From the NCBI GenBank assembly GCA_050084515.1, contig CM114271.1, positions 5,146,001-5,210,000 on the forward strand: a DNA stretch of 64,000 nt, read 5' to 3'. This document shows, one piece after another, positions 1-64,000 of this stretch (the first letter of the stretch is position 1; every line of letters starts with the position of its first letter). The notes under the pieces were generated by a model that was given only the letters and a program-made list of their open reading frames with translations, was not told the origin of the DNA and searched no databases. The stretch comes from Blasia pusilla (lineage: Eukaryota). Position numbers and translations under genes: made by a program.

Positions 1-290
1 CCTTGACCTCCTACATCAGGTCAAGAGCCAAGGAGGTGACTTGGGAGAATAGGTTACCATGGAGAGAGCTTGGGAGAGGAGAGGGGTATACCTCAAGGAG
101 AGAGAGCTTGAGAGCTCATTCTCTCTTTGTTGAACCTCTTGGCATGAGGCACGGAGCTATGGTACCTTGCCTTGTGAGTGTAACCCAAGCCTCTCATTAG
201 GAGAGTGGGTTTGGTTTGACATGAGAGAGAGTGCACACCTTTGAGAGCTATGGTGTGAGATGGTGGAGAGAGAGATTGGATCTTACTTTA
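1..290 (+). repeat. Terminal repeat A1 of copy 1 (partial)
   Basis: Matches 9667-9957 with about 4 differences by eye; homology ends at ...GGATCTTACTTTA. Confidence 0.92.
87..130 (+). promoter_or_regulatory. Putative LTR core promoter (TATA plus initiator), predicted TSS ~118
   Basis: TATA at 87-90 and Inr-like CTCATTC at 115-121, ~28 nt apart; conserved in copy 2 (48025-48059). Confidence 0.5.
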
Positions 291-305
291 CAAAGAGAGA
301 ATGAG
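290..305 (+). promoter_or_regulatory. Putative self-priming primer binding site
   Basis: ACAAAGAGAGAATGAG, at the end of repeat A1, is the exact reverse complement of CTCATTCTCTCTTTGT (115-130). No TGG/tRNA-type PBS is present. Confidence 0.7.
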
Positions 306-884
306 AGAATGAGAGAGTGAGAGAGCTTCATGGGGGAGCTCACTGGTCACTCCCTGTTTTTGCAGGTTGGGACCGTGTTCCCCGTTCAGCGGCTCATGGG
401 AGTGCTCACCGGAGCAAGGGCTGCTTTCATTACTCTTTGCATTTGCCGATTTTTCGTTTGGAAGAGTGGCGCGCGGAAGCGCTGCCCAATTTCTGATAGG
501 GATTGAGTATGAGGGCAGGTTGCCCCATGCTGGTGCTCTCGGGAGCACCATGTAGCTTGCTGATATGTATTTTTACAGATGTTACATTTTCGTTGGGAGA
601 AATCAGCGCGGGAGCGCTGCGGAATTTTGTGTAGGAGAAAGAGACATTGGGCTTTACGACAATCCCTGTCAGGTTTTACTGAAATGTCCAATTCTAAATA
701 TTTTTTGATGGTAGCGTAGATCGTGAAGCTGTGCACGCTGTGCAACAAACAATACACAATTTGGAGTTGCGAGCAAAACGTTATGGGCAATCTTGTAAAG
801 CTGCCATTGCTAGGTGATTTTTAGGGTTAAATCGTGCAAACCCTAAATCAGCCGCCACACCGGCGGCGGCCGTCGCCATCATAG

Positions 885-1010
885 TCACCGTCAACGGTCG
901 ATGGTCAACCATCACCGTCAATGGTCAACCGTCACAATCAACGGTCAACCGTCACCATCATCGGTCGGCCGTCACCATCAACGGTCAACCGTCACTGTCA
1001 AAGGTCCACC
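885..1010 (+). repeat. Degenerate short tandem array (ACCGTCA/ACGGTCAACC units) in the element leader
   Basis: Repeated accgtcaacggtc / ggtcaaccgtcac units; a shorter version is at ~48820-48892 in copy 2. Confidence 0.6.
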
Positions 1011-2279
1011 ATCCATTGTCCACCCTTTGGGTGCCATTGCCGCCATTACGGAGTGGAGGGTCTTCCATGACATTCGTTGATTCTTTGACTTGCGTCGCCA
1101 CCACATACTTTGTTTTGGCCGCCACCGTCATCGCAGTTTCTTCATCAACCAGTGAAGGCAGATGACCTCTGGTTATGGTGTTTGAGTTTTGATTTCATGC
1201 TTCTATGTTGTGATTGGTAGCCGCTCGCGACGATCGAGTATCGTGCCGTGACGCCCGTAGCCGCAACACGCCGCCGATTGCCACGCCGTGCCGCTCGTGG
1301 CCGCACCGCACCATCTCGATCGCGGAGCCGCACCGTCATTGTGGAGCGAGTGTGGGATTATTATTGATTGAGGAGGGTATGCGCCGAGTGCCGCATCCCA
1401 CCATCGAGGGCCGCGTCTTTGTTCGTCGAGCCGCCTGCGTCGCCGCAACGCCGCACCGTTCGCCGGGACCGCACTTTGTCTATCGAGGAGTTTTGAGCGC
1501 ATCGATGGAGGAGGAGTATGACTTGCTGATTGGAGGAGTTGTCTCCACGATCGAGTTGGGGTCGAGATTTGCGATTCTTGCCGAGGAGCGACATCGACAT
1601 GTGTTCAGTTACCCATTCGGTCCTTTACCCTACACGTGTGAGGGATTCGGGATTTATTTGGGGATATTGGGTGTGTGGATCGAGAGCATCATTTATGTAT
1701 GTGGTTTAGGGGACATAGACTTGTGTGGGATGTCCGGAGTTGAGGGTAGGTTGTCGATGAGATGATAGCCTGGTCGATTTGCCGCACCACGCCGCGTGTT
1801 ACCGCACGTTACACGTCTCGGGGAGAGAGAGTGTAGATCGAGTGCCGCATGTTTGGGATGAGTGATTGAGGGATTCCTCACGAGGTTGAGTGATCGGGTG
1901 AGAGGGGCACGAGGGTCATCACGAGTCTATTCGGGACTTTGAGAGGCGAGGTGGTGAACCCGAGAGTAGCTCTAGAGGTTTTACGCGGATTGGCGCGAGG
2001 TTTCGAGGGTCTCCACGTGAGGGACCACCTCGACCTCCTTCTGTGTCATCGTCAGACAAAGGGGAGGGTGTAGAGGACTTTGTGAGCACATCGCCACACA
2101 TTGTGAGTGGTCCTACCAGTTGGGCGTACGAGATGGACGACCGGGGTAGAGGACGCGTAGGTTTTCAGTGCGTGAGGGCACGATTGAGTTACGATTTTAT
2201 AGCAGAGTTTAGGAGCTAGTGCGACTCCCGGCGGGCTAGGAACTCTAGAGAGTTCAACCCATTTACAGCATGGAACGGT

Positions 2280-3170
2280 ATGTTCCAGCATTTAGAGGGG
2301 GCGCCCATGGACGATTACCATGAGTTCTCTCAGAGATATGCATGTGAGATCGAGGCGTGGAGGCTCTACTATGACCCACATTATGTGTCATGGACGGAGC
2401 CGTTCCCAGATGAGGAGGAGGAGTCAGGAGAGGCTACTGCCTCTTCCACTAGTGATGTTTTAGGAGGGGTCACTCGCACGGGAGCAGTTGCACCGTCTAG
2501 TCGGGTTCGTCCCAGGTTCAACCGTGTGGTTGAGTTCTTTGCTGAGTTGAGGGCGAGCTACCAGGGGGTACGGACGGAGAAGTTGCGGAGCATCCACGAC
2601 TTCCAGAGGCGCTCGGGTGAGAGTTTGCGTGAGGCTTACACTCGCTTGCGCCGGTTGATCAACGTCACTCAGGGGGTGACAGAGGCTCAGGCTATCCAGT
2701 CATGGTATGCGATGCTGGACCGGACCCTACGGACACGGGTGCGGGAGGGGGTGCTTCTTATGAACACCTCCCCTACGTTGAGAGATGTTTTTAGGACCAC
2801 CGAGAACATTGAGCGCAACATGGCGGAGGAGAGCGTAGGCACCATGGGTTGGGCGAGAGCGATCCACGATTGTCGCACCACCTATGCAAAGAACGTGGAC
2901 TCCGAGATAGGTCGACTGTGGCACCACGAGCTCAGGGAGGATACCGAGAGGCCGTGCCACAGAGACATGTGCCTTCATATGCGGCTCAGCAGCAGCTGCC
3001 TACTATTATGTGGTGGAGCCCATCATCAGCGCGATTGCACTCGTCAGGGTCATGGACGTGTGCCTCAGCATGGAGGAGGAGATGGTGCTGCACCAGGAGG
3101 TTATCAGTGTGACTATTGTTAGAGGTATGGTCATACACGCGCCAGGTGTTTTAGTTTACATCCTGAGTTA
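2280..3170 (+). pseudogene. gag: Gag (capsid-like region plus CCHC zinc knuckles), frameshifted
   Basis: ORF 2280-3122 with QRRSGESLREAYTRL (retrotransposon gag QxxxES motif); knuckles CGGAHHQRDC and CDYC.RYGHTRARC. Confidence 0.8.
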
Positions 3171-4059
3171 CGTCTAGACCGAGGGCGAGAGAGAGCACCA
3201 GAGCGAGTAGCCGGTCCGGGTGGGCCTAGAGATCGTGCTCTAGGTGGTCCCGTTGGGGGACGAGGAGCTGGAGTTGCCCGACAGGGTGGTGGAGATGCCC
3301 GTGGAGGAGGTAGAGTACCACCACCTAGACGCGCCGAGGGAGATGCCGTACGTGAGGTGGGATGGGTGCTCCGATACAACCGGCTACAGGAGCAGATTGC
3401 CGCTATGGCATTGAGGTTACCCGATGCCGGATCCGTGGCATCGACATCATATGGAGCGCCAGAGATCCTGGAGGATCCTTGATGGATGTCGGGATTGCCA
3501 GATGGAGGCCGCAGGTTGTGACGCGTGGAGCGCCGCAGAGTTGGATCCACTCACGAGGGGAAGCCAATAAGAGACTAGGCTTCCTCAATCTTTCACGTTG
3601 TCGGCGATGAGGACCCCATCGATGAGTCCTCATCAAAGTTCCTGGAGAGTTGGTAATGTTGTTGGTATGCAAGCACGGAGGGCGATGGGATAAGCGAGTG
3701 CGACGACTCCTATTGTTGATGCTCAGGAGGGGCATGTGTCGAGCACGTTGTTGGGGCGCCACCGTTGTGTACCGCACTCCTTTATTTTCTGCCCGATGTT
3801 GTGCGTTGGGAGGTACGCCCGCCGAGGTTTTTTTGGCTGGCCGCTTCACTATGTGAGCGGAGTTGGAGTTCCGCATCACGTTCAAAGGTGATTGCAGAGG
3901 AGGTGATGGACCTGCCCTTGGAGCGGATGCTTGGGCCGTCCACGTCAGATTCATGGCAGTGCGGGTCGCTAGGATGGCGGAGATGCCCGCTAGACCCACG
4001 ATAGAGCGTGCCATGGCTTCTCCTGGTGTTGTGTTGCTTTGGATAACCAAGGAGAGGTC

Positions 4060-4440
4060 TTCTAGTTGGTGAGTCTTGGAGGTAGAGCTTTTTAGTCGCG
4101 TAGCCTTGTTGATTCAGAGCGCAACCCTTGATGTTGGGGAAAGCGTCATTTAGAGGATTGGGCTTGACGCGAGCCGATGTGGAGTGTTGTCCATTTCGGA
4201 TACTGAACATCCTTGGGTGGAGCAAGTACCACACAATATATCACCCGACAGGAGGTCGTGGTGAGGATTCGCCGGGACATCCTGAGATGAGTCCGTAGTG
4301 CGCGCCAAAGCGATAGTGGCGATGGTGAGTCCTCACGATGTCTTGGTTGGTGGAGCGATATTATACCCGATGGGGTTTTCCTGGATTACTTGGGAGAGTC
4401 GGCCTCTGAGACCAGGATGGCGTTAGGTGATGGGCGCCTT
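4060..4440 (+). pseudogene. Aspartic protease domain, degenerate
   Basis: Homologous to LLDLGAQPLMLG in copy 2 and LLDSGAQSLMLG in copy 3; downstream DVLVGG motif. Confidence 0.65.
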
Positions 4441-4809
4441 AGCTCATTACCCGTTCGATTCACAGGTGTAGTGATCGAGCAACGGCCAGGAGAGATGGCG
4501 ACCTTAGCAACATTTATCAGTGCCATCACTTGGCCTAGTGATTTGATTGAGGGACACGTCCATGCAGAGGATACTACCGTTCCTGACATTTCTATGGAGA
4601 GGAGTGTTATGGTAGCTGCATCATTCCGTGGAGGAGAGGTGCCGCTGTGGGGTTCGACTAAGGAGCTTCAACGATTGGCAGATGCGCACGTGCAAACCGC
4701 GTGGAGCGAGCGTTTGCACCAGAGCGTGACGGGTCTGAGGAACCCGAGGTAGCGGGGAGTGCTACGATGACACCCTTGGATACTAGACCCATTGTGTGGT
4801 GTACCCCGG

Positions 4810-5730
4810 AGGAGGGTATTCGAGTGTTAGATCTCTTTGGAGGGATTAGCACGGGTTAGCTGCTGATTTTGCAGGAGGAGTGCGAGTACATCGTGATTAC
4901 TTGTATGTGGAGAGTGATGATGTTTGAGGCGCGTCTCACTACGACATGTGGCGCAATTACGCCCTCGTTTTCCCGACTTATTATGCGTCGCCCGCAATAT
5001 AGGGTACCGAGTTCCCTACCGAGGATATTTTGTTGTTGGGCGCAGGACTTAGAGCGGGTAGGGACCATTGATTTGGTCATTGCCGGTTGGCCATGTCAGG
5101 GCCAATCGAGTGCTGGACGAGGCAGCGGGTTGGCTGACACTCGATCCAGGTTGTTTTGGGAGATGTTGAGGGTCTTACGGCAGTTGCAGGAGCACCAGTC
5201 TCGTTCTCCAGCCTACATTATGGAGAATGTGCCGATCTTAGGAGACTCCAAGTCACGGGTCGTGACGAGTGCTCATCAGGTGCGTGCCTGGATCGGCCCA
5301 GCAGTGTTCTTGGATGCGGCGAGTGTAGGTTCTAGAGCCCATCGCCCGCGTCTATGGTGGACCAACTTGGTGCCCCATGCGGTGTTATGGAGGGCGTATG
5401 CGAGAGTGGAGTGCCCCTCCCCTTTGTTAGTGGATTCCATTCTGGATCCAGGTCGTCGATCACAGGCAGTGAGGCACGATGATCGACCACCGTTGACGTG
5501 GGTCAACAGGGTAAGCGAGGCAGCGACGCGCCTTGCCCACGCGTTTGTGAGTTTTCCCGCTTCCTATGCATACAAGGAGGCCGGTCCTGGCTTGGTTTGG
5601 GATGACCAGGTTGGTGGAGCCCAACGCCGACGAGAGAGAGCAAGCGATGGGATTTCCCATAAGAGTGACGGCAGTACCATCAGTGTCAGAGGCATCACGA
5701 CGCCATATCTTGGGTCAGCGATGGACTGAA
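4810..5730 (+). pseudogene. C5 cytosine DNA methyltransferase domain inside pol
   Basis: Motif I VLDLFGGISTG (~4824-4856), IV DLVIAGWPCQGQS, VI YIMENV, VIII AHRPRLWW, IX EPNADEREQAMGFP, X RRHILGQ; frameshifts between motifs. Confidence 0.9.
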
Positions 5731-6194
5731 TCGCTTGACATGGATCCTCGGCTTGGGAGTGGCGAGCGGCGTCGTATGAGATCGCGACAGATCCGGGCCG
5801 GTTTGCGTTAGTGAGCCCCATGCCTACCGAGACGGTGGTGAGGCAAAGTGGTCGGGGCGAGACCGAGGAGATCTACGCACTGGGGAGATCGGAGAGACAC
5901 CCTTGGACTTCTTGGGATGTTTTGAAGGTACGCAAGGAGATGATAGCCACAACATCGGCGTGGTTTCGGAACGCACGTGGAGGAGATCGAGTTTGCGTTG
6001 GCTGCAGGAGAGCGGCCGAGTGTTGTTGTTCGAGACGGGTTGCACCATAGCAACCACCGATACCGCGCCGGAGAGTCCTACCGTAGTCACGATGGAGACT
6101 TGGGAGCCGGATATGGGCCCTAAGTTGACGGGGAGGAGAGCGGCGCCGAATACATCGATTCCTCGGGAGTTATAGGAGTTGCTTTGCGTTTAGC

Positions 6195-7520
6195 ATGGAG
6201 GATTTGGGTACGCTGAAGGGACTGGGATCCGCATTGAGTTGTCGAGTGATATGCCGATCTTCCGACAACCCTCAGTCTGATGATATGGAGAGGGCTCGAT
6301 TGAGTAGGAGCCAAGACTTGGTCGGAGCAGGACTAGTGGAGATGTCGCATGGGGAGTATGCATCCGCCCCTTTGTCATGCCCGCCAAGAAGGATGTGCAT
6401 GGCAACCGGACGGATAGGCGGATGTGTGGGGATTACCGACCTATCAATTGTGCGCAGGCGAAGTCCGATAGGTATGCCATGCCCACCCCCGAGGAGATCT
6501 TTGATGCGATTGATCACGCAAAGGTCTTCAGTTCATTGGATTTGCGAGTTGGATACCATCAGCTGCCTATCAGATTGGAGGACAGGTAGAAGATGGCATT
6601 TTGGGGCATCGATCCTCACGGGAAGGATTGTTTGTACCAGTGGCGGTTCTTACCATTTGGGTTAAAGAACGCTTGGACTGAGTTTCAGAGGGTCATGGAT
6701 AGGATCTTGGCTGGTCCGGATTTTGCTAGGTGTTATATTGATGACATCGTAGTCTTTAGCGCCACGGTTGAGGAGCACGAGCAACATCTAGAGGAGGTGT
6801 TTCGACGATTGCAATTACATGGGCTGAAGCTACATCCAGGCAAGTGCAAGTTCTTCTACGACCAGATTGAGTACTTGGGTCATACGATATACCCAGGGGG
6901 CCTTGGTGTTCAGCAGACGAAGGTAGAGGCTATCTCACACATTCCACGCCCTCTGAGATGTGAGCCGTGTTCGCGCATTCATGGGATTGGCGAACTTCTA
7001 TCGGCGATACGTTAAGGATTGATTCGATTATGGCGGCCGACCTTGCTCACCAAGGTGGATCACGAGTGGTACTGGGGGGATGAGCAGGAGCGAGCATTTC
7101 GATTGCTCAGGGCGGGTTGGCGTCCGCACCCATCTTGAGGAGACCGATCGGGGCGTCCTTTCGATTGCACCGCAGATTGGAGCATGTTGGGGCTTGAGTG
7201 GTGCTCACCCAAAGATGATGATGAGGGTAGAGAGTTTGTGGTGGCTTACGCTAGCCGCTCGAACAACGCTGCAGAGGCAAAGTGCATTCGTATGAGGGTG
7301 AGTGCTTGGTCGGTGTGGTCATCGCGCATTTCAGGTGTTACTTATTCGGCAACCCCTTTACCATCATCACTAATCATCAACCACTGAAGTGGTTGATGGA
7401 GTCCGACAAGCTTACAGGGAAGCTTGCGAGATGGGCTCTGTTGTTGTAGGAGTATGATTTTCAGGTGGTACATAGACCTGGAACGCTCAACCAGGATGCA
7501 GATGGGTTGAGTCGTAACCC
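6195..7520 (+). pseudogene. pol: Reverse transcriptase and RNase H
   Basis: RMCGDYRPIN, FSSLDLRVGYHQ, LPFGLKNA, YIDDIVVF, KCKF, YLGH; RNase H VVAYASRS and NQDADGLSR; stops and frameshifts. Confidence 0.92.
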
Positions 7521-7749
7521 ATGCCCGAGTCGGCCGAGATCGACCGGAGCTCGATGGCATGGAGAGAGTGATGAGGAGTCGGTGCCAGGATGGCACGCGT
7601 CGGCCTATTTAGGCATGTTGGCTATGGAGAGCGCAGTGTGGAGACCGATGGCGAGGTCTAGTGGAGAGTCTTTGGATCCCGAGGCCGGTGAGGACACGAC
7701 AAGTGGCGAGATATTCATGATGATGGAGTAGTCTTAGAGTACCTTCGTC

Positions 7750-9138
7750 TTGGCGGCCTTTGAAAGCACCATGGATGCTAGAGAGCGGGATCGGATCCTA
7801 CAGCGGGCCAGACGGTTCCGTTGGGAGGGGACACATGTTTTGAGGGTTTGGGAGGATGGCAGAGTACGCGTAGTGCCGCATCCTTTGCAGAGAGCACGAC
7901 TAGTGCAGCATGCCCACGAGGAGTTGGGTCACTTTGGGGTGAAGCGGACGTATAGCTTGCTCGAGATTCGATATTGGTGGCGAGGCATGCGATCGGCGTT
8001 CAGCAGTTTGTTGCCAGGTGCATGGTGTGTGATCGGGTCCGAGCATTGTTCAATGCTCCGACTCCACAGTTGCATCCATTATCGATCATGGGCTTAGGGT
8101 ATAGATGGAGTTTGGATTTTGCAGGACCTTTGCCCTTGACGGAGCGTCACTGTCGTTATGTGTTGGTGATGGTCGAGCACTTCTCAAAGTGGATCGAGTT
8201 GGTTGCATTGCCTGACAAAGCAAGTGAGGGAGTAGGTTATGCCTTCCTTGACAGAGTGCTGAGTCATTATGGCGCACCAGCTGAGGTGTTGACAGACTAG
8301 GGTACCGAGTTTCGCGGTGAGTTCCAAGCCTTGTGTGATCAGGCGCTGATCGACCACCGCACGACTTCGCGAGATCATCCTGAGGCGGATGGATTAGCGG
8401 AGAGAGTTGTGCAAACGGTGAAGAGGGGTTTACGCAAGTATGGCTTGCAGAGATGTCACCTAGGAGATTGGGACCTCCAGTTGCCATGGTTGGCGATGGG
8501 ATATAGATTCAGCAAGCAGGCATCCTTAGCGTCTTTTTCACCGTACTTGCTACTTTATGGCGAGAGCGATTTACTGCGGCCATTTGTCGAGATCTTTGGT
8601 GAGGTCTTGAACCTTGATGACCCAAATGTATGGGTGCGAGCATATTCTCGAGGGTGAGTTATTTTCGAGAGTGATGCCCATGGCGTTCGAGAACTTGGCG
8701 ATTGCACAACATCGGATACGTTGAGGTATGCGACTATTCGAGGTGGTGGTTATCGACCAACTATCCGGAGGTTTCATGAGGGACATTATGTCTATTTGCG
8801 CAGACGGCACCAACGGCGTTGGATGTGATGCAGGCGCACTATCCCGAGAGTGCGTGACATTTTGCCATCGGGTGTTCTCTTGTTGGAGGGACGCGATGGT
8901 ATGGTATGGAAGGACCATGTGCGTAATTGTGCGCCATGTCACCTTCCTAACATTGATGGTACAGTAGATCCGAGCTTAGTAGTAGTTCCCGCAGCTTGCG
9001 TTGTATGTTGTGTGGTTTGCCTGTAGTGCCACGATGCTAGTCTGTGATGGGTGTTCGAGAGGATGGCATATGGCATGTTTGACGCCACCTCTCACTAGGG
9101 TTCCTCAAGGACGATGGATGTGTCCCAGATGTACATAG
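7750..9138 (+). pseudogene. DDE integrase with C-terminal PHD finger
   Basis: HEELGHFG...CMVC (HHCC), WSLDFAGP, VLTD, HPEADGLAER. The 3' end encodes CMLC...CDGC.RGWHMAC...WMCPRC, then TAG at 9136-9138. Confidence 0.9.
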
Positions 9139-9308
9139 AGAAGGTAGTTCTACATTCCGACTTGTGTCTATGACATGGATGACAAGGAGGCGACTAACAA
9201 TGGGGCCACATGAGCACCCGGCCTTCTTGATCTTAGCGTCCGAGAGATGTATGTCATGGTAGGTAGGGATAGATGGCTATCTGGAGTTAGAGGACCTAAC
9301 CACCGGCT

Positions 9309-9317
9309 AGGGGGCGA
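9309..9317 (+). promoter_or_regulatory. Polypurine tract (plus-strand primer)
   Basis: AGGGGGCGA at the start of repeat B1; the equivalent in copy 3 is AGGGGGGGAG (minus strand, ~56612-56621). Confidence 0.65.
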
Positions 9318-9444
9318 TTGGAGATATTTTGGTTCTTCTTGTCTCGTTGTTTGGATGCCATGAGTTAGCATGGGATCATGCGTGTTTGTGTGTGTGTTCG
9401 GTGACAGCGATGTATGTTGTGTAGCGATGTGTATGCGCACGACA
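9317..9444 (+). repeat. Terminal repeat B1 (128 bp)
   Basis: Identical by eye to 9958-10085; ends CACGACA. Confidence 0.93.
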
Positions 9445-9446
9445 GT

Positions 9447-9957
9447 TGTCACGTCTTTGAGGATAGATCGGTGGGATCTAATAGAGCGCCTTCATGAGTA
9501 GTGGAGGACACGCCCGATGAGGTCGAGGGTGACGTCTTTGGCGCTTGGAAACCTGAGATAGCATGTTTCCCCGCGTTCGGCTCATTTGGAGCCATATTGA
9601 GAACTTACTATTTTAGGTAAGTACCATTTTGAGTATATGATCGACTTACTATTTTTGGTAAGTGGCCCTTGACCTCCTACATCAGGTCAAGAGCCAAGGA
9701 GGTGACTTGGGAGAATAGGTTACGATGGAGAGAGCTTGGGAGAGGAGAGGGGTATACCTCAAGGAGAGAGAGCTTGAGAGCTCATTCTCTCTTTGTTGAA
9801 CCTCTTGGCATGAGGCGGCGGAGCTATGGTACCTTGCCTTGTGAGTGTAACCCAAGCCTCTTATTAGGAGAGTGGATTTGGTTTGACATGAGAGAGAGTG
9901 CACACCTTTGAGAGCTATGGTGTGAGATGGTGGAGAGAGAGATTGGATCTTACTTTA
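9447..9957 (+). repeat. Terminal repeat A2 (511 bp)
   Basis: Starts TGTCACG; matches 1-290 and 47720-48229. Confidence 0.92.
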
Positions 9958-10085
9958 ATTGGAGATATTTTGGTTCTTCTTGTCTCGTTGTTTGGATGCC
10001 ATGAGTTAGCATGGGATCATGCGTGTTTGTGTGTGTGTTCGGTGACAGCGATGTATGTTGTGTAGCGATGTGTATGCGCACGACA
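9958..10085 (+). repeat. Terminal repeat B2, the right end of copy 1
   Basis: Duplicate of 9317-9444; ends ...CACGACA. Confidence 0.93.
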
Positions 10086-11129
10086 AGGAAGATAGCACAA
10101 CTAGTTTTAAATCCTACTTGAGCAGGCCTATTAACATCCATGGATCGCTATATAAGGACATACAAAGTACAATCCCATATCCTTCTATATGTGACGATAG
10201 GAAGAATCACCAGAGTTGGAGATTGCATGACCTGGTTCATGAACGCCTTCCCAAAGTGATAAATTAAATAATGAGTAAACCAGTGCCTATCAACAAAGAG
10301 TACCTTCACATTGTATGGATTGAGGAAAGGAAAGTCGGGCACAACTCATGCTCCACCCTTATCCATGCTTGATAGACATTCTCTACTCTCCTCAAGAATA
10401 GATTTTGGCGGAATTATTCTTCCAAGAGGGATAATCCACTCTCATTGAGAAAGTAACAAGCCAAAACATTCACTATTTTAGTATGACTAAACTCCTCTAA
10501 GGTGACAAGCCTCTCATCTTCACACACACACACCACACTCTAGAAACCTCTCATGGAGGTTTCTAGAGTGTGGTCAAGTTACTCTCCCAAGAGGGGTGAT
10601 CCATTCTCATTGGAAGAACAAGTAATCCCAAAGCCATACACTCAAGAGTGACATGAGAAACTCAAGATGTGGAATAGCAGTTGATGAACCCTTGAAGGTC
10701 CCTCCTCTTTATAAACTCACAAGAGATCCATAAGAGTACGAAATAGAACTAATCTTATCTTGTGCTATATGGCTTCCTCTCAAGGCTTAGCCAATCACAT
10801 TTTGACACAAGTAGATTTCCTTTTATCTCTTCCTAAAGATCCTCTTTTACCCACTTGATATTTTCCAAATTATACCAACTAACCTAGCCACCAACCAAGA
10901 CTACTTTTGCTTTTAATTAAAGTACCAACCTCACTACTTTAATTTTATAAAGTCATCTTTTATTTATTACCTCTTTTCCTAAAGTTGGGCCCATATAAAA
11001 GAGGCACCATAAAGAGGTTTAAATATAAGAATTTCCTTTTCCTAAGCTAATTTACTTAATACTAATACAACTCTATCTAACACTTAATGAGGAAGGAGTT
11101 TACACACTGGCTGATTTTACTATACGACA
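10086..11129 (-). mobile_element. Partial LTR of a second Gypsy family (family D), interrupted by copy 1
   Basis: Homologous to 53946-54982 and to part of 32708-33886; begins TGTCGTATAG on the minus strand at 11129. Confidence 0.85.
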
Positions 11130-14100
11130 CCGTTTGAGGATGGAAGGCCGTACTAAAGCTGAGTTTAGTTTGGAACCTCTTGAATAGATGTTTCCAAAAG
11201 GCATTCCTAAACTTCAGATCTCGATCAGACACAATGCTCTTAGGAAATCCGTGAGCTCGCCACCAACCATCCAGGAACAGTCAGGAAGTCGTGTAGGCTA
11301 TCACAGAATCTCTCGTTGGCACAAACCTCCCCAACTTGCTAAACCGATCAACTATCTCAAGTATAGCGTTGTATCCCTCAGATTCCGGAAGATTCGTAAT
11401 GAAATCCATGCTAATGCTTTGCAAGGGTTCCTCCGAGATCAGCAAAGGACAAAGTAAGCCTTGCTTCTTCGCGTAAGAGACTCTCTTCGCCTGACAGGTC
11501 ACGTAGGTCTTCACATATTGAGCAACATCTTCTTTCATGTTGGGCTAGAAGAACCTCTTGGCCAAAATAGCAAGAGTAGATTTCTCCCCTTTGTGTCCTA
11601 CCAAAGGTCCATCATGACATTCCAGAAACACTTTGGTATGTAGTTTGCCTTGGCCTATATAGATCCTGCTCTACTTAAACCTTAGCAAGCCTTGCCTCAA
11701 ACTTAGATTGGCCACCTTCTCGCCTTGCTTCAACTTCCCAAGGTACTCATTGGCTTGGGCACCCTTCATGAATCCTTTATAAATCCTTCTTTCCGGGTCT
11801 CTTTCATTAGGGAACATTGCTCTCAACACTTGTGTCGTCGATGTTATATGCTCATCCCTGCGACTTAATGCATCTGGAATGACATTTTCTTTCCCCGGCT
11901 TGTGGATTAGCTCCACATTTTTCAATGCCAAGGTTTCATGCCATTGAAGTTTCCTTGGTGTTACACGATCCTAGGTCTCAAAATACTTGAGCGATATGTT
12001 ATCGATGAATACTCGAGTTTTGTGAAGTCCCAGATAATGACGCCACTTCCTCAAGCAATGAACCACCGCAAACAACTCTTTCTCATGAGTGGGCCATTTC
12101 CTTTCGGTGTCGCTAATTATAAGATTCTTGCTCTCGTATGCTACAGGTCTCCTTTTTTGCACCAACATTCTTGCAATTGCAAAATCACTAGCATCAGTGT
12201 GCACCTCGAATGGTTGGTCAAACTTCGGCAGCTCCAAAATTGGTTCCTGCGAGAGGATTTCCTTGACTCGATTGAACGCTTTATCCACTTCCTCGGTCCA
12301 TGTTGTGTTTGCGGTCCAATTTGTGAGAGGTTTTACTATTCTTGAAAAGTTCTTCACACATGTCCGGTAAAAGTGGACCACTCCAATGAACCTCCTTATC
12401 CCCTTCACAGTGGAAGACGGTTCCCATTCGGCAATCGCGCTTACCTTCTCTATGTCTAGACTCACTCCATCTGCACTAACCACATGCCCCAAGAACTTGA
12501 TCTTTGTCAAACTGAACGCATTCGCATATAGCTTGTTCGCCCTAAGTTTCTCAAACACCGTCTTCAAATGTCAAGTGTGCTCCTCTAGTGTTTTTGAATA
12601 GATGAGTATGTCATCTATGTAGATGATCACAAACTCATCCGTATCCTTATGAAAGATGGAGTTCATCAAAGTGGTGAACGTTGGAGGTGCATTACAAAGA
12701 CCGAAAGGCATTACCACAAACTCGAACAAACCTTATCTCGTCCTACATGTAGTCTTCTCTACATTCACTTTGACAATCCAAATCTGATAATAACCTGATT
12801 TCAGGTCAATCCGGCTGAAATACTTGGCCCCTGAAAATCAATCAAAGAGGTCATCCATCCTCAAAAGAGGATAGTTATTCCTTACCGTCACTTTATTCAG
12901 CGCCCGGTAATCAACACAAAGTCTCAACTTCCCATCCTTATTCTTCACAAAGAGGATGAGCGCTCCATAAGGTGACTTGTTAGTTCGGATGTAACCCCTC
13001 TCTAGGAGTTCACCCAACTGTTTCTTCAACTCAGCAAGTTCTTCTTGATTCAACCTATATGGTGCCTTTGAAGGTGGTTGAGATTTGGGTCTCACCTCTA
13101 TCTTATGATCAACCGCTCTATGTGGTGGTAACTCAGTTGGAAGCTGCTAAGTCAACACATCTCAAATTCTTTCACATCTCTCTCGAGTGTTTCACGGATC
13201 CCCTTTGAAGCTAAATTCTCATCTCTTCCTCTTGCGCTTGAATTATCCTCTACTTGTCTCATCAAGCAAAGAAATCCTTCCTCTAACTCGACCAAACTCG
13301 TCCTCGTGATGGCGTTCACCAACTCCATCTTTCTAGGAACCTCATGAACCAATCTAACGTTCGTCCGTTTGCCATTAACCAAGACGCTCAACCTCAAAGG
13401 TCTTTGCCTCACTTCCACCTCATACACATCCAACAATGTGTTCCCCAAGACTCCATCGATTCTCTCCATGTTGCAAACTGTGAAATTCTCCTTCAACTCG
13501 AATACTCCGCATCCCACAACTAGCCCTAAAACCAACTCTAAGGTCTGGTGGGACTTGCCTTCCGAGAATCCTACCCTAATGGGTTCATCCGCCTTGGTTG
13601 TTGGAAATCCCAATGTCTTCAAGATTCTTGGGCTCAAGAATGAGTGCGAAGCACTTGTATCAACGAGCAACATCACATCGCGATTAGCGATCTTGGATCC
13701 TAGGTAAACCAAATTGGGCGTTCTCTTGGTGACTTGGAGAGATGTATCTAGATCTCCCGCCGATAAGTGCTTAGCAACAAACGCAATCATACTCGGTTTA
13801 CTAACCTTGGGCCTCACACATTCCTTAGCCATATGCCCGGGTTCGCCACAATTGTAGCAAATCACTTTGGCATTTGTTGACTTCGGGAACGGCGACCCTC
13901 TTGGCTTCACGTTGAGTTCCACTCATTTCGCTGTTGGGGCAAGAGACCCTCTGTGGTCACGCTCACCCCCATTCCAAACCCTCTTGGATGTTCCTTTGTT
14001 TTTCAATAACTTAGAAAAACCTTTCGACTCGAAGGGATTTTTGGTTTTGGACTTCATCGTCCCCTATCCGCTCCGCTAGCCTCAGAATGTGAGGCATACG

Positions 14101-14965
14101 AAAGAGGGCCTTTTTGGCGCTCGATTTGAGTCCACTTAAGAAGATCACCTTCTTTGTAAACTCATCCATGGAAAGTGAGCTCATGTGTGCATTGAACTCT
14201 CTTGCACATAAGTGCTAAGGGATCCGCTTTGTCGCAACCTCATAAACTCCATGCCATCGTGATACTCCTTATATTCCGGAGTGGATTGGTTACCAATCAA
14301 CTCCTTGAAATCTTCCCAACTCAAAGTTCTTCCACGGCCCGGATGTTCTTTACGGTGAGCCGTCCACCAGTGGAGAGCGTGATCCTTCAGAAACGTGACC
14401 GCTACAATCACCTTGTCTTGCTCATCTACCTTTTTCGCTTCGAAATAAAGTTTGAGTTCTGTTAGAAACTTGCTCACTTTCCGAGAACGCCCCATTTTTG
14501 TGAATGGCATTGGAAAATTTGTCTTACAAAGCTTCTTGTTAGAACTAGAGGCTCCATTCGACTTGAGTTCTACCATCACCTTGCTCTATTCGGCCATCTG
14601 GTCTGCCATCACCTTCATCAAATCCATCATTTGGATATAAAAGTCCGGGTTGTTTGAGTTTGGAGCCAAAGGCCCCACGGAAAGATTTGCGTTTGGAACA
14701 TCCTCATGTCTAGGACTCGACACTTTAGGAGTTGCAATGTCCACTTCTGGCTCACGGTCCGTCATTGATTCATCTCTCGGCTTTTTTGCTTTGACTCGCT
14801 GCTTCCTTGGTTCTCCGCCCTTGGTCGCCATTTGCAAGTCCTTTCTCAGATCTCCTCCTCATCTCTGGCATTTCTCCTCAAGCGTCGCGATCTTCCAGCT
14901 ACCTTGAGTTCTTCTCAAACATCCAAATCTTCTACAACCATAAGTTCACGCTCACCAAGGATAAA

Positions 14966-14976
14966 CTCTGATACCA
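14966..14976 (-). promoter_or_regulatory. tRNA-iMet primer binding site of family E
   Basis: TGGTATCAGAG, 2 nt after the LTR end. Confidence 0.85.
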
Positions 14977-14978
14977 CG

Positions 14979-15996
14979 TGTCGTGCGCCTACTCTCCTCG
15001 AACGTTAATCTTGTTGTTGCGGAAGCGTGCGTTCAGTAGGTCACGCTCTCAACGCTCTTCTGCATCCAAACACGCACTGTGGTTAGGTTGGGTCTGGATC
15101 AATCAGCGGGCTAACTTTTTGAGTTTTCGTCTCGGCCTCTTATCAAGCTCAACCTTCCTAGTTTTGCGGTTTACAACACGGGAAAATCTCAAAAGACTTG
15201 GGACAGAATTTCTAGTCGGTTCAGGAACTTCAAACGGCATCTCGCACATGACAGTTCCAACTTTCCAATGGAAATCCAATGAGTCCCTAACCGAGACTCG
15301 CACAAAATGAATCTCGGGTCGGAATCCAAGTGTGGCGTACAAAGTCCACTCCCTTGGGTCAGGTTTGGGTTTCGAGCTCCTACGCCAAACTCTCATTCCA
15401 TCCCGTGCCTCTGAGACGTCGTTTGGTGCTCAAAGTGGGGATTTGTGTTCCAAGACATCTCCTCCCTTACTAGTACTTCTGGGGATCTCCGGGGTTCCCT
15501 ACATTTAGGGAAAGACACCCGGGCCTCTCCAATTGGCCCTCAACCCGATTATCTCATAGTCGTTTTTGGCCAATATCTCAGTCTGTACTCATGCGTTTTC
15601 TAAGATCTTTGGTGCGTTGAAAGCGTCTCAAGATAAGATTTCCAATGCACTCTTATTTTTCTCAAACGCATCTTATGGATAAACGTTATGGTCCAAAACA
15701 TAGTCAAATTCCTCAAACGCTTGTCGTGTTCCAAAACTGGTTCTCACCTCTTTGGCAACCAACCTTCCAAGACTCATCTCATCTCAAGTCTTGGTTTGTG
15801 TTTGGTCTAGGTTTTGTGGTTGCAACCACTAATGCATGAAACACACAACTTTGTTCCGCGTTTCGTCTCTTGGATTTTTCCAAGAGACCTTTCCAAAAGC
15901 CTCTCCAAAGCGCGATCATTGCAGCGTGAGTCCACTTGAGTTGTGATGTTCCACTTGGCACCTATTTGGTGTTTTTTGGTTACAAGGATCACGACA
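14979..15996 (-). repeat. 5' LTR of family E
   Basis: TGTCGTG...CACGACA termini; homologous to the solo LTR at 44109-45124. Confidence 0.85.
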
Positions 15997-16410
<414 letters not shown>

Positions 16411-17944
16411 AATACATACAACCTCTACTAGATGATTCAATATCTTATTACAACGTCTTTATAGGGAAGCTAATAAAATTTGTTTAATTTTCAATAGGGG
16501 AAGGAGATGGTAAGAGAGGAGGAACACACTGATGGTCTTCTTGTCATGTCTATTGTCACTTCCGTGACCGTTGAAAGCCCATATTCCAACATATTTTGGA
16601 TTGATTTGCTATGTTTGGGACTATTTCCATCGAAAATTATTTTTTGGTGGGCACATAGACTTTGTTTTTGGGACAGTTGGATGGTCACGATGGTCTTTGA
16701 ATGCCCATGGGATCCAACTCTAAGAGAGTAGAGGTATGAAGAGGGTAAAGATTGAGAGTAAGGCGGAAGGGGTGGAAAAATGAGGAAGATGGAGAGAACT
16801 TCCATCTTTTAGCAAGAGAGAGTTAGATCCTCCATAGAAAAACTCATAGAGGAGGTATGGAGCTCAGTGGATCCCTTCCTCTCTATGAAGAGCGAGAGAT
16901 GGATGGGCTTGTTTCCTTACTTGATTCCATACAGTTCTAGAAGGATAGAAAGGGAGTGACCTATAAAATTTAATGGAATATATATCTATTGCCATCAACA
17001 TGAATCTAAAATTCTTCTATCTTGTGAATTTTAGAGTGCACGTATATTGTTTAGCAACGTATATTTGACATGACTCAAAAAACTGCTCACTAGTGGGGCG
17101 TCCTTTTTGCTGTTTCCGAGCCGACTGTGACCTTCACACACTCGACTCTTCTGGCTGGGTTTTCCATCACCCTTCTTATTGAGGCCTCATATGAAAACAA
17201 ACAACGAAAAATATCACCACGAAATTTTGCATTGGTGAAAGAGCACATCAATTGATGTTCACCACAAACGTTTGTGGTTGATGTGCACCACAAACGACGG
17301 GCGACCTGATGCAAGAGGTCACCTCACTGGCCGTAACAGGTGCCAAAGTCGCATTCCAGAGCTGCGATAAGCGGCGTCGCTGAGCGGAAATAGCACTGGT
17401 TAGTTGGATATTAGGTAAGGGAAGCGGTGACGTCACTAGTCTCGTGCGACGTTGTGAACTCGCTGTGGAAACGGAATGCGGAAAGCGGAAACGATTCGCG
17501 GCGACGCGGCATTGGCCCAGGACGTGAGTGAGGCACCGCACGGAGACCTATTCCGGCCTATGGACGTCCGTTTCTTTGCAGGAAAGGCGGCACGTGATAC
17601 GAAGGACGTCATTGGTTTCGGTCACGAACTCGACGGAGGCTCTCCCATCGCTCGTGGACCTGAACACTCGCGCTTTCCTACGGTCGAAAACGCGTCGCGT
17701 GAACCGTCCAATCCTGGCGGCTTTCATGGGACCGACACCTGTCCGTCGCATGAAAGTAACAAACTGAGTACCGGGTGTCCTTTCCCCGCGAACGCGAGAA
17801 GTAAAACTCGTCGGGTGAAACCGAGCGTTTACCGGGTTTCGGGTGAAAGCGTGGGCCTGAAGCCCAGGCGAGAAGGTTGGGGGGTACTATCAGCCCGTGT
17901 TATCGCGAAGGAGCGGTGGGAGCGAATCGGAGAACGGAGGATTT

Positions 17945-17967
17945 CCACGTTGGCAGAGAGAGGATAA
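17945..17967 (+). promoter_or_regulatory. Possible light-responsive G-box-like (CCACGT) and GATA/I-box (GGATAA) elements
   Basis: Motifs ~210-230 bp upstream of the PsbX ATG; motif match only. Confidence 0.3.
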
Positions 17968-18171
17968 CCTTCTGGGAGCGGATCGAGCTATCCGGAGTGC
18001 ACACTACATCGCGCGCGCCATAGCCGGCCTCTTTCTCGAAGTGAAGTGCCACCAGAGAGTCCTGTAAATCACTCGCTCGCCCGTTCTCACTGGAATCGGA
18101 GTGCTCTGTATCTCACTACTGCTCATTCTTGTGAAGTCCAGGCAGTTTGTACAGGAAGGAAAGACAGCGAA

Positions 18172-18795
18172 ATGGCTTGCGCATCAGCAGTTAACGTGAG
18201 CGTGGCTGCCGCGGCTCCCGTGGCTCAGCTTGGAGAGTCCAGGTTTCTGTCCCGCCAGGGAGTGAGTTTGGCCGCTCCCAAGAATGTCATCTCGAGCAAG
18301 CTCGTGGCCAACAGGAGCAGAGTCGTATGCTGATTTGAGGTTTCCTCTTCTCTATCCTCACTGCGGTTTCTTGATGTCGAGCACTTTTCTAAGTTTATGA
18401 CAAAGTGCATGTCAGATATTCAGTTTCCTATCTCAATGGCTCCAGTGGGGTGCAAGCTTTGTGCTAGACTCTCCCCACCGCCCACGGTATCCTTGTCGTA
18501 AGTATGCAACTCTGAGCGGCTCGTACTAGCCAATGTAATGGCACTGAAGCTCTATGCTATCGAATTCGTTGCCTGCAGCGCTGCACCGCAAAAGGAGCAG
18601 AACATGGCTGGACTCACCTCCATTGCCCTGTTGGCTGCCGCCATCATCCCCGAGATTGCCGAGGCTGCCCAACCTGGAATCTCCCCATCTTTGAAGAACC
18701 TGCTGTTGAGCGTTGTGGCTGGAGGAGTTGTGCTGTCCGCCATCGGCGTGGCAGTCGCTGGAGTCTCCACCTTCGATCCCGTCAAGAGACGGTGA
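18172..18795 (+). CDS. psbX: Photosystem II subunit X precursor (nuclear-encoded; transit peptide exon plus mature exon)
   Basis: Exon 1 from ATG 18172 encodes a transit peptide ([16 protein letters not shown]...RSRV). The last exon encodes the thylakoid signal AEA and mature [38 protein letters not shown]. Internal splice sites are not fully resolved. Confidence 0.85.
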
Positions 18796-19712
18796 ACGCG
18801 GTTATCGGACGCAATGTAGATTTGTGAAGTGCCACTCAACTCGTCGACGTGTTACAGTAGGTCTGTTTATGCAGACGAACAATTGTATTCTACTCCATCT
18901 AAAGTGATTGTTTGTGGTTAAGTTTACTTGGAAATGAGCCGCAAGTCACTCTCTTTTCAGTCCATTCAAGTCAGCCATGAGTAGTACTCTTGTGCGCGGA
19001 GGGGCCTCGATGTGGAATTGTTGAGGTTTATGTAGCATATTACCAATGAATACAGAGAGTTTCGATGATTTGCTCTGCCACGTTTGCTGAAACCTTCACT
19101 AAGTAGCTGTTGTAGTTCGGATTCACTATCTGCATTCTCATGTCGTGATCCGGTTACGTGTTCGTAGAATCCGTGGCGTTAGATTGCGGAAGCTGAAGGC
19201 ATCTTTCATTCACCTGCATGTTTTTGAGTGTGCACGGTGGCGATAGTGCGAATAATTAGTAAAGCCATCGACTGTCATGAATTATTTCCAGCAATAAACC
19301 CTAAATGATAGATCACTGTTCTAGTTGTAACAGTTTCAGCGCCTTGCTCACCATCACGGTTTCAATCATTATTTAAAATCTACGCCAAGTTTTCCGCCCA
19401 ATTCTTAACACCCAAAAGCGAAGCTCAATTCAACACTCGACTTGGTTTTGGGCCGTGGCGGCCAGTGCTCCAACACTGAATTGAGCTTGATTGAATTAAC
19501 ATCAATGATCTTCCGATTGATCCTAATGTGTACACATCCATACAACCTTTCAACTAGCCAGTCTCAATGTGCGCCTGCCCCCGCAGGAAGGCGGAAATGG
19601 GCCGAGTATTCCCTCAACCCAATTAGAAAACAGCAGCCACTTTGGGAGGTATGTAATAGCTTCGAAGGCTGGCACTCATAGAACTACCCGAATGTGCAGC
19701 TCATGTAACACG

Positions 19713-19873
19713 ATTGCCTCTTCCGCACAACTTCTGCATCCGTAACCAATCGTGAAAAATCAAGGGTGGCAATCGCCTTCACCATGTGCGCTCATTGCCC
19801 TTCCGCACAACTTCTGCATCCGTAACTAATCGGGAAAAATCAAGGGTGGCAATCGCCTTAACCATGTGCGCTC
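19713..19873. repeat. Tandem duplication, 2 x ~80 bp
   Basis: 19713-19793 is nearly identical to 19794-19873. Confidence 0.85.
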
Positions 19874-20089
19874 ACTTTCAGGATCTGGGTTAGGGCGTAA
19901 AGCGATAACCATGGACGATGGAAGGTCAGACCGCCATGAGTACGACAACATGTCAATCGTCTAGCACTGTGATTCGTCGAGAATAATGAGCACTACATAT
20001 CAAACAAAGCGCGGATACTATGAAGATTAGTCGCGAAAGAGCTACCGGATTCGAACTACCCACGAAGATGCCCTATGGCCGAGGCAAAC

Positions 20090-20185
20090 ACTAATGCTGG
20101 AGAAGGAAAGAGTATCAATCCGCATACGATTCGCACGACTGATGCTGGAGAAGAAAAGAATATCAATCCGCATACGATTCGCACG
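20090..20185. repeat. Tandem duplication, 2 x 48 bp
   Basis: 20090-20137 vs 20138-20185, 3 mismatches by eye. Confidence 0.85.
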
Positions 20186-20819
20186 GCTTATTACCGGCGC
20201 CCAACTTTGCTTTCCCATACAGCTGCTCTGCATTAGAATAGGAATGTCTTGACCACACGGGAAGAAGGGTTGAGAGAAGTTCTAGGGATTGAAAGTCTGC
20301 ACAGAATCTGCAACTAAAAGCTCCCCCAGACCTACTTGAACCTACTTGACTCGTTTGACTTTGGGTGCCCGTCTTCCATGCATGGTCGAACCTCGCCATA
20401 GCAAACTAATCCGCCGGCTATCATTTCAGGGATCCAACTCGTGATATCACCTACTACTTCTCGAGCAATTGATTTTTCGAACACCTAAACCTGGAAAGCT
20501 GTTTACTGCTCTTGCTTCATACTTGAAACTGATATCCTGATCACCTTGTGTCCCAACTCGACCAACTTCAAAACCATGCTCCTTTAGCTGAGAGTGCGAG
20601 AATCAACTCATTGAAATCTAGACCGGCTGGTGGCACGCAATATCTGTGTTTGTAGATTGGGTCTGAGTTTTTTTTCTTCCCTCTTGTTCATTCTAAACTA
20701 TGGTCTTCCGTTCTTGCGCATTAGAACGCACCGCGTGAGAGTGGAGCGGAGGAGGGTATGGATGACGGATTTGGTGAGTCATAGAGCAGATATCAAGCAG
20801 GGAAGTCATGGGAGGACGC

Positions 20820-22730
20820 ATTGAACAGAGGAAGGAACAGATGCAGCGTAGGAAAATTTTCTAAGATGGAGAAACGAGGAAGCAATTTCAGCACAGAGCA
20901 ACGAGTAAGCACCGCCACTTTTTTGAAGATGGCTTACATATTGGCCGTCAATGCAACTTTCTTGCCCGACTCTGGAGGTCTGTGTTCGGTGTCAGATTGC
21001 ATTTCCAGTGTGCAGCACCTTAGGCTTTGGCCTCGAGAGTTGTCCGAGTCCTGAATGCAAGTTTGCCCCTGTGAAACAAGGCTACCAAGACTGCTTGAGC
21101 AGAATTCAGGACTTGATCGTCGCCACAGCAGTGTCTGCTTTGATCGGGAGCTTTATAATGGGAACATCTTCCAACCCGCCCCTTGCACTTGCTCGATGGG
21201 ATCGGGAGCCCATCGAAATGGGGGAACGCATGGAAAGTACTCCTCTCTACCTGTTAAATTCACCAAATGACTCAAGAGGACATCTTCTAATCGTACTGGT
21301 GTTTCCCACATGATGAACCTTTTGGGAACGGCTTTTGAAACGTTACCTCCGAGAAAGAATCGTAATCGCTAAAAACAATCCACTGACTTGAGACGGTTAG
21401 CGTAGCACGTGAGTGACGAGTTTAACCTCTCAACATTCCCCCATGCTATATGATAGAAGGTGTGACCTTCTTCCTGATTTCCACTCTCGTATGTCCGAAG
21501 AAGATGGCAAAAATGATAGCTCGTTCCGTTCGTCAAGCAACTCCTGCCGGAATTGGCTTCTTCCTGGTCTTCATAGGGGCTTCAGATTAACAAGGTTGCG
21601 TTGGACTCACAACTGTCGATCCGTCCACGCTTGTCACTCCAGGTGTTTGCCCTGAAGAGAACCGCGTTTCGGTCTCGCTCGTGGTGATGATCAATGGAAC
21701 ACTATCTCTGAGTGCGAGGATCAATCCTTCTGGAGCCAGACTCCGGATAGCAAGCTCTAGTTGTTGGCTTGGATCGTGGGATTTATCATCATAAGATATG
21801 CCTTGAAAAAGAAGGTGAAGAGAGCTTTTATCTATGGTCTCGTATTGGTCGCGGTAGTTTTTCTTGGTTCAGAGACACAGAGGTCACATATTTCCGTGAT
21901 ACGCCTGCTGGTCAGCAGAAATAAGATTACTTCAACCATTTTGTAGACGTGCACAAAATTGACCGGACGGCGGGAGCTCTGAGCTCCGAAGGTTTCAATA
22001 CAGCTCACCACCCTCATATACCTCGAAATTTCGGACACCACTGGTAATCTTAACGCCATGGCAAACTTCTCTGGAGCTATGGATGAGCATAGGAATTTTG
22101 AGGGACAGCAACAAGAAGAAGGACATGAGCGACACTGCCGCGATTGTGGTAGGTGCCAGTCTCGGCACATCTCCAGTCACGATCCTTCTTCAATTTTCCA
22201 TGGGCATTTGTGAAGGAGGAAGGACGGGGATGACGGCAGTGATCGTCTCCTTGGGGTTTGCCCTGTCCTTCTTCTTCACACCACTGCTATCTTCCATAGG
22301 TCCGGTGTCCGTGGGATCTCCACTGTTTCTATTCGGAGTTATGATGAAGAAATCCACTGTGGACGTTCAGTGGGATGACATGAAAGCGTTCATCGCCATT
22401 ATTATTCTCATGACCTTCACTTTCTCCATCGCCAGCGGTTTGATCGGTGGCATCGGTGCCTACATAGCCTTCCATGTGTGGAATTGGATTGTGCTCGGTT
22501 GCAACACAGCACGCTCGAAGGTCTTTGCTGGAAATGAGCGTCCTGCTCTCGACAATCTTCCGATTGAAAATGAGGAGGACGCGCCCCACTCAGCAATTCC
22601 ACAGCCACAGGTTGATGATGAGATCTCTTACAGACTGTGTGGACTATCCTCACCTACACTACCGAAAGTTTCAATTTCTTTGTCAAGCATTGTTATAAAG
22701 GCATTCTCGTTCCAGACCATAGAGCAATAG
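20820..22730 (+). pseudogene. AZG-family adenine/guanine permease, disrupted
   Basis: Fragments TATFLKMAYILAVNA..DSGG.CSVSDC, DLIVATAVSALIGSFIMG..NPPLALA and IVVGASLGTSPVT...GGRTGMTA...FFTPLLSSI lie in different frames with stops. Confidence 0.8.
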
Positions 22731-25700
22731 TTAGAACATTCATGACGAAACATGCCTAGGAAGAGGATCGCCTAGGAAGGGAACTGAGATCGTCCATAAC
22801 ATCCTGCAAAATTGTCCATGGGATTTCTCGAAGTATGAAATATTTCACCGCTTTTCGCACTCCAGAAATCCTTGAATGACGAGCGGCTCCGCGAAAAAGG
22901 CTCCTCGAGGATCATCACAACACCCAAACCTTTCTTTCCCGTCCGGCAGCAAAGGCTTCCAGTCCATAGCTTATTCATGTTCAGAACATGTCCAGTCTTG
23001 CCATCAGAGCAAGAACACTAGCGCCAACTGAGTTCTCCTCGACCCGGTTTTCAGTATCAATCCCGCCATTCCGTTAAGGCCCAGACAGAATTCTCACGTG
23101 CGCTGGGACGCAAAATCTGCGCGGTTCTCTTATCGCCCGTGAATCGAAAATCCACTCACTGAATTCTTCTCGTCCTCCGTGTGCAGGGGTCGAATCGGCG
23201 ATCCGCATGCACCACTTCAGGACTTTCTTGTTGGGACGGTCCCCAAAGCCACAGTGTCTCCCTCCCTCCCTCCCTCGCCAAACGAAGCTCGGTGTAGATC
23301 ATCCGAATGGCGATTACCAGTTTCTTACTACAGTCCCCGAGCGCGACGAGGTGGTCTTCGTTTGGTCACTCGCTCACCGAGTGACCAAACGAAGACCTGA
23401 CATCATCTGAATTGCTCAAAGGTGATCTGTTACCGGGAAACTCGACTTAGAAGGCTCATGTCACATAAGATATGGTTTCTACGCATCAACGCAAGCGCAT
23501 GGAAGAACCTTTGAGAGGAGGGAAAAAAACAAAGAAGAAGAAGAAAGTTCATGTAAACGACTAAAGCCAAAGATTAAGTCATGCACCGCGATCACCTAAT
23601 ACATAAAGAACTCATCTATATTATTAGTCCAAAATGCGTATGCCATTTAAAAACAAAATTGTTAACAAATATTTTAATAAACAAGCTCTTCACATGAGAA
23701 TGAAAATTAGCTCGAGAAGACAAAGATTCGGGTTTCAAAAGAAGTTAGTGGGGAGAACAACAAATGTCAATCAATTAGAGGCCGAAAAAGACAGGTATCA
23801 CCAATAGGGAAGACACCCCGTATAAGGGCACTCTAGCATAATAATATAGATTTATTTCGACCTCTACAAATACGTCTCTTCATAAATATCTCTTAGGGTA
23901 GCTCCACATCATAGATTTTCGATAGGCAAGCCCTCCAACTAATGTTTGTCACTACGTGGGATCAACTCATATGCCAAGTATCCTAGGATTCTAAATAGAG
24001 GATCCAAGTTGTGATGAATGCTTGGCTGATCACAAATCTCTAGCCTCTAGTGAGGAGGCGGCAACTAGACCCACCCGTCGGCTAGTGTTTTGAATACTTG
24101 GCCTGAGTTTGCTATGTTCGCATGAGACGGGTAGCTTTGTTTGTTCTTCTCCTTGATACTCCTTGGTAATGCCGTCGATCATTCACGCCTCCCCTCTCAC
24201 GCTCAATCAAACCTCCACCAATCCTTGAAAGAACTCTTCAACTCATGCGTGCGATGAGCAATTCGATGTTGTTGCCTATGGGGGAGTGTCTACCCATACA
24301 CGATCAACTTGTTGATTCACCTTATGCTACACCAACATTTGTTTTCTGTCTTCCTTCATCACTTCTTTCAATTGTGGTATTTTGCGATCAACTTTCTCGT
24401 CCCCCAAATAATGTGATTGCCTCTTACTATGTATGAACATTCTAGTCCCTAAAGACATCTCATTGCTTAGTGCCGCATCTGATCTTTGCTTAGCGCCGCA
24501 TCTAATTCTGATTTGCGGAGACTCATCTTAAACCTACTCAGGTTCATGTCCCTGCTTCCCTATTCCCCTCAAATGCAAATGCTACCTTTGTGGCCAACAC
24601 CTTTTTTCATTTTTCCTTATGCATTAATTGCTTAGTACCGCATCTAATTTTGACTCGCAAAGATTCATCGTACCTAATCAGGTTCATGTCCCTACTTTGC
24701 TTTATCCCTCAAATGCAACTACTACCTTTGTTGCTCACACCTTTGTTTGTTCTTATGCACGTAGGTGAAACCCTCGCCTAGTTGCGTTTGAGGAGAAACC
24801 CTAGGCCAGTGTTTCTTGTTTTGTCTTCTTAGAAATATTATAGTCTTCAAACGTATCCTGTTGGTTAGCGTTGCGTCTGATGTTTACCTTGTACAAGCAA
24901 CCATCGAGAAGTTATCAAAGCAAAGAAATTTTGAAGCTTGGAATCTATGTTTCTCTCATATGATACACTGTGGCAATATCTATTCTAATTCATCTTCCTG
25001 TCTGATTTAAGTAGCATTTTTTGGTTGGTAGGTAGCAGGCTCGTCACGACTTGGCTGTTTTGATCTGTTAAAATTTTAGCGATTCATACATCCATGGTTT
25101 TATCCAAAACTTGAACATGGCTCAATTTTTCCAGGTTTCAAACTTGGAGCGCTAACAACTCATTCTTTGTGAACTCAATCCATCTTTGCGCAAATCATCC
25201 TCAAGTGTTCTTTTCCCCTACCAAATGCATTTTGTGCTTCCATGTTGCTGAATACGAGTGCTTGTTGTCATCTCTAGCATTGTAGGAGTAATCAAGACTT
25301 GACTAAACGGTTATGTGCAGCATTCTACTTGCCTTTCACACATGCTACTGCAATTTTACTTCTTGCAACTCCAATTGTTGGCACACTAATCCCTCATCCA
25401 TGAGGTTAGTTATTCAATGTTGTTTTGTCTACGCATTTTGGTGTTAAGCTCATGCTTTGGCGTGAATAGCTTACCAGTATTCACGTAGGTTAATAGAACG
25501 TGTCCATACCTATAGTATCTGTGCGCTCATTTCTTACCTCCTAGATTATTGTTAGAATAAATAAAGCTCCAATTCAATCTAGGCTAGTTGGAACAACCAA
25601 GGTGTCCTTCTACGATGACCTCGACGCCTCATACTAATTTAGATAGCAAAACTTGCTACATATCCACTTCCCTACCCTTCCCTACTATACTTTTGCGTCC

Positions 25701-25799
25701 ACTCTAAAGTTGAAGTTCCACTATCTGAAGTTGACCATGCTTTGCTGGAAATAGTCCTGCAGCAATTCCATGTGATAAACGAGAAACAACAATACCTAG

Positions 25800-28700
25800 C
25801 TTGTACAAAACTTTCCTTGTAGTGTAGAAGAGCAAGCAAAACCACAACTTTCCTACTTCTTCTGAATGAATTTCAAAATCACTTTAAACTTCCAAGAGGA
25901 AAAATTCCCTTCAAATAACAAGATGTTTGTGTAATACATAGCTTGCTGAAGTTTCTTGCTTATCCATTTCCCATCCATCAGCCATTTCTATTTCATCGTG
26001 GGTATTTTTCTGGTTTGACCACATTCTCAAAGTATATCCGAAATAGATCTCGTAAGATTTTTAGTCCCTTCTCATTGTACTAGCCAAAGCCCCTCTTCAT
26101 GCACCCACTATGTCAATCTATTGCCCTATGATAAAATTCACGAACATTTATACTTAATAAGGAGCTAGATAAGCTCAAGAGAGATAAACCTCACATGTTC
26201 GAAGAATACTTATATCATCAGCTCTCCAAACATTTAGTTAGTCCTTAGATCCCACGTAGCTCATCTTGGATCTAGAAGACTTCTAAAGGATCTGAAGGCT
26301 ATGGTGTAAAGATGGGGGATGACACCCATATTTCTAACACTCACTTCACTTCGATGAGGTTTCTGCTATATGATGGTCAAAATTCGTTGATATTAAGTCA
26401 TTAGTAACAAAGTTCGATCCGACCTTTACCTAGCATGATGCTCTAACCGAGTGTGCTCAGCTTTTCCATGTTAAGATCCATTCATTCCTTTCATCATTCA
26501 TCGTCTCAAGACCTCAATACTTGGTAAGGTGCATGACTATCTCATCCGCTATGAGTTACAGGGCACATGTAGTGTGTAGCTTGCACTGCCACATGGTACT
26601 ATGGATAGATATAGTTGAATTGGAACATGTAACATCATAAATATGTACCTACATCCCTAAAGTTTACACACCCAATCCATATTCAACAAACCTAAAAGAA
26701 AAGTAGAAACCATCTGATCTCCTACTAGACTTAGTATTGCATAAAAACTTCATAAATGTGAGGAAGGGGTTTGTATTATCAAAAAGAAATGGTCCAAACC
26801 TTATTGTCGACTTGGGTTCCCTAGTAGTATAAATGTTAACCCTAAATTATTTCACTGATCCAACAATTATGAAATTGAATTACTATAGAAATTCCTTGGA
26901 GAACATTAATGTAATTCCTTATCATCCTCTCTTTTTTATTTTATGGGGAAGCCACATGAACAGAAAAAGGGTTACAAATGCAGATTGGCCATTCTATTCG
27001 CTCAAGTATGCTTTGAAGTATGAACCAACCGGCTCTCTGGATTATAGATACAAAATCAACAAAGTGCCTTGGTCTTGAGGGTTTGGATAAAGTGAAGCTT
27101 AGGCTAGTCTCTATAGTAGTCATGAATTGGTCAGTTTCTTCAACAAAAGTTGCCTTGATGTCTCTCCAAATCCCCATGATTTATAGGTCTCGAACCTTCC
27201 ACTACATTGATTCTAACCCACCAAACCAAAAAAAAAAAAACCTCTAAAAAAATGCATTCACTACATGTATTCATCCTACCAAAATCTAATGGAACAGACC
27301 TCAAGTTGTTAAACTCCAAAAAAATTTCACTATTGGTGAAACCATGAATTACTCACAATTCTTTCAAATATGCAAAATAGAGAAGTTGTTGGCTCGGATA
27401 ACTTAGGTAACATTATAGCAAAGTGAAATCGCATAGTCTGCTTTATGGAGTTTCATCCTCTCCATCAATGGAATGAGTTCTTCTATGTAGTTTTATTAGA
27501 AAACATAATATTTCGTTCACAAGAGAGCATTCTATCATGTCAGGCTTATCGTTGGACATACTTGCATGAGTGTATTCATAGGGGAATCATCAAGTCTATG
27601 GATGATATACATGCTTTGATTGAATCCCATGTAGTTTGAAATTTGTGGAGCCAAGTTCATGAAGTTGAAATTTTAGTGAAAGCCATAGATATACTCGAGG
27701 TTGGATTAGCTATTGAATCATCTAACTACAATGCTATCCAACCTAACTGAACCTGATCATAGCACCCAAGAAACTCAACAAGAAGAAGATTCTGATTGTG
27801 ATGCAAGCTTGTTGAACGCAGAGCAGCAAGTGCTTTTCAAGAAACTTAAGAATATATGATCTAGACTAATACTCCTTTCAAGACCTCCATGTTGTGGTAA
27901 GTCCTTTTTTGTGAAATTCATGTATAAGTTGTGGTCTTCCATAAAGATGTCTCCACTCCTAATTGCCACAACAAGTATTGTTGCTATACGTCTGTATCTT
28001 CAAGGAGATATAGTCCATTCAACGTTTGTTGTTCCTATTCATGATAATCGACGAGCAATGCATGCTACCTCTGTTTCATATTCCAAGCTTAAATCTTCTC
28101 AGGTTATTTTGGTTGACGAATTCTCAATGTTAACCTCTAAACTACTCAAAGTATTAGCCATATGCATGCGTATTCATAAAGTTAAGTTTCACCCTTTAGC
28201 CTCGGCCAACCTTTTGGTGGAAAATTAGTTCTTCTCATCGGAGATCCTTGCCAACTACCCCTTGTGTGCAATCATACGACTTCAATATGTTGCCGCAACT
28301 ATCACATCAGCTCATCCACATTACCTACATTTGCTTGGTCGTATCAAATGGCCTTGTCTATGTGACATTCATAAGATCCTAATTACAATAAGTTCCTCAA
28401 CTCAAGTAGAATCAAGTTACCTATTGAATCTCAGATACATGAATGCTTAGGGCCTTGTTTTGTATATGAAAATGAAGCAATAAATACATATCTTTAGACA
28501 CCACAATCATAATTTGCACACATTGTGAAAAAAAATTAGTTTTAATCTACTTGATCTAAGGCAAATTTTTGGTGATGCTTCAATTGCGGAAGTTGATATA
28601 CTTACTAATACACCAACAAGCACTCAATTTAGTCCATGGATAATGATATGAGATTTCATCACTTACCATTTATTGCAATGCACTCCAAAGTCATGCTTAC

Positions 28701-28950
28701 ATTGAACATCAACTTAAAAATTCAAGCAACCAATGGTTCTCTTGTTTCTATTTCTTATCTCCTTTATGAGAATAACTAGTTGGTTAAAATCATTGTGAAG
28801 CTTGATTCCAATAGAAAATCCATTGCCATTACTAAAACAAACTTCTCAACACTAAGGTATGACTCAACTCAAAAATATACTAAGAGAATATTTCCTTTGG
28901 TATGCCATGACAACTCATAAGAACCAAGGCTCAACCATTACTGATCCATG
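25800..28950 (+). mobile_element. Degenerate Helitron Rep/helicase remnant (boundaries approximate)
   Basis: Rep motifs YLIRYELQG...HCHMVLW (HUH, ~26535-26605) and IPYHP...WGSHMN...YSLKYALK; PIF1 helicase motifs LNAEQQ, decayed Walker A CGKSF, ATTSIVA, ILVDEFSM, GDPCQLP, TNG; many stops. Confidence 0.75.
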
Positions 28951-31900
28951 CTTGTTGGTCATCGCGAGCTCTCCAAGACTCCCTTTCAAGCTTAAAGTTG
29001 TGGGCACGGAATAACCAAGGAACCCGAATATGGGTTCCTTGGTCATTCCAAGGAATATGGGTTCCTTGAAATGACCAAGGAACCCATATTCGGAGATAGA
29101 CATAAAATGAGTGTGCACCATATCTACGCCCTTGCCTCCTCGAGATCCCCCCTCTGTGTTCTAGACACATATGCAAAAATACATAGAATTCTAGACACAT
29201 AGGCAAAAATATTATGCCCAAAACTACAAAGGACAAAGGTAGACTGAGCCATATGCAAAATTCTGGGTTATGTTCAAAGAGCTTGATTTCCCTTGCTCTT
29301 GCTGCGATTGGGAAGTTGTGAAACCTTGAATCCAAAAAGAAAAAGTAGACAAAATGTGCGATTTGGCAAAAATAGGAATTACGATGCCGCAACTGAAGAA
29401 TAGGAAAAAATGAACGTAGAGTTGAATCCATGCAATAGATTGGTATTATAAATAAGGGAAGTGAGTGAGTACCTAGGATGTATACTTCCGCTTGTTGGGA
29501 GATTGGAGAAGGGATTTGAGGTCATGGGCTTGATTGTATCGAGAGGCAAAATGAGCTAGAGTGCATGGTTGTAAATCAAGTTTTGGTTTAGTTAATGCTT
29601 CTATTCGAAGAGTATGAGATAAGATGTTCACTTCATCAAACTCAGGCAAAATAGGAAAGTGGCTTGGATTGTCCACATCTATAGACAATGGCTCAAAATC
29701 TAGAAGTTGTCCATTATCATGGGCCAACTTTATCCTCTCAATGAGATGGCTTGTTTTTGTTGAGGAGAGATCCAACAACATGTTAATGGGAAGATGCATT
29801 TGATGCCTTAGTACCTGAAGCTGATCTAGTATAATGCCTCTAGACACTATATTGAACAATCTTGTTGCATCTTTTTTAGACATGCTAGTCTCTCAGCTAG
29901 TCTCCTTGAAATCTACATTCTTGAATCTGAGAGCCTCCTTCTGAATTCCCATGTGCAAGAATAGTTCTTAGCTCAATATTTAGTGAAAAGAATATCCAAT
30001 GGTAAAGAAGGATGTGAAAGAAGTAAAATGAGCAGAGCAACACAATGGGAAGTACCTGATGCACACAAAACTTAGAATCCCACTTCTCTAATGAGTGTTT
30101 GATTTGCCTCCCAATTACTCCATGCTCCCAAAAAAATGTGTATAGATTTCAGTAAAACAACCTGAGAGTGTTTGACCGTGGATGTAGCTTCTGCACGGGA
30201 AGTGAACAAGGTACATCTTGTGTGATTCATATAGAGTGATTGTCCAATTCTTCCAAAAAATATATGCTTCTAGCATTATGTACACTTCTGTTTACTTATG
30301 CTCCACTTTTGCTACTCCATCACTTCAAGTTCACATGTAGCCACTACTAGGATTCCAGTTTTGTATCAGATTAATTTTTTTTCCATCCAACTCCATTACT
30401 TGGGTAGTGCTCCCCACTTGTATTATTTTGCCTAAATGCATATAGGAACATTTTTGTTACAATGGAATACATTCATTCCTATTCATTATGTGTATTTATA
30501 TGTCATCCTATCTTATTATCATCTCCTTGCCTTCTTATACAGAGTTCTTGTGCTCCTTCATGCTTTTTTGTATTCATGCTTTACTTCAATATTTCTAGTA
30601 TCTATACTCAAGTTTGCTTAGACCACCGTATGAACTTTCTTTCATCCTTTCTTCAATTTCTTTCCAAATCAAAGCAATATCCAATTTTATCTTTAGTGAA
30701 TATGATGCACGACACTCACATCAGAGTCACAACAATACCAAGGCGTGGAAGCTCCATTGTGAGGAAGTCATTACCAACACTCCATCCATGCGGCATCAAC
30801 ATGGACACTACTATGGTTCCAAATCTGCTTTTGGGCAACAGTACATAGGAGGCTGGCGTAGTGCCTCCAAAAGTGTACGAGTCCACTGCATCAGCACTTA
30901 GTACAATGGAAAATAAGTCACTTGTTCTTAAGGGTAGACTTGTAGATGCTAATTAGTTTTTGCAATCAGCAAGGGCCGATAGTTACAAAAATGCTCTTGC
31001 TTTGGCTGAGGCAAAGAAAAGATTGCTCCAAGAAAAAGCAGTGTCTCACAAGTTTCTCTAGCTAGTGTAGATACTAGATATTTGTATTTGTCAATATGAA
31101 AGATTGAAGAAACAAGTTTCAGTCATTAAGATTATATTCCAAGCGTAGTTCTTCACAGAATCACTTTAGCAAATCCCACTACATAATTTGCTCCTTCCAC
31201 TCAAGCCATATGTTTACTCATATTGAGGATGTTTACTCCAAGGTTGTACTCTATGTGGCTTTATAATAACTCCATGATATTCATTTTCAGTTCCTTGTAA
31301 GATCAAGTGTTGGTCTCCTAGATTCCTTATGATGGTCTCACTCAAGCTTGTCCATATATGCTACTCTTATATTCAGATATCTTCTAAATGATCTTAACTT
31401 TGCATTCCTGCATTAGGATAATTCTCATCATTCATGCAATCACTACAATTATTGCTTTACCAACATAATTCCATTGCACACGCTTCCATACTACCAAGGC
31501 CTTCTAATACTCACAACTCTACTTCATCTTTCTTCGATTCAAAGCTATGTCGTTCACATATCCTATTTGTAGATGATGTACACGTTTTACCAAGTTTTCA
31601 TGTACAACATGCACTTCCCACTGAAAAATAATTTTAACATATAACTACCATTGTAATGTCAAGTTTCCATCAGCTCGCACTACCCTATTGCACCTTCATC
31701 TCATCCCATTTATAATTCCTTTCCACCCGTCCATTAACAACTTCAGGATACTTCGACACTCACCACAAATAAAATGTTTTCCCTAATCAACATTAACCCT
31801 AATTATGTCTTAATCCTCCCACAATTACAATGCCTTGGTTTCCTTCACTTACAAACCACCACCAATTCAAGACTTTGCTAGGCCCTACACTTGTTTATTT

Positions 31901-32707
31901 TCTTTCTTTAAAAATAATTTAAGAAAGGAGAGAGAGGTCAATTACATGAAATAGTAGGTAATTATATAGGTTATACACAATCAAACTATCACTACATGAA
32001 TTAATCTATCCATATTTGTAGTACTAAGAAAGGGATCACTAAATGGGGAGGTTATAAGATAGTACGATTTACGCTCATAAATATTCTTAAGGACTTTACA
32101 CTCTAATGATAGAACTTTTCTAGTTACCCACACGGAATTGGGATTCTTTGGTTGCTCTATCTTTTAACACACCATCTACTTCATTACACTTTCAATCCTA
32201 GATTTCACATAAGCTATCTCACTTTTAGGAATCAAACTAGTTTGATTTGCATGGGTTATCTAGAAGAAAAATATTTGGCTAGAGAGGGAATTTCATGAGG
32301 GGAAAATGGGGAGGAACATCTTAGTGATAGAAATGGTTGGAAGACTTTTGTGAAAAAAATTTGGATAAGAATCACACATGAAATTTTCATATTACAAAGA
32401 CATCTTCATAATAATGGAAACAAGAAAAAAGACAAACGAATACCATCATGGTTGCACAAAAATAGACAAGTTTGTCCCTAGGGCGGACATGAAAGGACAA
32501 GTGTAGATATGAATTTAAAGAGGTAAGGCCCATACTTATAGCTCGTGGTAAGAGGAAAAGGAGGGTCGAGCGGAGCAATAAGGGGGGAGGAAGTGGAGGT
32601 GGGGGAAGGAAGAAATGGGAAAGTGCAAAACATAGAGGCAAGTATGAGGATAAGAAAGAAGGGGAAGGTGGGATCCACATGGATAAGTTCTTCCATAAGA
32701 CGAACGT

Positions 32708-33886
32708 TATCGTGTCAAGAGCTTTTCTTCGAGTAAGGACGGACCTTCTAGTTGCAGCAAACATTGATGTAGGATGAAATCTTTAAAAAGTTATCCTTTT
32801 TCAGTACAAAATTACTATATACACACCTATGAAGTCTCTCTAAACTACTTTACGCTTGTAGACAAGAAAAATAACACGACTAGTATTAAACTCTGCTTGA
32901 GCAGATGTATTTAAATCCATAGATTATTAAATAAAGACAAACAAAATATAATCCCAAATCCTTCCGTATGTGCTAATAGGAAGTATCACTAGAGTTGGTG
33001 ATTTCATAATGTGGTTCATGAATGCCTCCCCAAAAAGATAAACTAGATAATTAGTAAACCAATGCATATCTACAAAGGAAATCTTCATGTGGTATGGATT
33101 AAGAAAGGAAAATCGAATACAAATCGCGCTCCACCCCTATTCATAATTGATTGACATTTTCTATTCTCCTAAAAAATGGGGTTATAATAGAGTTGCTCTC
33201 CCAAGAGGGCTAATCCATTCTCATTGAAAAAGTAACATCTCCAAATCCATCCACTATCCCTAAACTAACAAGAACTCCCCAAATAACCATTTTCACACAT
33301 ATCACACTATAGAAAACTCTCGAAGAATAAACCATGATCAAGTCACTCTCCCAAGAAAGGTAATTCACTCTCATTGGAAGAGCAATGAGAGTGATCATCA
33401 TGGAGAGGAGAGAAATTCGAGGAATGAAGTAGAAGGTGATGAGCCCTTAAAAGTCCCTCCTCTTTAAATATACTCATAAGAGATTCACAAGAATACAAAA
33501 TGGGGTTAATCTTATCTTGTGTTACATGGCTTGCTCTCAAGGCTTAACCAATCCATTTTGACACAAGTAGATTATTTGTTATCTTTTCCAAAATATCCTC
33601 ATCAACTCAATTCATATCCTCCAAATTACCCTAACTATCCTAGCCACCAACCAAGACTACTTTAACTTTATTTTCATAAATACATCAATCCACTACTTTA
33701 CTTTTATATCCGAGGTCTTATTTATTATCTCTTTTCCTAAAATTGGGCTTGCACAAATGAGACAACATAAAGAAGTTTAAACAGGAAAATCTTATTTTCT
33801 TAAGTTAATTTACTTAATACTTATAAAACTCTCTGTAACTCTAATAATACAAGAGTTTACATAGTAGATCATTTTACTATACGACA
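32708..33886 (-). mobile_element. Solo LTR of family D
   Basis: Full-length diverged match to 53705-54982; ACGT target-site duplication (32704-32707 and 33887-33890). Confidence 0.82.
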
Positions 33887-36800
33887 ACGTAAGTCCAATG
33901 ATATGGAAACGTCCGTGGACGTATACTTTGTCCACATGCCTTGATTACCATAAGAGGACAATCTCTTTTGAAAGAAATAAAACTCTTTCCGAAAAGGAAA
34001 TACCATGTGTTGTATTACCTCTTATGGATAGATAATAAGATGATTATATATGGCAAATTTTTGAATGGAATGAGGAGATATATTTTTCTTCTTAGAGTTA
34101 TGAGTATTTTCAATTAAAATATTTTCTTTGATTAATGGGAAAATATCTTGAAATGGAGAATTTTCTACCTTAATAAAAATATGGAGGAGATGAACTGCAT
34201 CACACATTGACGTATGCATTTCATGGAAATTTGATTAGGTTAATACAAAGAGGGTCTCCCACTATAAGAAAAAATTCATTAAAAAATTATAAGATGGAGT
34301 TAGTTATTCAGGTTTCACCCTATTTTATTATTGGGAGTTTTTGAATCAAAATTGAATATTTTGTATGAAGGTCCAAAGACTCACATAGGATATTTAGGGG
34401 ACTTTTTAAAGGCACATATGGGTATTTCTTCGTGGTGTGGCCATAAGAATATTTGCATGGTAGGGAAAATTTTAAATGGAAACTTTCCATAAAAGAATGA
34501 GAGAATTGGTTATTACATTATTCCATGGTGAAAACTACTAAAAAAACTATGGCTCATAAGTTGTTTACTAGTTATAAATATTATAATATGTTATAAAATA
34601 TATGTATGTATGAATAATAGAAAACACTATTATTTAATTATCTTGATGGTCAACATGGATTCCAAATAAAAGAAAAACTTGAAAATTCTATGCTCTATCA
34701 TTTTTTATGGACTTTCAATGTGTAGGTCTTATTTTAAGATGAAGTAGGGAAATAGTTTTAAATAGGGAAGGGAAAATAGGGAAGTGAATTTTAATTTTGG
34801 AAGAGAGATGATATATTTTAGCTTTAGTTTAATTTAAAATTATTTTCGATTGGCCTTTTTCACGATTAGAAATAATTCTATTCTCATGGTCAAATTTTAT
34901 TAAAAAAATACTTTACTTGCCTGAAACTTACTTTCCTAATGAAAAATTGTGTGTGATATTATTTGCAGTAGATCTTCAAATTTTCAACATTAGAAGTGAT
35001 GCACATTGTGGCAAAAGAAGTGTCTATATAGATATTCTATATAATTTTTCACACCTAATGAGGAAAAAATATTTTTATAACATAAGTAGTCACTTGATAT
35101 ATGAAAAGCATTAATAATTAGGCCAAATTGAAAAGGAATAACTCAATACTATATTGATACTAGAAATAACATGCCTATGTAATTCCTTGAGTCTTTTGAA
35201 AATGGTGTAATTATTCTTTCATTTTCAAGTTTGAAAATTTTTGGAACAAGAAAGCATAAAGGAAAATTTATGATATTTGGAAAAGCCATGGGAGATAATG
35301 ATGAGTTTCAAAAATAAGAAAATTAAGAAATAAAATTAGGAATGGAAATTTTGTAGAATTAGAAAAGATGTGCCATTCCAAAAATTGGGAAAAGATTTCC
35401 AAGAGGTTTTTTTCAACGACTTATTTTTGCAAAATAAATTATGAGAGAAACCTTATTTGAAAAAAATACTAGGCCATCATTTCAAGGAAAAAGAAAAAGA
35501 AAACCTTTGAAGGATTATTTATAAAAATATCATTCAATGAAACATTTGGATGTGTGTAACAATTCTGAAATTTAAAATGAAAGATTTTCATAAATAAGAA
35601 TATAAATGGGATATGGATAATAATATAACTAATCAAAGCCCAACTATAATCTCCATGCTAGCAAATTATATTGTTTGGAAAATTATAAAATAACAATTTG
35701 GAGGATGTCATGCATTAGTAGATCCCAATATAAAATGAATTGGATTTGAATCTATTAATGAGCCACGGCACTAATGTTATAAGCAAGACAAGAGATTTAT
35801 CTATAAATGATTATACCCTCTACAAGTTCTCATCGTTTTCGTTTCTAGACACCTAGACCATCCACGTGTCCTACACACCGATGTGTTAATTACTCTCTTC
35901 TCCACCCGTCGCAAAAGCGCTGGTTTCTACCGGTAGGATCATTCACGGCAAAGATGAAATTTTTAAACACCGAAATTATAATTGTCACATCCTTCCACCA
36001 CCACGGAAGACTTTTAAGGGCCGGATCCTATTCCGTTGTGTCTCTCGAAAACTTTTGTCCATTGTCTTAACTACCCCCTCTAAATGGGAAAATCAAATTA
36101 TACAACAATTATTCAATGATAAAATGATTTTTTGTTTGGGTTGTCCATTTAAAACAAAAAAAAGTTCGTAGCGACCTGCTCCGCCGTCGATGGGATCCAG
36201 CCCTAAGGTCCGTCCACGGAATGTAATACGGTCGGTCGTGGTGAGGCTCCAAAAGTCCAACGGCGTGTTCTGACGTCGTAGATCGTCGTAATGATGATGT
36301 CTGATTCGCTGCCAGCCATCCGTACAGAAAGGTGCTCCTACAATTCAAACGCTGTACGTGATCTCTCTCCTGCGTTGGATGTGCCTCATCGACGGGAAAC
36401 TGGCTGGGCGTCTGATTTTCGTCGATGAGGAACATCCAAGTCGTCCGCCTCGTCCCAGCCAAGGATCGACGACGAATGAAGACAGCGACGGGAGTTTACC
36501 TACCCGTGAACGGGTAAGTAACCACCTTCCGCGATCAGTATGCCGTCAGCGGTCGTTCGTCGCAAAGAGCGGAATGGGCCGGGCCGGCCCCGGAAGATCC
36601 CGACGAACAGTCCACTTCCTTCCCACGGCAACTACACACGATCGATCTCTGTGCACTCTGTCAGCTTCTGCAGACTTACGATGAAAGTCCATTTTCACGG
36701 GTTGAGAGATTTCCGGATATCCCAAAGTACAGCAATCCGATTACATCTTGTAACAAGAGAAATCGGGATACTTTCAGGCATCAGAGATATTCAATTCTGC

Positions 36801-37697
36801 AGGGTGGCGCTACATGCATGTTGCGGTACTGTGAGGTGGAAGACACGGACTGTGTTCGCCATCAAATCCGCCGTTGTATCTTCAGTCTCTCGCAAATCTG
36901 CATCGTTGCAGACAGGATCAACACAATTTCAGGTAGAGCTACAATCAGGAGGAATTATATTCCAGATTTCGCTGATGCTGTTTACAGCGTCTCTTACAGG
37001 ATTCTCTCAGGTATTTATATCTTAAGGATGGACATCATCGTCCACTCGGAAGATCGAATTCGATGGAGGGGGCACGTCGCATTGTGTCGTGAGCGAGCGG
37101 CAAGATATTTGCAAGGCCGGGGCGCGATTTGGCTTTGAAGAGGCATGGGCATGTGTACCGGTCTCAAGGGGCATCGATCCAGACGTACGCGGACTAGTGA
37201 GATACGTCTGACGTAGAGCAGGTAAGTGAAGGTTACAACTCGTGATGAAATGACGACACGCCGCCGTCATGGAGCTGCGAGGGCTCAGCTGAAACGCTGC
37301 GAACTGCAGAGGATGTTCATGGTCGTCGTCCCGGGACACGGTGGTGAGAACTTGCCCAGCAAACGGCAGCGGCCAAAGTTTCTTTTCCTCTCAACCAATT
37401 TGCGAAACAAAACTACGACGCACAGGTCAATCGACCGAAAAAGTTCCTTGATGACTATCCACTTTGTACAGAACACAGCGATCGAAAACAGGTTTTAAAA
37501 ATCATTTAGAGCGTATCGGTGGCATTTCATCTCATATCATATGTTACAGCTATAAGCAGACAGACAAGTGATGGAATCATGGAATTGCCATCCCATCCAT
37601 CCCGCACAACTCCTCGCTGGCTCTTCGACCCTCATCTCATATTATGTACAAACACGTCTGCACGATACAAATCTGTACTACTGTGTTGATTATATAC

Positions 37698-40129
<2,432 letters not shown>

Positions 40130-43100
40130 CTTTCAATGTCGCGTTCAGATCATAGGTAGGATCGATTTGAAACCCCCAGAGTTAGACGCACGACTGACAA
40201 ACTGAAACAACCGAAATCACGTTTCTCCCCACAGTACGAAGAAGAAGATGCTCTTCAGACGATGGCAGGCCAAAGGGATTGATGCTCTCGATAGTGAACC
40301 GTACTACGCTCCGATTGCACTATCGCCGCGAGTAGCTCAGTGAGAAAGAAACTTCTTGAGTACGATCCTTCGATGCACACCGCCGCCTTCCGCTCTCCGG
40401 TACTGACGAATCCTGTTCGAGATGGAGAACCCCAACCATGCGAACCGGCGATCAATGAAATGAACGCGATGAAACTCTGAAGACCTTTTCCTGTGTGTCA
40501 AGTCACCAACTTACAGACAGGCGGTTCAGCTTACAGGCAAATCTCTTCTTCTCTCCATACTTTCGCTGACACCTCTCGCTCTATCTCTTCCGACTCCTCT
40601 CTTCTCTTGAATCTCCTCGCTCCCATCTTCACCTTTTGTAGATTTCGTTCCTGCCTCCCCCCGCACTCGCACTTTCACCCCGTCCCCCAAAGTTTTCCTG
40701 CGCGGTGTGCCACGCCACTGCCACCCTTGCCGCTTACTGGTACTCGGTGGACTCACATTGTCCCCGCCGGGAGAGAATAGTAAGTCCTACGGTTCTCGCG
40801 ACTGGTCCCGGCAGGTCATCTTCCAAGAGAAGGACAATTCCTAGCCGTCGATTCGTAGAAATCTTACGAAAACCGTCGATTCCGTGAAATTTTTGAGCGA
40901 CCGGCATTATTTTGGCGCTCCCCATTCCCGTGACACCCAACAGTGAAGGGTAGGTAGTTTTCCCTCCCCTTCCTCCGATAGGGTGATAACTTTTAACCCG
41001 TGCTCGTATTGGAGGCAGGAGTGTCTTCTGAGGGATTCTGGGTACCTTTTGAACTTTTGTTCTCGGCCAATCAGCGCGCTGCGAAGGCCGGGCGAGAATG
41101 TTAGGTGTTAGGCTATTGCACCCAGTGAGAACCGAGAGGAATAAATAGGACCTTTTGGATCTTCCTCAGATATTTCGTTCCAAGGGCCCGGTGACTCCGG
41201 TCGTGCGATCCTCCTCATCGACTGCAGACGCCGTAAAGGCTAGTCCACTCCACTCACAATGCGCCCATGAGTCCCATCCCATCGAGCGAGTGACCAGTCA
41301 AAGGGCGCCGCTACGTGGCATCGTGGGTACCGGACCTACGGATAAGGCCCTACTTACCGTCGGATGAGATCGGATCGGGGAACCATTCGGGCCCTGTGGA
41401 TAGATGCTCTTTCAAATAAAGAACTTTCGACGTCCAGCCACCCCCCGCTTGCTCTACTAGCGAGCGAATATGTCCTAGTGGAGGGACTTCGGACGGTTGA
41501 GATTTGACCACTCAGATGATATGCACGTCGCCGATGCATGCCACCGTTCACATTCTTAAAGGCGTCTGCTGTTTCTAAACGAGTCCTTCAGGGACAGTCG
41601 TGGTTTACTCGGTAGGCTACTGGACCATTACTGCGTAGAGCTCCACGACTCTACGGCGTAGGGTTAGGGTTAGCATTTTTTCTATCTTTTAATGGGCATC
41701 ATTTGGCACCTTTGAGGGTTGGGTTGCAAATGAGCACCCCCTTTACATGTGGGCATCCTATTACCATTTATATTATTATTATGCAAGGTGTTTCTTGGAC
41801 CTTTCCCCAACATACACTTTGCATGTTAACACCTGTCCGCTAGGGTGGTTTCCTATTGCGACACGTGTTTCATCTTATTAACTAGTCACATCTAACTAAT
41901 TTAAAACAAACCTGTAGAGTTCTTCATTAACCCGTGAGACTAAGGGCATTTCCACCCATAAGCTCCTAAGCAGTATATTTAATGTTTCATAAGAAAGGGA
42001 GATATTCCCATGGGTAGTCTACCCATGTAGACTACCCATGGGAACAATGAAGTTTTGTGAGAGAGACTTGTATCATCCCCAATAAAGGTAGTCAATTAAC
42101 ATTGTTTAGTCAATATATTAAAGGATCTAATGTAGGCATTTAAGCTACCAAGATGCAACTACCCATAAGTTTCCCATAATGGTAAGTGGGCATCTCACGA
42201 AGGTCCTATCCAAGTGAAAATTTCTATGCCCTAAATAAGAGATTGGTGGATCTAAAAATTTTCATAAGTATATTTGTATGTTTTTTTTTTCTATTCTGAT
42301 ATTTGTGCCACTCAAATCTTTGGCCAAAATTAGATACTTTCACCCAGATACCGAAATCATGACACCCCCTATTATTCGTGTCATATGTGCCAGGGATGAT
42401 TCATTCTAGCCTTTTAGGTCTCCCAAGAACAAGACGCAATCCATAACCCGCTTTTGTGTGGAGGGTTGGAGATGCTGTAACTCAAGTTTTAACTAGTTGA
42501 GTTTATCCTAGGGAGGGGGAGGGATTTTGAGTGTTGTATATATATATATATAAACTAGAGATATCAAGGTTACAAGGAAACGGACATGCCCAACGGATCC
42601 CCCCCCCACCCCCACCCCCACCCCGCCCGCCCGCCTGCCCGTCGAGCCCGTAATGTATACTCGGGCTGGTTGAATCCGCACCCATTTTTTAGCCCCTATA
42701 AAGCCACGCGCCTCGCGGAAACCTTGCAGGGCGGGCTGGGTCTGAGCACGTGGGCCTTAGACTGCCATGCGGACCCTATGCGTGCTCACCCGCAAGCCCT
42801 ACGCAAGCCTAAGCCCGACCAATGGAGGCGAGCCCGCCTTGCACACTTGTCGCGCAAAGTCCTCATGCGGGCTAAAAAATGGGTACAAGCTTGGCCAGCC
42901 TGGGTCTATATTGGTGGCTTGACGTGCTTTGGGGCGAGCTTGAGTGCGGACCACAGGTACCCAGCCTCCTACAGACATGTCCGTGTGCAACCTTTATGTA
43001 TATAATTTGTATTTTCACTCGTGTTTTCTTCTCTTAATAAAGATTGAATTAAAAAAGTTATGTGAAACCTTAAATATAAAATTTTAGAAATATACATCAT

Positions 43101-43890
43101 TAGGAAAAAAATGCTTTAATAAATCCAATATAAGGATAGGTTTAATTACTTATCTAATGAAATTACTTGTAATGATTGATTATCAATAAGCCATATAAAT
43201 TGAATCATTTATTGTGAATAACTAAGATTATCCACTCTCCATGGACGAGGCATATGATTCGATTTGATGACTAACATATGCATCGGAGATGGCAAGACCC
43301 AACATGATTTCATGACATCTAGAGAGATTATGACTAAGTCATATAAACCTGTTTTCATATCATTATATTGTGTGGAATGATAATTAAGATTCATAATGAT
43401 CAATTATGGATCTAAACTACTTTTGCAAGTCTATGCAATGTAAGTTTAGGAAACTTGGGAATTGAGCATATGATAAAGAAAAGGAAATAAAACTCATGCA
43501 ATTCGAAGACATGCATCCAAGAGGACTACACATTCAAATAGATGCAAAATATGGCATACAAAACATATTTAAAATTTGAAATGGTGAAATAATATAGAAA
43601 TTTATTGCGAACCCTTTTAATTTCTAAATTAAAAAATGCGTAATAAATTCCAAGCTTATTTTCTTATAGATTTAATTAATAACCTTCAATTTGAAAGATA
43701 TACTAAAAGCTTCCCATAATATTGTCACTTATGCATACTTGAAAGGTGGTATTAACTTATAAATCCTTGAATCTAATCTAAATATCTAATCATGTCAACC
43801 ATAGCCCCTTAATATCCTCGTGGAAAAAAAGGATTTAATCAAAAAAGGTGAAATATTATATCTTCCATAGAAAGAGAGAAAAAGTGTGTT

Positions 43891-45497
43891 TGTCGTGCGC
43901 ATACACATCGGTGGTCACATCTACACACCACATAACACCGATCTTCCCAACACATTGGTCGATCCACTCATAAATGAAATACACTCACGCATATACATCA
44001 AAATCAGAGTAAAACTGACTCACTCGGCCTAAAACTCCACTGCTAAATTTTCATCGGCATATCGAGTCATATCCACCCTCTTCCATGAATCTTGACACTA
44101 GCATCATATGTTGCGACCCTCATAACCAAACAAACACCGAAAAAACGCCGAGCGGAACATCATAACTTTAGCATGCTCACGCTAGGATGGTTGTGCTTTG
44201 GAGAGGTCTCTTGGAAAAGTCCAAGAAAAAAAATACGGAATAGAGTTTGTGTGTTTCATGCTTTTATGGTCTTGACCATGAAATCTGGACCAAACGTGAA
44301 CCAAGACCTGAGATGAGTTGAGTCTAGGAAGGTTGGTTGCAAAAGAGATAAGAACCAGATTTGGAACGCGACTAGCGTTTGGGGATTTTGATTGTGTTTT
44401 GGACCATAACGTTTAGTCTCGAGATGCATTTGGGACAAGTAAGGTGGTGTTGGAAATCTTATGCAAAGAAAATCACAATACACAAAGATCTTAGAAAACG
44501 CTCAAGCATAGGCTGAGATCTTTTCTGAAAATAACTGCAAGTGGAGTTTGGTTGAGGGCCAAAATGAGGGGCCGACTGTCTCTTGCCAAAGTTAGGGAGA
44601 GGGTGGTGATCCCCATAATTACTAGTAACAGAGAGTGTCTCCAAGGATTCTTGGAACCCAAACCCAACTTTGGGCGCCAAATGGCGGTTCAAGGGCACAA
44701 GATGGAAGGGGAGTTTGGCATTAGGACTCGGAACACAAACGTGATCCAAGGGAGTGGATCTCAAAAGCCACACTTGGATTCCATCCCGCGACTCATTTTT
44801 GTGAGATTTGGTTAGGGACTCATTGGAAGTCCATTGGACAATTATGATTGCTAGGTATGCAAACGCCGTTTGAGGTTCTTGAACTGACCAGAAAGTGTGT
44901 TTCAAGTCTTGAGAGACTTGCTTGTAGTATAAACCAAAAAACTAGGGAGGTTGAGCTTGATGAGAGGTCGAGTCGGGAACTCAAAAAGTAAGAACATTGA
45001 TTGACCCAGACTCGACTAATGTGAGTGCGTGTTTCTGTGCAGATCAGCATTGAGAATGTGTCCTACTTAACGCACACTTTCGCAACACTAAAGATTTACA
45101 CTCAAGGTGAGTAGGCGCACAACATCCTAGTTCCTACATACACAAGCAAGAGAGGTGTTCCTAAGGCCCAACGTGAGAAGGATGGCTTGTGAAATCCATC
45201 TCTCCCTCTCTTATAGCCTTTGGAAGATCCTTTTGGCTCTTCTCCTAAAAATAGCCATCCCAACAATAGCTTGTGTGCTTAGGTTATGGGGTGACTGTTG
45301 ACTTGATCAACATGTCACTTGATTGACTGAGACCAAAATAGGGAAATCGTCAGAGACGATGTTCCCGATGCGATGGGTCTGTTGCCAACCCTATCCAACA
45401 TCTCAAGACGAAGTTACACGTACAACTGGTCATCCCGTTGATCCTCTATGTCGTCAACGTGGTAGAACTCTACCTATCGGCTAACTAAGATGTGACA
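43891..45497 (-). mobile_element. Solo A+B terminal repeat of a subfamily related to the MTase-Gypsy, with a nested family E solo LTR
   Basis: Minus strand starts TGTCACATCTT and ends CGATGTGTATGCGCACGACA (same 20 nt as the B end); TGTT duplicated at 43887-43890 and 45498-45501. The interior is diverged. Confidence 0.65.
44109..45124 (+). mobile_element. Solo LTR of family E
   Basis: Diverged reverse-complement match to 14979-15996; TG...CA ends; imperfect TSD TCATA/TCCTA. Confidence 0.82.
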
Positions 45498-47719
45498 TGT
45501 TTGACATCCTACACAATCACCAACATAATTGATATTTGTAGAGTTCTAACCAACACGATGAAAAAACCAAGCTAGATCTACTAATAGAAGGTAAGTGTTA
45601 GCAAATGATCTATGATGAAACAATTTTTTTTAGTTTAGACCTCTCCCCATCAAAATGAATGGACTCTAAAAAATTGATATGCTTAACCAATCTATAATCA
45701 CAACTTCTAGATTGGTTAAGCATATCAATTGTTTATCTAGATTTTCATTTATCATACCAGCCATCCCCAACCACAAAATTCAATTCCATTCAAAGAAACA
45801 TGCAAGGTGATCATTTCCAATAATCCTTGAGTTTTTTCAGTTGATTCAAGCAATGGAAATTAAGTACATGTGCATATCTACCAACATCATAACACATCTT
45901 GGCAAGATCCCTAAATTCTTCTTTCTGAACAATATCTAGCTTGAGGCTTTCCACTAGGAGCATATTTTTCCTTGGCTCTTAGATAGTTAAACATCACTTA
46001 AACTTCAAAGTGTTGGTCCTCCACAAGTGGTACTCCTATTACTTAAGAAAAGTTGTGGACGATTATTATGTGTGACTATTCCATGAAAAAAAAACCTACC
46101 TTAGTTTTTAAATGTCTTCAAGATCAAAATTTATCTTGTCCAAAAATTTATTTCCATTTAGATCATTCCTAGAATACAATCTAAAAGAATTCAACCTCAA
46201 CTTACTTTCCTCAACTTTTACTTAAGCACTAGTTGTATGGAAGAATGCCTCAAAATTTGCTATTCGTGCTAGAAACATCTACAAAGCTATTGTGATGGAT
46301 GACTATCTCACCTCCCCATACGCATCTTGGAGCTCTAGACCTATATTTTGTGTCTTATGATGAGCATATGTCTTGACTCCCCATTTGGCCTCTTATGGTT
46401 GTCTTGAAACCCTTCATGTTTTGTGGTGACTCGCCCATCTTGACTACTCACGTGTTCCTTGCTTCTCGCCCTTGACTATAGGCTTGGCCCTAAGGTCTAA
46501 AACCTTGTTTGCCTTGGCTTTGTCCCCTCAAGTGGCTACGCCCCTTTCTCACCTAAGGCTAGTCACAAGACATATGCGCATCTCACCCAACGTTAGTGTC
46601 GTGGCCAGTTCCACCACCCTTCCCAATCTTGCAAGTAGCTAGTCTAAGTTTGAACTTTTGCGGATCACACTCATCATGACTCGATACTTGGATTCCCGCT
46701 AGCATAGGCGTCATAGACTTAGCTATTCACAATGACTATTAATAGGGCAAGTAACAAAAGCTATGTAACTATAAAAAGAACTTCAATGTAACTATAAAAA
46801 GAATGTCCACAATAACCTTGCAACCACAAAACTAAAACTTTTACTTCATGCCCTAGTGCATCGTGTCAAAAAGAGGAGTGTTTGCAAATGAATATCCCCC
46901 ATAATAGTATATATTAACTATTAGAAATTTTAGCCCAACAAAAAACAAATACTTCATAAAATATGGCAGAAAAACCGTCCCATATTAAGATTGCAATTAC
47001 TTAGAAGAAACAAATGGAGGAGAACAATCCTTTATAGCCCTTATGATTCCAAGCTTATTGAAATGGATAACTCTCCCCACCCGTAACAAAGACCTGGGCT
47101 TTGCCAACCTGCATCCAGTCTAGCGCCTTGTCGCCCGTTCTTGTCCCCCATTCTATATCATGCATCAAGCCCGTGCGCGGCCCGCATAATAGGTCTACGC
47201 AGGGCGAGCTTACCATGGGCTAGGGGGGCTCTTCACGGGCCACTCATGGGCTTGATACAAGCCTAGCGAGGGCCTCTTCCATAGTGAATAATTCCTTTAC
47301 AAGGGTATCAAGGTAAAGATCTTGATGGCGAACCATCTTCAACCTTGCAATAAGGATAATGTATGCAATATCTATGAGTGTGTTATTTGGTTAGCTACTT
47401 ATCCAAATTTATCACATCTTCATGTTTTAACATCTCATGCTAAAAAATAAAAAGAACACAAATACTGTACTTTGAATTATTAACCCCAAAATCAAAAACC
47501 CCTCTTCATAGCAAGCCAAGGTGGAATGTCATAGTTTACCAATATAATTCACCACATCAAACATTATTGTCGTATAAGGATGTCGAGAGATACGGAAATC
47601 AATGACAAGACCCAATAGCATGTTACAAGGCTCATCCTACCAAGATGCGGGTATGTGCAATGAGGTTGAAGTTCCTACCACCAATTAGGTGCATGATACC
47701 ATCCATGGACTGATGTCAT

Positions 47720-48229
47720 TGTCACGTCTTTTAGGATAAATTGGTGAGATCTAGTAGAGCGCCTTTGTGAGTAGTGGAGGACACACCCAATAGGTTGAGG
47801 ATGACCTATTGAGGCCCCGAAAAACCTGAGAGAGCATGTTTCCCCTTCGTTTCGTCTCATTTGGAGCCATATTGAGGAACTTACTATTTTAGGTATGTAC
47901 CATTTGAGTATATGACTGACTTTCTATTTTTGGTATGACCCTTGACCTCCTACATAAGGTCAAGAGCCAAGGAGGTGACTTGGGAGAATAGGTTACCATG
48001 GAGAGAGCTTGGGAGAGGGGAGGGTATACCTCAAGGAGAGAGAGCTTGAGAGCTCATTCTCTCTTTGTTGAACCTCTTGGCATGAGGCGGCGGAGCTATG
48101 GTCCCTTGCCTTGTGAGTGTAACCCGAGCCTCTCATTAGGACAGTGGGTTTGGTTTGACATGAGAGAGAGTGCACACCTTTGAGAGCTATGGTATGAGAT
48201 GGTGTAGAGAGAGATTGGATCTTACTTTA
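47720..48229 (+). repeat. Complete 5' repeat A1 of copy 2, with no adjacent B segment
   Basis: Matches 9447-9957; preceded by unrelated DNA and followed directly by internal sequence. Confidence 0.9.
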
Positions 48230-51200
48230 CAAAGAGAGAATGAGAGAGTGAGAGAGCTTCATGGGGGAGCTCGCTGGTCACTTGTTGTTTTTTCAGGTTG
48301 GGGACTGTGTTCCCCATTCAGCGGTTCATGGGAGTGCTCACCGGAGCAAGGGCTACTTTGATTGTTCTTTGCATTTGCCGATTTTTCGTGTGGAAGAGTG
48401 GCGCGCGGAAGCGCTGCCCAATTTTTGAAAGGGATTGAGTATGGGGGCGGGTTGCCCCATGCCAGTGGTCTCGAGAGCACCATGTAGCTTGCTGATTTGT
48501 ATTTTTACAGGTTTTACATTTTCGTTGGGAGAAATCAGCGCGGAAGGGCTGCCAAATTTTGTGTAGGATAAAGAGACATTGGGCTTTACAAAAGTCCCTG
48601 TCAAATTTTACTGGAATTTTCGATTCTAAATTTTTTTCAATGTTGTTGTAGAACGTGAAGCTATGCCCGTTGTGCAACAAACAGTGCGCAATTTGGAGTT
48701 GCGAGCAAAAATTCATGCTCAATCTTGCAAAATTGCAATTGCTAGGCGATTTTTAGGGTTAAATTGTTCAAACCCTAAACCAGCCGCCACGCCGGTGGCG
48801 GCCGTCGCCGTCATAGTCATCGTCACCGGTCCGCCGTCAATGGTCAACCGTCACCATCAACGGTCAACCATCACCGTCAATGGTCAACCGTCCGTTGTCC
48901 ACCCTTTGGTTGCCATTGCCGCCATTACGGAGTGGAGGGTCTTCCACGACGTTCCTTGATTCTCTGACTTGCGTCGCCATCACGTACTGTGTTTTGGCCG
49001 CCACCGTCATCGCAGTTTCGTCATCAACGAGTGATGGCAGATGACCTCCGGTTATGGTGTTTGAGTTTTGATTTCAAGCTGCTATGTTGTGATTGGTAAC
49101 CGCTTGACGACGATAGAGTATCGTGCCGTGACGCTTGTAGCCGCACCGCGCTACTGATTGCCACGACGTGCCGCTCATGGCCACACCGCACTGTCTCGAT
49201 CACGGAGCCGCATCGTCATTGTGGAACAGAGTGTGGGTTTATTGTTGATTGAGGAGGGTATGCCGCCGAGTGCCGCATCCCACCATTCAAGGTCGTGCCG
49301 TTCGTAGCCGTTCCGTGCCGCCTGCAACGCTGCACCGTTCCGCTGGAACCGCACTGTCTATCGAGGAGTTTTGAGCAGCGTCAGTACGGGAGGAGTATGA
49401 CTTGCTGATTGGAGGAGTTATCTCTACGACCGAGTTGGGATCGAGATTTGTAGTTGTTGAGGAGCGACATCGACATGTGTTCAGGTTACCCATTCTGGTC
49501 CTTTACCCTGCACGTGTGAGGGATTCTGGGATTTTGGTAGTTTATTTGGGGATATTGGGTTTGTGGATGCTGAGAGCATCATTTATGTATGTGGTTTAGG
49601 GGACATTGACCTGTGTGGGATGTCCGGAGTGGAGGGTAGGTTTTTGATGAGATGATAACCTGGTCGATTTTCCTCACCACGCTGCGTGTTGCCGCACGTT
49701 ACACGTCTCGGGGAGGGAGAGTGCAGATCGAGTGCCACATGTTTGGGATGAGTGATTGAGGGATTACTCACAAGGTTCAGAGTGATTGGGTGAGAGGGGC
49801 ACGAGGGTCATCACGGAGTCCGTTCGGGACTTTGAGAGGCTAGGTGGTGAACCCGAGAGTAGCTCTAGAGGTTTTGCGTGGAGTGGCGTGAGGTTCCGAG
49901 GATCTCCACGTGAGGGACCACCTCGACCTCCTTGTGTGTCATTGTCAGACAAGGGGGAGGGTGTAGAGGAGTTTGTGAGCACATCGCCACACATTGTGAG
50001 TGGTCCTACGAGTTGGGCGTACAAGATGGACGACCGGGGTAGATGACCGCGTAGGTTTTTAGGTGCAGTAGGCACGATTTCATAGCAGAGTTAAGGAGTT
50101 GGTGCGACTCTCAGCAGGCCAGGAACTCTAGAGAGTTCAACCCGCTTACAGCATGGAATGGTATGTTCCAGCATTTAGAGGGGGCGCCCATGGATGATTA
50201 CCATGAGTTCTCTGAGAGATATGCACGTGAGATCGAGGCGTGGATGCTCTACTTTGACCCACATTATGTGTCATGGACGGAGCCGTTCCCAGATGAGGAG
50301 GAGGAGTCAGGAGAGGCTACTTCCTCTTCCACTAGTGACATTTTAGGAGGGGTCACTCGCACAGGAGCAGTTGCACCGTCTAGTCAGTTCGTCCCATGTT
50401 CAACCATGTGGTTGAGTTCTTTGCTGAGTTGAGGGCGAGGTACCAAGGGGTACGGACGGAGAAGTTGCGGAGCATCCATGACTTCCATAGGTGCCCAGGT
50501 GAGAGTTTGCGTGAGGCTTACACTCGCTTGCGCCGGTTGATCAACGTCACTCAGGGGATAATAGAGGCTCAGGCTATCCAGTCATGGTATGCGATGCTTG
50601 AACGGACCCTGCGGACACGGGTGCGGGAGGGGGTGCTTCTTATGAACACCTTCCCTATATTGAGAGATGTTTTTAGGACCGCCGTGAACATTGAGCGCAA
50701 CGTGGCGGAGGAGAGCGTAGCCACCATGGGTTCTGGATGAGATCAGTCACGATTGTCTGCACCACCTGTGTAGCAACATGGACTCCGAGATAGGTCGACT
50801 GTGGCACCACCAGCTCAGGGAGGATACCGGGAGGCCGTGCCATAGAGACCTACGCCTTCATATGTGGCTCAGCAGCAGCCGCCTACTATTACTTGTTGGT
50901 CATGTGGTGGAGCCCATCATCAGCGCGATTGCACTCGTCAGGGTCATGGACGTGTGCCTCAACATGGAAGAGGAGATGGTACTGCACCAGGAGGTTATCA
51001 GTGTGACTATTGTGAGAGGTATGGTCATACACGCGCCAGGTGTTTTAGTTTACATCCTGAGTTACGTCCGGACCGAGGGCCAGAGAGGGCATCAGAGTGA
51101 GTAGCCAGTCCGGGTGGGTCTAGAGATCGTGCACCACGTGGTCCCGTTGGGGACGAAGAGTTGGAGTTTCCCGATAGGGTGGTGGAGCTGCCTGTGGAGG

Positions 51201-52709
51201 AGGAAGAGTACCACCACCTAGATGCGCCAAGGGAGACGCTGGACGTGAGGCTTGGATGGTTGCTCAGATACAACAGCTACAGGAGCAGATTGCCGCCAGA
51301 TCCGTGGCATCAACATCGTATGGAGCAGCCAGAGATCTTGATGATCCTGGTTGGATGTGCAGGGTTGCCCAGATGGAGGCCGCCGCAGTTCTAGCGCGTG
51401 GAGCAGCCGTAGAGTTGGATCCACAGCGAGGGGAAGCCAGAAAACAAATTAGGCTTCCTCAATCTTTCACGTTGTCTGAAGTGATGACGACCCCATCGAT
51501 GGGTCCTCATCAAAGTTCCTAGAGAGTTGGTGATGTTGTTGGTGTGCAGGCACGGAGGGCGATGGGAGAAACGAGTGTGATGACTCCTATTGTTGATGCT
51601 CAGGAGGGGCATGTGTCGAGCATGTTGTTGGGGGCGGCCACCATTGTGTACCCCACTCCTTTATTTTATGCTTCCAATGTTATGACGTTGGGGGGTACGC
51701 CCGCCAAGGCTTTTCACTTGGCCGCTTCACTATGTGAGTGCGGAGTTGGAGTTCCTACATCACGTTCAAAGGTGATTGCAGAGGAGGTGATGGACCTGCC
51801 CTTGGAGCGGATGCTAAGGCCCTCCACGTCAGATTCATGGCAGGCTGCGGCTGCTAGGATGGCGCAGATACCCGCTAGACCCGCGATAGAGCGTGCCATG
51901 GCTTCTCCTAGTGTTGTGTTGCTGGATAACCAAGAAGAGGTCTTCCAGTTGGTGAGTCCTAGAGGTAGAGCTTTTAGTCTGCAGCTCGTCTTGTTGGATT
52001 TAGGAGCGCAACCCTTGATGTTGGGGAAAGGGTCATTCAGAGTATTGGGCTTGACGAGAGCCGATGTGGAGCGTTGTCCATTCCCGGTACAAACATCGTT
52101 GGGTGGAGCAAGTTACACACAGTATATCACCCGACAAGAGGTCGTGGTGAGGATTCGCCCGGGATATCCTACAGATAAGTCAGTGGTGCGCGCCAAGGCG
52201 ATAGTGACTGATGTAGAGTCCTAGGACGTCTTGGTTGGTGGAGCAATGTTATACCCGATGGGGTTTTCCTTGGATTACTGGGAGGAGTCGGCGTCCTACA
52301 GACCAGGATGGCAGGCAGATGATGGGCGCCTTAGCTCATTACCCCTTTGATTCACAGGTGTAGTAATCGAGCAACGGCCAGGAGAGATGGCGACCTTAGC
52401 AGCATTTAGCAGTGTCATCACTTGGCCTAGTGATTTGATTGAGGGACATGTCCATGCAGAGGATACTCCCGTTCCTGATATTTCTATGGAGAGGAGTGTT
52501 ATGGTAGCTGCATCATTCCGTGGAGGAGAGGTGCTGCTCTGGGGCTCGACTCAGGAGCTTCGACGATTGGCAGATGAGCATTTGCAGACCGCGTGGAGCG
52601 AGGCGTTTGCACTGGAGCGTGACGGGTCTAAGGAACCCGAGGTAGTAGGGAGTGCTACGATGACACCCTTGGATACCACACCCATTGTGTGGTGTACCTC
52701 GGAGGAGGG

Positions 52710-53375
52710 TATTCAAGTGTTAGATCTCTTTGGAGGGATTAGCACCGGGTTAGATGTTCTTTTGCACGCACGAGTGTGAGTACAGCAATACCTACATGTG
52801 GAGAGTGATGATGTTGCGAGGGGTAACTACGACATGTGGCGCAGTTACGCCTATGTTTTCTTGACTTATTGTCTGCATCCGCAATACAAGGATACCAGAG
52901 TTTCCTACCGAGGGATATTTCATTGTTGGGGGCGCAGGACTTAGAGCGGGTAGGGACCATTGATTTGGTCATTGCAGGTTGGCCATGTCAGGGCCAATTG
53001 AGTGCTGGACGAGGCAGCGGGTTGGCTGACACTCGGTCGAGGTTGTTTTGGGAGATTTTGAGGGTCTTACGGCAGTTGCAGGAGCACCAATCTTGTTCTC
53101 CAGCCTACATTCTTGAGAATGTGCCGATCTTAGGAGACTCCTGGTCACGGGTGGTGACGAGTGCTCATCAGGTGCGCGCCTCGATCGGCCAAGCAATGTT
53201 CTTGGATGCGGCGAGTGTAGGTTCTAGAGCCCATCTCCCGCGTCTATGGTGGACCAACTTGGTGCCCCATGCAGTGTTATGGAGGGCGTATGCGAGAGCG
53301 AAGCGTCCCTCCCATTTGTTAGTGGATTCCATTCTGGATCCGAGTCGTCGATCATAGGCAGTGAGGCACGATGAT
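52710..53375 (+). pseudogene. C5 DNA methyltransferase domain (motifs I-VIII) of copy 2
   Basis: VLDLFGGISTG, DLVIAGWPCQGQ, YILENV, AHLPRLWW. Confidence 0.88.
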
Positions 53376-53482
53376 TGTCGTGCGAATCCACATCGTCATA
53401 CAACATACATCGCTGATATACCATACTCACATACATACATAACATAGACGAGAGCATCCACAAACACAAGTATACCACAACT
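53376..53482 (-). repeat. Terminal repeat B2 of copy 3 (107 bp)
   Basis: Near-identical to 56507-56613; ends CACGACA on the minus strand. Confidence 0.9.
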
Positions 53483-53704
53483 GAAATCCGTGAAAGATCT
53501 ACTATCATAAAACACGTATAGAATCACATACAATCGAGCCAAACCCACTCCACGATGGGAGAATCTAGGTCAAAGCTTGCGGGAAACACCATAGCCAAGA
53601 GCTTTACTCACTACCAAGGCTAATTCCCAACGCAACAGGCTCAACTCAAAGAACTAACAGCTCTTCGAGTGCACTCCACCTTATATCCTCTAACCTAAGA
53701 GCGG

Positions 53705-56355
53705 TGTTGTATCGAGAATCTTTCTTCGAGCAAGGGCGGGCCTTCTAGCTGCGGTAGATGCGGTCGATGCAAGGTGAACTCTCTAATAAGTTCTCCTTTT
53801 TCAATACAAAATTATGATGTACACTCTCCATTCTCTCACGACAGGTATCACAAATGGAAGTGCCGAGGCGATCACTTCTTCGTAACATCGGACCCCGAAA
53901 TTCCTAACTATAAAATCCCTATAAACTATTTTACGTTTGTACACGAGGAAGATATCACAACTAGTGTTAAACCCTACTTGACCAGGCCTATTGACATCCA
54001 TGGATCGCTATATAAGGACATACAAAGCACAATCCCATGTCCTTCCATATGTGACGATAGGAAGAATCACCGGAGTTGGAGATTGCATGATATGGTTCAT
54101 GAACGCCTCCCCAAAGTGATAAACTAAATAGCGAGTGAACCAGTGCCTATCTACAAAGAGTACCTTGACATGGTAAGGATTGAGGAAAGGAAAGTCGGGC
54201 ATAGCTCGTGCTCCACCCCTATCCATGCTTGACAGACATTCTCTACTCTCCTCAAGAATGGGTTTTGGCGGAGTTATTCTCCCAAGAGGGGTAATCCACT
54301 CTCATTGGGAAAGTAACAAGCCAAAACATCCGCTATTTTAGTATGACTAAACTCCTCTACGATGACAAACCTCTCATCCCCCCCACACACACACACCACA
54401 CTCTAGAAACCTCTCGAAGAATAGACCATGATCAAGTTACTCTCCCAAGAGGGGTGATCCACTGTCATTGGAAGAGCAAGCAATCCCAAAGCCATACACT
54501 CAAGAGAGACACGAGAGACTCAAGATGTGGAATAGAAGGTGATGAACCCTTGAAGGTCCCTCCTCTTTATATACTCACAAGGGATCCACAAGAGTAGAAA
54601 AATAGAGCTTATCTTATCTTGTGCCACATGGCTTCCTCTCAAGGCTTAGCCAATCACATTTTGACACAAGTAGATTTCCTCTTATCTCTTCCAAAATATC
54701 CTCTTTTACCCACATGATATTTTCCAAATTACCCCAACTAACCTAGCCACCAACCAAGACTACTTTTGCTTTTCATTAAAGCAACTACTTTACTTTTATA
54801 AAGTCATCTTTTATTTATTACCTCCTTTTCCTAAAGTTGGGCCCGCATAAAAGAGGCACCATAAAGAGGTTTAAACATAAGAATCTCTTTTTTCTAAGCC
54901 AATTTACTTAATACTAATGAAACTCTATCTAACACTTAATGACGAAGGAGTTTACATTAATCGTTGATTTTACTATACGACATTCACCCCCTCCAAACCT
55001 GCACATCCTCCGGTATGTGCCCAAAAACATCAAGACTTCTTGCTATAGACTTACTTATGTTGTGCCTCTAGACACATTCAATCGAAATCAAGAAATCCTT
55101 CACGTCTTTGGAAAATCTTGACCCTTTTTCCTGCAATGGGCAGCTTGAGAATTGTGCCATCTAGTTCACGTAGTTTGTAAGTGGCATTGTCAAAAGCAAA
55201 GACTACAACATGTGGACCAAACCAACGATGTGCAAACTTCTTAATTGTACTATGCTGGTTGTCAAGGCTGTTGTCGTGCACCAAGACCCAATCTCCTTCT
55301 CTTATCGACTTCTTCCGAAGTCGATGAGTTTTGTCGAAGCGCTCCTTATTTTTCAACCTTGCTTCCTTCATTTTGACTAACGCTTCTGCAATATCCTCTT
55401 CCCGCCGCTCTAGCTGTTGCATTCGAAATGCTAGGAGCTCTTCCCTATTGAGCCCGTCTTCCCACGACAAACCCATCCAAGTGGGTATATCTCCTTCTGC
55501 TGGCATTATCGGCTTTTGACCTGTCATCAAACTCAGAGGCATGAACCCTCGAATTGTCTTTGTGAGTGGTTCTATCTACCCATAATGCAAATGGAAGTAA
55601 TCTAGGCCAATTAGCATAACGATCTCCACACGCCTTTACCAATGCTTGAATGATTGGCGGATGTCCCCTTTCGCTCTTGCCGTTTGCCTCCGGATTCATG
55701 GAGTTTGTTAATCTCAACTAGACTCCATATCTCCTGAAGAACTCTCGTGCTTCCTCCGCATTCAACTCACCTCTATCTGCACGGATTCTCCCGACACTCC
55801 CATATCTAGCAACAATATCCTCTAGAATAAAACGACATATAGGCTCTGTTGTTTTAGCCCGTAAAGCCCTCCCTTCTACAAATTTGGACAACTCTTCTCG
55901 TGCTAGGACCAGGTAACGGATTCCCCAAAGACCTAGTGGCATAGCAACTAGATCTATAACCCATTGATGATGAATAGACAAAGGATACGTGGGTTTAAGT
56001 CCATCTCTCACCCTGATTTTTGATTGAAACTGATATTCAACACACGACCCAACATATCTCTCAACATCCTTATATAGGCCTTTCCACCAATACCTCTTTT
56101 TTATCTTGGTGAAAGTTGCCCAAGTACCTCTGTGACCTGCCCATAAAGAATTGTGGAATTCTTTGAGCACTTGCATTTTTGTCCCATTTTCATCCACCAC
56201 CCTCAAGGGCATTCCATCTTTCCTCTTTGGCCTTTTCCAAAGATATCCATCTTGTAGTAGATAGCCATACGCCTTGTGCCGAATCTCCTTGAAGAACTTT
56301 TCTGTCCACCCTCCATCTCTTTGCAGAGTGCTTAAATAGCGCCCAATTTCTTTTA
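53705..56355 (-). mobile_element. Family D Gypsy fragment (integrase, PPT, 3' LTR 53705-54982) nested in repeat A2 of copy 3; 5' part deleted
   Basis: GHRG...WWKG...C, WVIDL, ADRGE, NPEANGKSERG, RWFGP; PPT GGAGGGGGTGAA next to an LTR running TGTCGTAT...ATACAACA. Confidence 0.85.
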
Positions 56356-56506
56356 ACCTGCCCTACTGGAAAAGTCACCCTCAACTGAGTAACCCCCAAC
56401 CCTATGTATGAAATCGCATCTCTACCTAGACACTGCGGCCCTACATAAGGTATGGCCTCTACTAGCACATTATAGTCTACGACCTAAACCGTATGGTCAT
56501 GACAGT

Positions 56507-56613
56507 TGTCGTGCGAATCCACATCGTCATACAACATACATCGTTGATATACCATACTCATCTACATACATAACATAGATGAGAGCATCCACAAACATAA
56601 GTGTACCACAACT
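56507..56613 (-). repeat. Terminal repeat B1 of copy 3
   Basis: Follows the PPT; followed on the minus strand by AC and then TGTCATG (start of A2). Confidence 0.9.
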
Positions 56614-56784
56614 CCCCCCCTAACTGGCGGTTAGATCCCTCTAACTCCCAGGTAGCCCTATACATCTACTACATATTATACACCTTCTTGGGTGCACGAA
56701 TTAGAAGGCCGGGTGCTAGGTTGCCCCATCATTAGTCGCACATATGTAATCCATATCATACAAAGATCAAGTCATCTACCTCTC

Positions 56785-58150
56785 CTAAGTACATCGAAGA
56801 CAAACCCACCTTCCAGTAGGAACAACATCCATACGTGGAGTCAAACACATCATGTGCCAACCCCTAGAACACCGATCACACACCAATATACGGGCTGCGT
56901 TACCAACAAACCCACACAACATGCATCTCAAGCTAGCACGTATTATGGCTAAGCTTGGGTCAACAGTACCATCCACATTTGGAAGATGACATGGCGTACA
57001 ATTACGTACATGGTCCTTCCAAACAACTCCATCACGACCCTCCAACATGAGAACTCCAGAAGCTAACACCTCGCGCACTCGTAAAATAGTGCGGCGTGCC
57101 GTCACATCCAACGTTGTCGGTGCAATCTGCTGCAAATAGACATAGTCCCCCACATGGAACCTACGAATCGATGGTCGATAACCTCTACCCCGAATGGTTG
57201 CATACCGCAACGTATCCATGTGTTGAGCAATGGCAAGATTCTCAAAGGCTGTTGGCATAACTTTCCGAAAGAGCTCTGCACGCTGAGAACACAGTCTCAT
57301 CCACATCTCTGGGTCATCAAGGTTCACCACCTCACTAGACTCCCGACGAATTGCTGCTGGCAAGTCTGGATCTCGGCCGTATAACAAAAAATAAGGTGAG
57401 AAGGAAGCCAAGGATGCTTGGCGACTCAACCTATACCCCATGGCTAACCATGGCAACTGAATATCCCAGTCTCCAAGATGCCCCTTCTGTAGGCCATACT
57501 TGCGCAATGCCCTCTTCACCGTCTGAACCACACGCTCAGCCAAACCATCCGCCTCTGGATGATCTCGAGACGTGGTCCGATGATCAATCAACGCCTTGTC
57601 ACACAAGACTGAAACTCACCTTGAAACTCAGACCTTGGTCGGTCAAAGACTTCATTTGGTGCACCAAAATGACTACGCACTCTATCAAGAAACGCATACG
57701 CCGTTCCCTCACTTGCCTTGTCAGGTAATGCCACCAACTCAATCCACTTGGAGAAGTACTCCACCATCACCAACACATATCGATGATATCGTACAGTCAG
57801 CGGTAATGGTCCCGCAAAGTTCACACTCCAACGGTAATCCAACCCCATAATAGGCAAGGGGTGTAATTGTGGTGTAGGGGCATTAAATGATGCCCTCACC
57901 CGGTCACAAACCATACAATATGACACCAACTACTGCACGTGAGTATGCATGCCACGCCACCAATACTGACCAAGGAGTAAGCTATACGTACGCTTTACCC
58001 CAAAATGTCCCAACTCCTCATGGGCATGTCGCACAATGCGCTCTCTCTGAGCCAAATGCGGCACTACTCGTACTCTACCATCCTCCCACACACGTGAATA
58101 TGTGTTCCCTCCAATCGATACCTCTTAGCACGTTGAAGAACACGGTCTCA
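56785..58150 (-). pseudogene. Integrase with C-terminal PHD finger (copy 3)
   Basis: HPEADGLAER; CMLC...CDRC.RGWHMMC...WVCLRC (C4HC3). Confidence 0.9.
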
Positions 58151-58429
58151 CTCCTTGGCACTCACTATGCCTGGCACCCTATTGGTCCGTAGGAACTCCA
58201 ACACCAACGCATCATCATGAATATCATACTGATCCGTACCACCATCTCCAATCTTAGGATCTGAAGGCTGGCCATCTACCTTCTGACTAGAGTAAGATAT
58301 CATGTGGTTCTCCATACTAGAGTCCACCCCTAACCAACATAAAAAGGCGGATGCATGCCAACCTGGCACCATCTCCTCATCAACCTCGCCATGCCATCTA
58401 GCCCCAGTTGTATCCTCTTGGCTAGTACA

Positions 58430-59800
58430 TGGGTTCCGACTCAACCCATCAATATCAAGGTTGGCAACTCTAGGTCTATGTACCACCTGGAAGTCATACT
58501 CCTGTAAGATAAGAGCCCACCGTGCAAGCTACCCTGTAAGCTTGTCAGACTCCATTAACCACTTGAGCGGCCGGTAATCAGTAACAAGGGTAAACTGTGT
58601 GCCAAACACGTAACACCTAAAGTGTGCCACAACCCACACTACTGCCAAGCACTCTCCCTCATATGAACTATAGCGACTCATTTGCATTATTCGAACGACT
58701 TGCATAGGCCACCACAAACTCCATGTGCTCATCATCATGTTGTGTCAATACCTGTCCAAGTCCCAACCTACTCCAATCAGTGTGTAACTGAAATGGGCGC
58801 CCTCTGATAGGTCTCCTCAAGATAGGCGCCGCCACCAATTGGGCATTAAGCTCCACAAAAGCTCTCTCCTGATCATCTCCCCAGTGCCACTCTTGATCTG
58901 ATTTCAGAAATTGGTTCAAAGGCTTTGCCATAGCACTAAATCCCTTCACATACCTCCGATAGTAGTTCGCCAATCCCATGAATGCTCGAACTCTACTCAC
59001 ATCTACCGGATGCAGAATAAGTGCAATAGCCTCCACCTTTGCTTCCTAAACTCCCAAACCACCTGGATAGATCACATGACCCAAGTACTCAACATCCTCA
59101 TGGAAGAACTTACACTTTCTTGGATGCAAACGTAGACCATGAGCTTTCAACCGCTCAAACACCATCTGCAAATGTATCGATGCTCCTCCACCCGTATTAC
59201 TGAACACCAAGATATCATCAATGTAACACCGAACAAAATCCAACCCTGCTAGGATCCTGTCCATCACTCTCTGAAACTGGGCAAGTGCATTCTTCAACCC
59301 AAAGGGTAAGAATTTCCACTGGTACAAACAATCCTTGCCATGAGAGTTGACATCCCAAAATGATGTCTTGGCCTTGTCACTCTCCCGAATTGGCAATTGA
59401 TGGTATCCTACCCGAAGATCCAAAGTACTGAAAATCTTTGTCTATCCCACCACATCAAAGATTTCCTCAAGTGTAGGCATGGCATACCTATCGGCCTTGG
59501 TTTGCCGATTGATAGGACGGTAATCTCCACACATCCGCCTATCCGTGTAGTTGCCATGCATATCCTTTTTAGCAGGCATGACAATGGGTGATGCATACTC
59601 TCCATGCGACAACTCCACTAATCCAGCCTCCAAAAGGTCCAACGTCCTACTCTGAATCAGGTCCCTCTCCATATCACTACATCGGTAGGGACGATGGAAG
59701 ATTGGCGTATCACTAGCCAAATCAATTCGTATATCGGGTCCAACTAGAGCACCCAAATCCTTCATGCTAAAGGCAAAAAAACTCCTATAAGCACGTAGGA
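58430..59800 (-). pseudogene. pol: RT and RNase H (copy 3)
   Basis: RMCGDYRPIN, LPFGLKNA, YIDDILVF, LHTDWS, YEGECLAV. Confidence 0.9.
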
Positions 59801-60169
59801 ACTGTGTCAAGCGTCGTTTCTCACCTCCCGTAAGCTTGGGCCCAAGTAATGGCTCCCAAGTCTCCTCCAGTGGCACACTAGAGGGAGAGGGCGATGCCAT
59901 TGGTGCTCATAACCCCCTCACAAGATGGTACACCCTTAGCTACACCATCATCTCGAGCAAATAACTCCTCCACCAAAGATGAGCAACCAACTCCACATGC
60001 CCAGCCATTACATCCCATTTACTCCAAGGATGCAAAATACTACTCTCCTCGCCCCCAACCGATGCCTCTACCGTCCCGGTAGCCATCGAGCTCATTACAA
60101 GGGGTGGAAGACCCACATACATAGTTCGAAGTTGACGCTGCTCGGCCATACCAAGACTCAAAATCCAAG

Positions 60170-61100
60170 TCAAACAATTTAGGTCCATGGCCTGATCCAA
60201 CACATGACGTCGTGAAGCCTCAGAAATGGAAGCAACCGCTGTCACACCAATAGCAAATTCCATCGCACGCTCTCTCTCATCAGCGTTAGGCTCCACCAAC
60301 TGTCGCACATGAGAATCCCATACAAGCCCGGGACCACCTTCCCTGTATGCATGTGAGGAGAGAAAACTCACAAATGTGGGTAGTGCCATCCTAGGCTGGC
60401 CCACATGGTTCACCATTGCCATGGGTGACCGATCAATAACCCTCGCCACCTGAGAAAGTCGCCCAGTATCCAAGATTCTATCCACTGTAAGGCAAGGATC
60501 CCGCTGTACTGCATCATATGCTCGACGTAGAACCTCCCTAGGCAACAAGTTTGTCCACCACAAGCGTGGACGATGTACACGCGAGCCAACTCGCACTGCA
60601 TCCAACAACATCGCTGGTCCAATCCAAGACCGCACCTCATGAACACTCGCCATCATCCGGGTCCGAGTGTCACCCAACAATGGAACATTCTCCAGAATGT
60701 AAGCTAGAGCACGTGCCTGATGAACCTGAAGATGTCGTAACACCCGTAACATCTCCCAAAACAATCAAGACCTAGGGTCGTGACCTAGACCCTTACCACG
60801 ACCAACACGTGTATGACCCTGACATGGCCATCCAGCAATCACCAAATCCACAGGACCAACCCTCTCAAATTCCTACGCCCCCAACAATGCAATGTGTGAT
60901 GGCAAAGCACGCTGGTACCCACGAATAGCTGATGGCGGAAACAACTCAGGATATCTCCGCATCAACTGACCAATATGTCGCGATGAGACTCTATGGGCCA
61001 TCTCATCTCGCTCCACATACACGTATCTCCGCACAAGAATACCGGCCTGCAACCCTGCAGCCAAACCAGTGCTAATCCCACCAAAGAGATCTAACACACA
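60170..61100 (-). pseudogene. C5 DNA methyltransferase domain (copy 3)
   Basis: ICVLDLFGGISTG, YVERDE, DLVIAGWPCQGH (~60815-60850), YILENVP, HRPRLWW, EPNADERERAM, RRHVLDQAMD. Confidence 0.9.
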
Positions 61101-64000
61101 AATGCCCTCCGGCGGATACTTCCATACAATGGGTGTAGTATCCAAAGGGGATAACCCAACTGGACCAGAAGTAGGAGTCCGCCGTGGGGCCTCCTCTTCC
61201 TGGTGAGGTATAACAGCCTCACAGCAAGCCTCCTGCACTAGGCGATCAGCCTCCTACCGTAGTGCACCGCTTGAACTCCAAAGTGGCACATCCAACGATG
61301 AGGATTCCACTGCTGCAAAATAAGGACCTCCTCTACCTCCTCATGCACAGGAGAATCCATAGCGTAAAACATTACCTCCAAAAGTCTCTGGCCAAGTGAC
61401 TACTCCACTAAAACTAGCCACAGATGCTAACATCATGGGGAGGACCCTCTGGTCGAGCCCCATAAATAAATCTCACAGAACTTGGCTCATATGTCCATCC
61501 CGGACTCGCCAACCAGGTCTATAAGATTTGTCTCACCCAATAATCCATCTGAAAACCCATCGGGTATAATACTGCTCCTCCAACTAGTACATCATACGAC
61601 TCGGCTGATGTGACTACCGCAGATACTCCCAACTGGGAGCTATCAGTCGCATGATCTTGTCTCAACTGTACAAAAAACTACTCTCGTGTCATGAATTGAG
61701 ATCTATCATTGGCTCCTCCCAGTGATGTTTGAATCTGGAATGGGCAAGGCTCAAGCTCTGACCTCCAAATACCCAAACCAATACATGCCGCCTTTCCCAA
61801 CATCAAAGATTGGGCACCAGAGTCTAACAAGACTCTATCTGGTCTATGCACCTGTCCTGTAGGACTCACCAATCGGAATATCCCACTCCGGTTGCCCAAC
61901 ATACATACACCAGGTGTAAGCCTCTCACGATCAATGGCTGGCCGGGCTGGTAATGCATCCATCTTCGCCGGTGCTGCCTGCCAAGTAGCACTGGTACTCA
62001 ATGCTACACCTGACATAGAGGGTCGCTCCACCGCAACACCCTCATCCACCTCAAAGACGTGCAAGAATAACACCCCACGTTCACACAACGTGGCTGCTAG
62101 CTGAAATACAAGAGCTAAGTCAACTCCTAAAGCCATCAGCTCCATGGCCGAAAACAATGGGGATCCCAATATTGAAGTTGCCATCCGCAATACTGCAATG
62201 GATGCTGCATCCGTGTCTACTACACGTGATGTAGATGCCTCAGTCCCCACTGTCCGCTCAATAGGTTGCGTAGGAACCATGGATGGAGTCTTAAGCACCT
62301 CAGACAATAAGAATGACTGGGGAAGCCTACCCTGCCTCCCAGCCTCACCCCTCTGTGGGTCCAACTCCACAGTAGCACCACTTGGCTCTGACGCTCGAGT
62401 GGCTCCTCTCGTAACTACAGCTGATGCCTCAACGTGTGTTTCACTCGCCATATAAGAGAGATCATCCCCTCCATAAGAGGTGGAAGCCCCTGCTCCCGAA
62501 CCTGATCTATGCTGGATACCAACCATAGTAGCCAACTTCTGCTCCAACTGCTCAATCCTGGCAGCCATAGCTAACTCTGTCGTAGTGGTAGGCTCTCCAA
62601 CCACTGGTCCACCTCTACCACCCCTACCACCTCGGCCTCTCGGAGCTACTCCACTACGGCCGCGGCCTGATCTCAACTCTGGATGAAGATCAAAGCAACG
62701 CTCTCGAGGATGACCTGGTCTCCCGCGATGATCACATTGAGTTGGGGCCGACTAAGGCCCATCCTCCAAAGTCCGTCTCCCATCCTCTTGGGGACAAAAC
62801 TTCCTAACATGATCACCTCCACATGCGCAACATGACTGTCCTTGCTGCCGGGCAGCAAATGGAGGAAATAGTCTCTGCGCAAGTGTCCCTCTAGGACCTG
62901 ACTGTGGTCGTGTGTACCCCCCACGACTCCCACTACTACTACCACCACCACTACTACGAGACTGTGAGGTGGGCTGCTGAACACGAGAAGTAGTGGTTGT
63001 ATCCCTACTGAATGCGGATGTCACCACTCTCTCCTTCACCATGTCAAGCTCAATCTTCTTAGATAGAGCAAACACATGGGTCAATGTGGGTGAATCATCA
63101 CTCATAAGAGTAGCATCACGTACCCTGCGGCGGAACTCTCTGTCCAAGATCCCATACCTAAACTGGTACCTCCATGGGTACCTCCACTGGTATCCCCACT
63201 CCGGCTTGTACTCGTACCACTCAACGTCGGACTGACTAGCATAGTAGGAGCACTACTACCAATACCACCATGGGTGATAGACACATAGCCTGGAGACCAA
63301 TATTGTCTCCATGCCTCAATCTCAGCAATATGGTCCTTCCTAAACTCATGGTAATCATCCATGGTTGGTCCCTCCAAGTGCTGAAACAACCCCTTCCAAG
63401 CCAACAAGGGTGTAAACAACGTGGCGTTCCGCAACATCTGCATATCACACCACGTATCAAACTCCTGCATGAAGTCCTCCAACTCAATGGTACCCACTGC
63501 ACCCGAGTATCGTCGTGGGCCCTTCGTGGCCCCATATATCCCGTCCATGTCCCAAATCAATGGAGCTGCAACACTCGATAATAACGTGGAAGACTCGGTG
63601 TTTGGAACACCCTCGTCCTCCTCTTCATCAACAATCGGAAGTGGAAAAGGTAGTGGATACCTAAATCCACTCCGTGTGAAACCACCACCGTCCGCACCAC
63701 GGTCCCCAACCAGACCATCCGACAGCTCCGTGATGACCAACGCCGATGCCGCACCACCACCAAATTACCACCACTAAGTAACCAAGTGACGTCGATGTCG
63801 CTATACTATTCTAGCTCTACTAGCTATTGGTGTAGGCAAGCTAACCTGTCATCACCACAAGAAGCCTCCCACGGTCTACTGGTCATCACTCCAGCCTCAC
63901 TACCGCTAGCACACAGGAGTAACACTACTCTGGAAATCAACGTCAACCCTAACAATGGGCGTGCAAGCAACACGCTTTAGATCGGGCGATCTAAAGCGTG

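Follow-up and report, generated by a model that had tools for sequence, protein, structure and literature searches.

The retrotransposon at the start of the window (the whole 64,000-nt stretch analysed here) has split repeats and probably primes its own reverse transcription in the manner of Tf1, with the predicted first nucleotides of its RNA pairing at the end of the 5′ copy of repeat A. This reading is well supported because four families keep the same helix in the same layout with arms of unrelated sequence. The sequence-only reading of this DNA had proposed that the family self-primes, and the arm pairing kept at the A end in all four families speaks for that proposal. To our knowledge, self-priming is rare: proof exists for fission-yeast Tf1 alone, and predictions cover a small number of further groups. 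The present case would bring it into another kind of element, a methylase-carrying, PHD-bearing bryophyte Gypsy lineage with DIRS-like split repeats.

The element is of the Ty3/gypsy type and comes from a liverwort-like plant. Its coding sequence specifies gag, protease, a DNMT3-like methylase, reverse transcriptase with RNase H, a DDE integrase and a PHD finger, located as follows where they were assigned individually:

2190–3224, + strand: gag with a CCHC zinc knuckle, degenerate (tblastn with Marchantia-type polyproteins; ORF list)
4207–4710, + strand: protease-like region, aligning to the part of its relatives whose consensus has LLDSGA
4860–5729, + strand: DNMT3-like cytosine-5 DNA methyltransferase domain (PDB DNMT3A, E = 7e-07; TIGR00675, E = 1e-10)
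6101–7845, + strand: reverse transcriptase and RNase H, frameshifted (Ty3 reverse transcriptase, E = 6.5e-17; tblastn)
7956–8657, + strand: DDE integrase core with an in-frame stop at 8298–8300 (IS481-type transposase profile, positions 129–195 and 197–243)

We take the LLDSGA motif to mark 4207–4710 as protease. The profiles PF00145, PF00078 and PF00665 were matched in relatives, and Ty3 was the only solved relative matched by the reverse transcriptase; the first half of the integrase matched nothing in the PDB. The PHD finger comes from the C-terminal 45 residues of pol in a third copy of the element (E = 3e-12). Apart from Ty3 Gag-Pol, which aligned through its integrase, none of the matches listed for this pol (60 of 99) lay outside the PHD stretch (residues 226–276), and some of the matched chains were chromodomain-helicase proteins aligned through their PHD fingers. 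The 13 ORFs scanned contained no tyrosine recombinase, with a DDE integrase present instead.

Besides copy 1, which opens the window, related sequences were found at these positions:

47720–48229, + strand: repeat A1 of copy 2, starting TGTCACG (TATA at 48025–48028, 5′ arm at 48053–48068)
48229–48244, + strand: 3′ arm (proposed primer-binding site) of copy 2
48245–53375, + strand: interior of copy 2 (88% identity to copy 1), interrupted at 53375 where the end of copy 3 intervenes
53375–63548, − strand: copy 3, a family 2 relative, with the gag start at 63548 and B2 at 53482–53375 as its limits
16099–16411, + strand: diverged A′-B′ terminal fragment whose 5′ arm has one change

Copy 3 has its B1 at 56613–56506, an A2 interrupted by other DNA and a homologue of the 5′ arm at 53660–53644; its A1 and primer-binding site lie past the window end. 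The fragment at 16099–16411 has no primer-binding site because it is a 3′-type end.

The proposed priming signal of copy 1 consists of three features:

87–90, + strand: TATA box, 28 nt upstream of the 5′ arm, aligning with the TATAAA of family 2 (relatives have TATA[AT] 26–34 nt before the 5′ arm)
115–130, + strand: 5′ arm, proposed first 16 nt of the element RNA and self-primer (complementarity and fold)
290–305, + strand: 3′ arm, proposed primer-binding site, sharing its first base with the A1 end (of the long-range helices within ±1250 nt, this one ranks first)

The 5′ arm, CTCATTCTCTCTTTGT, is the exact reverse complement of the 3′ arm, ACAAAGAGAGAATGAG, over 16 of 16 positions, and the helix stops there, with 114/306 and 131/289 unpaired. 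Identical arm strings stand in copy 2. A further copy of the 5′ arm lies inside the 3′ copy of A (9781–9796), and the 3′ arm string occurs at only two sites in the window (290 and 48229), each directly after a 5′ copy of A. These results bear out the sequence-only reading, which had described 290–305 as the perfect reverse complement of 115–130, a TATA about 28 nt above the latter, both halves as unchanged in copy 2, and A1 as ending where the 3′ arm begins. Minimum free energy folds of 115–320 (z = −3.72) and 48053–48260 (z = −2.74) pair both arms.

GA-rich and CT-rich tracts of low complexity could complement each other by chance and be inherited by both window copies. The family 1 arms are indeed GA/CT-rich and A is full of GA runs; moreover, the two copies are related (88–91% identical) and so not independent. 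Nevertheless, the complementarity in the window is not chance, because none of 2000 dinucleotide shuffles of copy 2 A plus 40 nt gave a complement of at least 12 nt anchored within −6 to +10 of the A end (the longest, 11 nt, arose once). Furthermore, the arms carry non-repetitive CTCATT and TTTGT ends and still pair at 16 of 16 positions despite the 9–12% overall divergence of the two copies. Across the 64-kb window, 32 perfect inverted repeats have arms of at least 11 nt within 550 nt. Nine of them reach at least 16 nt, six being tight hairpins (loop at most 22 nt) and three having loops above 100 nt, namely both copies of the arm helix and a pair at 42680/42869. The latter, a long-range inverted repeat of 16 nt, was considered as a fifth arm family and looks unrelated. 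Together with the further families described below, which have the same anchored helix in arms that are not of low complexity, these data make a chance origin hardly credible.

A metagenome scan matched 321 stretches, 151 of which are relatives, and the best 80 of these 151 were used. Among them and the window copies, four arm families were recognised:

Family 1 (window), 5′ arm: CTCATTCTCTCTTTGT
Family 2 (L027, L004, L041/L042, L025), 5′ arm: ACATAGTTCTTTGAGT
Family 3 (L047, L054, L064-66, L078, L075, L074, L079), 5′ arm: TAGTTTTT[CT]TAGAATT
Family 4 (L036), 5′ arm: GACATTCTTGTCAAGT

The arm sequences are unrelated, and MAFFT does not place the arms of different families in common columns. 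The layout is common to all: the 5′ arm lies 26–34 nt after a TATA box, the 3′ arm adjoins the A1 end 110–172 nt downstream, and the helix, 15–17 nt long, sits in the same place. A script counted the pairs, taking the inner ends of the helix as the fixed register. Across 17 copies from the four families, 13–16 of 16 positions form Watson-Crick pairs. Family representatives pair with their own 3′ arm at 15–16 of 16 positions versus 5–8 with the 3′ arm of another family; between representatives, both sides have changed in 8–11 of the 16 pairs and a single side in 0–1.

Covariation in divergent subfamilies had been suggested as a check on the original proposal, and it is found here, the helix being kept while its letters differ among the four families. 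The accompanying worry about low-complexity GA/CT sequence proved justified for the arms of family 1 and unfounded for those of families 2–4, which are not GA/CT runs. Within families, departures from perfect pairing are limited to G-U wobbles and mismatches, with compensatory double changes absent (pair counts of 17 copies; RNAalifold consensus of seven family 3 copies), so the covariation lies between families, where it represents some four independent events. Should each cycle copy the primer into the primer-binding site, such covariation would be expected mechanically and be no separate proof of selection. Between-family covariation is about the strongest support for self-priming obtainable from sequence alone.

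The helix at the A1 end was ranked against all others within ±1250 nt at 16 5′ ends. It is the top long-range helix at seven and ranks third to sixth at three. At the remaining six it is absent, with mutated arms in L019/L018 and L023/L020 and no 5′ arm left in L005 and L012; we assume this to be decay of old copies. The link to the TATA box was measured on perfect inverted repeats of at least 13 nt with loops of 90–260 nt. In 721,912 nt of loci, 39 such repeats are not of low complexity, eight of them being the arm helix; a TATA[AT] stands 26–34 nt before the 5′ arm in 8 of 8 arm helices versus 1 of the 31 other inverted repeats. Candidate helices in L016, L035, L019 and L021/L024 were left out of the counts, their place relative to the repeat end not being established; the candidate in L016 sits in a tandem repeat. 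The 921-bp repeats of L064 and L078 were considered as A repeats and rejected; they have no anchored helix, and the real helix lies farther upstream.

The repeats of the element are split in the order A1-internal-B1-NN-A2-B2, and, as a correction to the sequence-only reading, the window opens inside A1:

1–290, + strand: 3′-terminal 290 nt of repeat A1 of copy 1 (about 511 nt in full), the 5′ part lying outside the window (98.3% identical to 9667–9957)
9309–9316, + strand: polypurine tract, degenerate here; transcribed relatives read AGGGGGGAG there
9317–9444, + strand: repeat B1, 100% identical to 9958–10085
9445–9446, + strand: two-base spacer GT in the joint CACGACA-NN-TGTCACG
9447–9957, + strand: repeat A2, full length, holding the 5′ arm copy at 9781–9796
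9958–10085, + strand: repeat B2, with the element end ...CGACA at 10085 (same end in the diverged fragment 16099–16411)

The order A-coding-B-A-B was found in window copy 1, copy 3, L075, L074 and L079, and a full A measures about 510 nt (47720–48229; 9447–9957). A1 and A2 part at the base after 290 in copy 1, and in families 1, 2 and 3 they diverge 0–3 nt past the first base of the 3′ arm; family 4 has a single copy of A, so that its A end is not independently defined. A G-rich polypurine run directly precedes B1. The A2/B2 joint abuts the primer-defined end of A against the polypurine-defined start of B, reading as the U5 end with 1–3 bases of the primer site, followed by the first bases after the polypurine tract. 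The B1/A2 joint is CACGACA-NN-TGTCA[CT]G in 12 of the 12 instances found by that pattern. Genomic copies end in TGTCA...CGACA, and 4-bp target duplications flank two of three complete relatives (ACCA at L079, CCTA at L074); in L075 the joint is ambiguous, as is the target duplication (3 of 4 positions). These boundaries agree with two earlier claims: that self-priming fixes the end of A as the true cDNA end, with A stopping 0–3 nt from the first base of the 3′ arm in three families, and that the arrangement supports a circle model, insofar as both reverse-transcription ends are abutted at A2/B2 and the topology itself is deduced from this. Weighing against the circle step, the alternative isomer A-B-A-internal-B, expected from random opening of a two-repeat circle, was seen at none of the 5′ ends examined.

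The inverted repeat might instead work as DNA, say as a hairpin for recombination or integrase binding that helps to make the split repeats; the unusual repeat architecture speaks for this, as does the position of the arms, which delimit precisely the R-U5-like part of A. However, the integrase-type ends TGTCA...CGACA and the internal joint lie elsewhere, at the A start and B end, and the outer limit of the helix follows the RNA start expected after the TATA box. In addition, G-U wobbles replace Watson-Crick pairs in 4 of the 17 copies (L004, L075, L074 and L079), a change that preserves an RNA helix and not a DNA helix. A role at the DNA level thus appears very unlikely to us.

A stronger alternative, which we still regard as unlikely, is that the conserved helix serves some different function in the RNA, such as packaging, dimerisation, control of translation or an aid to strand transfer. 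The primer would then be something else, for example a tRNA fragment or other small RNA annealing at that same site. In favour of this, the RNA start and the primer are predictions from sequence. The RNAalifold consensus of seven family 3 copies is closed by the arm helix and forms further stems inside the loop, so that the region may be a larger structured leader. On the other hand, the primer-set edge of A falls within the first 0–3 nt of the 3′ arm in three families, and therefore a primer must anneal exactly there. The four 3′ arms are alike only in being complementary to their own TATA-proximal segment, and four foreign primers, each mimicked by the element's own RNA start, would be far less economical than self-priming.

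The tRNA side was surveyed as well. No TGG occurs within 40 nt after A1, and none of the four 3′ arms begins with TGG, so an intact mature tRNA could not pair there through its CCA 3′ end. A tRNA-Met-type site is present in a different LTR family of the window, in agreement with the tRNA-Met primer-binding site previously reported for a family E. ARAGORN found no tRNA gene in the window and about one in 722 kb of related loci, and 47600–48800 gave no Rfam match. Pairing of a 3′ arm with an internal tRNA fragment is compatible with the absence of TGG and is conceivable for any single family.

For self-priming, we propose the following course. Transcription would start about 28 nt after the TATA, at or near 115, and the first ~16 nt of the RNA would pair with 290–305 after A1, either in cis or in trans on a second RNA. 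RNase H would nick the RNA past the duplex, and the freed 3′-OH would prime minus-strand DNA as in Tf1, with no tRNA involved. Plus-strand synthesis would begin at the G-rich polypurine tract that adjoins B1 upstream, and the repeat defined by reverse transcription would thus be B-NN-A. Repeat A is then best explained as the R-U5-bearing part of a permuted long terminal repeat. Joining of the cDNA ends head to tail would create the A2/B2 joint, after which integrase would open the CA-NN-TG joint between B and A and so yield the genomic order A1-internal-B1-NN-A2-B2. The composition of the A2/B2 joint supports a head-to-tail, circle-type intermediate. We infer the exact RNA start, the RNase H nick, the choice between cis and trans priming and the circular or concatemeric intermediate, including its topology.

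The ends set by reverse transcription (the A end at the primer site and the B start at the polypurine tract) differ from those set by integrase (the A start and the B end). This mismatch makes an old question testable, namely how split-repeat elements replicate and whether head-to-tail or circular cDNA can be a true integration substrate. Tentatively, and with more doubt than confidence, we suggest that the whole lineage makes self-primed B-A cDNA whose ends are joined head to tail and whose built-in CA-NN-TG is opened by the DDE integrase. If so, integration by a retroviral-type integrase would require a circle-junction or concatemer form as its substrate, and this pathway would have left split direct repeats as its footprint, which would then be no hallmark of tyrosine recombinases.

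Like the Tf1 group, the element has a Ty3/gypsy-type reverse transcriptase and a DDE integrase. Its duplex, however, is 15–17 nt long, compared to 11 nt in Tf1. Tf1/sushi elements have a chromodomain at the integrase C-terminus and two plain LTRs, whereas here the pol product ends in a PHD finger and we find a DNMT3-like domain and split A-internal-B-A-B repeats. These traits set the element outside the Tf1/sushi group and give it a likeness to KnitGypsy-Dnmt3. The Tf1-group label accordingly holds for the mechanism and fails for membership, given the PHD finger in place of a chromodomain and split repeats in place of plain LTRs. Self-primed reverse transcription is described for Tf1/Tf2 of Schizosaccharomyces pombe, Tj1 of S. 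japonicus and Tf1/sushi, in which the start of the element's RNA pairs with a site immediately following the 5′ repeat and a tRNA site is missing (PMC4600332). In the present element the site after A1 would likewise pair with the predicted RNA start, and the 40 nt that follow A1 lack TGG.

Neumann et al. 2019 predicted self-priming for 12% of the elements surveyed, including Tcn1 clade chromoviruses of mosses and club-mosses and TAR Ty1/copia elements, according to the main text (PMC6317226). As for Tcn1 and TAR, self-priming is predicted here from sequence and in non-seed plants; unlike our element, Tcn1 is not described in that main text as having DNMT3, PHD or split repeats (PMC6317226). 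The words Marchantia, liverwort and methyltransferase are absent from the survey's main text, and its supplementary tables may bear on the point (PMC6317226).

A likeness is also offered by KnitGypsy-Dnmt3 of Klebsormidium nitens. Its Pol includes a DNMT3-type methylase within a Gypsy-type set of domains (de Mendoza et al. 2018, PMC5890265, in the text searched), and its repeat structure matches that of a DIRS element according to the legend of Fig. 4c (PMC5890265). As judged from that description, both elements combine a Gypsy reverse transcriptase and DDE integrase, DNMT3 in the polyprotein and the order A-coding-B-A-B. The hosts differ, a charophyte alga there versus liverwort-like DNA and moss-type metagenome contigs here. 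The terms 'primer binding' and 'split direct' are absent from the searched text of PMC5890265, which thus addresses neither priming nor joints. A literature search on self-priming retrotransposons in Marchantia gave no match, and the text consulted of PMC11982613, from the literature on Marchantia, retrotransposons, DNMT3 and gypsy, does not describe the element.

With DIRS, Ngaro and PAT elements, ours shares the order A1-internal-B1-A2-B2 and a replication model that needs a head-to-tail joint. Those elements use a tyrosine recombinase and make no target-site duplication, in contrast to the DDE integrase, TG...CA ends and 4-bp target duplications found here. The A2/B2 joint is also like a retroviral two-LTR circle junction, and B1/A2 (CA-NN-TG) resembles integrase-type ends placed head to tail. 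Retroviral two-LTR circles are regarded as dead-end products, whereas here each integrated copy contains the joint. For DIRS-1, amplification is reported to proceed through linear single-stranded cDNA (PMC7192593), and therefore circles are not established even for the DIRS group. In practice, annotation pipelines that rely on tRNA-type sites and on pairs of plain LTRs will overlook this lineage or set its limits wrongly.

Finally, we searched RNA-seq data (three raw-read runs under the same species label, and one contig run). Each raw-read run gave 3887–4105 reads of at least 90% likeness, about 10-fold more from the sense strand, which shows that the family is transcribed in sense. Most of them (3199–3360 per run) are only 90–95% alike and therefore come from other copies. 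No pile of read starts appears at 115 or 9781, and the depth bins of 340 nt are too coarse to place the start or the poly(A) site. Near the polypurine tract, loose read ends occur at 9293 and a G is inserted after 9309. Some reads join distant positions (325 to 154, 8899 to 9945, 9261 to 9751 and 10085 to 1520), most simply because they derive from variant or nested copies.

A self-priming signal had been proposed from sequence alone for a Ty3/gypsy-type retrotransposon with three copies in the window. Its two halves are a 5′ arm at 115-130 (CTCATTCTCTCTTTGT) and a 3′ arm at 290-305 (ACAAAGAGAGAATGAG), the latter being the proposed primer-binding site. We found the two 16-nt strings to be exact reverse complements at these positions; identical strings lie at 48053-48068 and 48229-48244 in copy 2, and in both copies a TATA is located 28 nt ahead of the 5′ arm. 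The helix is not extendable at either end. While the 5′-arm string occurs three times in the window (115, 9781 and 48053), once per copy of repeat A, the 3′-arm string occurs only twice, both times immediately 3′ of a 5′ copy of A. Position 290 is the last of repeat A (1-290 matches 9667-9957 at 98.3% and the following bases differ), and the perfect complementarity of the arms at this end is confirmed. In copies 1 and 2, the arms are paired in the minimum-free-energy fold of the segment that starts at the 5′ arm and extends slightly beyond the 3′ arm (z = -3.72 and -2.74).

Features of copy 1, with the PHD finger of copy 3
1-290: A1, truncated by the window start
between A1 and gag, 1.8 kb: leader
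about 2190-3224: gag
between gag and the methyltransferase: protease-like stretch
4860-5729: DNMT3-like cytosine methyltransferase (DNMT3A, E 7e-07; TIGR00675, E 1e-10)
3′ of the methyltransferase: RT/RNase H (Ty3 RT, E 6.5e-17)
3′ of RT/RNase H: DDE integrase (IS481-type profile, two consecutive pieces)
9309-9316: G-rich polypurine tract, 3′ of the integrase
9317-9444: B1
two bases between B1 and A2: spacer GT
9447-9957: A2, full length
9958-10085: B2, 100% identical to B1
56785-57615, minus strand: copy 3 pol product, with a PHD finger at its end (matches DPF2/CHD4-type PHD fingers)

The arms of the window family are GA/CT-rich, which counts against the signal. None of 2000 dinucleotide shuffles of the copy 2 repeat together with 40 nt gave a complement of at least 12 nt anchored at -6 to +10 of the repeat end; the longest, seen once, had 11 nt. 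The 64-kb window holds 32 perfect inverted repeats with arms of at least 11 nt within 550 nt. Nine of these have arms of at least 16 nt: six tight hairpins and three with loops above 100 nt, namely both copies of the arm helix and an unrelated pair. This third 16-nt pair (42680-42695 and 42869-42884, ACCCATTTTTTAGCCC, loop 173) lies in GC-rich surroundings, 3′ of a C-rich run and a TA microsatellite, and inspection revealed no tie to the element family. The copy 3 leader also holds, at the extreme end of the window (63971-64000), a perfect hairpin of 14 nt that closes a 2-nt loop.

For comparison with relatives, 14 of 29 gag-methylase proteins were aligned and the alignment was used to scan metagenome contigs. 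The scan matched 321 stretches and identified 151 of them as relatives, the best 80 of which serve as loci (L numbers). Long-range helices were sought in the 2.5-4 kb ahead of gag, and all loci were also scanned for perfect inverted repeats. Across window and loci, one layout is found with four unrelated arm sequences (F1 to F4).

Arm families (5′ arm / 3′ arm, loop in nt)
F1 (window): CTCATTCTCTCTTTGT / ACAAAGAGAGAATGAG, loop 159-160
F2 (L027, L004, L041/L042, L025): ACATAGTTCTTTGAGT / ACTCAAAGAACTATGT, loop 158-159
F3 (L047, L054, L064-66, L078, L075, L074, L079): TAGTTTTT[CT]TAGAATT / AATTCTAGAAAAACT., loop 110-128
F4 (L036): GACATTCTTGTCAAGT / ACTTGACAAGAATGTC, loop 172

When the helices are brought into register at their inner ends, 13-16 of 16 positions form Watson-Crick pairs across 17 copies, four of which have one G-U pair. 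Matching each family representative with its own 3′ arm gives 15-16 pairs, compared to 5-8 with that of another family. The covariation that the sequence-only reading had looked to in divergent subfamilies is therefore present between families, where both sides are changed in 8-11 of 16 pairs and one side in 0-1; within families, we found no compensatory changes. The F1 and F2 5′ arms stop at one aligned column, right before a conserved TGA[AG]CC, and the A2 of copy 3 carries an F2-type 5′ arm at 53660-53644, its primer site falling outside the window end. If each cycle rewrites the primer site from the primer, as in Tf1, the covariation would be mechanical and not separate evidence of selection, yet it would still be evidence for self-priming.

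The helix is also tied to the boundary of A. In F1, F2 and F3, A1 and A2 (or a same-family A2-B2) diverge 0-3 nt past base 1 of the 3′ arm; for F2, the edge was read by aligning 11 5′ copies against two A2-B2 copies, and the F4 edge is not independently defined because a single copy of A is present. Among the 16 5′ ends examined, the A1-end helix outranks every other long-range helix within ±1250 nt in seven and ranks third to sixth in three (L074, L079, L025); these counts list separately the members of the near-identical pairs L041/L042, L019/L018 and L023/L020, each of which is properly a single case. It is lost in the remaining six, which counts against the signal: the arms are mutated in L019/L018 and L023/L020, and L005 and L012 have no 5′ arm. 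In 721,912 nt of loci, we found 39 non-low-complexity perfect inverted repeats of at least 13 nt with loops of 90-260, eight of which are the arm helix. A TATA[AT] starts 26-34 nt ahead of the 5′ arm in all eight, compared to 1 of the 31 others, which lies in L069 within an AT-rich tract. On its outer side, the complementarity thus stops at the expected start of a TATA-driven RNA.

Based on the covariation between families and the helix at the A boundary, the proposed self-priming is supported, and we consider it likely that the family primes reverse transcription as Tf1 does. The RNA would start at about 115, its first ~16 nt would pair with 290-305, RNase H would nick past the duplex, and minus-strand DNA would be primed from the freed 3′-OH, as in Tf1. 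These steps are strongly supported by covariation and boundary. The polypurine tract would then prime plus-strand DNA to give a cDNA repeat of B-NN-A (NN, two variable bases), two steps that rest on the polypurine position. Indeed, a G-run lies directly 5′ of B1 in F1 (AGGGGGCG in copy 1, AGGGGGGAG in transcribed relatives), F2 (GGGGGGGAG) and F3 (five to nine G). In the A2/B2 joint, the A end, extended by the initial 1-3 bases of the 3′ arm, runs straight into the bases that come next after the polypurine run.

A2/B2 joints
F1: CTTT-A-ATTGGAG
F2: TTTTC-A-GTTGTGG
F3: CAATTT-AA-GATACATG or CAATTT-AAT-ATACATG

This composition fits blunt joining of a linear cDNA whose right end was fixed by priming at the 3′ arm and whose left end was fixed by the polypurine tract, and supports the earlier proposal that the end of A is the true cDNA end.

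The copy 1 repeat layout gives an element start of TGTCACG and an end of CGACA. Complete elements with A1, B1, A2 and B2 were found in three loci (L075, L074, L079), and the B1/A2 joint reads CACGACA-NN-TGTCA[CT]G in all 12 instances retrieved by that pattern from loci and window, NN being GC, AC, GT, TC or AT, with one longer spacer. Duplications of 4 bp flank the element in L079 (ACCA) and L074 (CCTA); L075 is ambiguous (3/4). No tyrosine recombinase was found among 13 ORFs scanned. Together with the TG...CA ends and the DDE integrase, these features indicate insertion by an integrase-type mechanism.

The least secure step would be the last, a head-to-tail union of the cDNA ends followed by integrase opening of a single CA-NN-TG joint, leaving A-internal-B-NN-A-B with TG...CA ends. 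The alternative isomer was absent at every 5′ end examined. A circular intermediate is plausible, and we hold it tentatively; concatemers and products of template switching are equally possible intermediates.

Several loci show further arrangements. A diverged terminal fragment (16099-16411) has the order A′-B′ and the element end of copy 1, with a long (GA)n microsatellite (16007-16107) in place of the upstream part of A′. Copy 3, on the minus strand, reads polypurine tract-B1-AC-A2...B2 and has its CGACA end at 53375, where copy 2 is interrupted and copy 3 inserted. Its A2 (within 53375-56613) reaches ~3 kb owing to other DNA nested inside, including a repeat (53943-54982) that recurs at 10083-11129, directly 3′ of copy 1 B2, and at 32861-33890. 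In L074, the 82 nt ahead of A1 (1339-1420) and past B2 (12202-12283) are 85% alike, which may reflect a repeated target or a larger duplicated unit. In L036 (8560-9317), B-NN-A is followed by primer site and leader in place of B2, and this leader matches the locus start; this is two tandem elements with one common B-A unit, a concatemer or unequal-recombination product.

Copy 1 is degenerate, with stops and frameshifts. In the better preserved copy 3, the pol C-terminus is a PHD finger (E 3e-12) and no chromodomain was found there. Lying at the position of the chromovirus chromodomain, the PHD finger may represent another kind of chromatin reader used in targeting. The DNMT3-like methyltransferase lies within the polyprotein of all three copies (copy 2, about 52830-53438; copy 3, about 60140-61150, minus strand). 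The nearest database proteins, from Marchantia polymorpha, Calypogeia fissa and Sphagnum, share 45-68% identity over the methylase part, which makes a liverwort-like bryophyte the host; methylase-bearing relatives in these genera go under plain hypothetical-protein annotations. Two domain orders, with the methylase before RT or after RNase H, seem to exist, since its alignment in a metagenome relative (P0028) falls 3′ of the RNase H end and 5′ of the integrase instead of ahead of RT. The leaders of copy 1 (about 880-1010) and copy 2 (48820-48900) contain ~20-nt tandem units, GTCAACCGTCACCATCAACG-like, spotted by eye.

The concept of self-priming is already known. The literature describes it as demonstrated for Tf1 and proposed for Tj1 (PMC4600332); further predictions concern the Tf1/sushi group, TAR copia elements and, in mosses and club-mosses, the Tcn1 clade (PMC6317226; PMC2864245). 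Compared to Tf1/sushi elements, the inferred priming is alike, whereas here a PHD finger stands against their chromodomain and split repeats against their plain ones. The order A-coding-B-A-B is reported for SymbioDIRS by de Mendoza et al. 2018 and, in the Fig. 4c legend, for KnitGypsy-Dnmt3, a Gypsy-type, DNMT3-carrying element of Klebsormidium; the term 'primer binding' does not occur in this paper (PMC5890265). Compared by description, our family agrees with KnitGypsy-Dnmt3 both in its domains and in the order of its repeats, and with tyrosine-recombinase elements in repeat order only. True DIRS elements reportedly have linear single-stranded intermediates, according to one study (PMC7192593). 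In the literature searched, we found no report of a self-priming retrotransposon in Marchantia, although the supplementary tables of PMC6317226 might list such. What our comparison supports as new is a probable Tf1-like self-priming in a split-repeat, DNMT3- and PHD-bearing lineage.

A tRNA-Met primer site had been claimed for another LTR family, family E, presumably the repeat at 14979-15897 (matching 44197-45124 inverted). Adjoining it on the minus strand at 14965-14976 is TGGTATCAGAGT, which we take to be one mismatch from an initiator tRNA-Met type primer site. A single such match is non-significant by itself (28 of 100 shuffles have at least one).

Finally, three RNA runs labelled with the same species gave 3887, 3908 and 4105 reads on 1-10200 at a likeness of at least 90%, with sense-strand reads roughly ten-fold above antisense. 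Only 18-21 reads per run are at least 99% alike, so the transcripts come mainly from other copies. Read depth peaks over A and over the 3′ third and falls in the last bin (A2 end, B2 and flank). No pile of read starts is listed at 115 or 9781, the 340-nt bins being too coarse to place the RNA start. Three recurrent joints are each carried by 2-7 reads per run: two near the 3′ end, which leave out 1045 nt (8899 to 9945) and 489 nt (9261 to 9751), and one near the primer site, which jumps back 172 nt (325 to 154). These joints could represent deletion derivatives, variant copies or processing.

Follow-up and report, generated by a model that had tools for sequence, protein, structure and literature searches.

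The closest described counterpart of the element reported here is KnitGypsy-Dnmt3 of the charophyte Klebsormidium nitens, which, according to the accessible part of the report by de Mendoza et al. (PMC5890265), is a Gypsy retrotransposon with a DNMT3-related domain in Pol and DIRS-like repeats. In yeast, the domain from Klebsormidium did not yield any methylation, a result which the authors termed inconclusive because human DNMT3B likewise failed there. De novo CG methylation has been demonstrated in yeast for a second element, SymbioDIRS-Dnmt3 of Symbiodinium (PMC5890265, same portion of the text). Like the elements described below, it carries its DNMT3-like domain in Pol and has split repeats, and there too one family comprises two domain orders. 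However, SymbioDIRS-Dnmt3 is a DIRS element with a tyrosine recombinase, whereas the present elements encode a DDE integrase, a gag zinc knuckle and an aspartic protease. Chromatin readers carried on Pol, where they presumably guide integration, are found in chromoviruses and in PHD-bearing Gypsy elements such as Gypsy-7a_cRei of Chlamydomonas (10.1101/2022.06.16.496473). They are without a methyltransferase, unlike the elements considered here.

The window, i.e., the whole 64,000-nucleotide stretch of DNA that was analysed, contains what we identify as three decayed copies, in two subfamilies, of one Ty3/gypsy-type lineage encoding gag, protease, DNA methyltransferase (DNMT), reverse transcriptase (RT), RNase H, integrase and a PHD finger. 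We regard this identity and anatomy, including the assignment to the streptophyte Gypsy-DNMT3 kind, as probably correct (probability roughly 0.8); the likening to KnitGypsy-Dnmt3 is by shared features and not by alignment or tree. Both have the Gypsy domain set and a non-rearranged, DNMT3-related DNMT in the Pol ORF, and in both KnitGypsy-Dnmt3 and the first window copy the repeats are arranged A-coding-B-A-B, as in DIRS elements (PMC5890265, in the portion available). The earlier note had pointed to de Mendoza et al. 2018 for the closest known case, and the comparison with the charophyte element bears this out. The host is a non-vascular streptophyte other than K. nitens, most probably a bryophyte, and the named relatives of the element are from liverworts and Sphagnum. 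The present element, probably in a land plant, is a new member that extends the known Gypsy-DNMT3 kind, and not a new kind.

Copy 1 lies on the plus strand and begins with terminal repeat A1 (1–290), whose start is beyond the window edge and which is followed by internal sequence and not by repeat B. The gag region (2193–3224) was located by tblastn to residues 25–362 of Marchantia P0126/P0130, while the match to PF03732 (E value 0.0058) was below the cut-off. Remnants of the aspartic protease (4119–4414) were found when the protease stretch that Pfam detects in P0151 was used for tblastn, and are followed by the DNMT3-like C5 methyltransferase domain at 4755–5718 (PF00145, motifs, and tblastn to P0126). 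The RT and RNase H are fragmented (6101–7845); RVT_1 was detected at 6590–7012 (E value 9.7e-22), RNase H is weak, and tblastn matched residues 696–1190 of P0129. The DDE integrase, comprising zinc-binding domain and core, occupies 7738–8957 (Integrase_H2C2, E value 5.2e-11; tblastn to P0158 residues 1100–1495), with an rve match (E value 9.6e-07) of 29.4 bits, under the cut-off of 32.6. A PHD finger 3' of the integrase (9034–9135) has 58% identity by tblastn with that of P0158 (residues 1523–1558).

Copy 2, also on the plus strand (47719–53375), has 88% identity to positions 1–5483 and is truncated before the RT. Its parts are repeat A (47719–48229), a leader, gag, a protease (51913–52305) with DLG instead of DSG, and the DNMT (52648–53438, by tblastn). 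Copy 3 is on the minus strand, and its 5' leader and repeat run past the window end. Gag, together with the sequence leading to the protease (61417–63548), shares 60–77% identity with residues 1–776 of P0126 by tblastn; the aspartic protease, with the sequence LLDSGAQ, is at 61528–61908 (39% identity, E value 4e-24, tblastn with the P0151 protease stretch). The DNMT3-like domain with its flanks spans 59943–61253, the RT and RNase H 58097–59858 (RVT_1, E value 1.3e-26; RT_RNaseH_2, E value 1.7e-16; 70% identity to P0129), and the integrase followed by the PHD finger 56791–58115 (tblastn to P0158). In this copy the PHD finger, at about 56791–56925, is recognized by PF00628 (E value 1.3e-08; 35.1 bits, with the cut-off at 24) and the rve match (E value 1.9e-4) reaches 22.1 bits, under the cut-off of 32.6.

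The order gag-aspartic protease-RT-RNase H-DDE integrase is that of the Ty3/gypsy group. No match to a tyrosine recombinase was found in the ORFs scanned, Integrase_H2C2 and rve being present instead, and in this respect the elements are not DIRS-like. The protease went undetected by Pfam in the window copies and in Marchantia P0126, and was found only by way of the Pfam-positive stretch of P0151. The position of the methyltransferase between protease and RT, as had been claimed for all three copies, holds for copy 1 (protease remnants 4119–4414, DNMT 4755–5718, RT from 6101) and copy 3 (protease 61908–61528, DNMT 61154–60201, RT from 59858), whereas copy 2 ends before the RT. Two divergent subfamilies had also been proposed, and the DNA comparisons agree: copies 1 and 2 share 88% identity across 5.5 kb, and copy 3 is 73–76% identical to both.

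All three copies matched the C5 methyltransferase profile PF00145 above its cut-off of 22 bits, as anticipated from the motifs in the earlier note. The matches are to the copy 1 ORF at 4860–5729 (plus strand; P0001; E value 4.8e-12, 46.4 bits), to 52827–53357 of copy 2 (plus strand; P0005; E value 3e-10, 40.5 bits) and to 59943–61253 of copy 3 (minus strand; E value 6.4e-07, 29.5 bits). The motifs, whose designations I (FxGxG), IV (PCQ), VI (ENV), VIII and X we take to be the convention for the C5-methyltransferase family, occur in the order I-IV-VI-VIII-X expected of a C-5 cytosine DNA methyltransferase, and are complete in frame only in copy 3. In copy 1, motif I (LDLFGGISTG, at 4833) is directly followed by a TAG stop; PCQ (5091), ENV (5223) and HRPRLWW (5340) are in the same frame as motif I, while motif X (NADERE, at 5626) is out of frame with motifs I–VIII, indicating a frameshift before motif X. 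In copy 2, motif I (52726) is in another frame than PCQ (52983) and ENV (53115), and motif VIII is altered to HLPRLWW from the HRPRLWW of copy 1. The homology of this copy to copy 1 ends at 53375 and the protein match at 53438 (tblastn), and it consequently contains neither motif IX nor motif X. The copy 3 stretch (59943–61253) forms a single 437-codon frame, interrupted twice by an in-frame stop, in which motifs I, IV, VI, VIII, an IX-like motif and X all share one frame; its DNMT has 75% identity with Marchantia P0126 across 318 residues. Retention of the catalytic PC and of ENV in all three copies, as first proposed, was confirmed by reading of the motifs (PCQ and ENV, 3/3), and motif I is likewise present throughout; the claim of a full motif set fails for motifs IX and X of copy 2. 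All three window copies are dead, by stops, frameshifts or truncation, so that any enzymatic role is confined to intact relatives.

Intact relatives have the same domain order. In the 2188-residue P0300 a zf-CCHC is followed by the DNMT, the RT, the RNase H and the integrase; P0129, P0151 and P0155 agree with this arrangement. They bear directly on the proposition that transposons inserted into, and broke up, a host methyltransferase gene, or that the fusion is a chimera formed only once, for which we can cite only the general fact that decayed repeats may mimic fusions. The domain is at an equal position in the three copies, uninterrupted polyproteins (P0300) hold it between the gag zinc knuckle and the RT, and the family is matched by no fewer than 492 clusters (50% identity) with E values of 1e-30 or better. 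The intact single-ORF relatives refute that proposition, and we assign it a negligible probability.

Both the sequence profile and the predicted fold bring the domain nearest to DNMT3, a statement made from best matches. A profile from 17 family members (A1), when compared with PDB chains, scored DNMT3A/3B/3C with an E value of 1e-20 (77 bits), followed by DRM (7e-11), HaeIII (3e-07), and HhaI and DNMT2 (both about 2e-06); none of the 57 PDB matches of this profile was to a DNMT1 or chromomethylase chain. When an AlphaFold2 (AF2) model of P0008 (pTM 0.72) was used in Foldseek, the best 50 ranks were all DNMT3A/3B/3C chains (best E value 6e-15). Host DNMT3A/3B/3C, which thus provide the best sequence and fold matches, also have motifs I, IV, VI, VIII and X in the same ordinary order. 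The identity to them is, however, only about 20–22%, and the element domain differs from host DNMT3 in that no PWWP or ADD is adjacent to it and in that it is embedded in a retrotransposon polyprotein.

In a protein atlas, the clusters listed for the domain were C5-methylases of a generic sort: a streptophyte cluster and, at equal score, two rich in phage sequences. We also considered whether the domain came from bacteria or phages; this lacks support, because the DNMT3 scores are far above those of the bacterial enzymes.

If the domain in intact relatives is an active de novo methyltransferase made within Pol, it would mark the element's own new DNA or its new insertion. We hold this proposal, methylation of the element's own DNA, tentatively, at slightly less than an even chance. 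Across the 17 rows of A1 motif X is invariant, as are F and the second G in motif I (FxGxG), P in PCQ, and both E and N in ENV. In PCQ the catalytic C and the Q, and in ENV the V, are conserved in at least 90% of the rows; PYQ, PCY and ENI occur in one row each. The dN/dS of the DNMT, for copy 1 or 2 against copy 3, was 0.18–0.27 with bootstrap 95% limits within 0.11–0.38 (Nei-Gojobori), while by the same method the values between subfamilies were 0.18 for RT-RNase H and 0.12 for integrase-PHD. As dS between subfamilies is saturated (about 1.6–2.2), all these ratios are rough. The comparison indicates that the DNMT has been under purifying selection between the subfamilies, at a strength like that of the RT, and neutral evolution, which the earlier note had named as an outcome that would refute its reading, does not describe the domain (0.18–0.27 against 0.18 for RT-RNase H). 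A Ka/Ks of <0.2 was likewise given for KnitGypsy-Dnmt3 in the accessible part of its report, against 0.18–0.27 here (PMC5890265). The same selection, together with the equal position of the domain in three copies and in intact relatives, upholds the initial view of a stable Pol domain and not a one-off capture.

Conservation of the domain could also reflect something other than DNA methylation: a DNA- or RNA-binding module, an RNA methyltransferase, or an enzyme dependent on a host partner. We consider this unlikely. The yeast assay of the KnitGypsy-Dnmt3 domain, in which no de novo methylation was seen, speaks for it, and RNA methylation was raised as a possibility for another element by the same authors, in the part of the text available (PMC5890265). 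Against it, the catalytic and cofactor positions are mostly invariant in the 17 A1 members and the DNMT dN/dS is as low as that of the RT; the yeast result was, moreover, termed inconclusive by its authors, human DNMT3B having failed in the same system (PMC5890265, same portion). The integrase PHD finger, for its part, would read histone tails and so steer the landing site.

The family is transcribed. Three raw RNA-read runs with the same species label each contained 668–733 reads spread over the whole element, and the first mate was mostly on the minus strand, i.e., these are sense transcripts of the family. Only 18–21 of the 668–733 reads per run were at least 99% alike to copy 1, so that most of the transcripts derive from other copies.

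The termini of copy 1 are split direct repeats in the arrangement A-coding-B-A-B. At the 3' end, B1 (9317–9444) is followed by A2 (9446–9957) and B2 (9958–10085), all on the plus strand. A1 and A2 are 98.3% identical, the match to A1 lying at 9667–9957, and 9446–9957 has 91% identity to the A repeat of copy 2; B1 and B2 are identical across 128 nt. With B2, which closes in ...ACA, the element reaches its 3' end. Its outer ends read TG...CA, and inside it the B|A junction has the sequence expected from joining of both ends. A purine-rich tract, CTAGGGGGCG (9307–9316, plus strand, as read from the sequence), adjoins B1 upstream and is a candidate polypurine tract. By reading of copy 1, no typical tRNA primer-binding site was evident 3' of A1. 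A lone A end with a B fragment at 16099–16411 (plus strand; 77% identity to 9764–10086) represents a further copy.

The ends do not form the pair of identical LTRs of an ordinary element, in that the 5' end carries A alone in copies 1 and 2. Similar arrangements were sought in 12 long metagenome loci, of which only L035 and L047 have ORFs longer than 1000 residues. A pair of B repeats about 453 bp apart, with the same upstream purine tract, is present in three further loci (L007, L026 and L041), and L030 has an A1/A2 pair, with no B copy in its tail. The complete A-B-A-B arrangement was found in 0/12 of these loci, their contigs being too short or decayed; it is seen in one element only, since copy 2 is truncated and copy 3 leaves the window. 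A chance duplication of B in an element with ordinary LTRs was rejected, because copy 1 and copy 2 have the A-only 5' end in common and because the B...B pair occurs in three unrelated loci. A joined-ends, circle-like template used at one step of replication would underlie this repeat arrangement, and from the terminal sequences replication may pass through a joined-ends form.

The results from database comparisons place relatives of the element in bryophytes. Organism names were attached to 20/118 and 15/48 matches, and all 35 of these were bryophyte (Marchantia, Calypogeia, Riccia and Sphagnum). The family is abundant among the annotated proteins of Marchantia polymorpha, and dozens of annotated Marchantia proteins belong to it. 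Among 30 proteins looked up in clusters, the further names were Scenedesmus, Closterium, Sphagnum and Nothoceros, and no Klebsormidium was among them. In the tree of the DNMT domain the window copies group with six Marchantia and two Calypogeia rows (SH-aLRT 98), and this group is nested in a 34-row clade (SH-aLRT 100) which includes a Closterium protein. The assertion that such elements occur in land plants is carried more firmly by the named Marchantia, Calypogeia, Riccia and Sphagnum proteins than by the single host gene in the window, discussed below. A search of literature full text found no description of such elements for bryophytes or other land plants, in line with the earlier note, whose author knew of none.

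Two Pol layouts exist in this family, and the position of the DNMT changes once between them on a 130-row tree. In type I, to which the window elements correspond, the DNMT is between protease and RT. In type II it is between RNase H and integrase, and the type II domains form a separate clade in the DNMT tree. The 'pol' of Scenedesmus sp. PABB004 (P0367) is of type II; its DNMT is homologous to that of the window elements (E value 1e-78 to the family profile), and it also has a Gypsy RT, RNase H, integrase and a C-terminal PHD finger. The RT of the window copies has 34–39% identity with that of type II P0158, while P0129 and P0136 have 29–31% identity with the other Gypsy element in the window. 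These pairwise RT identities, the sole indication on this point, hint weakly that type I and type II are one transposon lineage.

It might be argued that DNMT acquisition in the bryophyte elements was a separate event from that in the Klebsormidium element. De Mendoza et al. (PMC5890265, accessible part) document that retrotransposons captured DNMT3 repeatedly and independently, two DNMT positions exist within the family, and the likeness to the Klebsormidium element is one of features. Such convergence would, however, have to account for three unusual features common to both, namely Gypsy composition, a DNMT3-related domain in Pol and DIRS-like split repeats, as well as for a charophyte (Closterium) protein inside the bryophyte DNMT clade and for a DNMT position which shifts only once on the 130-row tree. 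We therefore judge independent acquisition improbable.

A bolder reading is of a still-transcribed Gypsy lineage found across liverworts, Sphagnum and probably other bryophytes, which carries a DNMT3-like writer and a PHD reader. It keeps its joined ends inside and, with its DDE integrase, may use a circle-like or junction-templated intermediate, and its DNMT would have moved once within Pol in a very large green-lineage family. Taken jointly, we put these propositions forward as a working proposal that falls just short of even odds. Three observations sharpen the picture: the integrase PHD finger, the single change of DNMT position with its two Pol layouts, and the conserved purine tract with the B-A junction. 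Considered together, these sequence features point to an element built for chromatin interaction.

Hosts defend themselves against transposons mainly by cytosine methylation, and for this reason a transposon encoding a de novo methyltransferase is a paradox. In streptophytes the case available since 2018 has been one charophyte, with an enzyme that showed no activity in yeast (PMC5890265, as far as the accessible text reports). Occurrence in bryophytes shifts the question to organisms with transformation, methylomes and mutants. If the proposed reading is true, the benefit that a transposon draws from DNA methylation would become open to test in a genetically tractable land plant, Marchantia polymorpha.

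The one host gene recognized in the window is a beta-amylase. A charophyte alga as host, in which case the window itself would say nothing of land plants, is improbable: the amylase identities are higher to hornwort, liverworts, moss and lycophyte than to the algae, and the element copies group with Marchantia and Calypogeia (SH-aLRT 98). Named liverwort and Sphagnum proteins carry the domain in any case. In favour of an algal host, the tree of the window's amylase exon, in which this exon has an end branch of 0.56, does not separate it from hornwort, liverworts, mosses and two zygnematophycean algae. The encoded protein has 74% identity to that of a hornwort, 72% to liverworts, 70% to moss and lycophyte, 67% to Mesotaenium and 62% to Closterium.

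The open frame of 289 codons at 4860–5729 (+), within the stretch 4810–5730 of the decayed Ty3/gypsy-type copy 1, matches the C-5 cytosine DNA methylase family of Pfam (PF00145) with 46.4 bits (E value 4.8e-12), the curated cut-off being 22 bits. Motif I (...VLDLFGGISTG) lies just 5' of this frame and is followed by a TAG stop. PCQ (5091), ENV (5223), and HRPRLWW (5340) share the frame of motif I, and motif X (NADERE, 5626) is in a frame different from that of motifs I–VIII. The methyltransferase (DNMT) domain of copy 2 is located at 52827–53357 on the plus strand (E value 3e-10); its motif I differs in frame from motifs IV and VI, and motif VIII is altered to HLPRLWW. Because copy 2 ends at 53375–53438, it is without motifs IX and X. 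The domain of copy 3 (61154–60201, −; E value 6.4e-07 with two stops read through as X) includes motifs I, IV, VI, VIII, an IX-like stretch, and X, all in one 437-codon frame. Over 5.5 kb, copies 1 and 2 share 88% identity, and copy 3 has 73–76% identity with both. The PF00145 search proposed in the earlier note thus returned matches in all three copies. The ordered motifs which it had described in each are present overall, with the exception of the missing IX and X of copy 2, and PCQ and ENV are kept in copies 1–3, as it had claimed. The finding is real and was correctly read in its essentials, and the window copies are fossils.

The order of domains on the plus strand of copy 1 is gag, protease remnants (4119–4414, +), DNMT, reverse transcriptase (RT), RNase H, DDE integrase, and a PHD finger (9034–9135, +). 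The gag (2193–3224, +) was recognized by a tblastn match to Marchantia proteins, the Pfam gag match being weak. RVT_1 (E value 9.7e-22) and Integrase_H2C2 (E value 5.2e-11) were matched, the RNase H match is weak, and rve (E value 9.6e-07) reached 29.4 bits, which is under its curated cut-off of 32.6. The same order is more cleanly preserved in copy 3, with a protease containing LLDSGAQ (61908–61528, −), RVT_1 (E value 1.3e-26), RNase H (E value 1.7e-16), and a PHD finger over the Pfam cut-off (E value 1.3e-08); its integrase core gave 22.1 bits with rve, also under 32.6, and the integrase is covered by tblastn to the relative P0158. None of the three copies in the window is intact, the longest frames being 300 aa (copy 1) and 357 aa (copy 3), and the polyprotein of the intact relative P0300 has 2188 aa. 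A second integrase zinc-binding domain (55721–56362, −; E value 1e-17), just downstream of the PHD finger of copy 3, is probably part of another element truncating this copy. The GC skew of copies 1–3 in sense orientation is +0.19 to +0.24, the coding strand being strongly enriched in G relative to C, and their CpG depletion is mild (observed/expected 0.60–0.89).

For the dN/dS comparison, also proposed in the earlier note, the three copies were mapped codon-wise onto intact relatives and Nei-Gojobori distances were calculated. The DNMT domain of copy 1 or 2 against that of copy 3 gave 0.18–0.27 (238–289 codons; bootstrap 95% limits within 0.11–0.38), a sign of purifying selection between the subfamilies. 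Between copies 1 and 3, the ratio was 0.18 for RT-RNase H (483 codons) and 0.12 for integrase-PHD (399 codons). These ratios are rough since dS between subfamilies is saturated (1.6–2.2), and dS in the gag and protease region was not computable; despite this, the conclusion stands that the DNMT domain was conserved as the replication enzymes were. The ratio of 0.66–0.74 for the DNMT of copies 1 and 2 (226–247 codons) is that expected under mostly neutral decay of sister copies.

In three RNA-seq runs, labelled with the species of the best-matching DNA run, copy 1 was covered by 683, 668, and 733 reads, distributed over all 30 bins and including the DNMT stretch. For most of these reads, the first mate maps to the minus strand, which in most stranded libraries denotes coding-sense RNA. 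Only 18–21 reads per run are at least 99% alike to copy 1, the others being 95–99% alike, and about half fit in part only. The family shows low-level transcription, which, because so few reads are at least 99% alike to copy 1, comes mainly from sister copies.

A profile built from 17 members of the family was compared with all PDB chains. The best matches were to DNMT3A, 3B, and 3C (E value 1e-20; 77 bits), followed by plant DRM (E value 7e-11), HaeIII (E value 3e-07), and HhaI and DNMT2 (E value about 2e-06); the 57 PDB matches included no DNMT1 or chromomethylase chain. The AlphaFold model of P0008, the closest intact relative (78% identical to copy 3), has a pTM of 0.72, with a confident catalytic half and a poor target-recognition part. 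Using this model, the best 50 ranks listed by Foldseek were all DNMT3A/3B/3C chains (best E value 6e-15; 20–22% identity). By best match to profile and predicted fold, rather than by phylogeny, the domain is classed as DNMT3-like.

A word-indexed search yielded 118 proteins comparable in length. The 20 with an organism name were from Marchantia polymorpha (10), Calypogeia fissa (5), Sphagnum (4), and Riccia sorocarpa (1), while 15 of the 48 obtained in a search for longer proteins were named (14 Marchantia and 1 Sphagnum fallax). No vascular plant was among the named relatives, although the collection includes vascular-plant proteomes; this is weak evidence, because transposon proteins are often masked from annotations. 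An exhaustive profile search gave 492 clusters (50% identity) at an E value of at most 1e-30 and 2699 at no more than 1e-10, and the clusters looked up contained a Scenedesmus 'pol' (chlorophyte), Closterium proteins (zygnematophycean charophyte), and more Sphagnum proteins.

Pfam scans revealed two layouts. In type I, the DNMT precedes RT, as in the window copies, Marchantia P0129, P0151, and P0155, and also P0300; in type II, the order is RT, RNase H, DNMT, integrase, and PHD, as in P0158, P0308, and Scenedesmus P0367. The DNMT-domain tree (130 rows; quick IQ-TREE search with SH-aLRT support only) was drawn from 193 full-domain hits after removal of unnamed sequences at least 60% identical to a kept one, and left out partial-domain hits, including named Sphagnum and Riccia proteins. 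The 7 rows classified as type I all fell in a clade of 34 rows and the 73 of type II all among the other 96 (split support 100), so that the layout changes once on the tree, in which 50 of the 130 rows were unclassifiable as to layout. In this tree, the copies from the window are grouped with 6 rows from Marchantia and 2 from Calypogeia (support 98), and Closterium P0334 is placed within the 34-row clade. The type II sister group is much larger, comprising P0158, P0308, P0367, and 70 others, the Scenedesmus 'pol' included. Among the window host, Marchantia, Calypogeia, and Sphagnum, the DNMT domain of the element is 72–78% identical, about as much as the host beta-amylase; this would reflect either unusually slow divergence for a transposon or transfer between bryophytes.

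The terminal repeats of copy 1 are split into two units, A and B. Positions 1–290 correspond to 9667–9957 at 98.3% identity, the start of the 5' A being lost at the window edge; judged by the A of copy 2 (47719–48229), the full repeat is at 9446–9957 (+). Repeat B (128 nt) occurs twice in identical form, at 9317–9444 and 9958–10085 (+). In copies 1 and 2, internal sequence directly follows the 5' A with no B between, and the layout of copy 1 is A-coding-B-A-B. At its outer ends, the element opens with the TG... of A and closes with the ...CA of B, and the internal B|A junction equals these ends joined, right to left; the junction (...CGACA G TTGTCACG...) is partly palindromic. The purine tract CTAGGGGGCG immediately upstream of the first B is conserved at the metagenome loci L007, L026, and L041, each of which also has a B...B pair about 453 bp apart, a common ...GCACGACA end, and the TGTCATG start of A; an A pair is present at L030 (12 long loci examined out of 53). 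From 9307–10085 and the junction features of these three loci, the genomic layout resembles a circularly permuted two-LTR form in which the LTR would be B+A. Although the repeats of copy 1 are near-identical (98.3% for A and 100% for B), no ORF in it exceeds 300 aa, as against more than 2100 aa in an intact polyprotein; either copies that were already defective were mobilized in trans, or the repeats were homogenized.

The closest known system is KnitGypsy-Dnmt3 of Klebsormidium nitens. As described (PMC5890265), it shares with the window elements the Gypsy composition, a Pol that contains a DNMT3-related domain, DIRS-like repeats, and a DNMT under purifying selection, a likeness based on described features rather than on sequence alignment. 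De Mendoza et al. proposed that the element DNMT methylates newly made DNA or a fresh insertion. In intact copies of the present family, the domain, either released or within Pol, might act likewise, and we assign a probability of roughly 0.45 to methylation of the element's own DNA as its function. Across the family alignment, the catalytic motifs are preserved. A non-methylating or RNA-directed role appears rather unlikely, though it draws on the sole published test of a streptophyte domain, that of KnitGypsy-Dnmt3 in yeast, in which methylation was not seen and which its authors call inconclusive. Alongside self-methylation, the B-A junction could provide a joined-ends intermediate with a template or a site of recognition. 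Chromodomains steer integration in chromoviruses, and the PHD finger might guide integration by reading the histone H3 tail.

Full-text searches of openly accessible articles found no description of Gypsy-DNMT elements in bryophytes. Passages of the later papers 10.64898/2026.05.21.726589 and PMC12344493 mention 'streptophytes (Gypsy-DNMT3)' with land plants unnamed, and passages of PMC9033089, PMC11982613, PMC10952607, and 10.1101/2021.11.30.470311 contain no such description. Bryophyte sequences may already be included in the trees that supplement PMC5890265 and PMC12344493. Three points may be new in their own right, namely the occurrence in land plants (Marchantia among them), the PHD finger, and the existence of two layouts separated by a single switch. 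The value of the finding is that it indicates a large, partly transcribed bryophyte family, through which the function of DNA methyltransferases encoded by transposons becomes accessible to experiment.

A beta-amylase gene (PF01373; 37698–40132, −; two long exons) is the single clear host gene in the window. The highest identity found was with a transcript of the hornwort Nothoceros (74%), followed by liverworts (72%), Physcomitrium and a lycophyte (70%), Mesotaenium (67%), and Closterium (62%). In the corresponding tree, the exon falls outside the strongly supported liverwort, moss, and zygnematophyte clades and takes no supported position among these and the hornwort. From these data, the host is a non-vascular streptophyte, most probably a bryophyte, whose proteome is missing from the collection searched and which differs from the sequenced species of Klebsormidium, Marchantia, and Sphagnum. 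Another Gypsy element, without DNMT, is located at 11860–13920 (−) and has a zinc knuckle, an aspartic protease, and RT-RNase H. An unclassified repeat, roughly 1 kb long, occurs at 10082–11133, 32827–33890, and 53908–54982 (75–90% identity), two of these immediately following copies 1 and 2. Two 0.9-kb repeats in inverted orientation (14979–15897 and 44197–45124) are 76% identical and lie about 29 kb apart. The block at 26000–36000 is AT-rich (GC 0.35), with a CpG observed/expected ratio of 0.37, far below that of genes and elements.

Follow-up and report, generated by a model that had tools for sequence, protein, structure and literature searches.

The window analyzed here, 64,000 nt of contig CM114271.1 of Blasia pusilla (assembly GCA_050084515.1, positions 5,146,001 to 5,210,000 of the forward strand), contains two gypsy elements on the plus strand, copy 1 and copy 2, and a third on the minus strand, element M, whose insertion interrupts copy 2. 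The repeats of these elements consist of two parts, A and B. Their features, in window coordinates, are as follows.

1-290, plus strand: A1 of copy 1, cut by the window start and thus the last 290 nt of A; 98.3% identical to 9667-9957, with internal sequence next and no B
291-305, plus strand: primer-site candidate of copy 1, CAAAGAGAGAATGAG, directly after A1; 15/15 complementary to 9781-9795
306-9308, plus strand: internal region of copy 1, frames broken over three phases (Pfam scan with X at stops)
9309-9316, plus strand: polypurine tract of copy 1, AGGGGGCG, adjoining B1 (direct reading; CTAGGGGGG(C/T)G at the same place in relatives)
9317-9444, plus strand: B1 of copy 1, ending CACGACA; compared with B2
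9445-9446, plus strand: junction spacer of copy 1, GT, 2 nt long as in all junctions read
9447-9957, plus strand: A2 of copy 1, beginning TGTCACG and containing the pairing segment 9781-9795 (sequence comparison)
9958-10085, plus strand: B2 of copy 1, the right terminus (identity to B1; boundary against uninterrupted X2 and X3)
10086-10089, plus strand: AGGA, presumed right copy of a 4-bp target duplication (AGGA/AGAA once in X2 and X3; duplications in relatives)
47720-48229, plus strand: complete A1 of copy 2, left terminus TGTCACG, no B upstream; 91% identical to A2
48230-53375, plus strand: internal region of copy 2, interrupted at 53375, where M inserted; its first 15 nt (48230-48244) pair with 48053-48067
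53376-53482, minus strand: B2' of M, the right terminus, with an exact boundary; 82% identical to B of the relative L032
53483-53656, minus strand: tail of A2' of M; 75% identical to positions 168-328 of A of L032
55039-56239: gypsy integrase fragment interrupting A2' of M
56498-56506, minus strand: spacer AC of M (56506-56505) and the start of A2', TGTCATG (direct reading)
56507-56613, minus strand: B1' of M (comparison with B2' and L032)
56614-64000, minus strand: polypurine tract of M (56614-56623) and its internal region, leaving the window

Self-comparison of the window gives copy 1 the order A - internal - polypurine tract - B1 - GT - A2 - B2. B1 and B2 are identical at 128/128 positions, and A2 is 98.3% identical to the cut A1 (1-290) and 91.1% identical to the complete A of copy 2 (matched over 47719-48229), an element that matches copy 1 at 88% identity across 5.4 kb. 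A profile search with B detected none after A1 in copies 1 and 2, where A1 joins internal sequence directly. Where B1 meets A2, copy 1 reads CACGACA-GT-TGTCA (9438-9451), and the window has 9 occurrences of GCACGACA, where 1.4 would be expected. The layout and coordinates that a first-pass annotation, made from the sequence of the window, had given for copy 1, with a repeated B, a GT spacer and only A at the 5' end, hold in full.

Element M is 74% identical to copy 1 across 4.5 kb and has the same layout, running from the polypurine tract through B1' (56613-56507) and AC to TGTCATG. Its second B' (53482-53376), preceded by the tail of A', is 94% identical to B1', and its A2' is split by repeat X and by part of a further gypsy element. 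The right termini of copy 1 and M are true insertion boundaries: at the point where B2 stands in copy 1, X2 and X3 run on for 40 nt or more, and copy 1 runs on where copy 2 meets the end of M. Flank X, which follows copy 1 and lies near copy 2, was considered as a segmental duplication and proved to be a separate repeat, uninterrupted in two copies. A stretch at 16099-16411, considered as an independent A-B end, is inverted and stands at the start of the apparent LTR of a conventional gypsy element.

Coding content and family identity

A Pfam scan of copy 1, with X at stops, detected reverse transcriptase (RVT_1, 6407-6889), RNase H (RT_RNaseH, 7174-7455), the zinc domain (Integrase_H2C2, 7888-7995) and core (rve, 8100-8381) of an integrase, and a PHD finger (9028-9132), as well as a C5 DNA methylase (PF00145, 5064-5258) inside the gypsy Pol. 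The order of reverse transcriptase, RNase H and an integrase with HHCC and DDE domains, found in copy 1 and in L032, is that of Ty3/gypsy elements (Metaviridae). The open reading frames of M contain methylase motifs, reverse transcriptase, RNase H, integrase and a PHD finger. Its methylase frame is about 70% identical to many Marchantia polymorpha proteins carrying PF00145 and is also near Calypogeia and Sphagnum proteins, while no Klebsormidium protein is named among the 30 matches listed for it. The first-pass reading of a DDE integrase with no recombinase stands, as a tyrosine recombinase domain (PF00589) was found neither in copy 1 (six frames) nor in L032 (three sense frames), and the minus strand of copy 1 gave zero Pfam matches. 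The integrase reading frame is retained in many relatives.

By their domain set, comprising gag, protease, C5 methylase, reverse transcriptase, RNase H and integrase with PHD finger, together with their repeat layout, we assign the copies to a bryophyte branch of the Gypsy-DNMT3 kind. The described example, KnitGypsy-Dnmt3 of the alga Klebsormidium nitens, is described in a figure legend as having gypsy domains and DIRS-type repeats (de Mendoza et al. 2018, Fig. 4c; PMC5890265), and another legend gives the DIRS repeat structure as A-coding-B-A-B (Fig. 1e; PMC5890265). Both the C5 DNA methylase within a gypsy Pol and the A-coding-B-A-B repeats recur here (PMC5890265), whereas the present elements differ in the PHD finger on their integrase and in having their nearest named proteins in Marchantia, Calypogeia and Sphagnum. 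The family and its odd repeats are thus already on record for an alga, with the layout left unexplained in the main text, which, supplements aside, gives no mechanism, target duplications, junction anatomy or primer sites for KnitGypsy-Dnmt3 (PMC5890265). Our literature search for the split-repeat layout in gypsy elements turned up only that 2018 paper and a preprint of 2026 in which Gypsy-DNMT3 is mentioned, for streptophytes, in passing; PMC11982613 contained nothing on the subject. This search found no printed account that couples split repeats to a DDE integrase with 4-bp duplications, to a palindromic junction fixed at 2 nt and to a self-complementary primer site.

The first-pass annotation had named a bipartite LTR for Troyka elements, which is mistaken to judge from the abstract describing them: Troyka is an atypical gypsy-like lineage of animals with 3-bp duplications and CG..CG ends (Kojima 2025; PMC12440569). 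We rejected it as a relative given the 4-bp duplications and TG..CA ends found here (PMC12440569). As that abstract presents it, Troyka is without split repeats and shares with our elements only its atypical gypsy-like status (PMC12440569).

Repeat layout, junctions and insertion across relatives

To the window elements we added 56 metagenome loci, retrieved with an alignment of the M methylase and its database relatives and classed by self-comparison and by comparison with A, B and the flanks of L032. One locus, L007, is the same element as L010 (0.5% apart) and was left out of the counts. Two forms are apparent. L021 and L032 have the complete long form, A-internal-B-NN-A-B, which is visible on its 3' side only in L010, L015 and L049, with L001 leaving its contig within A2. 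The short form, in which A-internal-B is followed by flank, is complete in L009, L025, L030 and L051 and visible on its 3' side in L016, L018 and L022. Short forms thus make up 7 of the 14-15 3' ends and long forms 7-8, and the two are intermixed on a tree of the 1.6 kb ending with B1. The copies seen are all old, with A1 and A2 90-98% alike and frames broken.

The two ends of these elements are consistently different. B directly follows the polypurine tract at all 14-15 3' ends, and B2 follows A2 in seven elements (L010, L015, L021, L032, L049, copy 1 and M). At the 5' side, 12/12 ends (11 loci and copy 2) pass from flank into A-internal, none of them with B after A. Identical LTRs at both ends, the usual Ty3/gypsy arrangement and one that the first-pass annotation had named as counting against its reading, are accordingly absent: the 5' end is A only (12/12) and the 3' end is B-NN-A-B or B. 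The permuted product A-B-NN-A-internal-B, which that annotation had predicted, is likewise absent (0/12 5' ends).

The internal B-NN-A junction can be read in 10 elements, and its spacer is 2 nt long in every one, which contradicts a chance tandem insertion with variable spacer. The spacer is GC in five elements (L001, L015, L021, L032 and L043), AC in three (L010, L049 and M) and GT in two (L040 and copy 1). ACA-GC-TGT is a perfect palindrome, from which the AC and GT spacers are each one transition removed. L040 and L043 have only 43-45% methylase identity to M, yet carry a polypurine tract followed by B (about 110 nt), the junction and A. The junction spans at least three lineages, represented by copy 1, M, the L-family and L040/L043. 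These counts confirm that the A-internal-B-NN-A-B layout is real and a family trait.

Target duplications of 4 bp were read in the metagenome relatives because each window element has one end missing from the window (the 5' end for copy 1 and for M, the 3' part for copy 2). They flank 6/6 complete elements, immediately before the TG of A1 and immediately after the CA of the last B. Three are perfect (CATA/CATA, TACA/TACA and TACA/TACA) and three match at 3/4 positions (AACA/AATA, GGTA/AGTA and CTTA/CCTA); overall, 21/24 bases match, against 2-10/24 at seven other offsets. The termini are TGTCA..GACA, and the relatives thus show the TG..CA ends and the 4-6 bp duplication characteristic of Ty3/gypsy elements. 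Insertion is of the integrase type for both long and short forms.

The A|B joint, where the first-pass annotation proposed to tabulate microheterogeneity, shows none in the seven elements compared: the L-family long forms (5/5) all share one and the same joint, and copy 1 and M have theirs at the corresponding position. We set aside one observation at the junction, the TA in place of TG in L021 and L032, as evidence against templating, since the same change occurs at a terminal A of L045, at a CHG site, making parallel decay likely.

Primer sites and transcripts

The positions of the primer sites bear on which part of the repeat would be rebuilt as an LTR. The polypurine tract, rightly placed by the first-pass annotation at the start of B, adjoins B1 as CTAGGGGGG(C/T)G in 12/14 L-family elements, with unrelated sequence in the other two, and L040 and L043 also carry CTAGGGGGG(C/T)G before B. 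At the opposite boundary, the same annotation had a primer site at the end of A. A primer-type site does adjoin A; its complement lies within A itself, and it is not a tRNA site. In both window copies, all 15 nt that follow A can pair without mismatch with a stretch of A located 162 nt from its end (positions 335-349 of A in copy 1, 9781-9795 of the window), a match equaled in 0/1000 shuffles. The L-family has another 12-mer following A, and in 5/9 elements it pairs, with at most two mismatches (one in L001, L025, L030 and L051, two in L032), with a part of A whose end lies 158 nt short of the end of A; L009, L011, L021 and L024 are without that stretch of A. Pairing in the same place with differing sequence is a compensatory pattern, and the stem between the site after A and A itself is closed in RNA folds (z -3.1 and -2.3). 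No TGG-type tRNA primer site adjoins A; tRNA genes for primer comparison numbered 0 in the window and 0 in 25 loci.

The segment adjoining A therefore looks like a putative self-primer. A precedent exists in Tf1/Tj1, whose site beside U5 pairs with 5' LTR RNA of the same element instead of a tRNA (PMC4600332), as the site after the repeat is complementary to the element's own sequence here. The Tf1/Tj1 primer is the extreme 5' end of the mRNA (PMC4600332), whereas RNA depth in our data does not put a transcript start at the pairing segment. Self-priming in the sense of Tf1 is a candidate for these elements.

With the polypurine tract at the start of B and a primer-type site at the end of A, the LTR as defined by reverse transcription would have the form B-NN-A. 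This proposal, made for copy 1 as B-GT-A in the first-pass annotation, is well founded on these two sites. Comparison of the A sequences agrees with it. A1 and A2 of the same element are the closest pairs (91.4%, against 87.7-89.2%) and have shared derived characters, and between elements position does not group A1 with A1 or A2 with A2, whichever half of A is taken. In the 3' half, identities between different elements are 87.6% for A1-A2, 86.6% for A1-A1 and 89.1% for A2-A2.

Transcripts were explored with two stranded RNA runs bearing the same species label as the host, mapped to 8700-10500. Reads are sense to copy 1 and cross from the internal region through B1 and GT into A2 at a depth of 72-152, with 72-152 in B1 and 82-120 across the junction. 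Depth in A climbs to 107-325 from about 9554 (the rise lying near 9554-9615), away from the pairing segment at 9781-9795, then stands at 39-53 in the bin containing the A2|B2 joint and at 16-22 in B2. In run X22, 47 reads switch at 9957 from A to what lies just downstream of A1. This pattern fits a transcript starting in A1 and mostly ending in A2; no pile-ups of read starts or read ends were reported in either run. The family is very abundant, with 130,937 contig pieces matched in X1. DNA contigs of the family, about 90-125 nt long, yielded no long-range structure and do not distinguish circles from genomic copies.

Origin of the split repeats

The reading we favor, at a probability of roughly one in two, is that the LTR is B-NN-A, that the ends of the cDNA become joined, and that integrase opens the junction within the left LTR to give A-internal-B-NN-A-B. 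Plus-strand synthesis would be primed at the polypurine tract adjoining B and minus-strand synthesis at the site adjoining the end of A, with a fragment of the element's own RNA as the probable primer, and reverse transcription would rebuild B-NN-A as an LTR. The two cDNA ends would then be joined precisely, creating the A|B joint, before integrase acts. Integrase would ignore the outer LTR ends and act on the near-palindromic ..CACGACA-NN-TGTCA.. inside the LTR, nicking after CA on both strands of one ACA-NN-TGT junction to leave CA-3' ends with 2-nt overhangs. The integrated copy would be a circular permutation of LTR-internal-LTR, opened in the left LTR and flanked by a 4-bp target duplication. 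Cutting at both sites in linear or circular cDNA might yield short A-internal-B copies, as might a one-LTR circle or a B1-B2 deletion after insertion. Of this scheme, the architecture, target duplications, spacer, primer sites and RNA coverage are observed; what form the cDNA has, that its ends become joined and how it is cleaved are what we infer.

The circle interpretation of the first-pass annotation survives in part. The long form is exactly what joined LTR-internal-LTR would give if opened in the left LTR, whereas the permuted form and the variation at the joint are absent. A two-LTR circle has two identical junctions, and the permuted form is therefore expected to be as common as the long one, so that 0/12 permuted against 7-8 long forms is a misfit to a simple two-LTR-circle model. 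The invariant A|B joint (7/7) is another misfit, as error-prone end joining would vary, and so are the short forms, which equal the long ones in frequency without being required by the model. Collapse across the adjacent 338-nt A repeats could have turned permuted copies into short ones.

Some of these misfits are absorbed by restoration of the kind proposed for DIRS elements, which we consider unlikely overall while regarding it as a serious competitor. Reverse transcriptase would rebuild both linear ends from the internal B-NN-A, using a template RNA without the start of A1 and the end of B2 and adding 2 extra nt per rebuilt end. The linear cDNA, A-internal-B-NN-A-B, would insert conventionally with no cut circle, and short forms would be later B1-B2 deletions. 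Such a route accounts for the missing permuted copies and for the unvarying joint, and it is consistent with the interspersion of long and short forms on the tree and with the entry of some sense RNA into B2. Restoration also explains the repeat layout of tyrosine-recombinase elements, and the internal region of DIRS-1 is essential, in the portions of the literature consulted (PMC7192593, PMC4157794). Arguing against it, A1 and A2 are not inherited by position, even in the 3' half of A; the exact placement of the polypurine tract where B starts and of the pairing site where A ends agrees with ordinary LTR synthesis; B2 has an RNA depth 5-10 times below that of B1; and nothing is known to halt copying 2 nt beyond the junction.

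The counts contradict two further explanations. In one, a DIRS/Ngaro-type element provides a tyrosine recombinase in trans while the gypsy integrase stays inactive; this idea draws on the fact that split direct repeats are a hallmark of PAT/Ngaro (PMC4157794); the order A1-internal-B1-A2-B2, with an internal B1|A2 that corresponds to the joined termini, is indeed that of PAT/Ngaro/TOC (PMC4157794). The likeness ends there, for our elements have a DDE integrase, with its frame kept in many relatives, gypsy-type reverse transcriptase and RNase H domains, a 2-nt spacer, 4-bp duplications with TG..CA ends, and no recombinase domain in the copies scanned (copy 1 and L032). Insertion of DIRS/PAT/Ngaro elements is not known to produce a target duplication of several bp, and of the features that define that group only the split repeats are found here. 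We regard a recombinase in trans as highly improbable. Scarcely credible is the proposal of an ordinary A-B LTR element that was secondarily rearranged, of a chance tandem or nested insertion, or of an assembly artefact. The A-B unit does have TG..CA ends, and the LTRs of a conventional gypsy element in the window share the terminal GCGCACGACA, with CG and a tRNA-iMet site, TGGTATCAGAG, coming next. Against this stand the absence of B after A in all 12 5' ends, the position of B directly after the polypurine tract at every 3' end, and a 2-nt spacer kept without exception in lineages down to 43% methylase identity and in several assemblies.

Cleavage of a joined-end cDNA by an integrase has parallels in other systems. 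Foamy virus and HIV-1 integrases cut palindromic LTR-LTR junctions, to judge from the parts of the reports consulted (PMC1180852, PMC1905944, PMC4372172). The likeness extends to a retroviral-type integrase, abutted LTR ends and the possible rescue of circles for integration (PMC1180852, PMC1905944, PMC4372172). In retroviruses, as those sources present it, this is a side pathway, with the joint made after synthesis, whereas here the junction lies inside every LTR and would be the regular substrate. The spacing of the ends also differs, with 2 bp between CA and TG in our elements.

Retroviral LTR-LTR joints have 4 bp between CA and TG, and whether joined-LTR circles are true integration precursors has long been debated for retroviruses. 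Another parallel is offered by the circle or dimer junctions of IS3/IS30, where abutted ends 2-3 bp apart are the substrate of a DDE enzyme. Our elements resemble these in having abutted ends a few bp apart and a DDE enzyme and depart from them in using reverse transcription, as IS3/IS30 are bacterial DNA transposons that do without it. We tentatively extend the favored reading to a broader claim, one that we consider possible at less than even odds: the palindromic end junction inside every LTR would be the regular substrate of the integrase, a joined-end (circular) cDNA would be obligatory, reverse transcription would be self-primed, and split repeats would reflect opening inside the LTR, whichever enzyme performs it.

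To our knowledge, only untested models have been available since the 1980s for how retroelements with split direct repeats are rebuilt and inserted. The coupling of a DDE integrase to the split-repeat layout makes this old question testable, as the 4-bp duplications, the fixed 2-nt palindromic junction, the long and short forms and the missing permuted forms are marks that can be counted. The family is abundant and transcribed in bryophytes, with close relatives in Marchantia, a laboratory model, and its own cytosine methylase and PHD finger link insertion to chromatin. If the broader claim made above is true, the split-direct-repeat layout, so far a hallmark of tyrosine-recombinase elements, would follow from the opening of joined-end cDNA inside the LTR.

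Pol domains of the methylase-bearing elements

Two of the methylase-bearing gypsy elements in the window, copy 1 (plus strand) and M (minus strand), have a C5 cytosine DNA methylase placed between protease and reverse transcriptase within Pol, and in M its DLFGG-, ENVP- and PNADERERAM-type motifs are retained. In P0027, a protein of a more distant relative, the order is instead reverse transcriptase, RNase H, methylase, integrase and PHD finger, followed by a long C-terminal extension; the position of the methylase within Pol thus varies among lineages. Chromoviruses carry a chromodomain at the integrase C-terminus, whereas this family has a PHD finger in that place, found also in P0027 and in L032, a related metagenomic element.

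Pol features of copy 1 and M
5064-5258, plus strand: C5 cytosine DNA methylase inside Pol, copy 1
9028-9132, plus strand: PHD finger at the integrase C-terminus, copy 1
56785-56950, minus strand: PHD finger at the integrase C-terminus, M
59940-61253, minus strand: C5 cytosine DNA methylase, M

Neighboring repeats and the copy 1 target

Copy 1 is inserted in one of three copies of a separate repeat, X, which are 75-90% alike; according to RNA reads, X is transcribed from the minus strand. One copy lies downstream of the C-terminal integrase end of a third gypsy family (55039-56239, minus strand), and X is therefore probably the 3' region or LTR of that family. The uninterrupted copy X2 gives the target of copy 1 as ..CACG|AGGA (10080-10089 versus 53940-53949), and the bases ahead of the insertion point thus resemble the element's own end, CACGACA, which may reflect chance or a target preference. 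Target duplications in relatives have A as their final base (6/6).

A conventional gypsy element is truncated within integrase at 11134. Its 5' LTR has the terminal sequence GCGCACGACA, then CG and the tRNA-iMet site TGGTATCAGAG, and this LTR end is common to the methylase-bearing family. In two mirror-image copies, ~75% alike, the conventional LTR start has ahead of it an inverted A-tail plus B (the two parts of the split repeat) of that family; the entire unit starts TGTCGTGC and terminates GCACGACA. Either the inverted piece was captured by the conventional LTR, or both copies are located within solo A-B units. A (GA)n microsatellite of ~100 nt occupies 16007-16107 within the A-like segment.

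Neighboring repeats
10086-11133, 32827-33890 and 53908-54982: copies of repeat X
11134-14978, minus strand: conventional gypsy element (gag, CCHC, protease, reverse transcriptase, RNase H, start of integrase)
14979 up to 15997 or 16411: its LTR
15998-16411 and 43891-44107: inverted A-tail plus B

Probable decay at the start of A

In three related metagenomic elements, retrieved via the methylase of M, the first dinucleotide of A is changed from TG to TA.

TG to TA changes
L021, 14274-14282: internal junction
L032, 14275-14283: internal junction
L045, near 997: terminus

Read on the opposite strand, this position has a CHG context, so methylation-driven decay is the likely cause of the change.
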